From assembly GCA_965153455.1 (NCBI GenBank), contig OZ234493.1:13506213-13570212 (forward strand): 64,000 nt of DNA, given 5' to 3'. The notes under the pieces were generated by a model. The model did no database searches and was not told where the DNA came from. It was given only the letters and a program-made list of their open reading frames with translations. Within the stretch, counting starts at the first letter, position 1; each line of letters opens with the position of its first letter. The translations under genes and the position numbers were made by a program. The stretch comes from Sphagnum compactum. Lineage: Eukaryota. This document shows positions 1 to 64,000 of the stretch, one piece after another.

Positions 1-2
1 CG

Positions 3-3000
3 TCGATCAACCTTATTGGAAGAGCTAGCTCCAAGAAGGACTTTGTCAAGCGCACAGCCCTAGGAACAGGGACACAACACAGTTTTCATGATCCACACAG
101 TCTGCCATCCTTGGACTTAGCATTCCAGAGCTTCAAGCAGGTGTATCCAAGGTTTGAAGAAACTGTAGCTGTTGATTTTCTACGAGACAGGGAGTATCAT
201 GGACAATGTCTTCTTGCAGCAGAAGAGGAAAATGGACATGTGGTTTTGGACTATTGCGGTTTTGGACTCTTCTCACAATGGCAACAGGTGTGTGTGTGTC
301 CATCATCTGTTACTGTGTTCTCTCTGTGCTTCATGCTCTTCATGCTCAGAAGTATCCTCTTCATGCCTAATTGTGATTCTATAACAAAAATATCTGGAGA
401 AATTTTTTGTTTATATTCTCTTCATGCTGATTGCGTGATTCTAGAGCACAAATGTCTTGAGAATCTCACTGTTTTGATGTATGTGCTCTTCATTGTCTTC
501 ATACAGATTGTGATTCTAGGTTATGAATGTCTGGAGAATTTTAACAGTTTCTATATATTTGCTCTTTATGCTCTTTATACTGACTATAGTCCTCCTACAC
601 AAATGCCTGGAGAATTATACTGATTCTATGTATGTGCTCTTCCTGCTCTTGATACCAATTGCAGTTCTAGAAGGCAAGTGTCTGGAGAAGGTTTACTATT
701 TCTATGCATGTGCTCTTCAAGCTCTTCATACAGATTGTGATTCTAGGTCACAAATGTCTGGCGTACTTCAATGTTTCTCTGTATTTTCTCTTCATGCTCT
801 TCATACTGACTATGATTCTAGAACATGAATGTTTGGAGAAGTTTGCTGTGTCCATATGCATGTCCTCTTTATGCTCTTCATACTGAGTGCTGTTCTAGAA
901 TGCAAATGTCTGGAGAAGTTTACTGTGTTTATGCATGTGCTCTTCATACTCTTCATACCAATTGCAGTTTTAGAATGTAAATGTCTGGAGAAGTTTTACT
1001 ATTTCTATGCATGTGCTCTTCATGCTCTTTGTACCAATTGTGTGAGTCTAGAACACGATTGTCTGGACAATCTTACTATTTCTGTGCATGTGCTCTTAAT
1101 GTGTTAATACTAATTGTGATTCTAGATTGTGAATGTGTGGAGAATTTGAGTCTTGCTCTGCATTTGCTCTTCATTCTCTTCATACTGCTTGTGATTTTTG
1201 AACACAAATGTGTGGGGAATTTTACTGTTTCTTTTTGTGTGGTCTTCATGCCTTTCATATTGATTGTGATTCTAGAACATGAATGTCTGGACAATTTTAT
1301 TGTTTCTAGTGCATATGGTTTGTGGATTTGAAATGCTGAGGGAAGTCTTACTATACTTTCTTTTTGCCTTTGGATGCACAATCAGGTCATGGAGCAAGAG
1401 TCTTCATCATTTGAGTTGGATTATATTTCCGCAAATCTTCCAACACATGCGTTGTATGGGTGTTCTGATGATGGAAGCCTGGAGTGCTACATCCGGAAGC
1501 GAGTCATGAGATATATGAATGTCAATCAAGCAGAGTATAGTATGGTGTTTACAATGAGCGTAGAGTCTGCATTCAAGCTTCTGGCAGAGTCATACCCATT
1601 TCCAATCAACAATCGGTTGCTCACCATTTATGATTATGAGAGTGAAGCAGTGAATGGAATGGTGGCGAGTGCAAGAGACAAAGGTGCAAAGATAATGACT
1701 GCCTCATTCAAGTGGCCATCGTTACGGATTGTGGCATCTGATCTGAAGTACAAGCTACGAGACAAGAAGAAGAAAAAAGAGCAACAAGCAAAGGGCTTAT
1801 TTGTATTCCCTGTTCAATCTCGATTCACAGGTGCTAAGTATTCGTACCAATGGATGTCTCAAGCGCAAGCAAATAAGTGGCATGTTTTATTGGATGCATC
1901 TGCTCTTGGCCCTAAAGATATGGACTCTCTCGGACTCTCGCTTTTCCGACCTGAGTTTATCGTGACATCATTTTACAAGGTAATGAATGGTACACACATT
2001 GCTAAACTAAGCTGAACTATGGAGCTTCATGACTCTGTTCAGTTCATACTGAATTGTTTGAGCACTGCATTTTTTTTGACAGTTTTACTTTATTGGATTG
2101 TGAGTTGTTCTTGTCACTAATGTTGTGAGTTTGAATCATAGGTCTTTGGTATAGATCGGACAGGATTTGGGTGTCTTTTCATCAAGAATTCAGTGATTCA
2201 GAGCCTTCAGACTTCATCTAGGGCAAGAGGGGTAGGAATGGTGCGCATTGTTCCATCAGAACCTTCGAACTCCAATTCACTTACATTCAGTGATGGCAAA
2301 GCTGAGGGAGAAGACAGGGAGGGAAATGACAAGAGGGAGGGTAACAACAGCCACACACTAGCTCAAGAAAATATGGAAGTGGACGAAATAGAAGAGTTTC
2401 TGGATGCTGAGGATTGGTCAAGTCCTGGGGGGAATCATGTGGATTCAGTGAGCTCTGAACAAGACTCAGCTAGCCAGTTGAGGCATGTGTCATTTCTGGA
2501 TAGATTGTCTGCTGGTGGATCTGTGAATTCAGGTGTGAACTCTGAAATTGGCTCTGTAATTGGTTCACATGACAATGAGATTGCACCGAACATCCAACCT
2601 GAACTTGAAGATAAGGAGGGGGAGGTTAGAAACCAAGGGCATGGTGGCAATTTAATGCATAGTGATATTGAGAATGTTTATGAAGCAACTCTCAATCCTG
2701 GGTTATCTTTATCTGATGATAAGGATGTTGAAGCAGGTACAAAATGCCCAACTCCTTCTCACAAACTTAGAACCTCATCTATGATGCAAAGCTGGAATGG
2801 AATTTCATCACATAACTTATTGATGTTTTCTTAACTTGTTTTATGTTTCTGTTTTCCATTTGTGATTCAATCTGTTCAAGATGGTCATCAAGTAGAAGAG
2901 ATTTGTGTAAGATTTGAACAGATTTTTCGAGCTCTATCCCAGAGAATAAACATGCATGACTAATGCTAGCAGTTGGGGGTGATGAAATTGGGGTTTCACA

Positions 3001-5218
3001 GTGGGAGCAAGAGAAGTGGAAGTGCTTGATGATGGGGTGCTAACAGATGATGAAGAGGCAGATGCATCTGTTTTCCCTCTCATGAGACAAGTTTTACCCA
3101 CTCCAACAAAAGCTGTGGCTTGTCAGGCTGATGATTATGCATTTGAGGAGCACCATTTGTCAGAGCTGATAACTTCATCTCCCATCACTGTTGGCAGTGA
3201 TACTGGGGAAGATAACAGCATACAGCAAGAGCGGCAGTTTAACTTGCATGAAGAGGATTTTACACCTCATCAAGGCTTTCATCCATCTCTCAGTCGAATT
3301 GGAGAAGAGGAAGATATTGTGAATGGGGATGAAGTTACCTCCTTCCATGTGCAATCGGAAATAGAGGAGGATACACCAGATGAGTCCACATGTATGAAAT
3401 CCACAAACCCACAGCTTGAGAAATGCTTTCTTGCTTGCCAAATTCTCTTCTTTCTACACACAGCTAGTGATTTTAGTTGCCATTTTGACAATTATGATGT
3501 TTGATGTGCAGCCAGAAGTGACCTGAGAAGCCACCAGAACCCATTGTTCATCAATCCCTCCGAGGTGCATGAAAGGTGCCTCTGGAAGTGTGCTAACGAG
3601 GATGATGCAATTGCCAACCAGGAGTCTCAGATGATTCCTCAGCTGCTGGACATGCTTGGAAAACGAGTTGATGAATATAGTAGACCAGAATCAGCAGCAG
3701 ATTTAGGTTCTAGTGTGATCCGTAAGGGGGATGAGGAACATTTTTTAATGGAGGGGAGGGAGGCAGGTAGTTTTTCTAGGCATAGACGAATACTCTCATC
3801 ACTGGAATGGAATTTTGATGGAGAAGCAGAGCTGGATTTCAGTGAGCGAGAGGCTTATGATGGTACTAATGGAAGACGGTTTCAATACTGGAGTCCTGGG
3901 GAGGTAAATAATGGATTTCAACTCGCCCTATTAATTGATTTTTTCCCAATTAAATCACTGCTGCAATCTTAGTAAATGCAGAAGTAAATGTACAGCATCT
4001 TAGTTTCATATCCTGCAAAAAATGTCTAAACAGAAGGATCATTCTTCTATAATACTGTGGGTAAAGCAAAAGAATATTTTGCATTTTGATTTCTGTCTGG
4101 GAGTCATATTTTTTGTTTTTGTGAAATGAATGGAAAACAGGAGAGCAACAAATGGGCAGAGCCGTATGCAATTTCAACAAATGGCTCTCCCTTGTATTAT
4201 GAAGAGGAAGGAGGAGGCTCAGTTGAGGAAAGTGAGCCTGAAATGCTGGATGACAATAACGGTGTCACTTGTAGTGGACTTGATCATGCAGATTCACAGG
4301 GTCTTAACAAAATCACTCGAAGGTTGCGGTGAGCAAGTCTCCCAGTGTCCCAATTTTGTACTGAAGAATCCAGTGAATGCATGCGGAATGGTCTTCACCA
4401 GTTACACAGACTCTAGCTGCTTTTGCTTATGATGACACCCAGCAACAATATTATTTCTGGGTTCTCTCTTGTTACTACTAACATGGATGTTTGATGCCAG
4501 GTATTTAACCAACTGGGTGATAAGTGCACTGCTCAAGCTGCACCATCCAGCACAAGCAGAAAGCCAAGGCACCCCATTGGTCCATATTTATGGTCCTGAA
4601 GTACAATTTGACCGGGGTGCATCATTGGCGTTCAATATTCTGGATCAGAATGGGGTGGTAGTGCAACCCAAGTTAGTGCAACAGTTAGCTGATCAAAGCA
4701 ATATTTCATTGGGCTTGGGAAAGCTTTGTAATATCATCTACCCTGAAGGCTTGCGAGGCTTTCGGGTACCCTAAACCCTAAATCCTGATTTTTTTGTACA
4801 CAATGTGGCTATGGGATTTTGCATTACTTGCCAACGGTCTGCACATTCACATTAATGGAAATTAATGGAAAAAGTGATGCACTTAAATAAATACTTGATC
4901 CATCAAACATGTGTTTTTCATTGACTCAGTTGCTTTTATTGGGTACAGGGCTTACATCTTACAGAAAAGACAGTTGCCCCAGGAGGAAAAACAGATGGGA
5001 TGTTTGAGAATCCCCGAGCCTCAAATGCTAACAAGGGAGACCGACCTTCAAGTATTCCTGTAGTGACAGCTGCACTAGGTTTTGTGACGAATTTTGAGGA
5101 TGTATATCGCCTGTGGGCATTTGTGGCTAAGTTTCTAGATGTGAATTTTGTATCTGAAAGAGGAGAGTTAGCAACAGCAGTACCACTTACTTTTAACCAA
5201 GAAACAGTTGTACTTTAG
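3..5218 (+). CDS. Molybdenum cofactor sulfurase-like / aminotransferase class V PLP-dependent protein, 5'-truncated by the window, no MOSC domain. Exons 3-287, 1386-1979, 2142-2736, 3002-3391, 3512-3903, 4141-4328, 4501-4765, 4949-5218
   Basis: All seven introns are GT..AG with consistent phases. The exons sum to 2979 nt (993 codons, ending TAG). Family motifs: VVLDYCGFGLFS, LLTIYDYESEAV, GLFVFPVQSRFTGAKYSYQWM, WHVLLDASALGPKDMDSLGLSLFRPEFIVTSFYK/VFG, GLDHADSQGL, YGPEVQFDRGASLAFN, VVTAALGFVTNFEDVYRLWAFVAKFLD. Confidence 0.88.
310..1310. repeat. Degenerate ~60-65 bp minisatellite filling intron 1, about 15-16 units
   Basis: Recurring unit approximately ATGTGCTCTTCATGCTCTTCATACTGATTGTGATTCTAGAACACAAATGTCTGGAGAATTTTACTGTTT. 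It explains the repetitive Cys/Leu ORFs in the track. Confidence 0.9.
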
Positions 5219-5311
5219 ACCCACCAAACCTTGGGAGGAGGGAAAGCTTAAATTCTACCAGACACAAGTTTTGATTCATTTATTTCCCATGTTCTTACAG
5301 TTTCTGAATAT

Positions 5312-6018
5312 AGAGAGAAACAAACACACATGTCCAGATATCCTATCACAGCTCAAGTGTTTTTAGGTTCTCTAAGTGCTTCACACAAGTCACCAAAGAA
5401 GCTCTTCATTACGTGAGATTCCTTCTTCCCTAGAATAACAGAAACCTCCTGAGCAATCTGTACTACCCAGGAAGCAAATGAACATCTCCACAAAAAAAGA
5501 CTAATAAACAAAGCAAAAGATGTGCAGAGAGATCTCGTAGAGAATGTGGAGAGAAACACACACACACACACATGTCCAGATACTCTTAGCACAGCACAAA
5601 TGTTTTTTATGGTTTACATAAACACCATTAAGAGCTCACATTGTAGTCAAGGGAAAGCAAAAACCAATATTTTGTTGTAACACAGAGATCACATGCAACA
5701 GCAACTACTGAAAAATGCTGTTCTTTACATGGGATTTCTTCATCTCTAGAACAGAAACCTCCTGAACAATCCACACTGCAAAGGAAGCAAATGAATATCT
5801 CCACAAAAGACTAAGCGCCAAAGCAAAAGATGCACAGAAAAATCCCATAGAGAATGTGGAGAGAAACAAACACACATGTCCAGATACTCTTATCACAGCT
5901 CAAATGTTTTTTAGGGTTTACAGAAACACCAGCAGGAGCTCACATTTGTAGTCAAGAAAAAGCGAAAAAAAATAGTTTGTTGCAACACAGAGATCAGATC
6001 CCAACAGCAACTACCGAA
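5312..6018. repeat. Tandem duplication of a ~310-bp unit (about 5405-5712 and 5720-6018) plus a partial third copy at 5312-5370
   Basis: Shared blocks AGAAACCTCCTGA, GGAAGCAAATGAA, AAAGCAAAAGATG, AGAGAATGTGGAGAGAAACA, CACATGTCCAGATA and CAACAGCAACTAC occur in the same order in both copies. Confidence 0.88.
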
Positions 6019-6176
6019 TGAAAGAAGTTAAGATCAGCTTCTTCCTCAATACACCAATAGAGTGGGGCTTCAACAAGCATAAGATCCTAACCTGATCCTG
6101 AAAACAAAGAAGCTGGATCTTGGACTTAGGGTTGGTTCTGTAAAGAAGAAGATCATCTCATCATCATGTCTAGACC

Positions 6177-6365
6177 TTACTTTTGTTCCTCTTTCGGGGG
6201 AGGAAACAACTGATCCTTCATCCACCCAAAAGGTTGGACCATCCAAATGGCACCCAGCAACGCAGTGCCTCCCCAAAGCACGCCGGCGCCGACATCCGAA
6301 TACGTAGGTCTCAGAGCCTTGGGAATGAAACCCATCAAGGAACTCCCTTGCCTTGCTCCGGCCAT
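6177..6365 (-). CDS. QCR10: Cytochrome b-c1 (complex III) ~6.7 kDa subunit, QCR10/UQCR11-like, 62 aa, intronless CDS
   Basis: MAGARQGSSLMGFIPKALRPTYSDVGAGVLWGGTALLGAIWMVQPFGWMKDQLFPPPKEEQK has one TM helix and the plant QCR10 signature W-G-x(5)-GAIWxVQPFGW with a PPP-xEE-K tail. True ATG at 6365-6363; TAA at 6179-6177. Confidence 0.85.
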   Translation of the reverse strand: MAGARQGSSLMGFIPKALRPTYSDVGAGVLWGGTALLGAIWMVQPFGWMKDQLFPPPKEEQK

Positions 6366-7028
6366 CGCCCTTCTTTCCACTACTTCTTCTCCTCTTTCTT
6401 CCTGCCGTGCACAAAAGCTTCCTCACGTCTTCACCAAACCAGTAGGATTCCTGTGCCGTTTTTCGATCTCTCAGCTTCTTCCGCCCCTACTTGCTTCCTC
6501 CTCGCCGCAGATTGCTCGCTGTTCCTGTCCAGATGCTCACGTATTTTCTCCAAAACTTTCTCGCAAGCAATCAGCAAACCCCAAGTGCGGCGACAGAAGA
6601 GAAGAATTTGGAAAAGTCCGAAGGAGCGAGCGAGCGGGCAAGCATTCATCAAGGGGCAAGGGACATACCCGGATCGGGCTACAACCGCCTCATAACCGTT
6701 TGAAATACCCGTGAACCATTTTGTCTGCCCGCGAAAGAAAGTTCTTCGTCCATTGTTTGCAACTTTTTTGGAAGTTTTATTTTCCTCCAGTTGAATTTCA
6801 AATTTCAAAATGGGCATGACCAAAATTGTAGGCTTCTTATTTTATTGCCTTTCGGGGACCTCCGAATTGTTTTTGGGGGGATTGAGGTGTAACTTAAATT
6901 AAATTGAATTGTAACTTAAAGTGTTTCATTGTCCCTAATGAGTTGATGAATTTTAGTTGATGTCAATTGTTCCCATTGTCTACCTCCAAAACAAGTTTGA
7001 CGTGAATTTTTTAGGAATACAAAGATTA

Positions 7029-7332
7029 AAGATCCCCACACTATTCATGCCAAGTTAGCATTACTTTTAATACAATTAGTCCATACTTAATCTCATGTAT
7101 GTATGTGTTGTATTAGCTCTCACTGATTGTCAAGTTCATGGTCATATGTGTTAAATACTCATATAGTCACACCTTCAACCATTGTCAATGTTTGCAACTA
7201 AGAATATGTGCTTGATTAGAATAAGATCCCAACACTCTAATCATGCAATTAACATCATGACTATAACAACGATTAATCATACTTAATCTCATGGATGGTT
7301 TGTACTAGCTTTCAGCCATTGTCAAGTTTATA
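7029..7332. repeat. Diverged direct repeat, ~110 bp x2 (7029-7140, 7223-7332)
   Basis: AAGATCCC(C/A)ACACT...TCATGC...CATACTTAATCTCATG...TAGCT...ATTGTCAAGTT occurs in both copies. Confidence 0.75.
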
Positions 7333-7808
7333 ATTAATGATTATCATGTAGAGGATTTTTTATTTTGTTTCCAATTTTGTGATGTAGCCCACAATGGCAA
7401 TCATCAAGAAATTGAATGAGCAAAATCTGGCTGCAGGTAAGAGAGGCAAGTAGAAAAATTTAAGAATATTTTGGTGACCTGTTGGAACCTACCTATCGTC
7501 TCAACATTGCAATTTGGTGCATTTTTCTCACAAGAATCCTTTGTATCCAGTTGCACTGGATTATTATTTTTTGTAGCCAAGTGGCAAAAATGCTCAAAAA
7601 AAAGAAAACCCTCTGATCATGTGTGTTGAACACTTACATGATATCAAAATTTCACCCTAAACTTTGTCATTTAGTCTTTCCAACTCCCAGATCACTTATG
7701 TGTAGGAGAATGGCAGCCCTAGAGGCTCTTCCATGTTTTGAGGTACCACCATAATGGTGGTGGTAGCCTGAGCTGTGGGACCAAAAAACATGGAAGAACC
7801 AAAACGGC

Positions 7809-7841
7809 TGTTCATTCATTATCTGGTATAATGAATGAACA
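7809..7841. repeat. Perfect 14-bp inverted repeat with 5-nt loop, probably part of a MITE-like remnant
   Basis: TGTTCATTCATTAT-CTGGT-ATAATGAATGAACA, flanked by further TTCATTCAT/TTCATC motifs. Confidence 0.7.
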
Positions 7842-8677
7842 AAATTTTCATTCATCTGAACAGATTTTCATTCATTATTTCCCCTTTTCATCATCCGAGC
7901 ATGAATCTTACATGTTGTAAGAATTCTTCCACAACATAAGATGCCTGACAAATATTCTGCTTGACAATGCACCTCCAAATACAAATTTTAAAAATTGCCC
8001 CTTCTTTATATTCTCAGAATTGTTCAATACTATAAAAACCTTTGAGAATAATTCAGACCCTTTAAATTGGAGTTGGGTGGGTGACCCTTCTTCTCATATA
8101 CAAACAGTACAAAAACACAAAAATGTAGGAACAAAGTGCAGCAATCCAGTCTTGGTCTGGTATTGAGTTATATTACCTCACGTCCCTACCATGCTGGTTC
8201 TGGTACAAGGCTGGTATGGCCTCAAGTCATACCAGCGAGGTACAGTCCTTGCTACCGGTGTTATAACAGGGCACAAGCCTGGACTGCAGACCAGCAGTGG
8301 TTGGAAGCTCTAATAATAATTAGTATGGCAGATGGGTTTACACAGAAGAAAGCATGTGCTAAAAAGATGCTCTTCTAGGCAATACTACTACTATTCACAG
8401 CAGTTGATTGAGAGAAGCAACAGAGAAATTGATTCCAAACACAAGTTTACATAATCCACATTGGTATCTAACAATTCATGTCAACTATATGACTCAGGAG
8501 CAGCAGAATGATGCAAAAATTGAGGCTGTATTATGATGCCAAAAAGAATGGGAGAAATTCTCAATTTGATGGGTTCTGATGTTGCAAAGTGAGGAAGAAG
8601 TGCAGCACACATGCATGATGGATGGGTGTGAAACAAACAAGTGGGTGGGCTTCTGGGGCTTCTGGGTTTCTGGATTT

Positions 8678-10929
8678 CTATGGAACTGCATCAAACCTTG
8701 TCTCAAAAGCCCAACAGTGTCTCTCATTCCACGAAAGGGAAGCCAAAACCTCCATCTTCTTCCAACATTGCTTGCGATTGTCAAACATCCACACACACAA
8801 CTTGGCAGGTTGTAGCAAATCGCGTCGACCAATCCAGAACATGTCCTTCCAAACCCAGAAAGAGGTCCAGATGTTCAGAGTCAATGCAGACTCAGGAATT
8901 GAGATGATCTTCTTCCAATCAAGCCATGGAAATTCACACTCCCATATACCCTCTGAGCCTGGACTCCAACAGAATGCATAAGCATGCCCTTGAGAATCAA
9001 ATTTGAGCATTGTCTTTGTTGCTTCTAGATTGGCTGTCAACACAGTCTCAATTGGAAGTCTTGTCTGCCCATTAAAATATGTGAACATCTCAAGAAGACT
9101 CCAATTCCAGTTGGAGATGAGTTTGAAGATTTGTCCCTCGATGTTGCAGGAATTCATGTCAGTTTCTGTGCTCCAACGATCAGTTGATGAGTCATAAATC
9201 TCGATGATCCAGCTTTCTGGGGTTGTTGCTGCATGATGCCGTTGTGCAAGAACCGTCCTGCCGGTGTACATGAGGGTGATGGTGTAGACCTTTATGGGTT
9301 CATTCATCTCCATTTTGATCAAACTGGGTTCCACATCAGGAAAATGACATGGGGGAAGCATTCTCCGAGAATTCGTGGTAGGATTCATCACTACAATACG
9401 TCGTCGAAGATCAGCTGCTGTGGTATGGCTCAACCGAAAACAACAGGCAACTAAGCCTCCTGCTGTCACTAAAGGCTGAATATGTGCAGGAGATGATCGT
9501 GGTGAATGTAAGTGACGGCTGAACCATTCATGAGCACAAGTGTCAAAGGTCATGGAATTCACTGCCAATCCAATGAGATCACAAAACAGCCCAACTGGTC
9601 TTCTTGAAGGAACATCTGAAAATAGCTGCTGAAATGAAGTGGAGAAGATGAAGGATTTCCAGTGTTGATTCAGAGATCGCAGACGAAAGATGGCTTTCAG
9701 TGGAAGTCTAGCAAAGATGAGCTCCATTGTATTCTCTGGAAGCTTGCTCCATGTCAAGGCATCCAACGTCTGCTTTAAATATTTTGCTCGTGTTTGTCCT
9801 ATTGCCTCCTTTGCATGTGCAACAGATCTGTAAAGTCTTGTCAACTCTGGAAATTCCCTTCTGACCTCCTTTGCAAGAAAGATTTGATCGATATGGATGT
9901 AGCTAGTTTTGTTAAGTGGGCAAGTAAGTATTATATGTGTAGCTTCTTGCAACAAGACTGCAAGTAAGATCTGTGAGTGATTGTTCAGCTCACAAGCTAT
10001 GGCACTGGATCTCTCTTGCAATTCTGATATTCTTAGTTGCATAAAAGAGACTAGAGGATGTGGCAACCATTTGTTGTCGTCTTCTTAAATGCAGAATTTT
10101 CAGTTTGGAAAACAAGCAAGGTTCCTTGTTCTTCATCCATGTTCCACTTCAAGTTCTTCTCAGTTTCTTTCACAAGCTTCAGATAACCAGCTAATGAATC
10201 TTCCACCCACTTGCTTTTTTCCAGCAAGTTTTGCATGTCTGCACTTGTTGGTTCATCCTCATGACCTGCTGCTGATCCTGTCAAGGAGTTACTGCTGGAA
10301 CCAGCAATAGCAGCAATAGCAGCAGCAGCAGCAGCAACAGCAGCAGGTTTGAATGGTGCCCATGCTTGCAAAGCTTGTGTGTCTCTGCTCATTGCTGTGG
10401 CCAATTCAGCAGTCATGGTGTGCACTTGTGCAAGCCTCTTTTGAATGAATGCAGCTTCACAGTCTGGCTGCAACATGTATGATGGATGCAACACAGTTGA
10501 GCGAGTAGCAGTTCTGGTGGAGAGAAAGCCTTTCAATGCTTCCAACTGAGAGTCAAGGTTACGCAAAGTGTTGATGAAGCGAGCAACTCTTGTGATGACC
10601 TGCTTGCTCTTCTCAAACACTCCTGTCCTGAACTCAGCTTCTGTTTGAGACTCTAGGCATTGCATGTTGTCTGACCCGGATGCCATAGAATGTAGCAACT
10701 CCTCGTCCTCCTCAGCATCTGGACCACTGCATAAAAAACACTTGAGGTGCAGCAGGGATTTTACAAGGTGCTCATCATCTTCTGTCCTTCGAGCACTTGT
10801 AAGAAGGGCTTGAGACAGAGACAGAGACCCAGAGAGACAGGAAGACAGAGAGAAGTCAGAGGGTCGGGTATGGATTTGTAACGCAACGCATTGAAACTGT
10901 TTGCAGTTGGGATTTGGGATTGCTGCCAT
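8678..10929 (-). pseudogene. F-box protein with long helical N-terminal extension and beta-propeller-like (FBA/kelch-like) C-terminus. Intronless, interrupted by one frameshift near 10086 (pseudogene, allele or assembly error)
   Basis: F-box motif WSKLPENTMELIFARLPLKAIFRLRSLNQHWKSFIFSTSF. Downstream motifs AGGLVACC, VVMNPTTNSRRMLPP and EIYDSSTDRW. The two long ORFs (10051-10983 and 8678-10066) overlap in different frames. First ATG at 10929. Confidence 0.75.
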
Positions 10930-11028
10930 TGATGATGAGGATTCTTCGGACAACTGTGGAGCTTCCTCTTCTTCTTTAGCCACAATTGCATTGAAGGAAG
11001 GAAAGAAAGAAGACGAAGCAACAACACT

Positions 11029-11089
11029 AGGTTTAGGGTTTTAGATTTTAGGGCTTTGGGTTTAAGCAGATGGGGGTTTAGGGTTTGGG
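11029..11089 (-). promoter_or_regulatory. Cluster of telo-box / degenerate TTTAGGG repeats 5' of the F-box gene
   Basis: GGTTTAGGGTTTTAG, TTTTAGGGCTTTGGG and GGTTTAGGGTTTGGG (AAACCCTA on the coding strand). Confidence 0.5.
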
Positions 11090-12116
11090 TCGCGATGGGT
11101 GGCTTTCTTTGTACCGGAGAGAATGAGCCTCTGTGACCAACTCTTGCCAGGCAGAATTGGTTTCTGATGATCGAGTCCTCCATCCATAGTCTTTGAGCTA
11201 CTGTTGTTGTTCAGTTGTCGTGGGTACCCAATTTATCTCTATCTTGTCCAGGAGAATGATGTCTGAATTGCTGATCAGCATTGTAGATTGTCTCTTCACC
11301 CAAGGAGTCATGGCTTCCTTGTCATACTAGGAACATTGTCTAATGGCCTTGACCACAGCTGTTAAACTCTTTCTAAACCTTTCCTCAAGGACTCAGGAGC
11401 CACTAAGAGCCAAATAGTGCATCTTCAAGGAGGGCCTCCTCTGTAAGAATCTTTGACTTTCCTGATTCACTGATTTGCAGGATCTACCTTGTGTTCTGTT
11501 CTTATTGTGCTTTGTTCAAATTTGTTGGCTTATGATGTACAATGATCTCTTTGTTTAATGTGTTAAACATTCAGTATGTTAAGGACTATCATCCTTATAT
11601 TTAAAGGTGTAAAAGTGGATTAAATTTCTATGGAAGGTGTTTTTGGTATTGACCAACATGGAATGATCTTATGCAAGGTAGGTCTATTTTTGGATCCAGA
11701 TATGGGATCAGGGGAGCCCTTAAGCTTTTGAGATGTTTTTCTTCACAACCAAGCTCTTGAGAATATTGTCACCTCCTCGATGGTTTGCAGATCTCTGTCC
11801 TAGCAGTGAATTCCTCTTTAGGATTATTAATGCTGGAAACGACCTGCACATCTTATTGACTAGCATTAGGATGATATGTTTTAACCATCTGAACTTGGCT
11901 CATGCAGGTTTTGAACAAACCCTAAATCTACATGGTACCTATCTTATCCTTGCTGATGTTCCAGGGGACCTTCCGAAGCCATTGGTTTCAACTTTCCTAG
12001 CAAAGATTCATGTTTGGAACATGCAAGTGGAAGACAACAACGTCAGTGGGTGAGCAGATGAATAGGCTCACACGAGCAGGTGAGCAGACTCACGTGAATA
12101 GGAAGGAATCTTTTTA

Positions 12117-12195
12117 AATATTCCATGTCATGTCATAAAATATTCTTTGTATATTCATTTTCCATGTGGCAAAATATTTCATGACATGGAATATT
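12117..12195. repeat. Perfect 16-bp inverted repeat (MITE-like foldback)
   Basis: AATATTCCATGTCATG (12117-12132) and CATGACATGGAATATT (12180-12195). Confidence 0.7.
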
Positions 12196-13320
12196 TTTTC
12201 ACTCACATGCGTGATTTGTTGTGGAAGCAACTATGATTTATTGATTTTGAACATTGTTTTAGCCAACATAGTTATCGATAGTAGCATTATGTGAAGGTTT
12301 GAAGCCAAAAGAAAATACAAAGATGCATTTTATCATTCCTAATGCAACCAATGCTCTAAATATCTAGGGCTCATAAACAATAATAATTACAATATTTTCA
12401 GAACCGTTGAAATGATGGGAACTACATGCCTAGGAAATATTTGATAAATTTAAATTAATAAATATATTAGTTTTTCAACAAACATGTGTTGAGATGGCAA
12501 GGTATTATGGTATTATACATGAAAACACATTGTGACTGACAAAGGTTTTATTGCTAATCAAATGTATAAAGTTTTGTCAAGAGACATATTTTGATGCCAC
12601 ATCGTTAATGTATATTTCCCAAAAGAAAAAGATTTATACATCTCATAAGAATGATCGAAATAATACATAATGGAAAAAAACCTTTGAAGTTGTAACTAGA
12701 AACTAAATTGCATACATAATCGAGGCAACTACAACAAGCTTGATGAATGAGAAACACACAATTGGTTTGATGCATATGCAATTGTGATATAATATCACTA
12801 GAGTCCAAAGGTTTTAGAGCACATTAACAAACATTGAATTTCATCCCAATTCCACATGTAGTGATGAATGAACTCTTCTATGAACCCATAGAACATAATC
12901 GTCTACAAAGCGTGATACACATGTTTATATTGCACATATGCCCAACGACCATCCAAACAAGTTGCCAACATTGTTACAAAGTAGACATAATAACATTTAG
13001 GAAAATTTTCAATGATGACATTATATCAATTGTCATCAAAAAAAATATTGTAAATTTGTTGATACCCAGGTGGCGAGACATCAACAGCGAGGAAAATAAT
13101 GCATTAAAGAAGTAAGATGCTAGCCTCCCAACTGTTGGTGTGTTGTGTTAATTTGAGGACAAGCGACCGTTTCACCCCTGCCACCATGAGTTGTAAACCA
13201 ACAACTTGAATCAGACAACCTCACAAGGTTGTGACAACTCACAGTAGGCACATGGGAATTGCTTGAACTAGAAGATTAGAAGCTAAATAAACTTTAAACA
13301 TTGTTTATACGTAAGGGCTC

Positions 13321-14640
13321 AAAGGAAAACCCTACCTCTTTTAAAATTGTTACCTCCTTTTTAGTCAAGTTAATACCTTCTTGGATGGGCCATACAATTG
13401 GAATAGCAGGCCTAGCAACTGCAAATTTTTGGGTTGTCCCACCGATGCAACAACTCAAATCATTGAGACAAAATCAGTGTTTATGGTGCTCGAATCATTC
13501 GCTGTGATATTGTACCCACAAACCTAAGTAACATGGAGCATGAATTCCACTAATAGATTTGTAAAAATTGATCTTTGTTTTACATTTGAGAGCCATGGTT
13601 TTCTAGAGTGCAAAACATTAAATTGCATAATTGGGTGGGTAGTGTTAAATATGCCACTAGCCATCAAATTTGGAAGATCCATCATTTTCCTTACCTTGGT
13701 TATTTTGATGGGCTTTGAGCTTGATCATTGCCAATTCCATCCGCTTGCCCTAACATCCTAAATTTTCATCCTAGTCTTTTAAAAATAACTAACTTTTAGG
13801 ATAGTTTACTAATAATAAAAAGTAACATCTTTTGGTTCTTCTTTGGTTAAATCAATTCTAGAACATTAATAACCTTCCTTTCAACCCATGTGCTATTTCA
13901 TTTATTTAGTACACATTATTTACTCCTTCCCATTTACTAGTTACTTGTGTAATACGTAGTAAATTATACTAGTTACTTGAGTAATACATAATCAATTGAA
14001 AATAAGTCTTCCACTATAAAAACTCCTTTTTATTATTTAGATTCACCATCAAAATTAGGGCTTAATGAATACATTGGAACTAGGGCGTTGAAGTTTTCAT
14101 ATAGTTCCATCATCAGAACTCACATTGCCGCATACTATGCCTACCCTAATTTCCAAGATAAAACATAAAACCTCCTTCGAATGCAAGTACCAAGTTTGTT
14201 GTTCTAGCTACTCTTTTGCAAATGGAAATCCAATCATGGTGAATGATGCCATCATGTCTTCAAATCCTCCAGTCACACCAGGACAAGATGAATAACTTGA
14301 AGAAACTTGACGTGAATGTTTCTCAATAGTCATGTAAAAAAATTAATTAGAAAGGTGGTGCGCACTCAAGTGGATCAATCTGTATGGGATCATCAAGTGT
14401 CGCCTAACCCTGGTGTTCTTGCCATCTACTTAAAATTAGTTTCTACTTTCAAAAATAGGGCTAGAAGGTTTGATGAATGTCAATGTGAAAATGACAACAT
14501 TTGTCTTTTCTCACTAACCTGGGTCTCTAACAATGGACATTACCATTGGCTAAAGGGGTTGATTAATTTGATGCTGATCAAACACAAGGTAGAATATTTT
14601 ATTTGCACCATTCATCAACTTATCGAATTTTTAAAATTAT
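13321..14640 (-). pseudogene. Decayed coding-like sequence of unknown family, probably transposon-derived
   Basis: Protein-like minus-strand runs broken by stops, e.g. FCLNDLSCCIGGTTQKFAVARPAIPIVWPIQEGINLTKKEVTILKEVGF. No recognisable catalytic motif. Confidence 0.35.
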
Positions 14641-15464
14641 GAACATCTACTATACTATGGTTTAATAGGTGTGTTGTTTTTGTAGTCTTATCCTTCATAA
14701 GATTTTTTAATAACATATGGAATTTTCTTACATGTTTATTAGTTGAATATTATGTTCATTTGTGGAACATTTGCAATATTTCCAACCTTTTCTAAATCAA
14801 ATAATTTTTTGTGTTCAACTAGCCAAGTTAGCTTTTCATATGTTTCCTTTGTAAGTGATCACAATCTAGAACTACACTTATAATTTATGTAATATTAAAA
14901 ATGATTCTAATGAATAACATTTGGATATTAATCTACATATCATTATGTTAATATGTCTATTCAACATCTAATATTTGAATAATTAACCCCAATTTATTTA
15001 GTAAGTTTGAAATGGCTCGAGAAATTTAATTCAATTATAACTTCCTAAATGTTATTATTACATATTTTAAAAGTTATTTACTAAATAAATAACCAAATAT
15101 GAGGTCCAAAGGAAGGATATTGTTGAACTAAGGCTCACATTGGGATCTAATCTTCTAGCAAACAATGGTGGTTAGTTCAGTTACTATGTTTTCTACCTAC
15201 CTATTAACAACCCATAGTAGGTTGTTAGTAGAAAGTAATAAAATAGTATTCGACAATGTTTGAACCATATGCTTATCTAGAAATTACCATTTTCCATTCC
15301 TACCTCTTTACATTTACCATAATCAATTACCAAGTTGAAACCAAATATTATCTTCATAAAAGTTAATCTAGAAATGAATAATAATGGGCATGCAAATGAT
15401 AGTGTGCTAGGCATAAGGGCATGGAAGTAGGGCAAAATGGATATTTAACTTACGTATAAATGAA

Positions 15465-15622
15465 GGATTCTTTCCTATCGCTAGTGTCGACCATAAAAAA
15501 ATGGATATAAAATAAGTGGCCCGATGGCCTTTAAAAATAATTTAATTTAAAAATATATATATATGTGGTCAGGTTCAAAAGTTTCGAGCACCATATGGTT
15601 GATGTTGACCATAGGAAGAACC
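15465..15622. mobile_element. MITE-like element with ~30-bp imperfect TIRs
   Basis: Left end GGATTCTTTCCTATCGCTAGTGTCGACCATA versus right end TATGGTTGATGTTGACCATAGGAAGAACC. A third related arm lies near 15655-15680. Confidence 0.5.
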
Positions 15623-17003
15623 TTGTCGTCGGCACATGGTTTAGGAGAAAGTCTATGGTTAACACCGACCATAAAAGAAAGCAAGGATTATTCTAAATTT
15701 AAAAGGGCTCTTTTCATAGTTGGGGATAAAATTTAATCGAGTTCTTTTTCTAGAGCCCATAATTTCAAAAATGGGAAAATGAGACCACAAACCATATGCA
15801 TATTGATAGTGCTTTTGGTGAATTTGCAATCAATAAATCTAAAGAGTGTAATCACATGTGGGTGTAAGCAAGATAAAGTGAACAACTGGATTACATTGTC
15901 AAAACTAGAACAAGTAGATTTAAAATAACAACAAAACCATTATAGAATTGTGAAACATTGGATGTATTCATTTCAATGACTAAATATGATATATGTTTAC
16001 TTTAATGTGCATTGATTTTCATATTTCAAATTGTAAAAATAGGTTTTAAGTAGGTTTTTCAAAATATGAGTAGCTTTTGATGTCTACTTTTCATTATGGG
16101 CTTTTGGTTTCAAGTGTCAAGTAGATTTTTACAAAAAGGAAATAGATTTTTTTTAATGACTTGATAAAACATATGTTGATTTTCATTTTTTAACTTATTA
16201 CATATCAATTTCATTAATTTTTCTAACCAAAATGTAGGTTTGAACACATATTTTTCAGTTGGTTTCAAATGTACTTTTAATCTACTGTTTTAATTCATTT
16301 CTTTTCATTTTCTTAGAACTAGATTCTTATAAACTTAATAGAGCCAACTAATGCCACTTGACACATACTTTCACCTAATTTGATGCTACTTTATGGTAGT
16401 TATATGAAAGGTGTAAAGTTAAAGTGGAGATGTCTATTTTTTTTGGTATACTTTATCTTGCTTTGACCCATGTGTGGAATGTTATGAAAATGAATTCGAT
16501 TCACATAAGAACTTGAAAAAAAACATGTAAAAATTATGTATTGCAAAGGAGTCATTATGAAATAGGTTATAAGATTTGGAATCTAGAAACGAGTTCACTT
16601 CCTAGCAAAAGCAACTTCAAATGAAGCTCTAAAACCAAAGTCATACAAAAAACAAATAAAAAATCTAGCATGATCATTTTGCTGCCTCCTCGTTTATAGA
16701 ATCCAAAACCCGATTGTCAAATATTACACGACCACTTGAAGAGGGTGGAGATGGTAGCAAAACCATAAACCTAACCATGTTCTCCACATAACTAAGTAGT
16801 GACAACCTTTGAAGGGGGGCTAGGGAAAAAATCATTACACAAATAAAAGGGAACTATGGCTAACCCCATTCAATGGATATCTCTGCAAATGGTGTTTGCA
16901 AAAGAAAACATTAGCAACAACGTGAAGTTTCACAAATGCAACAAATAAAAAAAACATCTTGAAAATTGACTTATTCATACTCAAGGGCAACTCCGGCTTT
17001 CTT

Positions 17004-19440
17004 CTAAGGCGGGGAATTAGCCACGATGGGAGAAGGCACCATAGTGTTGGCATCAAGTGACCCCATTTTTATAAGCGATTGTAGAATCTCCCTATATACA
17101 TCATCATCCGGCTCTAGCACAAAAACATGCGAATTTAAGTTTTGATAGGTGCAGATGTAATTACTTGAAATACAACAACAAAAACAACATTCGAGACATG
17201 ATAAATTGTTCTAACTAACAAAAAAAATAGATAAAAGGGCATTGACTTGTGGACAAATTCATCCCCACAACCAATGAGTCAGGAGGAGTGCAACTTTTAA
17301 TTAAAGCAATATACATCGAAACATGGATATCTTGTCCTCCTTTAAATGGAACCCCCGATTTTGACTGCTCCATATTATCAAGGCTAGCGTGGTTGTAAAG
17401 GTGTCATCCTCCATTAGTGAAACACCATGCCTCACCATGTTTGCATGAGGATCTTAAAACTTGAAACCCCTGGTAATTCGAACAATAAAAGTTGCCCAAT
17501 TGAGATGAGTCTACATTGCAAAAATTGAAGGTTAGATTGTATAATGGATTTAGAAAAATAGATTGATCCAAACATGAATGGGGACATAACATTACCTTCC
17601 TCCCCTTGATGTCAAGGCTCATGCGAAGCAGTGTATTTATGACCGCCCACCTCGAATGGATTTCATATTCATTGTTTTTTTAGAACAATTTAATCTCCTT
17701 GAGAATAAAAGGGTCATCTCATGGAAGAAAACCACAACACCACAGGAATATAAATACTTGTTGGTAAACCCAAAAATAGAATAGATGTAATTCTCCACCT
17801 TTTTGTTCCATAGTGCGATGGAGGATGAGGGTTCGAAGATAAGGGGGACTGGAAGACTCCAAGAAACCTCCATAATTACTAGAGCTGGTATCCTAGATGG
17901 AGCATCCTGCAACATTGAGATCAAGAGATAAGAATCCAGAACCAAAATTTGAGAGTATTGCAATAAATATGGTTAAGGTTTGAAAAAAAACCTGAGATAG
18001 CAGAGCTTGTAGCTCTTTGTACTATGGAGGCCAAAAGCCAAACAAATCCTTTTCCCTAATGAAATTTGGGCCATGAAAGATGGAATGTAGATAAAATGCA
18101 CCCTAGAAGAATCGAACCTACGAACACCAAAGGTGCTCTCTAAGTAGGTGGGACTATATCCAAGGAGTGGTGACATTCCTCAGTTTCCTCATGGGGTGAT
18201 GGGCGCTTGGGGATGGTTCGACCACAATTTGTGATGAAAATGTTGGTGGAGGAGGAGGATCTCTCCTTTTGCCTTTGGCAACAAGTTCCTCTTCCTCTTT
18301 TCGCTCTTTCCGTTCTTTTCAGTCCAACCTTTCATACTCAAATTGGTGGACTGTGTCTTTTCCAAACCTTCATCAAACTTTTCTCTCAGACTCAAGTGTG
18401 CAATCATGGGGGTAATCCAAGTACCATTCGCAATCTGGAAGGTGTTGGAGGGACCAATCTTCCAAGAGATCCCTCTAGAACATGGTGCTCTTGACCTTGG
18501 GATCACACCATATCTTCAATAGTGTCGAAAGAGCCCGGATCGCCTGCTGGGATAATAAAACATGTGAAAAGTACCTACAAGGGGAAACCAAATTGTTTCA
18601 ATGAATTTTGAGACCAAAATTGGAAGGAAATTTTTTGGAACAAGGATAGTCAATTACTTGTAAACAACTTGCTCTACAACCTAAACACCTCCATATTGTT
18701 TGTCCTAGGTTTTGCTTTTTAGTACACCACCCTTGTGCTTGAATTCCAGAAAAAAAGCAGATTCCCACAATTATAGCTTCCAATGTCTGATGAAGTCTAC
18801 AATGCCTTCGACCTTTATAGACTCCAAAATTGAGGCACCAAGGTCCTTCACTATGTTGTTAAACAACTTGCCAACCTCGACCTTGAGTTGTCATATATCA
18901 AAGAACAATTTGATACTTAGCATGGAAGGTGAGACAACAAATTAAAAGAGATGCAATGGACAACATCCATGAAATGAAATCTTACCTGAAACCAAAAAGT
19001 AGCCTTGTGGAGCCATTTCTCAAAAATTACATCAGAAAGGCCAAGCTTAGGGAACTTCTACACCTCCCAAAGAACTGGAGACTGGTTCCACTGCTTGAGC
19101 CAATAAACCTTTTGTTCATTGGTCACTTGGGCCGAGACCAACATCTGCAATTTTGTGGTTAGCATCTTTGGATCCGGGTTCATGTTGTAATGAACTTGAA
19201 CCTACTCAGAGAATTTGGGGCCCAAAGCAGGATCACAGACCGATAGTCTCTTATGGAAAGGAGTCATGTGCTCCTTTCTCACACTCCCGATCACCTTATT
19301 GCACATGGTATCCAGAACATCATTCTCTTGGAAGAGAGGGTCCGGTACCTTTGCATAATACATCCATCGAGCGGTATCTTACCAGACGACTAAGATGGTC
19401 TAGATCATTTTCAACTCTTACACTAAGCAAGTTGAAAAGT
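17004..19440 (-). pseudogene. Decayed multi-exon gene with a C-terminal N4/N6 DNA methyltransferase-like (SAM-binding) segment; likely TE-associated
   Basis: Spliced reconstruction gives ...PALVIMEVSWSLP...FGFTNKYLYSCGVVVFFH...RWAVIN...PFKGGQDIHVSMYIALIKSCTPPDSLVVGMNLST[S/G]NYICTYQNLNSHVFVLEPDDDVYREILQSL. Introns 17511-17595 (GT..AG) and 17165-17246 (GT..CAA, decayed acceptor). Multiple stops and frameshifts. Confidence 0.5.
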
Positions 19441-20187
19441 TTCATCAATACAATCAGCTTAGATGGGCAAATGCAATCTCTTAAGGTACAAATATTGCAT
19501 TCTTAAAGGTCATCTCATCAGACTGCAGGAGAGGGAATATGATGAATGCAAACTTCGATGTAGTCCAAGGAAGCAAATAAGATATGAAGACCAGTATGTT
19601 GTCTTCACTTGCTATCTCAGTAGTTGCCATTAGGTCCTCTGTTTGAGAAAATTGGCAGTGTTGTGGGATTGGAGAAGTCAAGCACCTATACTTGCACATG
19701 CTTGTTATTGGAATTCAGCATTTATTTGGAGCAAAAGCAGTATTGTGCAATACAAACCTCATATCTCTTATCATGCGTCATGTGAAAATTGACCCATGAT
19801 AAAAAGGAAGTGCTCTTGAGTCAATATGTTTCTTATGGGTTATTGCTGTTTAGGCAAGCCAAAGATGGATTGTAGAGAAACAATGGCAGGAGTTCTTCTC
19901 AGATCCTTTACAGTTGTGGGATCACAGGTCAGAGAAGGTAAGCAAAAACCACTGCTGCTCATTGCTGCCACATTTCTCTTTTGATGCAATAAATTTGTGG
20001 ATTTCTCTTGGTTTATGAGTTTTGATTTCCCAGTTTGCACCTTCCAATGTACAGCCTATCAAGAGAATTTGAATAACTTGTTGTAGTTGAATGCAAGGTG
20101 TCCTGATTTCAAACATAAGAAGAGACAAGATGCACTTTGGCTTGGCAGCAATTGAATCTGTTGTGGGTAGAAGCAGAGCTGGCTCTG

Positions 20188-21786
20188 ATGGCACCAGGGA
20201 TTGTGCAATCAGACACATTTGCTTGGAATTGGAGGTTAGCAAGGGCTGTCAAAGTTGGGCAACATGAGAAGACAATTGAGCTTTTTCAAGAAATGCAACA
20301 AGAAGGCATGATTCCTGACACATTCACTTTTGTTTGTGTGCTCACTTCATATGCTTGTATAAAAGCACTTGAAGCTGCCAGAAACATCCATACAAAAGTT
20401 TTACAAAGTGGCTGCAAGTCAACTGTCTGTGGGCAATAGCGTCATTGACATGTACACAAAATGTGGAAGCATCGAGGATGCACAGATAGTGTTCAACAGG
20501 ATGTCTGCACACAATGTTGTCTCTTGGAGTGCCATGATTTTGGGACATGTGAAATGTGGACAAGGGCAGAAGGCATTGGAACTATTTCAGCAAATTCAAT
20601 GGGAAGGGGTGGAGCCAAACCATGTTACTTTATTGGGGTTCTAAATGCATGTGCCAGTATCATGGCACTAGAAGAGGGCAGGCGTGTTCATGAACAGATT
20701 GTTCAATGTGGTTTTGAGTCTGATGTCATTGTGGGCAGTAGCCTTATTGACATGTATGCCAAATGTGGTAGTATAGACCATGCTCAGAGTCCATTCAACA
20801 GGATGCCAACATGCAATGTTGTCTCTTGAAATGTCATTATCCTGGGGCATGTGAAATAAGGGCAAGGGCAGAAGGCATTGGAACTTTTTCAGCATATGCG
20901 GCAGGCAGTAGTAGAGCCAAACAATCTCACTTTTGTGGGGGTTCTGAATGCATGTGCCAGTTCAGTGGCACTTGAAGAGGGTAGGCATGGTCATGATCAG
21001 ATCATTCAAAGTGGTTTTGAGTCTGATGTCATTGTGTGCAATAGCCTGGTTAACATGTATGGTAAATGTTGGTGCATAGAGGATGCATTGAGAGTTTTTT
21101 ACAGGATGCCCATATGTGATGTGATCTCTTGGAACACCATGCTTTGGGGCTATGCAATGCATGAGTATACTGAAGAAGCCCATGGACAAATTGAGCAGAT
21201 GTGTGAAAAAGGTGTAGAGATTAGTCACATCAATTTTGTTTCTCTTCTATCAGCTTGTAGCCATGCAGGGCCCATAGATGAAGGCCTGCACTATTTTCAT
21301 ATAATGAGTTCATGTTTTAGTATTTTTGCAACAGTGGAACAGTATGCCTGCATGGTTGATCTTCTAGGCTGTGCTGAAAATCTACAGGAGGCAGAGCATT
21401 TGATCATGACAATGTCCTGTGAGCCAAATACAGCTGTGTGGATGGCCTTGCTTGGTGCTTGCAAAAGCCATGGTAATGTGGAGATGGGTGAATGTGTTGC
21501 AAAACAAGCTATGCAAATTGGACCTGGAAATGCCTTCTACAGGAGACAACGATTGTCTGATCCTAAAATGCCCTGTGAACCAAATGCAGATGTGTGGATG
21601 GTCTTGCTTGGTGCATGCAGAAGCCATCATAATGTGGAGATGGGTGAACATGTTGCAAAACAAGCTCTGGTGGGTGGTGGGTTCCTTTCATTGTCCAAGG
21701 GCAGAATGTGTGAGCATTATGAATTTGATGATGTTTGCAAAGTTGCCTCTGAACTTACTGGCTGTCTTCTCCCAACTGTAAGATGA
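20188..21786 (+). pseudogene. PLS-class PPR (E-subclass) pseudogene with duplicated E-motif segment and no DYW domain
   Basis: Motifs DMYTKCGSIEDA, VVSWSAMILG, LNACASIMALEEGRRVHEQI, LLSACSHAG and YACMVDLLG. Frameshifts near 20427 and 20630; in-frame TGA 20827-20829 and TAA 20857-20859. Confidence 0.88.
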
Positions 21787-23484
21787 TTTGTCCACATTTG
21801 TTTGGCTTTAGATTGGCTGTATTGTGTCATGTCTGTTCTACTGCCAGGTTTCTGCCTCGCTGTTTACTCCTGGAGTTACTTTTATGCATTAGAGTCAACT
21901 TCTAGCATATTTCAGCATTGCAGGTAATGTTGCATTTGATGACAGTTGGAAGGAGCTACCACCACTAGGGACACTTGGAGGGCCAAGGCTTGTCTCTTCA
22001 CTCTCTGTACCTCTCTGATGGTAAGTTTGAATGCTAGGTTTTACACACATCTCAATAAATGTATATCTGACACATGTTTTTCTTGTGGACTGGAAGCTAT
22101 GTATTGTTTTCACATTTTTGGATATTCTTGGTTGCAGACCGCTGCAGACTGTTACAAGACACTAACCTCAAGTATCTATTGGTTCAGTATCTTTGGTTCC
22201 AGTTGGTGCTTTATCTCAGTGATCACTGGACAATGAAAAGTTTGGCTATTTACCGACAGTTGCTCAAGTCAATCTAGCATGAGCTCACAAGTTTGTTTTC
22301 TACAATGAGTGGTGTTTCCTGAACATAAACTTTAGCCTGTTTCTTCTGTAAAGGTTGACTCTGCTCTTGTCTGAGAAATCTGATAATTGTGTCAAGGTTT
22401 CTGTTGCTGGAAGCAGGAACCCATCTTGAGAGGAGATCTGTGTAACCTTGTATTGCAGTGTTATTGCTGAATTCAGTGATTCTGGATTTCACTTTGCAGG
22501 ATATGAGCAGAGGAGAAGTGATGGAAGGAAATTGATTCCTTGGCCTACTACAAAGAATGAATCAAGGCATGGCCATATGACACCTCCAAGGAAGCTGTAC
22601 AGTGACATTATGAATTGGCAGGAAAGGACGAATCAGCACAACTGCTTAATATCATGTGCTATCAAACACCCAATGAGTATAGGCATATGATGGGCATTGA
22701 CATCCACATTTGCCAAAATCCCAACACTATGTATATACTGAAGAAGAAATCAAACAAGGTCATTTTTCTGCTCCAATTGGTTCCTTGTTGCTTCAGCTGG
22801 CAAGTCAGATGTAACAGTTTTTCATTATCTAAGTTAACAATCCACATGCTCCATTTCATGAGTACTTGTGATCAGAGAATCAAACCAGTGGTGGTGCAGT
22901 TGTTTGAGGACTCAATCAGAAGCTGATGTAGTTGTTCCAATCTTCACGTTATAGGCTATTTTGTTTGGAAAAGAAAGGCATTAATTTCTAGACTATGCAA
23001 CAGAGGGATATATTCAATTCAAATATCCTGGTAAGTTTGGGAGTTTCAGATATTTGCCCAGAGAGGTGTTTTTCCTCATTCATAGCTTTGATTCAATCTC
23101 AAATTGAAGCCTTCTACTTCCATGCTTTGTAACGCAACAACCTTTAAACCAATTATCCTAGTCCATGTCACTAGTTTAATTCTTCTTTCTGAAAGATGCT
23201 AATATATCCAACTTGCATGGGTTGCAGGCTTCTTGGATGGTGGTCAATAGATGAGACTAGCAAGGAAGAGTATGCACATATCTTTCAGGCAGGTACCAAA
23301 CCATGCTTGTCCCTCTTTACTCACTGCATTGATCTGCAGCTGGCATTGTACACTAATTGTTCTTATTCTCCAGTAATCAATGATAGATCTTATGTTTTGC
23401 AAATCACAGGCATCCGACAGCAATAATCTAGGGGCTGTAGTTATCCTTCATTGTCTTCCTGATCTCAGAAGCTAGATATGTTAC

Positions 23485-23570
23485 AGAGCAAATTATTCAA
23501 AGTGGTCGCAAGTCTGATGTCTTTGTGTGGACTAGCTTGGTTGACATGTAGGTGAAATGTGGGAGCACAG
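23485..23570 (+). pseudogene. Isolated PPR motif fragment
   Basis: Translates EQIIQSGRKSDVFVWTSLVDM*VKCGS, matching the neighbouring PPR repeats. Confidence 0.65.
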
Positions 23571-24320
23571 CCAATTGATATCAATTTTTCTTTGTCTTCT
23601 TCTGTCAGCTCACAACAGTCTAGGTTTGGTGGTGAAGGCAGCGTTAACAACAATCAGACTCCATGAATTTTGCAAAATTGGAACATTACACCTGCATGGT
23701 GGACATTCTTGGCCGTGCTGGTCATCCATAGGAGGCAGAGAAGGGAGCAAGCAGTGTTTATGCATGTGGCTGAGGAGGGACTATTGAAATTTGATGAACC
23801 AAAACCAGCAGCTGCACATGATCCAAATCTCTCCAGAATGGGATGAGTTCAGGTCCTGAAGCTTTAAATCAAACAATAGGAACATTGGTAGATTGTCACC
23901 GAAACTTCTGCCCCATCAACATGCAATCAGAACCTGTTTCATCTAGTGCCTTTATGCCTTTATGCAATCTTTTACTGGATAGACCTTTTTTCCACTTACC
24001 ATCTTTCTTCACCATAAATTACCGAGCAGTCAGTCTGGTTGGTACTCATGTCCTTATGACCTAGCTTTTATGGCACCGACTCTCCACATTGTTTGATAGT
24101 TAGTCATAGTTTTTTTTTGGCAATGCAGAGTTTGCTGATTCCTTTGATAAAATAGTTGCACAATTTTCTTGATCAGTTGGAACACACATGAGGGGGATAA
24201 TATTATTATCACTAAAATCAAATTGACATTTATAATTCTGAAGGTCAGATCTTTGGGTTATTTGTTGGGGGGCCGGGAGGTGAAGGATATACTACAACAA
24301 AAGGTGTCCCTGTACATCAA

Positions 24321-24419
24321 GTGATTTCACTAGATTTTGAGTGAATTCACTGGTTGTAGTGAATGGGGACCAGTGAAGGAGCAGTGAATTCACTAGTCTA
24401 CTGAATGGGGACTAGTGAA
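24321..24419. repeat. Short direct repeat built from palindromic AGTGAATTCACT units
   Basis: AGTGAATTCACT(G/A)GT..TA(G/C)TGAATGGGGAC(C/T)AGTGAA occurs twice (24340-24377, 24383-24419). Confidence 0.65.
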
Positions 24420-24763
24420 CTGCACCCACATTTTGTAGATCAGTGGATATGCAGAGGTGAGTGTATCACCATGTCAAACATTTCCAACAAGTCTTGGCAC
24501 AACTGAGTATGTCCTAGTATTCACACAGTTTCTCAGGAAATATAGAGTGCTCAAGTTGTTTGTTGCTGAATTTAGTCAGCTCAGAAGCAATAGAAATACA
24601 ATAGCATATTTTAGTTTCATTAGAATGTAGACATGTCTTGCTTTGTCCAAGCTGCCACAACCCCATTTGAACACACATACATTCTCACATACCTTGAACC
24701 CGCTCTGACCTGTGCTATGTATATAAATCCAATCAATGTGAAGGAGGAGGATCACTGATGTCA

Positions 24764-25805
24764 GAGAACAACCACCATCTTCAAAGTGAAAAGGGATTGG
24801 CATCCCTCACCATGATGGCTCTTCCAACTATCTTTGAAATGAGCTTCATGGAAGTGTGGCTATCTTTGCAAACCCACAGACTTTTTGTTATTCAAAGAGG
24901 AGTACCAGGAGCTGTGTTGATGAGCCCAAATGCAATAGCCAGTTTCTCACTATGGTGACACAAATTATAACTTTTCCTCTTCTTCCACATCATCCAGAAT
25001 AAATTATGTGCAAGGCACATACCCTGCATCATGCATGAGCCCTGACAATCTCTGCAGTTCTGCATGAATTTCAATCATCTAGGGGTGGTCTTGATCCTCC
25101 ACTACAAACATATGCACCTCATAATTCACTTCAATCCAGGTGCAAACTGGCTTGTTTCTTTGCACCTTTTTCCTTTCTCTGCCATTCAATATTCTCACAG
25201 AGATGCCCATTGCCAGCAGCAGCATAGATGTTTGACAGCAGTACATAACCAGCAACACTTTCAGGCTCCATTGCAAGAATTTGTTTGGCAATGCATTCTG
25301 CCATCTCCACGTTACCATGAATTCTGCGACCACCGAGCAAAGCCATCCAAGCAGCCACCTCTGGTAGCAGGGGATTGCCATGACCATATGCTCTGCCTCC
25401 TGTAGATGGCCAGCATGGCCAAGAAGGTCAACCATACAGGTGTAATGTTCCAATTTTGCAGGAATCATATAGTGTCTGATTATTGAAGCATACAAGTGCA
25501 TGCCTTCATCCACCAGACCTGCATGGCTACAAGCTGACAGAAGACAAATAAAAGTGATATCATCTGGCTGTACACCTTCTTCACACATCCATTCAAAATG
25601 TTTAAGAGCTTCCCTACCATGCCCATGCATGGCACATCCTCCAAATATGGCATTCCAAGTCAACACATTTCAAGATGGCATCTTATTGAACAATCTCCAA
25701 GCATCCTCAAGGCTCCCACATTTTGCATACATATCAACCAAGCTACTCCCCACAATGACTCCAAACCACTTTGAACAAGTGCTGATGAACACACCTGCCC
25801 TCTTT
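24764..25805 (-). pseudogene. 5'-truncated PPR-E-DYW pseudogene (organellar C-to-U editing factor family)
   Basis: [110 protein letters not shown]...IMVRDAN. Several frameshifts, a stop, and loss of the terminal DYW. Confidence 0.9.
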
Positions 25806-25850
25806 GACCAGTGGTGTCCATCCATTTGCTTCTTGTCACTGCAGAGCGGT

Positions 25851-25958
25851 ATTTAGGTTTTCTGTTTGCTTTAGAGAAGAAGAACTACTCCCAACAAATC
25901 CCATTCAACAAACAGCTTCTTTCTGGGTTAGGGTTTAAGTTTTAGGTTTTAGGTTTTT
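25851..25958 (-). promoter_or_regulatory. Degenerate TTTAGG(G) telo-box-like cluster upstream of the PPR-DYW pseudogene
   Basis: TTTAGGTTTT and GGGTTAGGGTTTAAGTTTTAGGTTTTAGGTTT. Confidence 0.4.
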
Positions 25959-28900
25959 GTTCAAGGCACTGCATGTGACCTTGATTGCTTGGGGTTGAAG
26001 TGCAAGAGTGTAGAATTGTATCCAATTGGAGTGGTTATTCAATTCTGATTGTGGCATGTAGAAGATAAGGTCTGTCTTTTCTTTTGCTTGAGCATGGATG
26101 TGGTCAATAGAACCCTCTGCCCTTTGTTTGTTCAGATGATGCCTGCATGAGATTTCTGACAGCTTTGTGAATCAGGTCACAAAGTATGAACTATGCAGTA
26201 ACATAGGATTCAATTTCCAACCTGATTGTCAGAAATCAAGCTAGCTAGATCATCATCTCCCTCTCAGGGTTATTGTATAACTTACTGTGACTACTCAGAT
26301 CCTTGTCTCATCTTAGTGATGATCATCACAAAAACATGAAGGGCAGCTGTTTGTACTGAAAATAGACTCTGAGAATGGACATTCTCTCTGTCTGAGAGTT
26401 GCATTTGCATTCAGAGTTGAATTAGGATTTTGACTGTTGTATCGACATTTACTTTGCAAGTATGGTTCATGTTATCTACCATACAATAATACCTTGCTGG
26501 AAACAGGTTGATGAAAATTGTGCTTGCTTTAGGTGACATGGTAGACAGCTAGTGAATGGATGCTCAGGGAAAGAAGCCCTTGGGAAAAAAGAAAAAGGGA
26601 AAGGAGATTTTTCTGTGTTCGTTGATGAAGTTGCAGCTGGTCATCTTGCATTCAGGAACCTCAGCTACAGAGTTGCAGCAGGAGGTTAGTCCCCATTCGT
26701 CCTCTTGGTTTCTTCAAAGAACTTTGTGCATGAGTGCTACATGAACTATTGCAATAACACTCTTCAATTGGGTGTTGTTTTGTATTCTTGATGCTGGGCT
26801 AGCCTATCTCTAGTAGCAACAACTGTAACTCTCATGGACGTAGATGGGTAGATTGCTGCACCCTTGAAGATTCTGTATGTTGGAATTGTTAGCCTCTTAT
26901 CATAGTGAATTGCTGTGGGTGAAGAAGACCAACATCTCAACAATTGAGGAATTCAGGTCCTTTTGGGCTTTGAACATCAGCTTGAACATGGCCTTTCTGC
27001 TTGAGGTCTTGCTGTTTGTTACTCAGGTTTGATTGTTTTGGCTTGTATACATCCTAGTTTCAAGTTCCCATGTTCCTTTGAGATGGCAAGTTGTTGGATC
27101 TCTTGGGTTTTTAATAAGGATTTCTTACCAAAGTGTATCAACTTAATTATTCATGATGAACTCGGTTATGAAAATGAGATTAAAGCAAGCTACCAAGGTT
27201 GTTATAATTAAAGTCACAACTTACGGCAAATGGCATAATCTTGCCTCCAATTAAAAATGGTGCATATATTAACATTGTTAGCAAATGAAACTCAAAACAA
27301 TGGAAATCAATATGTTGTAATATGGACCTACAATAATTCAAGTCATTTTTCAATCTTCGGTTTCCAAGATGATAAATGTTTTAGTTGACTTGTTTATAAA
27401 TTGATTATGTAATGGATGCAATTGACTTTGTACGGTGTTCATGTATGGTGGGCATGGATGAGCTATTGACAATTGAAAACCAAAATGTGTGGTCTTCTAA
27501 TCTCCAACTTTTAATTGATTGGGGTATTTCATAATAAGTTGAGGTGTATTATGGGACAATGGCAAGACATCCATTTAAAACTTTACCTCCATGAAGATCT
27601 AAAATCCATATGGTGTTGAAATAGGAACTTTTAAAAGCAAATATTGGAAGATACAAGGGCTATTTGGAGGATGTTTCAAAGATGTTTAGATGACACCTAT
27701 TCTTTTATTCCTTGACTAATCTTAAATCTATGAGTATTTACTCTAAACTCATATTTGTAAGTTCCCACCATCTCACAATTCTTTCTAATAGGAACATTTG
27801 GCACATGAAGACATTTGAATGTAGGTGTGAAAGATGCAAACACATTGTACTTTAATGCATCCTTCAAGTTTTCCAACATTGTATGAGAACACACCATACT
27901 ATTTTCATGCAACATTGGGCATGAATGTGAAAACACATTTATTTTTGACAATAATCCTTTGACACAAGGAGATTGGAGAATTTTTTAAATTGACATTCTA
28001 ATGAGTTGCATAATCAAATAAGGTATGGGTCCATATGCATCCTTTTGATGCCCATATGTGGGAGAGAGTGCTATGTTATCTAGCCCTTTACATGGGACCT
28101 TGCCTAACACACCAAGTTGGGGATACCTTCTCCACCTTACAATTGTGACCAATAACCACCTTTGTAAAAATGAACTAAAGTATCTTGAAATTGGGTTTAA
28201 AAATACTTCTGAAACAATCACCTTGTGTAGATGTATTATAGTTTTATCTATTTTTTAATTTATTTGAAATCTAATAATTTATAGTTATGAATGGATGAAG
28301 TATTTGAGGGGGAAGGGGATATCATGGCAGTAAATGGGTTGAAAATTGACAAAAATAATATAAAATTCTAACATTAATGATATAACATTGTGTTATCCTT
28401 TCTTGAAACCTAATGTAATGATATTTTACTCAGAGGTATATTTTCTCAATATGATTAAGAACTTTCAATTATTTATTTGACACATTTAATATCACTAACT
28501 TAAGACCCTTTCAGCAATCTCTATTTTACCTTTAACTTAAGACCTTTAATCAACCTCTTTGCAACCTAATCCTGCCATCCCAAGTATAACTCCCTAAGTT
28601 CAATTCTTTTTGTCCCAAGCCATCCTAGATTCAAATCTTTTGCATTTGAAATTTTGCGAACTTTGCAAATACCCCACACATCAAATAATAACCACTAAAT
28701 CATCATTAATCAATTGAAAATGTCCTTAGTTTGATTCATTTACGTTGGTTAGTAATTTAGAATGTTCAAAAAAGTCACATTTATAAAACCAATACTTATT
28801 AAGGTAAATTCCAACAACTCTTATTTATGATATTGTTACAGAAGCATTCAATTAATGCTTGTTGACATCCATTCATCCATTGCAATTTATTTATAAATAA

Positions 28901-31444
28901 CAACTCTTGCAATAGACCAGGTCAAAAATCATTGACCCTACTAGTTTTTTTTTTGCATTCACTTGGTATCTAGCACACCTAAATTATAAGTTATAAGGGT
29001 GTTAAATTTCCATGTCTTTCCATTAAAAGACCAAGAAAAGAAGGAATTTGAATGGATTACAAATATGCAAGAACCAATAAGCTTGTCAAATTCTAATTAC
29101 CGTTTAAGAGAGTGTGTCATTTGGTCAAGTGGTGACCATCCATAAGAATATTTAGCCAGATTTTGGCCACATTCAAAATATGAAAGTAGAAAAATCTTAA
29201 GCACCCTTTCAAGTTGTAAGCAGTTGTGACAATTTTTGGCCATTTCAAAGATTTTTTAATCTTTTGTTGGCCATTGTTTTTTCAAAAGACAGAGAATTTG
29301 TGACAGAACATCCTTTTTTCAAAAACAAATTCACAAAATAGCGAAAATTTGCTGCAAAAGAAAATCACTGGCCCAATTCGTTTGATTGAATAAATGTTAT
29401 TGTGAATTTTGCAAATTTACCAATACTCTCTATTGGTAACAATTTACAAGGTTGTAACTTGGAACCAGTATTGGCATGGTTTATAAGGCTCGTGTCCGGT
29501 ATCATCATGGTTATCAAGGACACTACTCATGGCCACTTTAGATGAAGGTCCAAGGTCCATGGTCCAATGAAATAGAGCAATCCTATTGGATGAGAGCCAT
29601 AAATTGGACCCCTGACCTTTATACGATGGTCCAAGACCCAAAAGTGGCAAATTAAGATGCAAAATCTACATGGCACCATTTTGGAAAGAAAATCAATTGG
29701 TTCAGACCCAAAAAACAAAGAGCTAAGAAGGAGGGCTCATGATTTGAAGAACCAAGATGCAAGCTAGGGTCCAAGGCATGGTCCAACTCAAGGATCCAAT
29801 TTGCTTCAAATGAGTCCGAATTGGTTCCTAGTAATTTGGACACTGGATCCCCATTTAAAGTGGGTCTTAATTGTATCAACAGTAGTATGCAGGACACTAC
29901 TAGGCTAGTATTGGTAGTATGGGTAGGGTCTTTGTGAATTTTCTTTTCACTGGGTCACACAGGGCAGCGTTTTTTTTTGGTGCGAATTTTTGTCAAAAGG
30001 CAACTAGAAATTAGGGCCGGCGAATGACATGAAGGGAAAATCATGATAGGTCGCCAAAGTCAACATCTCCACAGATGCTCAATTGCAAATGACATCCACC
30101 ATCCAATAATGAGTCCTCGCCTCCACCATAGATCAGAAATGTTTGAGAAGCCAGATTCAGCATCTCCGTAGATCTTCATTCATGTAAACCCTCGCATTCC
30201 TCCTCTCATTTCGCCACCTCTCTACCTTTCCTTATGTAGCATTTGTCCCCTCTTCTCCCTTCTCTCAACCTCATTTTTCCATCTCTCTTGAAAGCTTCGA
30301 TCAAGTATTTGTCGCCTTCCCGATCTATTTGTAGTAGAAGTTCGCCACCCCTTTCATCATCTCACCATAAAGTTGCCACCTTGGGATAATCTTTGATTCA
30401 TCAAGGTTTAGAGTTATTGCTTGACGATCCTTGGTCTTGTAAAATCATGATCTTCACATGGAGTCTAGGTGATGGCAATTATCCTCTTTGGAGTTGCAAG
30501 TTTGCATCAGAACTCGACGGATTGGAGTTTGGAGCTTTCCTTTGATGTTGATTTCTTGTTAGACTAACTGTCAATCTTCTTGGGTTTTTCTTCACCTTCA
30601 ACTTCAATGACATTTCACTATCCAAGTATTTTATGTTTTTCTTCTTTCATGTTTTTTGTGTTTTTTTGTTGAATATTGTGTGCATTGTGCACTTTGAAGC
30701 TCGAAGTTTGAGTGTTGAATGCATCAAATGTTTTCAATATGTGTGTCAATGTACATTGTCTACTATTGGACCTCGAGGTGTGTTGTGTGCATTGTGATTC
30801 TTTCATAAGTTGTGAAAGTCAAAGAGTTAGGATTCAAACAGTGGACCTCAAGCCTCAAGGTTTGTTAATCATTGTGTTTGTCATTTCATTCTTGAAATCC
30901 CTGGTTTGTGGTTTGACACTCTCACAATTTTTTTGGGTAAACTTTCTTATTAGGGTTTAAGGGTTAGTAGATTCTTGAAATAGAGCCTTGAACTTTAATT
31001 GTCGTGTTCTTTTTCGTTGTTACAAGTTGTGATCGTCAAGAATTTGGAGCCATGTCACCTCGTCCCAAATCCTTATGTCGTTTAGTCCCTTTGCAATTCT
31101 CTCTATATGTCAAAATCATATGTCTGCAACTTGTGTCGAATCATCAATAATTACCTAATTCTTTTGCATCGACAGTAGCAACTCATGGTGTCACCTTATC
31201 TTCAATCCTAATTCCTTTTGTGTCAATAGTCACAATGTCACCTTGAATTGTCACCTTGAATCATGATTCCGTTTGTAGCCTATCTATCAAATCTGTTTTT
31301 TGTTGGATTCTTGGCATTTGTTTTTCATGTCAAAATTCACAACAAAACTATAATCCCCTAAAAAATTTAAACACAATTTTTTTTAAAAACCAAAATCCCT
31401 CAAGTGGATGTTGCTTCTATAGCTCTTTTGTTGGTCCTCGTGCC

Positions 31445-31956
31445 ATGAAACCTGAGTCTACTTTTGTTCTTGCCATTGAACCTAATTATGTGGTTTTAGA
31501 CCATGTTGTAACAGAAAGGGACATTGAGCTATCAAAAAAAGAAAAAGGGCATACGAATTTAACATGCATTTTCAAGATACATGGGCAATGTAGCTTCCAT
31601 GGGCAAAATTTGTGCTTGGGGCTAATGGCAAAGTTGTTCAAGTTCGCTACAAGGTATGCACCCAAATTGGGGGGATAAAAAAGTTGATGGTTCTTAAAAT
31701 TGATTCTCTATGGAAACATGTTGGATGTTGCAAAACCTTAATATCTATGCTAAGTGTTAAGGTAGGGGGAACATTATTTCTTGAAAACCAATGCACATGT
31801 TGCAAATGAATAATTATATTTTGTTAAGGGTCCTAAAATAATGTTGCAACAAGTTGTTCAAGGTGTAAAACTAACCGATGAAGAAAAAAAAATGCAATTT
31901 GCACTGTTTTTTCATTTGTTGAATCGAAGATGCCTAATGAATGAATACACAACAAT
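31445..31956 (+). mobile_element. hAT-superfamily (ZNF862-like) transposase pseudogene, 5' half
   Basis: FQDTWAM*LPWAKFVLGANGKVVQVRYKVCTQIG...KIDSLWKHVG...FHLLNRRCLMNEYTT. The reading continues in frame at 44113 once the insertion is removed. Confidence 0.7.
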
Positions 31957-34276
31957 CGTAACAACACATCTTGGGTTTTACAACCGGTTAATAAAATGAC
32001 TATTTTGTTTTTTACTACAATTGTAATTACAAGTCCATGTTAATGATTGCGTAGTTGTAGAAGACATGTGGTGCCATGTGGCATTACGGTTTTGCGACCT
32101 ATATTCAATATTACAACTTGATGGTTTTTACACAAATATCAAACTTTCAAAAACATATTTTTTAATCATCCAAAATTAAGTAATAACAAAATTCCATTTA
32201 TTTTTGCAACTTTTGGTGAATAATGACAATTTATGGTCGTGTGATGCTGATGTGACATGCCACATGGCAACGAGATTGATAAGTAATTGCAACACCTCAT
32301 GACTTGTGACATTAACTTCACATCATGATTCGTGTCATTGATTTGATGAATTAATCTCATTTATTAATTATTTGAAAATATTGTTGTCCTTTGCGATTAA
32401 TAATGATTCAATCTTCCATGGGATGATGACATGGCATGCCATTAAGCAACAAGGTATCACAAATTTTCATGACAATCCATGATTTTTTGTGACACTAGCA
32501 TTAGTTACAATTTGGGTGGCTCTTATTAATGTAATTGCACCTTTTGCTCTTGCAAAACTTTCATCATAATGCTACTTAAGGTTTCATTACACAATGAACT
32601 TGAGAAACATTCACAAAATCACACTTTGGAAAATGGTCAACCAAAACTAAGTCTTGAAATCCTACAACCTTAGGGTAACCCAAAAAATTGAAATGGATTC
32701 CCATCAAAACTATAAATGTCATCTTCATTTCCTTGCATAAAGCACCTATAAAGTTTTTCCTTTATCAATGTCTAACATGTTTTTCATGTTGTGACAAAGT
32801 AATGTACTCCTTGCATGTAGGTCCTTTCATTGTTTCATCAAATTGTGTGTAGTACCTCAAACAAAGTCAAGAATAAAAAAAATGGCCTACTTAGAGTTTG
32901 AAGAACAATGTGCTTGAAATGGAGGTGCACAACCTATGAAATCATGTTAAAACTTTTCTTGATTTTCTTGATTGCAAGAAAACACCATGACACAGAAGAA
33001 GTGGAAAGTGAAATCCAAAGAAATTCCATCATTTGGATCAAATGTAAAAAAGTAAGGAAGAACTTTGTACGCACTTCATGCAAGGATCCCTTCCTGGACG
33101 GAGATCAAATCTTGGAGGATTTTGCCGATCGCCTTTTACCCAATACCTTTTGCAACTCCAACACATTTCCTCCTCTCACCTATCCACCTCTTGATAATAT
33201 TCAATACTAAAAAATAATAATATCAGGTCCAATTCTATGAGCCTAACCCATTTCGTTTTATTTTCTCACATCCGTTCAAGCCTTCCTTTTTCTACTTATT
33301 TCTATTCATCCTTTGATTTTCTGTCTAGTTCCCCCCAAAAATGGCTTTTTTGAAAAAAGAAAAAAAAATGAAGATAAAGAATCGAAAACCAAGACATGTA
33401 AGGAATTTTCTCAACCTATGTAACCCTTGTTCCGTTAGCAAGGGAGAAAAAGCAAAAGGGAAAAAAATGTTACTAATGGTCTTCATTTGATTTTCTCGAT
33501 ATACTTTTTGGTTTTGGATTTTTTGACAGTTCTTATAAGAATCTACAAAACAACCAAGATGTGGATTTTGATGCTCTTGATCTACCCTTGCATCTACAAT
33601 GAAGGTTAACAAAATTGATAATGTCTATTTATCTCTTTTCTCTTTGTATTCTTTTGTATTTTCTGGTATTCCAACAAAAAAACACAAAAGTAAGAATAAA
33701 TAAATTAATACTGAAAAACATGTATTTAATTCTTGATATATGTAGCCCTTGATGATGGATCAAGGAAAAACAAAGGGAAAATCCAAAGAACAAGGGGAAA
33801 AGGGAGAAATATCATTAAAAAAGGAAGGAAAGTAAGAAGGACAAAACATGCAAAAATCTTTATCCTTTTGTTCTTTGTGTTCTTTTACATATTTTGGTAG
33901 TTCTCAAATCAAACAGAATCAAACCTACTCATTGCTCTTGATCTAGCCTTACTCCATTTGCAATCAAGAAAAAAGAACTATGACAAAGAAAACATTTTAA
34001 AAACTGTAATCATCTCTTTTTTTATTTGTATTCTTTTGTACATGGTACATTCTAGCTTCTTGTTTGCTGAGTTGCACACTACAAGCCTCCAGTGTTGTCA
34101 TCGCCATCCTCAATTGCTTGAATCTGTGATTTGATCAATGATTGTCAATCTGAACAATCCATAATTCAATCCATTTGGTTCTGCTACAGCTTCTTTGATT
34201 TGAAACTGTGTTCTTTTGCAGGTTTGATTCATATACACCCAATTTCTCTCTAGGAGATTCTCTGAAGTGTACTGCC

Positions 34277-37200
34277 ATGGTGATGTCTGCTGCTTCTCCT
34301 TTGAGGTTAGTTATCCCATTCATAAGTTTTGGCAAAGTTTCTTTCACTGCATAATAGGTCTAACAGATCATACAGTCCTCTGAGATGCAGTGAGCTGCAA
34401 TTCTTACTTCATTTCATTGTGAGAATCACATGGAAGCAAATATGTTTCCTGAGTTTGATTGACATGAAATATTGGAGATGAGCAGCTACTATTAAGCTGG
34501 TGAAACCACAAGCCTTGCTGTAGTGTCAGCTGGCACATGGTTCAGCTTCTTGACTCACTCTAGGATAAGAAGATCTCTCAGAGAAGGTCAATTTGGGGTT
34601 GCAGAATATTGGAAGCCTCTCCAGACACATGATTGTTGGGTTTGTGATTTCGGGTCATCGATGTGAGCTGATTTCTTTGAAGAAAGATTTGAATGATAAA
34701 GTCTGGAAAATTTTCAGAGAGTGAGTCATTTGATCTTCAAATGATCTGAAAGGGTCATCATCTTTGGTAGGCGGCTAGTGGGCAAAGTGGCAGTGATAAC
34801 TGGAGCAGCCACAGGCATAGGGCATGCGACAGCACGCCTATTTGTGGCACATGGAGCCAAAGTGGTGATTGCTGATGTGAAGGACGATGCTGGGCAGACA
34901 CTGGTGAATGAGCTTGGAACAGATTGTTCCAAGTATATACACTGTGATGTCAGCAAAGAGAGCCATGTTGCTGCTGCAGTGAATCTTGCAGTGCATTCTT
35001 TTGGAAAGCTTGACATCATGTACAACAATGCAGGCATCGTAGGTGAGCTGATTCTAAATCTATGATGTTTGAACATATCTGCGAGCAAAACATTTTTTTG
35101 CTAATCAGTTGATCACACTTGCCTAATTTTTCACAGAATCAATTTGAGGATGATGAAGGCCTTGTTGATGTGATGGACTCAAGAACTTCAAGAGTCCTTC
35201 AATTGTTTGACCTACATGCAAGGCACTAAGAGAAATTTCCCAGTAGATTTGGAGGGCACCTGCTATCCATGAATATCCCTCTAGGAAAAGTGGAGGGATC
35301 TTACACTTACTCCTTAGGAGTGGGAGGGATGTTACATCTCATCCTAGGCCCCTTATTTTGCAAATGCCCCTATGCAGATAGGTATGATATGTCCTGCAAG
35401 GTTTTGGACTCAAGCAGTACATGCTAGGTAGGGCTTGTGGACGGGGCAATTACAAGAATAAGGTGCCTGCGGCAGCAGTCAAGGGCAGCACCAAATTCTG
35501 GTTACACCCTGTTCGAGGGTCTCACCATGCATAAGGACCTGTCAAGCAAACAAAGAAAACACAGTGGGCCCTTATGAAATGTGTAAGAGCCCACCCAGAA
35601 ACAGAAGATTACCTCCCATGTCAGGAGGAACCTTAAGGATTTAAGGCATCCTCCCAATACACTGGGAAATCTTTGACAGGTCATTACGAGCCAAGCAACA
35701 GTTGATTAGGATTGACTGCTGTCTTGGTAGCGTTAGAGGTTCAATTTTGAGTCTGACTGCAGGATACTGCATTTCCAAGTCCACAGGGAAGAATTGGTCA
35801 ACAAATTTCTCCCATCCTAGTATAACTTTGTATAACTTCTGCATCTCAATTTTTCCTTGGACGTGTCTACAACTCTGAGCTACCAAGTTGTACAGCTGAA
35901 TGGTTGTTTGGGAGTTGTGAATTGAATCCACTTAGTGCTTACTACTGCATCAAAGTACAGCAATCATGGATTTCAAACCAGGTGGGAGTGTTGTCTCATA
36001 TGCAGGCTCACTGTCCCCATTTGAAGCACTACCTGTTGATGAGTTTCAGAAGGTGCTAGATGTGAATTTACTGGGAACGGTAATCGGCATCAAACATGCA
36101 GCAAAAGCAATGATCCCAGCAAAGCAAGGGGTTATTATAAGCACAGCAAGCATTGGTGGATGTATTGCTGGACTAGCACCACTTGCATACAGTATCAGCA
36201 AATCAGGTGTGATTGCAACAACCTATAGTGCCTCTGCGCAACTCACAAAGCATGGCATCCGTGTGAACTGCATATCACCAGGACTCGTGGCCACACCCTT
36301 GGCACTCTCCCACCTTAGGTTTGTAGCAGCTTTGCCCTACTCTGTAAAACCTCGCAATCATAAGAGTGGGGAATAATATACTAGATAACAGGTCTAAGGG
36401 GAGGATTCCAGGTCCTAGAAAGTCCCTGTGTGGGTCTGTTATGGCTAGCTCAAGGATGCACTAAGGTCTGGAATAATGGGCTCACCCATGGACTTGCTAG
36501 GAAACCAAGAATCCACCTTGGGTGGCCCCTTATCTTGCTTTTAAGGCAGGGAACTCTTGGGGAACTGGTGGGGGTACTCCTGCCAATCCTGCAGAATCTA
36601 CAGCAGGGGCTGATTTGGCGGCCTCCAAATCACTGCACAGGGGAGCCTGAATAGGCCTTCCTTGCCATCAAGAATTACACTTAACACACCCAAATAGCAT
36701 CGAGTGGGTTTATTTTCCAGCCCAAAGCAGGTTTACACTATTTGATTGTAATACTTCATTACACTGGGGCATGCTCTTAGGCACCATCATGGCTGAGTCC
36801 TATGATAGAAACTTATTGTATTGGCTCCCATACCTTATGAAAGTCCACCTTGTGTCCATGACTCTTAAGGTGATGGGCAGGGATGTTGATAGCTGGTAAC
36901 ATAGTCTGCAACATAGTCTAGTCAGTCAATTCAATGCTCAAACTTCGCACACATTATAGATTTTCGAAGTGAGAAGGCTGTAACTGAAAATAAACAACGG
37001 TATAAACCCAAGAAGTTAAACATGAACTTTTTGAATAGTTTCGTGGATAGTTAGCATCTTCTGGAACTTAACACTCTCCAATAATGCATGTCCTAAGGCG
37101 TACTATTTGATCAGTTCCGGTGCTTTTCCCAACTCACCAGTGCTTTGGCTTTTCTGCAGAGATCTCGACCCAGACTTGAGTGAAGAACAATTTGAGAAGA

Positions 37201-37382
37201 TAGTCGAGCTAGAAAACTTTTCTAATATTGCAGGTGCAAGATCGACTCCTGAAGGGATTGCAAAGGCTGCCCTTTTCTTGGCCAGTGATGACTCACCATA
37301 TATCTCAGGCCACAACTTGGTCGTCGACGGTGGATATCTCACAAACAGAAGCTTCTCATCCTCCTCCAATCTCTCTTTTTAG
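34277..37382 (+). CDS. Short-chain dehydrogenase/reductase, SDR110C-type (ABA2 / tasselseed2 / secoisolariciresinol dehydrogenase-like), 278 aa. Exons 34277-34305, 34771-35042, 36006-36318, 37160-37382
   Basis: GT..AG introns in phases 2, 1, 2; 837 nt open from ATG to TAG. Motifs TGAATGIG, IADV (NAD-preferring Asp), HCDV, NNAG, TAS, YSISK, GIRVNCISPG, ALFLASDDSPYISGHNLVVDGG. The first exon is inferred from phase and context. Confidence 0.9.
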
Positions 37383-38586
37383 TCCTGGTTCAGTCAGTTT
37401 GTTTTCTGTTTGGTTTGCCTGTGATCAATTCAATGGGGTTTTCCTTGGTGATCTTTTCAAATTCTCAACAAAACAATGAGATCACTTTCTGCATCCTTCA
37501 AGAACTTTCAGTAGCATGAATTTTTGAAATTTTCACTTCAATATATTTTAAAGATGTGATTTTTCAATATCATTGACATTAATTCCAAAAACATTTTCAT
37601 ATTGATAAGTAATATTTCTAAATTTCATATGTCAAGACTTAGTTTATGGTTACTTTAGTTTGGGTGGTCCGAAGAAAAAAAGATTAAAAGTTTTTGGGCC
37701 CCTAATTTTTCCACAATAGTTTTCAATAGTGTATAAATTGTGTTAAACCCAATAAAGTATTGATGATGGCATCCAAGGCTATGGCAAAGTTAGGGTTTGA
37801 CAATCCTTTGAAATAGGACTTGGCTTTTTGCAATGGTTTTCAACCTTTTTTCTTTTGATTTGCCTAGTTTTGTGTGGTTGGCTTTGTAGGTTTAAAATTG
37901 TCATGTTGAAATACTTCAAACCAATCACAGACTTGCTACAATTAACACTCCATGAATTTGCCAATCCACACAATAATTTGGCGAACAAAAATATAAGCAT
38001 TTTGTACATGAATAGATGATGCATACTCATCTCTTCCATGAACCTATGATGCAAATGTTGATATGTAGAAGCGACCCCAATATAAAAACTTGTCCAGGGC
38101 ACATGACCTAATACCAAAAGGCCCACCTAATGCGTTCTTTAGGCTTCCAATCCATAATAAATCCAATTCATTACAAAGTTGACATCCATTAATCTTCATC
38201 TTTGTATGAACAGTAATCTCAGCCCTGATGTTTGAAGAGCGATTACTAAGCATATCATATGTTATCGATTTCCAACGTTCCATTAAATCCTGCAACTGGC
38301 ACAATCTGGTATGCATCATGCGCATAGTAATTGGCCCAGGTTTAAAATTTAGGGTTAGTGAGGCCTATTTACAATTGAGCTCCTAAAAAACCTCTTTCTT
38401 CATGGGCACAAAATGTTCCATGTCTCTTAAGTCATCATGTTTCATCAAACCTCATAGTTCACATCATCCATTTTTTTTTTCACACACTAGCACAACCCCA
38501 TTCTCCACCCCCTTTCCTATGTAAACCACACACCACCCATTAATTTCCCATACCATTTTGATAAACCATACACCACACACTAGCTT

Positions 38587-39496
38587 TGATGCACCCCCAA
38601 ATTTCTGGATAGATTCAATTGCGAGTCCAAAGGTGAAAACAATGGAAGGACAAGGAGTTGGGCACGCTTCCTGGCTCGTAGCATTTCGGGGGTAGAAGGG
38701 TGTGTTGGAGCTCCGGGATGGGGATTAGAACGAATGATAAACAAATCAATTATTCACATGGATCTGCACAAACGAAACAACAAGTTGATTAGTGCATAGC
38801 TGGAACACTTTTGGTGCACGGACAAACCACGGGTAAACACAAACTCACAAAACTCACCACGGCCCAAACTTGGGGGAAGCCACCACCTTCCCCCTTATAG
38901 TATTCTCTGTGCCTGGCCATGAGGCCAGCACCCAAATGTCATTTTGTCTTAGGACTCCCAAGTTGGAGTCCCCAAATTCCCTAAATTGGGACTTCCGCAA
39001 CTTTGGAGGCCCATAACTTGGTGTGCAGACCTTCAATTGAGGTGAGGTCTGAATCAAAGTTATAGCCCTTGTCAAGAGCTTTTCAACGATATGTGGCACG
39101 CCACCTGCACACAAGGAAATCAGGGCGATTCCTATCTTTTAGTGCTCGGGAATCAAATTGACAATTTGACTCTTGGCCTTTCTTTTGGCCATAACTTATG
39201 ATTTAAATGCCCAAATGGGTCATGCAAACCCATTTTAGAGATCTACGTTCTAAGAGCTTTCCAATGGTATAAGGAACATTTCAATCCAATGAATTTTGAC
39301 CCTTCAATCACCCTCTGAAAATTTGGGAGTCCATTGAACTCGCAAAGTGAGAGCTCACTTGGGAGTGTGGGGGTTCATTCCCTCACACTTTCCTACACTC
39401 CTAGGAGCATGAAATGTGACCCCCGGGCTTCACTCTTGGCCCGCACCTTTGCAAGTCTTTGCCTTGGTCGCAAGCCCAAGGCTAGGGTTGTGAACA
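38587..39496 (-). mobile_element. Solo LTR (~910 bp)
   Basis: TG...CA termini; flanks AGCTT/AACTC are compatible with a decayed 5-bp TSD. Homologous (reverse complement) to the element starting at 63626 (CAACCCTAGCCTTGG...GACCAAGGCAA...GAGTGTGAGGGA.TGAACCC.CACACTCCCAAGTGA). No internal coding region. Confidence 0.75.
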
Positions 39497-39779
39497 AACT
39501 CCCCTTATTGACCTTCAACCTTTCGTGTGAATGTGGAACCCCCATCCAACATTTTTTTAATCCCGAGCTAAATAATTCACAGTAAGACCTTTTCCCCCTT
39601 CCATTCTATTAGCCCACATAATTCCTCATGATTTAATCGCCCAACCTACCCCCATCCTCCCAACACATTTACAACCTCCACCTAAAACCTGTTACCCCAC
39701 CTATGGGCATCAATTTACCCTTTGAAGGTTAACTTTCACTAGCATTTTTGTTAGGCATCCAATTCATCTAAGCCAAACC

Positions 39780-41440
39780 GTACATGACCATTCTGGCCCA
39801 ATACCTTCCCGTACTCTTAACCCGCTTGCATCAACCTGGGCTTGGGTTTCGACATTGAATGTCCTCAAGTTTTTCCATTTTGGCTTTCGTCGTTCTCAAT
39901 TATTCAACCACATCCCTACCACTTTACAATGTGATATACAAGTGGCATTTCGTTTTCCACTAAATAAATTAGCACAAAACCCTTATGATGTGGCAGCTTG
40001 GCATTTGTCTTTCATGTTACCACAATGGTGTCTTATTTTGCCCCCTCAAGGGGGGCCACTAAACATAGGGAAATGTCGATCTGACCCAAACAATTTTTAA
40101 CAAGTGATTAGGAAAACTTGTAGAAGGAATTTTTTTACAAACCCAATCTTTGGCAGCAAGTTGGAACTCAATGCCTCTTACCCAACATGATCTTCCAAAT
40201 CAAAAATGCCTTCTCTGCAGTGTAATCCTTGGATGTGTAGGAGAATAATCTTGAACATCACATGTTCTAACACCATTCCTCTTACACCCACGTCCTTAGC
40301 TCTCATCATTCTACATCATGAATCAAATGGTTTATTCCCAATTTTTTTGGAAAACTACAAACTAGACCAAAACCTTGAATTTTCATTTGACTCCTTCAAG
40401 TTAACATTCCAATGCATGCTAAATTTATCTACAAGTGATTTTTTTGGGACGGTTTTCGAACACCTCCAAAATTGTTTACACCCATAAAACTTTCCAAATG
40501 GATTCCCACAATTGTTTCAACTTTGCTCTCATATTGCTCAAGGTCACATTCCATGTTAAATTACACATATCCTTGGGGTGACCCACCTTTTAACCATGAC
40601 CAAACCCTTAGGTGGAGTTTGTCCCATTGATTTAAAAGAAACATTGCATCAACTCACAAGGCGCACTTTATGCCTTCAATTTTGCAATACATTTGCAACA
40701 CATTTATCCTCACACCAATTTGGAGTAACAACCAAGGGTGGATGTGAAACCGTAATCCATGGCATCAAGTGCACCTTGAACCTTCACCCCAACTAGGTTG
40801 TTTTCTAACTAAACATGGCAAATGCCTTTAATTCAATGTCAAAAGGGGTCATATTTCCAAAACTTCATGTAAAAGGTGGGGACATCATACAACTTATCCC
40901 TTTGTTCATGCATTTTACACATTAAAATCTCCCTTGTTTTATAGTCACAATAACCATGATGGCGATGTCATAATCATCCCATTTGCCATGAGAACTCATC
41001 AAGGTGATATTTTGAGAGGGGCATTATTTACCTTAACTCACTTTAGGGCACTACATTTTATAGTTAACCATTTCCCCTTTTATTTATTTCGATCCATTGC
41101 AAATGACATTCACATCATTGCCCCCCCCCCCCCCCCCTGCCTCCATTGTATTGTCTAGATATGAAAACTTTTAAATTAAACTTTGTGTAATAGGTCTTTC
41201 TATTTGACTTCATAAATATATAGCATGGTCCCCTTTTGGCCTACTATTTGATTTCAACACCCCATCCCAATTTAACCATGAGAAGGAATTAAAGTTTTGG
41301 GGGTTCCATTAAACACTTCATCATTCATATCATCTTTCATCAAGAATACCATGTTAAAAGATGTTCAACATGTTGACCTTCTCCCTAAATGGGTAATGTT
41401 CAAGTAACCTTTGGAATTATAACTCATTATTTCACGCATA
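39780..41440 (+). mobile_element. Decayed RLE-type (CRE-like) non-LTR retrotransposon, reverse transcriptase region
   Basis: KPLGGVCPI, HQFGVTTKGGCE, NMANAFNSM, HQGDILRGALF, IANDIHII (decayed xADD) and KVLGVP. Many stops. Confidence 0.75.
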
Positions 41441-42879
41441 GGAAATCACTCACATATTTGTGTTATTAACTCTTCCACAAACATATCCATTTAATCTAAA
41501 AGTTTGAAGTTGCATCTTCACCTAAAAGAACAACTACTAATCTTTTAATCAAAGGATGCAAGATGGTTCAAAAGTCAAATAGGATTATATTCATGTATAA
41601 CTATGTGATTAAAGAGATGGAATGCTGATGCTAGACATGATTGTTAAATCTCATTAGAATTTGAAACAACAGACAACGATTTTAGAATTGCAAGTTTCAA
41701 TTAATTGATTGTGACAATTAGAAAGGGTAGTCCACAAGGAGGGGTTCACAAAATTCAAATGAGCTTGTAAATGAATTGACATAGAATGGAATAAGTCAAA
41801 GGCATCATACCCATTTCCATCAAACTAGCACACAAGATAATAAATATCCCCAAAATTCATTCACTAACGAGGCTAATGGATAAAATGTAGGAAGGTCTAA
41901 GTTGCACAATTTGTGTGTGTATGCCAATAGGGGGAAATACCACTTAAGGCACACACATGCACACAAGTTTAGATAATTTTATTTTTTTTCAGTTTACAAT
42001 TTTTCAAAATAGACAAATTTTTTTGGATCAAACAAGAACATAATTTTTTTGCATATATCCATCAAAATGACAAAGTATTCATGCCAAAGACATACATGGA
42101 TACCTACATCCTTTTAGAGATAAAAATAACTTTGTTGAGTGAGAGAGAGAGACAAAGAAAGAGAGCACGATAAGCTAGCAATTCCAACATGCAATGGAAC
42201 CCTTTACCATATGGCCAAAGAATGAAACGTGAAAATGTTTTGGAACCCATCATTAATTACCACTAGTATTTGGAAACTGGACTGAATATTGGATTTGGTA
42301 CCACTTGCACAAACTCCCCATTCAAGCATTCCTTTGAAAACAAAAATGGACACAAGAAGCTAAGGTTTGTCAATATCTCATTTCTCACACCTCTACTTTT
42401 TTTTTTACCTCAAGGATGATCAAATGTTCTAAAACAAAATTGCCAAAACACCAGTTTTTCATTCAACTTCATTTTCTTTAACAAGTACATAGTTGCAAAT
42501 ATTGATCTATCCAACAAAAATCAAATGATCAGCCTAGAAAAAAAAAGGGAATTATAACCTGGACAAATTCCATTTCTGCAACAAATTCACAAGAATTGAT
42601 TTAGAGATTGTGAGGTTGGAAGTTTAGTTTGTTTCATTAGCCACTGGTTCGAAGTAACTGGTAAGAATGTAATGCAGATTGCTTGTTGATTTCCTTGTGT
42701 GTTTTGAATTTATGGCACCAATATTTGTCATTGCATGCCATAATTTTTTGTGTGCCATGAGGTTTTTGAAGTCATGAATTCACATGCATTTGTATGTGTA
42801 CTAAACAATCTATTGTTAATTTGTAATCGTGACTACAATGTTAATAATTGTTTTGAGAAAGGTGACACAACTCCTTGAC

Positions 42880-43770
42880 TTTTTAACTACTTACCACATT
42901 AGTTTAGGTTAACATACTTATTACATTTACCTATGTATGTAGGCTACTTAGTAAAAACCTATTTTGTTATATAGGCTATGTCAGGTACTTAAATGAACAT
43001 AAGAATTTTATTACATCCAGTATGTTTAAATATACCTACAATAGGTTACCCTACTAATAGGTTAACCTAAGTAGGCTTACCTAGGTTCCTAGCTTCAAGT
43101 TTTTTGTCAAATCAACCTAGGTAGTCTCATTATAAAATATTTTATCAAGTTTGTACCACTTCAAGTTTGTGCAATTAGATGCAACTATGATGCGACTAAA
43201 TGCAACATAATTATCCTAGGTTTTTTTTAGCCTAAGAATGCCTAAATTAACCTAGGCTAGGTTAGTAAGTAGTATATGTTGATAAACTAGTTCATCTTAA
43301 ATCAACCTAGGGAGGTATAAATGTAGGCTAGGTTGGTAGGTGGTAGGTAAGTTGACCTAGGTCAACCTAGGGTTCCCAAGGTTAATTCAAGGCTAAAAAT
43401 TTTAAGTTTTATAACTTTGTGTTAAATATAATTAGTATAAAAAAATGTGGTAGTGCAATGGATGAGGACTTGAACCCCAAAATGAAAGTGAGGGGTTCAA
43501 GTCCTCACTCTTACAACTTATATATGATACCCAGGCCACTTGGTTTAGGTTAAATAGCCTAGTTTAGGCTTCTTGGGTTAAAAATCTGATGTTTGTTTTT
43601 AATGTAGGCCACCTAGCTTAGGTTGCTTAACATAAGTAGTTAGCCTAGCTAGGTTAAGTTAGGTTGACTTTTGGGTAGGCGAATTAGGCTAAGTTGCCTA
43701 GCTTAGCTAGGATATGTTAAGTTGGCTTTTGGTTACACTAGCTACATGGGGTAAACTAGATTGACTTTTG
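42880..43770. repeat. Array of short palindromic ACCTAGGT / TAGGTTAACCTA / CTAGGCTAGG motifs near the right end of the 12-kb insertion
   Basis: Dozens of CCTAGG, AACCTA and TAGGTT words in both orientations, e.g. TAGGTTAACCTA at 43058-43069 and GTTGACCTAGGTCAAC at 43351-43366. Confidence 0.7.
43446..43517 (+). other. tRNA-derived (SINE-like) A/B-box remnant forming a perfect 16-bp hairpin
   Basis: A-box-like TGGTAGTGCAATGG and B-box GGTTCAAGTCC. TGAGGACTTGAACCCC (43463-43478) pairs with GGGGTTCAAGTCCTCA (43492-43507). Confidence 0.5.
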
Positions 43771-44112
43771 GTCATGTGCAATGATTCAAACATGTTTATA
43801 GATTTTGACACATGTCATCCATCCATCAAGGCGTCTTTTGTAACACTTAACTGAATCAAATAATTAAATTGAGATGGCATGCACTTTATTCATCATACCA
43901 AGGTTAATGATGATATGAAATTTCATTATATAAAAATAATAATTAATCATAGTAGTTTAAATGACTGAGCTTTGCAATTGAACATCCCTTGAGACTAAAT
44001 GGGTGAAACGACATGGGTTTAACAACTCATCAATCACTAGTCACATATGTCCCTTCTAACTAGTATGTACTTGTAAAGGCTAGTTGCACAACCCAAATGT
44101 GTTGTTGTGAAT

Positions 44113-45862
44113 GTAAAATTTATTTTTACAATTCAACGTTCCTAACAATCCCATGAAACACTAGTATGATAGAGGAGGGTGGGAAATGGCAAATTGCTTG
44201 TGTGAACAAGTCTTGAAAAAAAATTGGGTTGTTGTGGCTAATGCAAGTTTCCTTTCTCTCAATGCAAATGAAGTTACTACGGTTTATAATCAATCTTGAA
44301 ATTTTATTCACATGTATGTGATGTAGGCATGGAATCAAGTGCTTATCCTTTTGACACTTCAATGTGTAATAGAAGGTGAAACTGCAAATAATTTCACTCT
44401 TATGATTACTTAATCCCTCATGCAGCAACGAAAATTAACTCAAGAAGAGACAATTGATCTCCTATTTGTTTTAATGCAAAAGGTGCATCTTTTTTTCAAA
44501 GTTGTCGCACTATAGTGATAACCCAATTGAAGGAAAAATATTTTCTTTACATGATGGGGCAACATTACATGGCCCATAGAACAAACTTGGATGTCCAAGC
44601 TTTGTCGAATCTTCCAATGGTGGCTAAGTTGGAAGAGCTTTTACAATCCTTGTCTTCTTACTTTTCTAGCTCCCTTAAGTGAAATTTGGAGTTCACTAAG
44701 CTTGTTAAGATTGTGGAAACAGGAGGGCTCAAAATTCTACAAAATGTGAAAATTCAATGGATATCAATGTTGGAGCCCTTGAAATGTGTGTTAACAGAAT
44801 ATAAAACTCTAATTTTAAAGATGGCACATGACGGTGCTTCAATTGTTCAAGTGAGGTTGAATCTTGACCTCCTTTGTGATGTTCACACATTGTTGGATCT
44901 ATTTTATTTGCTACCATTCTTGAAGGTAGTCAATGCTTTGATCAAATTTGCCCAGGGGAAAGATGTGTTCAATATGTAATGTTGTGGTAGTCGTGAAGAT
45001 TTGTCAAGCTAATTTCTTGATGATGTACTCTAATCTTGCCACCTCCTACAAATGTGAACATTTTTAGTTATTTTGTGATGTGTTTGAAACAATTATTCCA
45101 CCATCACTCATGATTGGGTTATTGGTCTAAACAATGGTTCATAATTTCTTTCTTTTTGGATGGTTCATCATAGTTATTAAGCTCATATTTACAATGTAGT
45201 TACTGGTATTAACCAAACCATCTGCAAAGATAATTTGTTGGCATCCATTGGGCAAGTGAAAGCCCAATGTTCTGTTGCAACTCATATGCTTATGATAGAA
45301 TTGGATTGACATTTTGCAAATTATAAGTTGATGAATGTCTTTAGCATTGTATCCACAGTTCTAGATGGAGCCTGATGTTGATTATGCTTTCTTCTTTATT
45401 TTATGACCATAAAAAAAAATTATTGTGAAACAAAGAAGGTGAGACCTTCACTTTTGTAAGTTGCAAAACCTTTGAATGCCAACATTGTGGATTTGCAGGC
45501 AAGCATATTCAAGCTTATGATGAAATCATAGGCACTGAAGGCTATGGGTGAGCCTTTTGACAAGAATCAAATTATTAAGATGTGGATTATAATCAACATT
45601 AATACTTTGTTAACCAAATGGCTAAGTGAGTTCTTGAAGTTGGCGGAAATTGTTGTGGTGTCAATTTTTGGATCTATGGAAAATGAATGCATTTTTTCAA
45701 TGTTTACTTTCATGAAAAATAAACTACGCAATAGGTTGGGACCTAATTTAAACATAATTGTCTGAATGTTTGCACAAGAGTTTTATACATAAGAAAACCT
45801 CCCTTATCAGGATGCAATCGCAACATGGAAGGATCAAAAAGTGCGAATTAGTCTGCCATTTG
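44113..45862 (+). mobile_element. hAT-superfamily transposase pseudogene, 3' half including dimerisation domain
   Basis: NVPNNPMKH*YDRGGWEMA, NEVTTVYNQS, HYMAHRTNL, KILQNVKIQWISMLEPLK, LSEFLKLAEIVVVSIFGSMENECIFSMFTFMKNKLRNRLGPNL. Confidence 0.8.
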
Positions 45863-46077
45863 AAGGTTCAATATCTTTCTATCCAGTTGTTTATGTTTCC
45901 ATGATTTAAACAAGTTTGGTGAAGATACTTACTTGTTCATAAGTTTTACTAACATTTGGGTGTGGTGGGTGGGACTTTGACTTACAATGGGCAAAGTTTA
46001 ATTTCAAATTAGGGTTCAACTCCCTTTCAAATTCTAAATTTTGGGTGAAAACACACTAAATGTGAACCACTTTTGTT

Positions 46078-46820
46078 CAAAAAAGGTGATGTATAACAAA
46101 TATTTTAATATGTAGTAAGCTAAAATCTTGATGACATCTTTTGGTTATTTTAAACACAAGTAAAAAACTTTAAAATTTACACAACATTTTTGCACTCAAA
46201 GTTCATTTTGAATCAAAATTAATTTTCATCTAACAATTAAGTGGGGAGGATTGGATAAAAATCAATGTACATAGAATATATAACACATAGTTTTTCAATG
46301 GGCATAGGGCTTCATGTTTATGATTCATGAAACATTACTAAACAAAAGAAAATTGAAAAAATAATGTAATGCCCATTTATAAAATCTCCTCCTCTTTGAT
46401 ATGGTATTGGTTTTCCCCCTAAAAAAAGATAATATTATGCATTCATTACTAAACAAATGTAAAAAAAATATTTTTTGAATGGAATTTCATCCACAAACTT
46501 TAAAATTCTAAATTTTCCCAGATTTAATTGATGTTTATCAATAACGTACACCATAAAAAGTTTCACCCAAAAATTCCATCCACAACCCTAGTTTTGAAAT
46601 ATATATTCAAATTTTCAAACTTTGTGACGAATATTACTTTGTCACATATATATTCCATACATTCAAATTCTTCAATGTTTGTTGAAATTTTCAAAATAAT
46701 TGATTAGATGAAATTTAAAGCCAATCAAATATACTTAAAACAATCAAAATAATCCAATATGTGATGGCCATACATTACCAAAAAAATTAATTATAAAAAG
46801 ATTATACGTGTGACTACAAT
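46078..46820 (+). repeat. Dispersed ~740-bp AT-rich repeat, copy 1 (copy 2 at 54184-54912)
   Basis: Shared CAAAAAAGGTGATGT, AATCAAAATTAATTT, CATAGGG.TTCATGTTT, CACAACCCTAGTTTTGAA, CAATGTTTGTTGAA and AAAATAATCCAA. Confidence 0.8.
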
Positions 46821-46950
46821 TTGGGGGGGGGGCTTAATGTGCTTTCACCCTTTTAAGTTTGATTGTTTATGGTTTAGTATAATCTTCAAATTAGTTTAAA
46901 TTTTAGATTTGATTGCCACTTTGAATTTTCTACTATATATATTTTTCTAA

Positions 46951-47105
46951 ATGCCAGTTGCACTTATCTTGAAAACAAAATGGAATTAAATTTTGCCTTA
47001 AGCTTTTTGGTGGGTGCCAATTGCACCTACCTTGGAAAAAAAAACAAGAGCCACATTTTACCATAGAATTTTGTGTTGGTGTCAGTTGCACTTACCTTAA
47101 AAAAA
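46951..47105. repeat. Three ~64-bp tandem units
   Basis: TG(C/T)CA(G/A)TTGCAC(T/C)TA(T/C)CTT(G/A)..AAA recurs near 46951, 47015 and 47079. Confidence 0.7.
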
Positions 47106-50100
47106 GAAAAGCAACCACTTTGTAGCTATTTTGAAAAAATGGAGGTTGCCAAAAATGATCCAACAAGTGGTTTCCTTGTTGGGAAGCCACATGTCCCTTT
47201 GTGAAATTTACATAAAGAGCCATTTAGGCATAATTGAAGGGAATCTTGTTGCCATTCGCACTACTTTTGAAATTCATATAGAAAAACCTTGACACAAGGT
47301 ATCACATAATTGAATTTTTGGAGACCTTCATGTGATCAATTTGCTTGTTTAAATAATACACCTAATGAACAATTTCCCAAACAACTTCTTTTAAATACCC
47401 AACCCACCATGCATAAGGGTCAGTGATGAACTACTTGATCTATACCCAACTTGATTATCACCTAGTACAATTTGAAGGTAAGTTTTTGTAGGTTTAAAAA
47501 ACCCAAAAAAAAATTCATTCCCATGCACACCTCACCTCACAATTGCCAATTGATATCAATCAAAATGGAGTTAAAATTGGAGAAGTGGAGGACATTTGAC
47601 TACCCTGGTGACTAAAGGGTAAGGTTGAAAAGCTAGTGGTTGGGAGTTCAAATCCCAACTAGACCTCCTTCTCTTCATACTAGAAAGTAAATTACATTGG
47701 TGGTTAGGATTAAAGTTGTTGTCATAATATTAAAATAAGAAAAAAAGAATGGAAATTATAACCAAATGAAAATGATTCAAATGTTCTTTAAGAGCCCATG
47801 GAAACAACACATGGAAGGGTATGGATCAATATTTGGTTTTCATCAAAGTAATAGGTATTTGGTCCATAATAGTCTTGTTCAATGTTGCACAATTACTCAC
47901 CTTGACAATTCCAATTTCAATTCCAAGGAACCTATTTGAAACGAAATCTAGGTTGTGAAATTGGGTTCCAACTAGAACCACCATATTGGTTAGGTTTTAG
48001 AATTAGGTGTGACACTGTTGTAGATATGGCTTTTAAATGAGATTTGACAAGGGTTTCAAAGTGGGCTAACCCAAAATCAAACCAAGGTTTAAAAAAACCC
48101 AATTTTAGTTCCATTTTAGGATATAGGTTTCTTTTTCATATTCTTTATTTGTGTTTTGTGTTCTTTGTGTTTGTAGTGCTCAAAACATTTCATAGTTTTC
48201 ATTATTCATATTTGCATTCATGTGTTGTGATGATTATTTGTCATTTGTCTTCACACAACTATTTTGTGGGGGTGGCCTATTTCTTTGTGTGCAAATATGT
48301 TGTTCACTAGCTTTGCATTTTTATTATTTTTATTTTTTGGTCTTCATTGCTTTCTTATTGTACATTTAATTTCATGGTTGTCATTATCTCTTCATGTTCA
48401 TCTTGTTATGGTCATCATTGCTTTCTTCATATTCATCTTATTCAATGTCACCTTTATATTCATCTTGTTATTGGTTTTCATTGCCTTATTCAAGACCCTA
48501 AATATTTTTTAGGGTTTAAAGTTATGGAAGGATTAATGGCTACACTTATTACTTTGAAAGAAGTAATCTATTCCCTAAAGTTTTCATTGAAAATTAATTA
48601 TTGTGTTTCTACTTTTATTTCTAGTGGTGTTGCTAAAGAACATTAACATAAATTCTTTGACCATGGATGTTACATTACAATTTGGGTTTTTTTACATTTT
48701 GTTCATCTATATTATAATTAATCAATGGCCAATTTTTCTTAAACATAGGTTCTTCAGTATTGGGCTTGTTACAAGTTATGGGTTATGATATTGTTTAAAC
48801 TTGTGCATGGCTTGTTGTCCATTTAGTGGATAGTGGGTGAATGGACATGTTTATATGGTAATATTGTAAAAAGTAATGGTCACAATTGAAAGTTCTTTTC
48901 CCTAGGAACCATTAAATTTATCTAATGGGTCCATGTGGAATAATTTTCCATCTATGTGCAAAGAAGACCTACATTAAATAAAAGCATGGAAGACCTAAGA
49001 ATAATTGCAAAAAGGACCCATAAAAAGATACGTTGAATGTGTATATAATAGTTCAATTCAATTAACAAAGTTTGCCAAATGCATGTGTGATATGTTTCTT
49101 TGTATACATGGCAAATTCTATCCTTGTAGTTGCAAATATTACCATTATAGTTGCAAAAACATTTATAATTCATTATTTAATGGATGCAATCAAAATTGGA
49201 TGATGTATTGTCACTTTTCATCTATGTCTTCCACAAAAATTTCACCGGTCATAAGCCATAGTTGCATCCATAACAAAAATATGATTCAAGCCTTCTTATA
49301 GTCGCATATGTGACTATATGGACTTGCAACTACTATGACACATAAGACTAACATATCTATAGTTGCAAAATATGTTGATTTGGACACTAGTTGCATTGTA
49401 GTTGCAATGGACAATACTTTTTCTAATGTATGCCACATTGATTTGGATTTTTTTGTTATCTTGTTTTTTACTTTGGTGGATGTTTAAGGACTTGTTTGAG
49501 AGTTGAATTAGGACTAATTTTAGGGGTTGTTTGAGGGCAAGGGGGGGGGGGGGATGGGATGGGGGTCACACTTGGTGTATAATCAAGAGTGAGTTTTTCA
49601 CACCTTGAAATGTTCACCTCCTTGCTTGATGAAGTCATGGATCATGTTCACCTTTCATTGCTTGATGAAGTTATGGATCACGTCTATAGAAGGGGTTTTT
49701 TTTTTTTTTTTGGAATAATTTTTAAAAATATTTGTTTCCCAAGTTTGTGACATCAAAAATTTGGCAAATTTTTCAAATTTTAGCAAATTTCACACTTGAA
49801 TTAAAATTTTCCCAATTCTTGTGCGCAAGAACCATAAATCTTTGTCCCAAAGAAATTCACTCATGTGAAGATGCAGCAATAATACAAACCCTAGTTACGG
49901 GATCACATCTGTAGCTGCAATAATACAAAGCCCTTCTTTGCCTTTTCTGGCCACCCAAAAGAAGAATTGGTTTTTTGTCTGAAGTGTGAGGAATGAAGGC
50001 AGCAGGTGGATAATGTTGCAAAAAGCAAGCAAGAGTTATGAAAGAAACATCTCTTACAGAACTTAGGTATAGACAGACAATACAAAGTGTTCACAAATGA

Positions 50101-50523
50101 TGCATAGCTAGCCAGCTCCCAGTTATGTCCAAAAGTTTAGAACTGCTTTGCCAACACCATTGGTGGCATATCTGCCACACTCCTTTAATTCTTTCTCAAC
50201 ATGTGCCCAACTTCCGCACAAAGTGTAAAACGTCTGCCAAAGTGTGAAAATGTGTGACAAAATTGTGGCAAAGTGTGTACCTGAGCTACTTGAGCTACTC
50301 GGGGCTTGTATAGCTGTGGATTAACGCACACCAAAAGGGCTTTCCGCATAGCATGGTGGGACCAGGACCAGGACCGAAGCTTTTCCTCATAAATATTATC
50401 TCTTGTATGCATTCAACACCAAAGGAAGGAATCAGCAAACTGTTCTAATTATCCCAATATAACACGACGCCAAGTAAAAATTCTAATTAATAAACTTAAT
50501 TCCCAAATCACACACCCAACTTT

Positions 50524-50830
50524 CCAAGTGAAATTTTCATTAGTTATACAAATTCAAACAACACCTCACCTACCCAAGTGAAATTTTCATTTGTTATACA
50601 ACTTTAAACAACACTTCACCTACCCACGTGAAAATTTCATTAGTTATACAATTTTAAAGGACACCTCACCAACCCAATTGAAATTTTCATCAGTTATACA
50701 ACTTTAAACAACTCCTCACCTACCCAAGTGAAATTTCATTAGAACCTAAAAACTTTTAAGGACACATCACCTAACTCAGCAAATTGTGAGAACTTTTAAA
50801 GGGCACATCACCTACCCAAATGAAATATTA
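50524..50830. repeat. 50-bp minisatellite, four well-conserved units plus two degenerate units
   Basis: Unit CCCAAGTGAAATTTTCATTAGTTATACAACTTTAAACAACACCTCACCTA with exact 50-bp period (50573, 50623, 50673, 50723). Confidence 0.9.
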
Positions 50831-52589
50831 CAAATCTAAAAGTACCCATGAAAGACCCAAGTGAAAGGTCATTAACTTACACACATCAAACCAAGACACC
50901 CATAATATGTTTGCTTCATAGCAAAGTGATAGTACTCCAGGAATGGGTTACACTCTAGCTCAACAGTTGGCTTCTATATCTTCTCCAGAGCTTAATAAGG
51001 CCAGGACCAGGATTTGGCAGCTGAAGAATGAAGAGTTCTTGTTGAGACTTTGCACCTGTGCCAGAATTTTTAGGCAAGAGAGATTAAGCCCCCCATGTCA
51101 ACTTATCATCTATTATCAGACAAAGGTGGTTATTTAACAAAATTGTCCGTTGACTCATTTCACTTTGCTAAGTTCACTCATTCCACTTCTACATACATTT
51201 GGGTTGCTTGGATTTGCATATTTCAAACATGATGTAAATTTGCACATTCTTTCACAAACTTGTTTCAAGTGTAAAAAGTCCCAATTTTGCATTGATGTCC
51301 TCTTAATATCAGTGGCCTAACATGGACCAAATTACATATGTTTTACCATGTCTTCTTCATGGATTGGTTCACACCAATGTTCTTATGGTTTCCTATGACA
51401 TCTTCACAAAATTTTCAAAGGTGATTTCGTAAAATGTCACCAAAGTTCCCAAAGTATGTACCCCAGCACACACCTAAAAGGCCCACCTAGGTAGGGTATT
51501 TCGATTTAATTGTTTCCAACCAAAAGCCGTTGGTCAGGACATGACATACCCGGGTTGATGCCCTGAAAGATACCCATCTCCGCACCCCCTACATATGCAC
51601 CGAACATTAGTAATAAACCACCTTGACAAGAACAAATTAGTTGAAAACAATGACAAGTAATCAAATGAAAAAATCAGCTTGTGTAAGTAACCACATAGTT
51701 ATTTTAGATTTTCGTTTTTTTTTTTTTTTTTTGGGAAAATTTCATCCAATGAATATATATGGATATATCAGAAGCATGGGGGTATGGTATGTATGGTTGC
51801 AACATATTGCTTATTTGTAATATTGTATGGTTGTTATTTCATTATTGGGTTTTTTCTCTCTTTTGTTTCTTCATCTTATTTTTGACCTTTTCCACTTTGG
51901 TTGCTATAATCTCTTTTCTCAGATTTGCTTTTTTTTTTTGTGATGAGTAGACATTTTGATACTCCTCTTTCGCTGGGTTTTGTTACTTTTTCATCAGCCT
52001 TTTCCATAGTCTCTTTTTCCAGATTTGTTTGCTTTCGACATTTGGCCCTTCCGATAGGTATTGCTTTTCATTGAGAATTTCCTGTGTCTTGAATAATCCC
52101 ATTTTTTTCTCATATGGAAGTCTGCATAATTGTCTTTTATTGCAACTCCTTAGTTTGCATCCATCATCCATATTTTAATGTAAGTATCAAGTGCATTTTC
52201 ATCCAAAAAAATGTATTGTTGTTTTTATTATAAAAGACCCCCCTAGTTCTGGAATTTGTAAACTTGGGTCATTGTTGGGTCCTGTTGATCTTGTGAGAAT
52301 TTGTTATACTTATTTACCTTACTACCTTGGCAGCGTCAACACTAATTATATTACTTTTCAGAATGTTGGAATTTCTTAAAAACTCAAATTAAAAAATTCT
52401 GAAAGAAAATACTGAATCTTCAAAAACATTTTATTTGTTGAAATGATTTTTTTAATTAATTAATTATTCAACAGATATGTATTGGAATTGCCAAGGCACT
52501 ATGGATTTCATCATTCAAAGTGGAGTTTCCAAATGTGTTTGGTTTTCTACAATAAGTCACTCCTTGATATTGATCACTGCTAGCCTTAG

Positions 52590-54150
52590 TTGTTTTAATT
52601 CTCTAGCCCTGCCCTGTAAGTGCATTGTTTGGTCCCCTTCCGTATTGCCAACTAGCTTTACCCCTCTTCATGGTTTTTATTGCCTTCCTGACGACATTAA
52701 GGTTTTAGGGGTCCCCTTTGGCTTTGTAGTGTTCTCCTCTTCTTTTTTGCAAGATGCTTTGGATGAGAATATTTGCCATGCAAATGCCCTTTCAAGGTTG
52801 GGGCATGTCTAGGTCACTTTCGGGATCTTTTCTCAATGTTTCATGTAGAGGCCTTCTTATTTGCTTTGTGCTTTCCCACCGCTCCTGAGCTTCCGACATG
52901 AGCTTGCTTCCTTTGACTTGATCCTCATGCAAGTTTTCGAGAAGCTTTTAAGCCCAGGTTGCTTTGAGTGTTCAAAGGCCCCTTTGGTGCATTGGGAGGT
53001 TATTTCTAGTGGAAGTAGGGGCCTCATCTCAGCAAAGACCATTGAGCTGACAACTTTCTTGGGGAGTTGGGCACTAGTAACGTTGGTCATTACTTCTAGA
53101 TTCTTGTTAAATTCACATCCAATTTTATTGGAAGCCATTGGGTCGAGCAGTTTGGGTTCACTCCCTTTCCAAGTGCGCATGAGGTTGTTTTGGAGGCTTC
53201 TTCCCCTGATTGCAATAGCATGTTTACCCTCATTGGAGCAGCTTGTAGAAAGGGGAACAAATCAACTTCAAGAGATTATTTCAAAAAATATATATGACCA
53301 TTCATTTTCCCGCATCATTTGTAACATGTATTTTAACTCACATTGAGCGCGTCTGAGGTCATGTGCAGGGCTGCACCTGGGAACTTAGTTGTTTGCTTAC
53401 ACTATCACCCTATGTTTTTATCTGCCTTTTAATGTTTTCTTTTGCACGTTGTAGACTAGATTAGGCCTCCCTCATCCTCTGGCTTTTGGTCTAACACATT
53501 GCATTTGTGATTAGTCGTTAAACCCCATGGGGGTCCACCTCCTTCGCTACGCCCATAGTGGGGAAAGGACTACATCCCATGATGTTATTTGGGATGCTTT
53601 TGTAAACATTATGAGAGATGTAAGGTTTCATGTTTTGTGGTAACAAATCCACATTCTTCCATCGCCTTCTTTTTAGTCTTTTTTTAGGCGGGTCAACATT
53701 GTTTTGTCGGTTGATGGCATTCGCACATTGGATAATGTCATCATTACCGACCCCACTCAAGCATACTTGGTATCACGGGCGACTCATTCTCATGGGGTGG
53801 TTGTGACATTAGTAGTTCATGTGAAGGAAGGATTTTATCATGATTGTTACCCAATGGATGTGTTTCTCCCTCTTGCCATAGAGGTTTTTGAGAGTCTTCA
53901 CCAATAGGCCAACAACTTTCTTCATCAATGTGCTAACATTGTGTGGACAACAAAGGGCACCAAAGGCCCTCCTTTATCAATGTTGTGTTCCTTTTACAAA
54001 TAGAGAGTGTTTGTGGCAATATAAATAGTGCAAGTTGTTTCCATCTTGAAATGAGTTGTTATTGCAAAGGAGGGTTCATCTAAGCTTGGAGTTTTATCAA
54101 GTTTACCTCCCCCTTTTGTACTTGATATGTTTCATGCAATTGGTGGAAGG
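52590..54150 (+). mobile_element. 5'-truncated RLE-type (CRE-like) non-LTR retrotransposon: RT C-terminus, zinc knuckle and restriction-like endonuclease region
   Basis: KCIVWSPS...IKVLGVPFG, FLGSWALV, HCICD*SLNPMGVHLLRYAHSGERTTSHD (decayed CCHC), RVNIVLSVDGIRTLDNVIITDP, KEGFYHD...FLPLAIEVF. Confidence 0.75.
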
Positions 54151-54183
54151 GTGAAAGCACATTACAAGTGAGCCAATTTTCAT

Positions 54184-54912
54184 CAAAAAAGGTGATGTGT
54201 AACTAGTATCATAGTATGCAGTAAGTTTAAATTTTGATGACATCATATGACAATCGTATACATAAGCAAAAAGCCCTAAAATGTTTTGGAATTCAAATTT
54301 CACTTTAAATCAAAATTAATTTCAATCCAATAGTTAGATGAAGAGGACTGAATAAAATCAATATACACAACATATATAATGTGCAGTTTTTTGTTAGCCA
54401 TAGGGTTTCATGTTTGTAGTTCATAAAACATTATTAAAAAAAGTAATCTGAAAAAATAATGCAATGCTCAACTATAAAATCTCTTTCTCTTTCATTTGGT
54501 ATTGGTTTTTTCTTTAAATACATAAAATATTTTGCCTTTATTGCTGAAAAAATGAAAAAAAAACACAAAATTTTAATGAATTTTCGACCAAAATTTTTAA
54601 ATGGACCTAGATTTAATTGATGTATATCAATAATATTGACCACAAAAAAATTCACCAAAAAAATTCACCCACAACCCTAGTTTTGAAGTATGTATACAAT
54701 TTTCCATACTCCACGATGCATATTATTTCGTCACAAATATACTTCATATGTTGAAGTTCAGCAATGTTTGTTGAATTATTTTTTTAAATTGATTATCTTA
54801 AGTCTAAATCTAATCCAATATACTTCAAACAAACAAAAATAATCCAAAATGTGTTGTCTATACTTACACAAAAAAAACCAAATGCAAAAATGTGATATTT
54901 GTGATTACAATT
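54184..54912 (+). repeat. Dispersed ~730-bp AT-rich repeat, copy 2
   Basis: Colinear with 46078-46820. Confidence 0.8.
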
Positions 54913-57342
54913 TTTAGAGGTGTAATGTGCTTTTATTTGAAGGTTCGATTCTCAGTGGTTCCCTTTCCTCCTTGTGGCCTGCCTTGTTTGGGCTGGCTGC
55001 TTGCTTGCTTGGACTTTGGTCCTTGCCCCTTGTTTCTTTTTCTCTCCCTTTCTTTGGGTGCTTTCTTTTTATTAAGTTTGGCAAGGTTTCATCAATTGGT
55101 AAGTTAATGGCTGTGTTGAGATAATTACTCATTTTTGGCACAATTTTTGAAGGATTTTAGAGATTATGATGAAGGCATGCTGATGGGGGAGAGAGACAAG
55201 TGGACCAAGAGGCTTAAGAAATGCAGACTATGTAAACTTCATGAATTTGGACCTGATTTTAAGAAGTGATCTTAATTCATACCTACAATGTAGGAAACTT
55301 GAAAATTTCAAATTTGATTAATCAAGAAAAAAACTTCATGCAATTGGACCTAATTTTGGGAAATAATTTAAGTTGTATCTCCAATATAGAATGCAACTTG
55401 AAATTTTTTAATTGATTAATCAAGAAAAAAACTTTGAAGTGATTTGTTGACATACTCACCTAAAACATATGGAATTTGAAAATTTTCACAATTCAGACTT
55501 CGTTCCAAAATCAACCCTTTTGGGACACCATGATCAAAGGCTTTAAAAAACATCCAAACAATTTCTTGGTACCCGCCGTACCTTGACTTTTGCTCTATTC
55601 CTTTGGAAAGATGTTTAAAGCAAGGTAAATCATGGGGTATCCCATACTAGCTCCAAAAGAAATTCTTCCAAAAAGGAGGAGATTTCCGGCCTTTCTACCC
55701 CATCCATAAAAATCTGTCCTGTAAACCCTCCTACTTCCCACTAGGTAATTAATAACGAGTGTTGGGTGTGGGTATTAAAAAGTGTTTCATATCTGGGCAT
55801 GGGTTCAGCCTGGTTCCTTCCTAAAGAAATGAACGGGTATCAGCCTAGGCGATACCCTGGTTGATGACTGACTCAGCGGGTATCAGGTTGTAGAGAATCG
55901 GTTGACTAAGAACCCGGTTGCAGGTGGCTAATGAATGGAGGTGCATCAGATGTCTCATGGGTAGTGGCTTCTAAGCTGAATAAGAAGCCTAGTAGCTCAT
56001 GTTGGGCCCTCACATTTTTTCTTCACCTTCCTTAGGTTTTTGTTCATGGTGTTCCTCATGGCTGTTCAATATTGTTTCACCTCTTTTGTGTTTTTTGCTC
56101 ATAATACTACCCACAATGGTTTTCCATCTCTAATCCCCCTCCTTTGTGTTTTTTCTTGTGGCATTGCTCATGACGATTTCTTGATTTTCTTCCCTCCTTT
56201 ATGCTTTGGCTTGCGCCATTACTTGTGATGGTTTTCTCTTCTCTCCCCTATGTGTTTCTTGTCATGGCATTGATCATAATGGTTCTTTCGTTCCCTCCCT
56301 TCCTTCATGTTTTTGCTTGGGGGATTGCTAGTGATGAAATGCATATATGTACATGTGCATATGAGATGGATCACTAATAAAAAGGGACAAGTGTGATGTA
56401 TCACCTAGTTACATGCTACCAAAGATTGTTTAGAACATTCCCCTTACCATACTGACAATTTGTCACTTTTTTGAACCTCTCAAATCATTATGCATTTCTA
56501 ACCGTAATCACATCACAAATTTTTTGGGCCACAATTTAACAATAATAATCATGTAAAATGTATTGTTTAGAGACAAATTTCATACATCTAAAACACACAT
56601 GAAACATGTGTTCACACTAAGCTTTTTCCTCTACTATTAGGCACACCACACATGCCAAAGGAACTACATTGTGCCTCCTTTTCTCCACTCATTGTTTCGC
56701 CCTTTTTCCTTCACATTTTTGCATAAATTTTCCTCCACCCACCTTCTAGAAAATCTTCTTTACTAATCTTCTTCAACAAACCTCCTAGGTCAAGTAAATA
56801 CACATTTGCCAATCCTCAATTACAGCCCTAATGACCACCTTTTAAAAGTTCCAATAAATAAATAAATAAAAACATCCTATCACTTGGGCACTACCCTAAC
56901 CTTGGCCTCAAAACTAAGTTTTACCTTAATAGAACCAGTTTCACATGAGGTGAACTGGTTTCTTTGGTGAAAGTGTTTAGACTATTTAGATTGGAACCGA
57001 TTGTTTTGGTGTTCAGAGTGTGAACACAGCATGTAGATGTACAACATCTTATCTATTGGCAGGGCCAGCGTGTTTGTGATGCCTTGTTTTCAATCTCTCT
57101 CTCTCTCTCTCAGATGCCATATCATCCTCTTGCATGTCTACAAATGCATGGGGAGATGGTTCACACTGCTACTTTTTTTGTTTTGGTGGATGACTAGTAT
57201 TTGGGATCACTTGATGAGTCTTTTACCACATGGACCTGAATTTCCATGAGTGTTGTGTCAATCAAGCCCTCACAAGCTAGTAAGAGTCATAAAATCCAAA
57301 AGAGTAATAATTGGGGTTTTCCCATTCACACACCTTCTTTGT

Positions 57343-59767
57343 AGGCCTTAGATTCACTGAAATCAATGGCCAGGATTCCGTGCCATTGAAACATGTCCTG
57401 CTATTGGAATGTTACGCATAATCACCCCCCGCAAGTCTAGAAAAGGAAATTGCCTTAGTGAGGTCACCCATATATCAGAGGGAATTTTCTTTCACCAAGG
57501 TTGTTACATGTTCATAATTTCTGAGCAACTTGGGTGGCAACTCCCATAGTTCCTTCCCCACTTTCATGGACTTTTTAAGAAAATGAAAGTATTGTCGGTT
57601 TTCTCCAATTTCCAAATCTCAAAAGATCTCACTCAAAGGTCCCACAAATTCATCATATTCCAGAATAAACTATGTTTTCTTCTTCTCAAAAAATAATTTC
57701 CCCCTTTTTTTTTGTGGGATTTTGCCGCATATTGAGAGTGTTGGATTTAAGCAAGGACTGTGTCTTTTCCATCCTTTGCCATAATTTCGGGGCATGTAAT
57801 TTCGGGGCTTCTCTTGTTCCCAATTTGTTTTTGACCTTTTGCAAGGTCGGTGTTTTCTTTCTTTGAAGCCACGCATTTGACCCAGATTGAGCATTTGCCA
57901 TGGTTGTTTCCCTTTAGATCAAAATTCAATCTCCTCAGGTTTGCATTTTATTCAACCATTTGGTTTTTGTTCATCTTGTTGATGACTAACCCGCTTTCTC
58001 TTTTTCGTTTTCTTTTTTCTTTTTTCTATCGCGCCACTTGCAATTCAACACCAACAATTTCCACTTTGTGCCCATGAATCATATAATATATGAAGTTCCA
58101 TTTTTCATCACATGTAGGTCAAGTTCCGTTACCTGATGAAAAGCTTCAAACTTCACATACCCTCTTATGCATATAAGTTCAAGTTCCAATTTTGCCCATG
58201 ATTGATGAACTGCAGTTGAAGTTTTTTTTTAAAAAAATTAAAAATTTAAATTAATTTAAATTAAAAATTCCTCATTCTAGTTCAAATTTGGAGTAACTCA
58301 TGATTAATTCAAATTTCAATTACCCTCATGAAACTGCAATTGCAATATGATATACCCCTAAATTGGTGAAATAAGTTGCAATTTATTTCTCCCCAAAGTG
58401 GTCAAATAGGCCTGACCTTTTTGACCTACCCAATCCCTAACACTTGACCTGCAAATTGTGGATTTGGCTCTTCCTCTAAGTTAAAAGGGAGAAACTCCTC
58501 AACAATGTAGTTTTCATTTGGTCCCACATTTATGTTCACCAGGTGTGTCAGCCCCCAAACAAACCACAAGGTCATAATTTTTGGGAACTTGAAGAACCTT
58601 TTTTCCTTTATTTTTCAGGAATGTTTAGGCTACCAAAGTGAATTCATATTTTGGTGAATGGCATATATGGGGAAAATAGTAGACCTGACCAACAAGCTGC
58701 GAAGTTCAATGGCAGAGTGCCAACAAGGCTTTCACTTGCACACCGATGGGTTTGAACCTAAAACCTTTTTTTTTGTTTAAGGTCCCAGGGTCTCAGGGAG
58801 GGGACACTGAGCCATCACCCTTGGAACCCTGGAGTATAATCTATTACTAGTCTGAACCCCGTGCCTAATGCACAGATGTGTGTGCATTTGACAGTACATA
58901 TTACAAAATTACAATTACAAACTACATTTCCAACAAGTGTTTGCAACTTAGAGCACCTCCACCCCAAAACAGTAAACAACTCCTTTATTTCAGAATGTTA
59001 TAAAAGTTCCTTTTAAACACTCAAAGACCATTTATGTCTTTACATCTGGACGAGAGTAATAGTAAGTTTTCAAATCCATAGTAGAAAAAAAGCTTTTAAA
59101 AGGGTTAACATGACCACTGCAAAATGGACCATTAATACTCACACACTCTGAGGGCGTTTGTTACCAACCATAAAAATCAGTGCAGCTTTTTAGTAAATGA
59201 ACTCTGTGATAGGGGGAAAAAACACACAGAGCATTTTTTATCCATTTTCTGAAATGACCTATTGGATTTTACACCCTGTAAGCATACCCTATAAGACTCT
59301 CCTAGCTTTTTTACAAGTGCAATAAATTGAAAACCCAAAATGGTCAAGTTGGTGATGGAAATCTGGCCCACTGCAGTTTTTTATTGTCGTTATCTATGAA
59401 GAGGTTGTGCCAAATTGAGGCATGGTTGCATGAGAGTGTGCTCGTATTGTGACAAAGTGTGTGTTGTGTCTGTTTGGAACGTTTGCAAATGTGGTGGAGA
59501 GTTGAGAACATACGCCAGAGAGTGAGTGTCCATATAATTAATAATACTTTTTCATTATGTACTTATTAGACCAACTGGTCTTGCTGCAAACATGATGGTG
59601 GGACCTGCAGTTCCAGGCCGTAGATTCATTGAAATCAACGGTCATGATTATTCATTGCCAGTGAAACATTTCCTGCTAGGTGAATGTTATGCAAAATCTC
59701 GCTGTGCCAACCTAGAACGGGGAAATTGTGCTTGGGGAGGTCACCCAAATATCAAAGGGAATTTCCA
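57343..59767 (+). repeat. Pair of diverged ~150-bp direct repeats (57343-57489 and 59614-59767)
   Basis: AGGCC.TAGATTCA.TGAAATCAA.GG...TGAAACAT.TCCTGCTA...GAATGTTA.GCA.AATC...GAGGTCACCCA.ATATCA.AGGGAATTT occurs in both. Confidence 0.75.
58736..58824 (-). other. tRNA-derived (SINE-like) A/B-box remnant
   Basis: Minus strand carries TGGCTCAGTG (A-box-like) and GGTTCAAACCC (B-box). No cloverleaf. Confidence 0.4.
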
Positions 59768-61149
59768 CTGAGGAGATGGGTCTACAAATAGATCCTTTGC
59801 ATAGGTAAAGCACCTTTAACTTTTTTTTAATTCAATTTCTTTTTGGCATTTCTTTCCAGCCTAAAGGTTACCTAAAGCTGGTAAGTATGTTGTCTTTCAG
59901 TTGTTTCTTTTCAACCTAAAGGTGAAGTGGAATTCATGAGGCTGTGCACTTCTTTCATTGCCTAGCTCCACTCTTTGCTTCTTCGTTTTTTTTTTTTTTT
60001 TGGCACATTTCTTCCATTGCCTTTCTCTCTATTTTTGCTTTGTGCACACTTCTTCAACCATTAGTTTCTACATTCCTTTGGGCTCCTACCAAAAAAAATT
60101 TGGAGCTCTTCACCCCCTATGGCAACACTTCTACTTTGCTAATTCCATTTCTAGGCATTTTTTTGAACATTTCCTCTCTAGCCACTTGCATTTGTTGTTG
60201 TTTTTTTTTCCCTACATGTTGGTTATTTCTATATATATATATATATATTTGGTATCATGTGTAGGTTATTATCTGCACAATTTCAAGATTTTTTTCCTTG
60301 CATTGTTGTTGTTGTTGTTTGCAACTATTTTTTTCTTACATCATTCTTTTTTTCCCCCTACATTTACATATTGTTGCCAAGTTAATTGTCAAATTGTTTT
60401 CCATTTTTTTTATTTTTTTGTTTCATGTGTGCAAGTTTCTTTTGTTCTGTTTTTATTTTGCAAATTTTCTAATGCAAGTGTTTATGTGCTTACAATTCTC
60501 AATTGCATTTTATATCAAACAATGTAAAATATTTCTTCGTATTCAACCTGTTTTTTCTTATTTGGTTTTCCCTTTTTTTTCTCACCTTTTACAATGTCTA
60601 TCAATTGATGAAGTAGCTACGAAAAAGTGTTGTAATGAGGACTCTTGTGGAAATGTTCTTGAAATCTTGAACAAGGCATGGCTTGCAATAGCTTTTCTAC
60701 CCAATGAATTGTTTGACCTCCACCCTTTTAGTTTGTGTCATGCTACAACATTTATTCTACCATCATTGACTACTAATGTCTATGAGTTGTTATGAGTTGT
60801 TATGGTCATGGATGGAGATGAAATTTATGTGCAGTGCCCTAAAAGTCACATGAATATGTTGTTCAAGTTTTTTATTGATAAGCCTCTTCTTCCTTCTAAT
60901 CAATTGCATCTTGAAGTAAATGGTGATTTGTGTGGACAATTTTTCAACCCTTACATCATTTAAAATTTTGAAAATTTTGAGTTTTTTCAAAATGCTTTTA
61001 TATCTAAATCTATTGCTAATCCTAGTTGTGAGGTTTCTTTTCATGTACATGATCACCTTGGTATTCTAGCTTTGATGTTATTATTTTTACATATGTTATT
61101 TTATTCATTGTAGCTTTCAAGTTATTTTTTCTAGATCTAAAGTTGTTGA

Positions 61150-61537
61150 GAGGATGATTGTGAATCTGATGTTAAGGAGCCAATTCCAAAATCTTGATTT
61201 TTTAAAATTGATGGTAAAGAAATGGAAAAATGTTAATAAGGGAAGCTAGAAAGTGAACAAGCATGTTAACTTCAGGCAAAAAACATTTTTGATGAATGGA
61301 GAATTTTTCATGGGTTTGGCACAACAAAATCCATTGTTAATATTTTTTTAAATGAAGATTTTATTAAATATCTTGTGAACATGTTGTCATCTTTTGTTTT
61401 ATAAATCACAAAAAAATAATGGCACTTTATATCTTCCAACCAAATATTGTTTTCTTCATTTTTAGAATTTATTTTTCCTTTATACTTTTTTGCAAATAAA
61501 ATTTAATGTTTAGGGTTTAGTTTTTGGTTTATTTTTC

Positions 61538-61571
<34 letters not shown>

Positions 61572-62450
61572 CAAATATGATTTAAGTTTTACATTTAATT
61601 TTTAAATTTTTAAATTTTCTTTTTGACTAATTTGTGTTTTGCATGGTGTGTTTTCTATGTTTTTTAACATTAAGAAATGTATAAGTCAAAAACAACAATG
61701 GCATGTGGTGGAATCAAGTAAAACACATGCAATTCCTTTTAACATCTTCACAAAAGTGAAGTATCACTTTGCGAAAGCTTTTAGTGATGAAACAATTCTT
61801 TGAACTTCAACTACTAATCTTTGCAAATCAATTAAAAAATTTCACAATTTGTCCATTGAAGAGGAGCAAAGGATGTTGGCACAAGCAATGTGTCAACCTA
61901 CATGCAATTTAAATTTTGATTTGGATATTTTTACATGTAATTTTTTAAATTATAAAGGGATGTTTTGAACTCCATAATGTGGATTTTGATGAATTCATTT
62001 TGCATTCATTACCTAGTGATATTCTTCTAAGGCTTTGTCAAGGGTTCTCCAAGAATTGGAGGATACACATAACACGATGTTTTGCAAATTAACATTGACT
62101 TGTTGTTAATTGTTTAATGGCTAACATTATTGAGACTTACAAATAATTTGTTTGTCATCACCTTAGTACTTAACTTGTTGACAAACTTGGGCCACATTTA
62201 TTGTTTTCGTGAACTAAACTTAAATGGAGGTTTTTTTAATGAAGTATGGTTTACTATTGTTCCTATTGGTTGGAATCACTTGCAACTTAGTGTGGACAAA
62301 TTCATTGTTGATTTTTCAAATTTGATTAATAAGGTTTTATCCAATAAAATTAGCCGGGGTGTTAGAACCACCCAAATAGAAGAGTCGCTTGTACCTTGGG
62401 AATATGGGACAAAAATAATGAGGCATTGAGATCCAATTTCTTATGGAAAT
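61150..62450 (+). mobile_element. Crypton-like tyrosine recombinase (DUF3504-like) remnant
   Basis: N-part AKNIFDEWRIFHGF...LVNMLSSFVL*ITKK/NGTLYLPT. C-part WFTIVPIGWNHL...LSNKISRGVRTTQIEESLVPWEYGTKIMRH*DPISYG, resembling the W..P.G.N.L, HxxR and GHR...Y boxes. Confidence 0.5.
61540..61568. repeat. (TA)n microsatellite
   Basis: About 14 TA units. Confidence 0.9.
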
Positions 62451-63625
62451 AAATTTTGTAACTTATTATTATTATTATTATTTATGATTATATGATTTTT
62501 TTTTCATTTTCGTTTTAGTTGTCTATGGATTTTTCTTTGTGTAAGTATAACTAAATAAATAAACATTTTTGAAATTAATTGACGTGGTGGATTTTTAATG
62601 ACGAATTGGAATCTAGTCAATTATTGCATTATGGAAAGGCATTCACTAAGAAAAATTATGCTTATGAGAACCAAAATAATTATTTCCATTTTATTTTTGA
62701 GGTGTTGTTGTTGATTGACAAGAACTTAATCCCATTTTTATAACTTATGTTGGTGAAACTTGCATATAGACATCAAAACTACTTGTAGCATGTCCAAATG
62801 CTATTACAAATACCTTTCAACCTAATACCAAAGGAAAGGAAGAAGCACATGAAGATTTTATTTCAAAATCTTCTATTTTATAGTTTCAAATTTGATAAAT
62901 TTTTTGTCATTATTTTGATTTGGATTTTAGGTTTTATAAGTTTTTGTCTTTCATTTTTAGTAATTTGTTTCTTATGCAGGATGATTTTCATTTTGGAAAA
63001 GATATAGTTGTTGACAGAACTAATGATGTTACCTTTGTTGTTGTTTCCATTGTTGCGAGAATTGGTGTTCATCCTACCCATGATGGCTTTGCTATTGTTG
63101 TGTTGAGTTTTTGAGTTCTTAGTAGCGGATCATTGAACTTGAAGAAAGTTTTTGGGATAACATGTTTGATAAAGAGCTTCCCAACTATAAAAATAGGTTG
63201 GATGCCATCTTTTCTCGGCTACCACTTCAAACTATCAATGTCAACACAACTTTTGACTATGTTTTTAACAACCTTCACAATTGTCTTATAAGCATCACAT
63301 AGCTTGTTGATCCAAAATCAATTCATACCTTGACACTACCATGCATAGTTGATAGGTCTTGATTGGTTTTCTAGTTTCATTTTCATTTTATAGACTACAA
63401 GTTTTCTAGGATCTTCATTTTTTCTGTTGGTGCTGCAAGTAGATGGACAATTGCTAGGCTTAGTTTATTGAGTCAATTTTTTGGTTCAACAAGAATCTCT
63501 TTGTTAAACACATACATAATGAAGGTTTTAAGGGAAGAACGTGGATAGGATGATAAAATGAAGGAAGATTTGGATTTCATGAGGATGCTCATATGGGATT
63601 GAGGATGTTGTTGTTTCTAAGTTGT

Positions 63626-64000
63626 TGTCGCAACCCTAGCCTTGGCTCGCGACCAAGGCAAGGGGGTCGCAAGTGTGCGGGCCTATAAGTAGACCCGGGA
63701 GTCATATCACATGCTCCCGGGAGTGCAAAGAGTGTGAGGGAGTGAACCCTCACACTCCCAAGTGAACTCCCATGTTGGGAGTTGGTGAGAGTGGAGTCCC
63801 AAAAGGACTCCCGAAACTTCAGAGAGCATTTTGAGGGGTCAAAACTCAATGGCTTGTTGCGCTCTTTACATCAATGGAAAGCTCTTGAAGTGTAGATGTC
63901 TATAATGGGCTCGCATTGCTCATTTGAACATCTGAAACACGAGTTATGGCCAAAAGAAGGCCCGGGAGTCGAACTCCCGGGAGTCCGCCAGTTTTGACTC
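63626..64000 (+). mobile_element. Start of an LTR of the same family as 38587-39496, running off the window
   Basis: Begins TGTCGCAACCCTAGCCTTGG. It keeps CpGs that have decayed in the 38.6-kb copy, so it is probably younger. Confidence 0.75.

Follow-up and report, generated by a model that had tools for sequence, protein, structure and literature searches.

An insert in a hAT-like pseudogene of a Sphagnum-like moss is a composite of a TIR element and a chromosomal block with an intact dehydrogenase gene

Introduction

Many cases of host DNA captured by terminal inverted repeat (TIR) transposons are known from flowering plants, mostly involving gene fragments, and the Pack-CACTA cases usually described are gene fragments. 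MULEs make 9-11-bp target duplications and carry long TIRs, while the usual target of PIF/Harbinger elements is TWA (TTA or TAA). Rice Pack-MULEs are reported to take up sequence of host genes between their TIRs, and selection on what they have captured is doubtful (PMC5861414). For Pack-CACTA, a two-element model of capture has been set out (Catoni et al., 2019, PMC6379663; summarised in the review PMC13317346). GingerRoot, a DNA transposon of bryophytes and lycophytes, is reported to carry gene fragments in 29% of elements, with 6-bp duplications and TIRs of 100-150 bp (PMC6839031). The terms moss, bryophyte, Physcomitr- and Sphagnum do not occur in the main text of a survey of Pack-TYPE elements (Gisby and Catoni, 2022, PMC8903248), and full-text literature searches turned up no article that treats such elements in Sphagnum.

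Here we analyse a 12,153-bp insertion, accompanied by a 3-bp AAT duplication, in a 64-kb stretch of DNA (the window). The insert is a composite of a ~2-kb-type TIR element and a chromosomal block, and very probably represents a Pack-type (gene-capturing) non-autonomous TIR DNA transposon lodged in an old hAT-like pseudogene of a Sphagnum-like moss. It has three of the features by which Pack-TYPE elements are recognised: TIRs and a duplication, no transposase of its own, and a host-derived interior with a non-TE parental locus; a fourth, mobility of the loaded element as shown by further loaded copies or a polymorphic insertion, was not seen in the sequences compared. With Pack-CACTA it shares non-autonomy, TIRs, a short duplication, the lack of a transposase and host DNA between conserved arms. 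It differs in that the cargo, 10.2 kb long, includes all four exons of a gene and the promoter, that its arms abut on the family consensus (which suits fill-in of a single element better than the two-element route in print), that its ends are not CACTA, and that its host is a moss. A host gene inside a TIR element and doubtful selection on the captured copy recall Pack-MULEs, but a 3-bp duplication and a TIR of about 28 nt set the element apart from MULEs. The 3-bp duplication and short TIRs resemble those of PIF/Harbinger elements, although the duplication is AAT and not TWA, and neither a PIF-type transposase nor a Myb-like partner was encountered. GingerRoot, similar in being a gene-fragment-carrying DNA transposon of the bryophyte lineage, is ruled out by its 6-bp duplication. 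The superfamily may be CACTA-like or PIF-like. A preliminary description of this DNA had called 3-bp duplications and gene capture typical of CACTA/CMC, with which the 3-bp duplication and the CAC start at one end agree, whereas the ends themselves, CGTAAC... and CACAAC... (the latter as the reverse complement of the right end), are not CACTA/G, and no transposase partner was found in the DNA analysed.

Results

The position of the break was set by protein alignment, independently of the inverted ends (Table 1). Two hAT-like homologues, P0004 and P0002, each span both halves colinearly in tblastn once 31957-44112 is taken out: aa170-232 of P0004 lie on 31766-31954 and aa236-325 on 44120-44389, and aa9-71 of P0002 lie on 31766-31954 and aa74-186 on 44117-44455. 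Further matches place P0004 aa88-232 on 31501-31954, P0003 aa1-97 on 44120-44407 and P0003 aa117-559 on 44464-45774. The three residues of P0004 left unaligned correspond exactly to 31955-31956 plus 44113-44119, and the two of P0002 to 31955-31956 plus 44113-44116, so that excising 31957-44112 (12,156 nt = 3 x 4052) restores both length and frame. N-V-P follows a conserved H at a spacing of 23 residues in all three sequences (window, P0004 and P0002). This colinearity bears out the original claim that a hAT reading is split without an indel, and the junctions had been read correctly (...ACACAACAAT/CGTAACAACACATCTTGGGTT at the left flank, ...AACCCAAATGTGTTGTTGTG/AATGTAAAAT at the right end). 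Since the host reading is a pseudogene carrying stops and frameshifts, 'in frame' here means colinear, not open. Pfam gave no relevant match to hAT domains in the window pieces or P0002-P0004 with a threshold as permissive as E = 10; the sole match was GumK_N in P0004 (E 0.052). The nearest Atlas clusters of P0003 carry DUF4371, Dimer_Tnp_hAT and FAM200-ZBED5 (score 0.96, 194/256 shared features), which we treat as a lead only. The empty-site joint 31956→44113 is not among the 15 joints listed (1,090 further joints exist). A hAT-like fragment in locus L013, downstream of another SDR paralogue, was considered as a second composite and rejected, having no DNA homology to the hAT of the window.

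Table 1. Coordinates of features at the insertion (window positions).
Feature	Position	Strand	Evidence
hAT-like (ZMYM1/FAM200-type) transposase pseudogene, N-terminal part to break	31501..31956	+	tblastn P0004 and P0002
Target duplication AAT, left copy	31954..31956	.	same in orthologous contig L003
Left TIR (28-nt window)	31957..31984	+	versus reverse complement of 44082-44109
Left arm, multi-copy TIR family	31957..32496	.	summed contig word depth 2000-2800; joint 32495→42695 in other copies
Captured chromosomal block, 10,202 bp	32497..42698	.	edges versus arm-less L006, L008, L010 (left), L015, L025 (right)
Short-chain dehydrogenase gene, presumably SDR110C-type, 4 exons, 278 aa	34277..37382	+	Pfam, motifs, exon model
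MITE-like repeat, SDR intron 2	35235..35670	.	34-nt inverted arms; depth 1000-1400; also in L003, L008
443-bp insertion	37914..38356	.	not in L003, L004, L012, L015, L025; joint 37913→38357
Solo-LTR-like repeat, TG...CA, very high-copy	38587..39493	.	depth 13,000-93,000; loose ends 38587, 39490, 39493
Moderately repeated stretch, putative RT-like ORFs	39503..41383	+	depth 740-2700 in bins 39872-41383; colinear with L015
Exon-like fragment, presumably carotenoid-cleavage-dioxygenase-type, in-frame stop	42259..42331	-	RNA loose ends both sides
Right arm of TIR element	42699..44109	.	depth 1400-4700; CCTAGGTTRR cluster 43062-43907; right TIR 44082-44109
Target duplication AAT, right copy	44110..44112	.	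junction sequence and tblastn
hAT-like transposase pseudogene, C-terminal part	44113..45774	+	tblastn P0003, P0002, P0004

The AAT reported earlier on both sides is present and, as placed by protein colinearity, constitutes a 3-bp target duplication, whose length, like the element ends, is known from one insertion. The inverted ends, initially given as ~20 bp, match over 28 positions at 23 of them, with a single gap. In a test anchored at this place none of 100,000 random window pairs scored as well, whereas chance pairs of equal quality turn up when the scan is not anchored (I4 vs I6); the significance of the TIRs therefore rests on their position. The arms (540 and about 1,411 bp) have a word depth of 1400-4700 compared to about 40 for single-copy contigs and flanks, a summed depth that does not equal copy number. 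In public Sphagnum-type contigs the usual family member is ~2 kb long and has its arms joined directly, 32495→42695 (4, 2 and 5 contigs in runs X1, X9 and X12, respectively), with variant joints 32495→42698 (2, 1 and 2 contigs) and 32494→42698 (one contig in each run). About 9 letters lie between the sides of the short-form joint, and in the window copy about 12 nt of that family's consensus have given way to a 10,202-bp block. Six-frame Pfam searches of 31957-44112 gave SDR families only and no transposase, and self-BLAST found no arm repeats elsewhere in the window. The palindromic array noted previously is real: 18 of the 28 CCTAGGTTRR matches in the window fall within 43062-43907, in both orientations, and none in the left arm; CACTA/CMC elements typically have such subterminal arrays at both ends. 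A fuzzy scan of 33 moss loci (240,561 bases) for the TIR core returned the two ends in the window and the orthologous end of L003; two more matches were weak and chance-like.

The loci used for comparison are moss metagenome contigs, possibly chimeric, and all counts refer to 33 of them, L034-L077 (44/77; ≤33% identity, bacterial-type or gut records) having been left out beforehand. One locus, L024 (36%), gave no DNA match. The left edge of the block is covered by four loci, of which L006, L008 and L010 lose homology at 32497-32499 and have a different left flank in common (88-93% identity among themselves), while in L003 the similarity carries on into the arm, the hAT-like gene and flanking sequence. 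At the right edge, homology stops at 42698 in both loci that extend so far, L015 and L025 (99.5% alike); the left and right donor-type flanks lie on different contigs and may stem from different loci. No arm remnants were found at the block edges of the arm-less loci. There the block sits in a genic setting, the flank of L008 holding a CHY-zinc-finger-like ORF and a dioxygenase-like ORF, the latter with a weak PDB match (E = 0.0014 over 26 residues) and nothing found in a protein homologue search.

The block edges coincide with the point at which the ~2-kb family consensus is interrupted. The existence of the block without arms elsewhere, with edges at 32497 and 42698, argues for Pack-type capture of a chromosomal segment, and the direction of copying follows from a tree of 36006-37650, in which arm-less copies surround the composite clade (window, L019 and L003/L004), itself supported at 1.0. 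In light of these arm-less, donor-type loci, the earlier proposal that an intron-containing SDR gene came from elsewhere and now lies inside a non-autonomous TIR element, with a donor locus to be sought, is well founded. L003 is an orthologue, colinear with the window over 28000-39172 and identical at the left junction; it ends at 39172, and the right arm beside the block is seen in the window only, in no relative's contig. The composite in this orthologous contig and the junction-crossing contigs in two other species-labelled runs indicate that the event predates those splits. No second loaded copy was found among the 33 moss loci, and X1 shows single-copy depth for the bin 32816-33319, so that there is no direct sign of the loaded element ever having moved as a unit.

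The block holds the SDR gene with 1.8 kb upstream (promoter region) and 5.3 kb downstream, the latter including remnants of older repeats and a piece of an adjacent dioxygenase-type gene. We take the family name of this piece from a motif associated with the family and the weak PDB match of the neighbouring-type exon in L008. The solo-LTR-like repeat is missing from L015 and L012, and L003 is colinear over its first part (38357-39172); no clean duplication lies beside it. The solo LTR initially described is thus plausible by its TG..CA ends, high depth and absence from two loci, if not by flanking duplication. The stretch with RT-like ORFs belongs to the block in the donor-type locus too, and its description as a CRE-like fragment was not confirmed, six-frame Pfam being empty and Atlas scoring 0.86 (RVT_1 on 10% of one cluster).

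The dehydrogenase gene is complete, with four exons (34277-34305, 34771-35042, 36006-36318 and 37160-37382), three GT-AG introns and an 837-nt ORF. Pfam adh_short (PF00106) matches two exons (8e-22 and 6e-22), and the motifs TGAATGIG, NNAG, STAS and S...YSISK (catalytic Ser, YxxxK) are all present, in agreement with the intact 4-exon gene first proposed. Among proteins of solved structure, borneol and secoisolariciresinol dehydrogenases are its best matches, and its group is presumably SDR110C (plant classical SDR). The frame is open in all four full-length copies examined (window, L003, L008 and L010).

This integrity could reflect a functional copy under selection: the ORF is open, the three introns are canonical and the promoter region is included; per-site divergence from L003 is 2-3 times lower in 34000-37200 (0.026) than in 28000-33665 (0.069; flank, hAT part, left arm and block-left); and the comparison with L008 shows 0 indel events in exons versus 17 in 2,747 bp of non-coding DNA. 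We nevertheless consider selection rather unlikely. The dN/dS comparison called for at the outset gave about 1 against the orthologue (1.02 for L003, with 0.71 for L008 and 0.98 for L010), exons and non-coding DNA are equally diverged from L003 (3.5% vs 3.4%), and in simulations the chance of no stop after 29 substitutions was about 0.5. Expression points the same way, since the RNA-seq reads that could be assigned were nearly all the paralogue's: in one RNA run (X22) the paralogue letter was found in 49/50 reads at 37193 and 62/62 at 37202, and both cDNA-like contigs (L001, L002) fall outside the composite clade. With exons as diverged as non-coding DNA and dN/dS at 1.02, the intact ORF fits a young neutral copy in an old hAT pseudogene. 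Of the suggestion that the gene stayed intact while the surrounding TE sequence decayed, the intact ORF stands, but selection is not needed to account for it. Most likely, the SDR copy is a duplicate that has kept its structure but is under no constraint, and is either silent or expressed at a low level.

Discussion

That about 12 nt were replaced, that no duplication occurs at the inner joints and that TTG is common to the right joint speak for entry into one element. The chromosomal segment probably entered a single element by template switching in gap repair or by end joining at an internal break; this may have preceded the element's move into the hAT gene or have taken place there later.

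The two-element model would instead have two family members flank the native SDR gene, undergo complementary terminal deletions and move as a hybrid to the hAT gene. It predicts the same layout of 5' arm, chromosomal DNA and 3' arm and is already in print for Pack-CACTA in the sources cited above. Yet the inner arm ends abut on the consensus within about 12 nt, which two independent truncations would rarely achieve (by our estimate roughly 12/2,000), and the arm-less loci are without an arm remnant at either edge; we regard this route as improbable. Still less credible is a block that was itself mobile, or was brought into a resident 2-kb element by another (e.g. Helitron-like) carrier. Its edges are indeed sharp and reproducible in two contexts, but it has no inverted or direct terminal repeat and no duplication at the inner joints, inspection by eye of both strands found no Helitron ends (5'-TC / CTRR-3') at its edges, and the three arm-less left flanks are mutually homologous, as expected of one ancestral locus and not of independent insertions. 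An artefact, whether misassembly or a chance inverted pair of the kind that the unanchored scan yields, carries almost no weight, given that independent short-read contigs span both junctions (right, an X1 contig over 44001-44636 with 0 differences and an X12 contig; left, X9 and X12 contigs together with metagenome contig L003), which lays the early misassembly worry to rest, that protein colinearity sets the break on its own, and that the anchored TIR test found no equal.

Capture of a chromosomal segment by a TIR element, the reading we prefer, makes this a clean but not unprecedented case of gene capture by mobile DNA. All four joints are resolved to the base pair, an arm-less parental-type locus can be identified, a relative has an orthologue, and the cargo of this bryophyte element comprises a complete multi-exon gene together with the promoter. 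It thereby offers a natural test of fill-in into one element against two-element mobilisation, and of whether a captured whole gene is kept. Being intact with no sign of selection or expression, the SDR copy is raw material rather than a proven new gene.

The pairing of an SDR with a carotenoid-cleavage dioxygenase recalls the NCED/ABA2 steps of apocarotenoid metabolism. We can only speculate, at long odds, that in peat mosses this TIR family acts as a transduplicator of whole genes, which took a complete, promoter-bearing SDR110C gene from a locus with a carotenoid-cleavage-dioxygenase-type neighbour and set down a working, differently regulated copy in new chromatin. In that event, the specialised-metabolism SDR family in Sphagnum would have expanded in part through DNA transposons.

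Insertion of the element into a hAT-like pseudogene

With P0001, the read-through translation of 44458-44979, as query for hAT-like homologues, we retrieved six longer homologues, and the break in the host reading was located by tblastn of two related proteins on the window. Residues 170-232 of P0004 matched 31766-31954 and residues 236-325 matched 44120-44389, while P0002 matched 31766-31954 with residues 9-71 and 44117-44455 with residues 74-186. The three (P0004) and two (P0002) residues left unaligned at the break correspond to 31955-31956 plus the bases from 44113, so that excision of 31957-44112 (12,156 nt) restores both length and frame, bearing out the preliminary description of a split hAT reading that rejoins in frame. 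In the window, as in both of these proteins, the conserved H and the N-V-P are separated by 23 residues. As judged from these alignments, the position of the break is set by protein colinearity, independently of the inverted ends, and this colinearity supports a 3-bp target duplication, AAT. The host reading carries stops and frameshifts and is therefore a pseudogene. No relevant Pfam family was found in it or in its homologues; in the protein atlas, P0003 from the same set of proteins lies beside ZMYM1/FAM200 clusters with DUF4371 and a hAT dimerisation domain (score 0.96), and it is this placement, rather than a profile match, that makes the host gene likely to be hAT-like.

Anchored at the break, the first and the reverse-complemented final 28 nt of the element agree at 23 positions with a single gap, a score reached by none of 100,000 random window pairs. 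In an unanchored repeat scan, chance pairs were as good as the element ends, and the significance of the ends thus comes from their position. Contigs of three DNA runs (X1, X9, X12) and reads of one RNA run (X22) were placed on 30800-45900 at ≥80% likeness. The right junction was spanned by contigs from X1 (44001-44636, 0 differences) and X12 (44075-44932), and the left junction by X9 (30800-31988), X12 (31428-31988) and the metagenome locus L003; among the X1 pieces listed, none covered the left junction. The other window repeats detected by self-BLAST are tandem-like arrays and dispersed pairs of 72-82% identity, unrelated to the insert.

Features of the insert and other repeats, in window coordinates
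Feature	Position	Remarks
TIR element	31957-44109	flanked by AAT duplication
Left arm	31957-32496	
Captured block	32497-42698	10,202 bp
SDR gene exons	34277-34305, 34771-35042, 36006-36318, 37160-37382	three GT-AG introns, 278 codons
Segment of restricted occurrence	37914-38356	443 bp
LTR-like repeat	38587-39493	
RT-like stretch	39503-41383	
Stretch with poly-A RNA reads	41384-42391	low-copy part of block
Exon-like piece	42259-42331 (-)	73 nt
Right arm	42699-44109	
Self-BLAST repeats	350-1317, 5300-6020, 20270-21670 / 25280-25800, 46043-46845 / 54149-54933	outside the insert

The usual family member is short

Word depth was near 40 for single-copy contigs and 1400-4700 over 31808-32495 and 42392-44407, and 32816-33319 was single copy in X1. 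Over this last interval the depth was 45 in X1, 161 (~4x) in X12 and 1.26 (almost none) in X9, although an X9 contig spans the left junction; a deletion or a different locus state in that organism is possible. The best-supported joint, 32495 to 42695, occurred in four contigs of X1, two of X9 and five of X12 with about nine letters between the sides, and near variants of it end at 42698. An ordinary family member is accordingly ~2 kb long (539 + 9 + 1415), provided that its arms match those of this copy in length; this copy has 10.2 kb where the short form has about a dozen bases.

The insert contains no transposase, six-frame Pfam searches yielding SDR families only, and the element is of the Pack-type. 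The 'palindromic array' reported earlier corresponds to CCTAGGTTRR motifs clustered, in either orientation, in the right arm, which holds 18 of the 28 matches in the window (9.5 expected, whole window). In its 3-bp duplication and the CAC start at one end the insert resembles CACTA/CMC elements, and the motif cluster, present in the right arm only, recalls their subterminal arrays, but its ends are not CACTA; a 3-bp duplication is also common to PIF/Harbinger, whereas the AAT target is not. GingerRoot was rejected on its 6-bp duplication.

The block derives from chromosomal DNA

Scanning metagenome contigs with P0008, an SDR of S. jensenii, gave 77 loci, of which the 33 moss-like ones (L001-L033) were used and 44 distant ones left out. 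L003 is colinear with window 28000-39172 through flank, hAT N-terminal part, left arm, block and SDR, and has the same left junction, AAT directly followed by CGTAACAAC; L003 represents the composite's orthologue from a relative. In L006, L008 and L010, homology to the window ends leftward at 32497-32499, and their left flanks differ from that of the window while being 88-93% identical to one another. On the other side, homology in L015 and L025 (one locus, two samples) ends at 42698 and gives way to different sequence. The L008 flank carries a CHY-zinc-finger-like and a dioxygenase-like ORF (PDB match, E = 0.0014), indicating a genic setting. The edges of the shared block are the point at which the family consensus is interrupted, a coincidence that would be expected if a chromosomal segment had been copied into the element, not the reverse. 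In a tree of 36006-37650, the composite clade (window, L019, L003/L004; support 1.0) is nested among copies lacking the arms, with the L009/L012/L002 clade, which may be the true donor lineage, as its nearest relative. After the equivalent of 37657, the arm-less L008, L010, L013-L016, L025, L026 and L028 have extra sequence (~880 bp in L015) that is missing in the window, L003, L004 and L012.

The inner joints show no duplication, and TTG is common to element and donor at the right joint. Because the arms abut on the consensus, we prefer, over the published two-element route, to infer a fill-in of one element, which could have proceeded by template switch in gap repair or by end joining.

The SDR gene is intact but need not be under selection

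The intact four-exon SDR of the preliminary description was confirmed, with cofactor and catalytic motifs present. Among proteins of solved structure, borneol and secoisolariciresinol dehydrogenases are its best relatives, and the closest proteins are from Sphagnum: P0008 shares 93% identity on exon 3, and genes on S. magellanicum chromosomes 11, 16 and 18 share 82-87%, which places the origin of the window in a peat moss or a near relative. In L013, the contig of another SDR paralogue, a hAT-like fragment (7927-9203) DNA-unrelated to that of the window lies ~5.4 kb downstream of the SDR gene and begins near the residue at which the window's hAT-like reading is interrupted, probably by coincidence.

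The SDR differs from its orthologue in L003 by 29 nucleotides and 21 amino acids and by an in-frame deletion of 3 nt, with a dN/dS of 1.02 (0.71 against L008, 0.98 against L010). Exon and non-coding divergence are equal, at 3.5% vs 3.4% for L003 and 5.7% vs 5.5% for L008, and in simulations 29 random substitutions created no stop with a chance of ~0.5. Taken together, these values mean that intactness in the composite lineage requires no selection. The earlier view that the SDR stayed intact while the surrounding transposon sequence decayed stands for the open reading frame and the hAT pseudogene, but it calls for no selection, the hAT gene being far older. In the comparison with L008, exons had no indel events and the 2,747 non-coding bases had 17, which points to constraint somewhere in the family.

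Between window and L003, divergence in the gene region is 2-3 times lower than around it: 34000-37200, introns counted, has 0.026 differences per site and 28000-33665, comprising flanks, hAT part, arm and the left of the block, has 0.069, with transitions at 0.013 vs 0.045 and transversions at 0.0125 vs 0.024. This may reflect mutation rate, chromatin, conversion or chimerism of the contig.

The paralogue letter was carried by 49 of 50 X22 reads at 37193 and by all 62 at 37202; at these diagnostic sites, the X1 DNA contigs showed the window's letter once and the other letter twice. In this one RNA sample, expression of the window copy is therefore not detectable. The cDNA-like contigs L001 (1,290 nt, fully spliced, nearest L017) and L002 (1,318 nt, intron 3 removed and part of intron 2 kept, L012 clade) show that at least two further SDR paralogues are transcribed.

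Contents of the block and its parental locus

A MITE-like repeat in intron 2 is present in all copies. The RT-like stretch and a dioxygenase-type exon fragment both occur in L015 and hence predate the capture. The LTR-like repeat is absent from L015 and L012; L003, being colinear over 38357-39172, contains at least the initial part of the repeat. The 443-bp segment is absent from L003, L004, L012, L015 and L025. The poly-A RNA reads (depth 15-17) have their first mate on the plus strand, opposite to the SDR reads, so this part of the block is matched by a minus-strand transcript or by that of a paralogue.

In RNA reads, the exon-like piece is bordered by sequence that the window lacks, and together they give a carotenoid-cleavage-dioxygenase-type motif, with a stop in the window copy. 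In the arm-less L008, the dioxygenase-like ORF (6970-7320, minus strand, PDB E = 0.0014) lies on the other side. In the parental locus, the SDR may thus adjoin, or sit within, dioxygenase-type genes, a neighbourhood that recalls the NCED/ABA2 pair.
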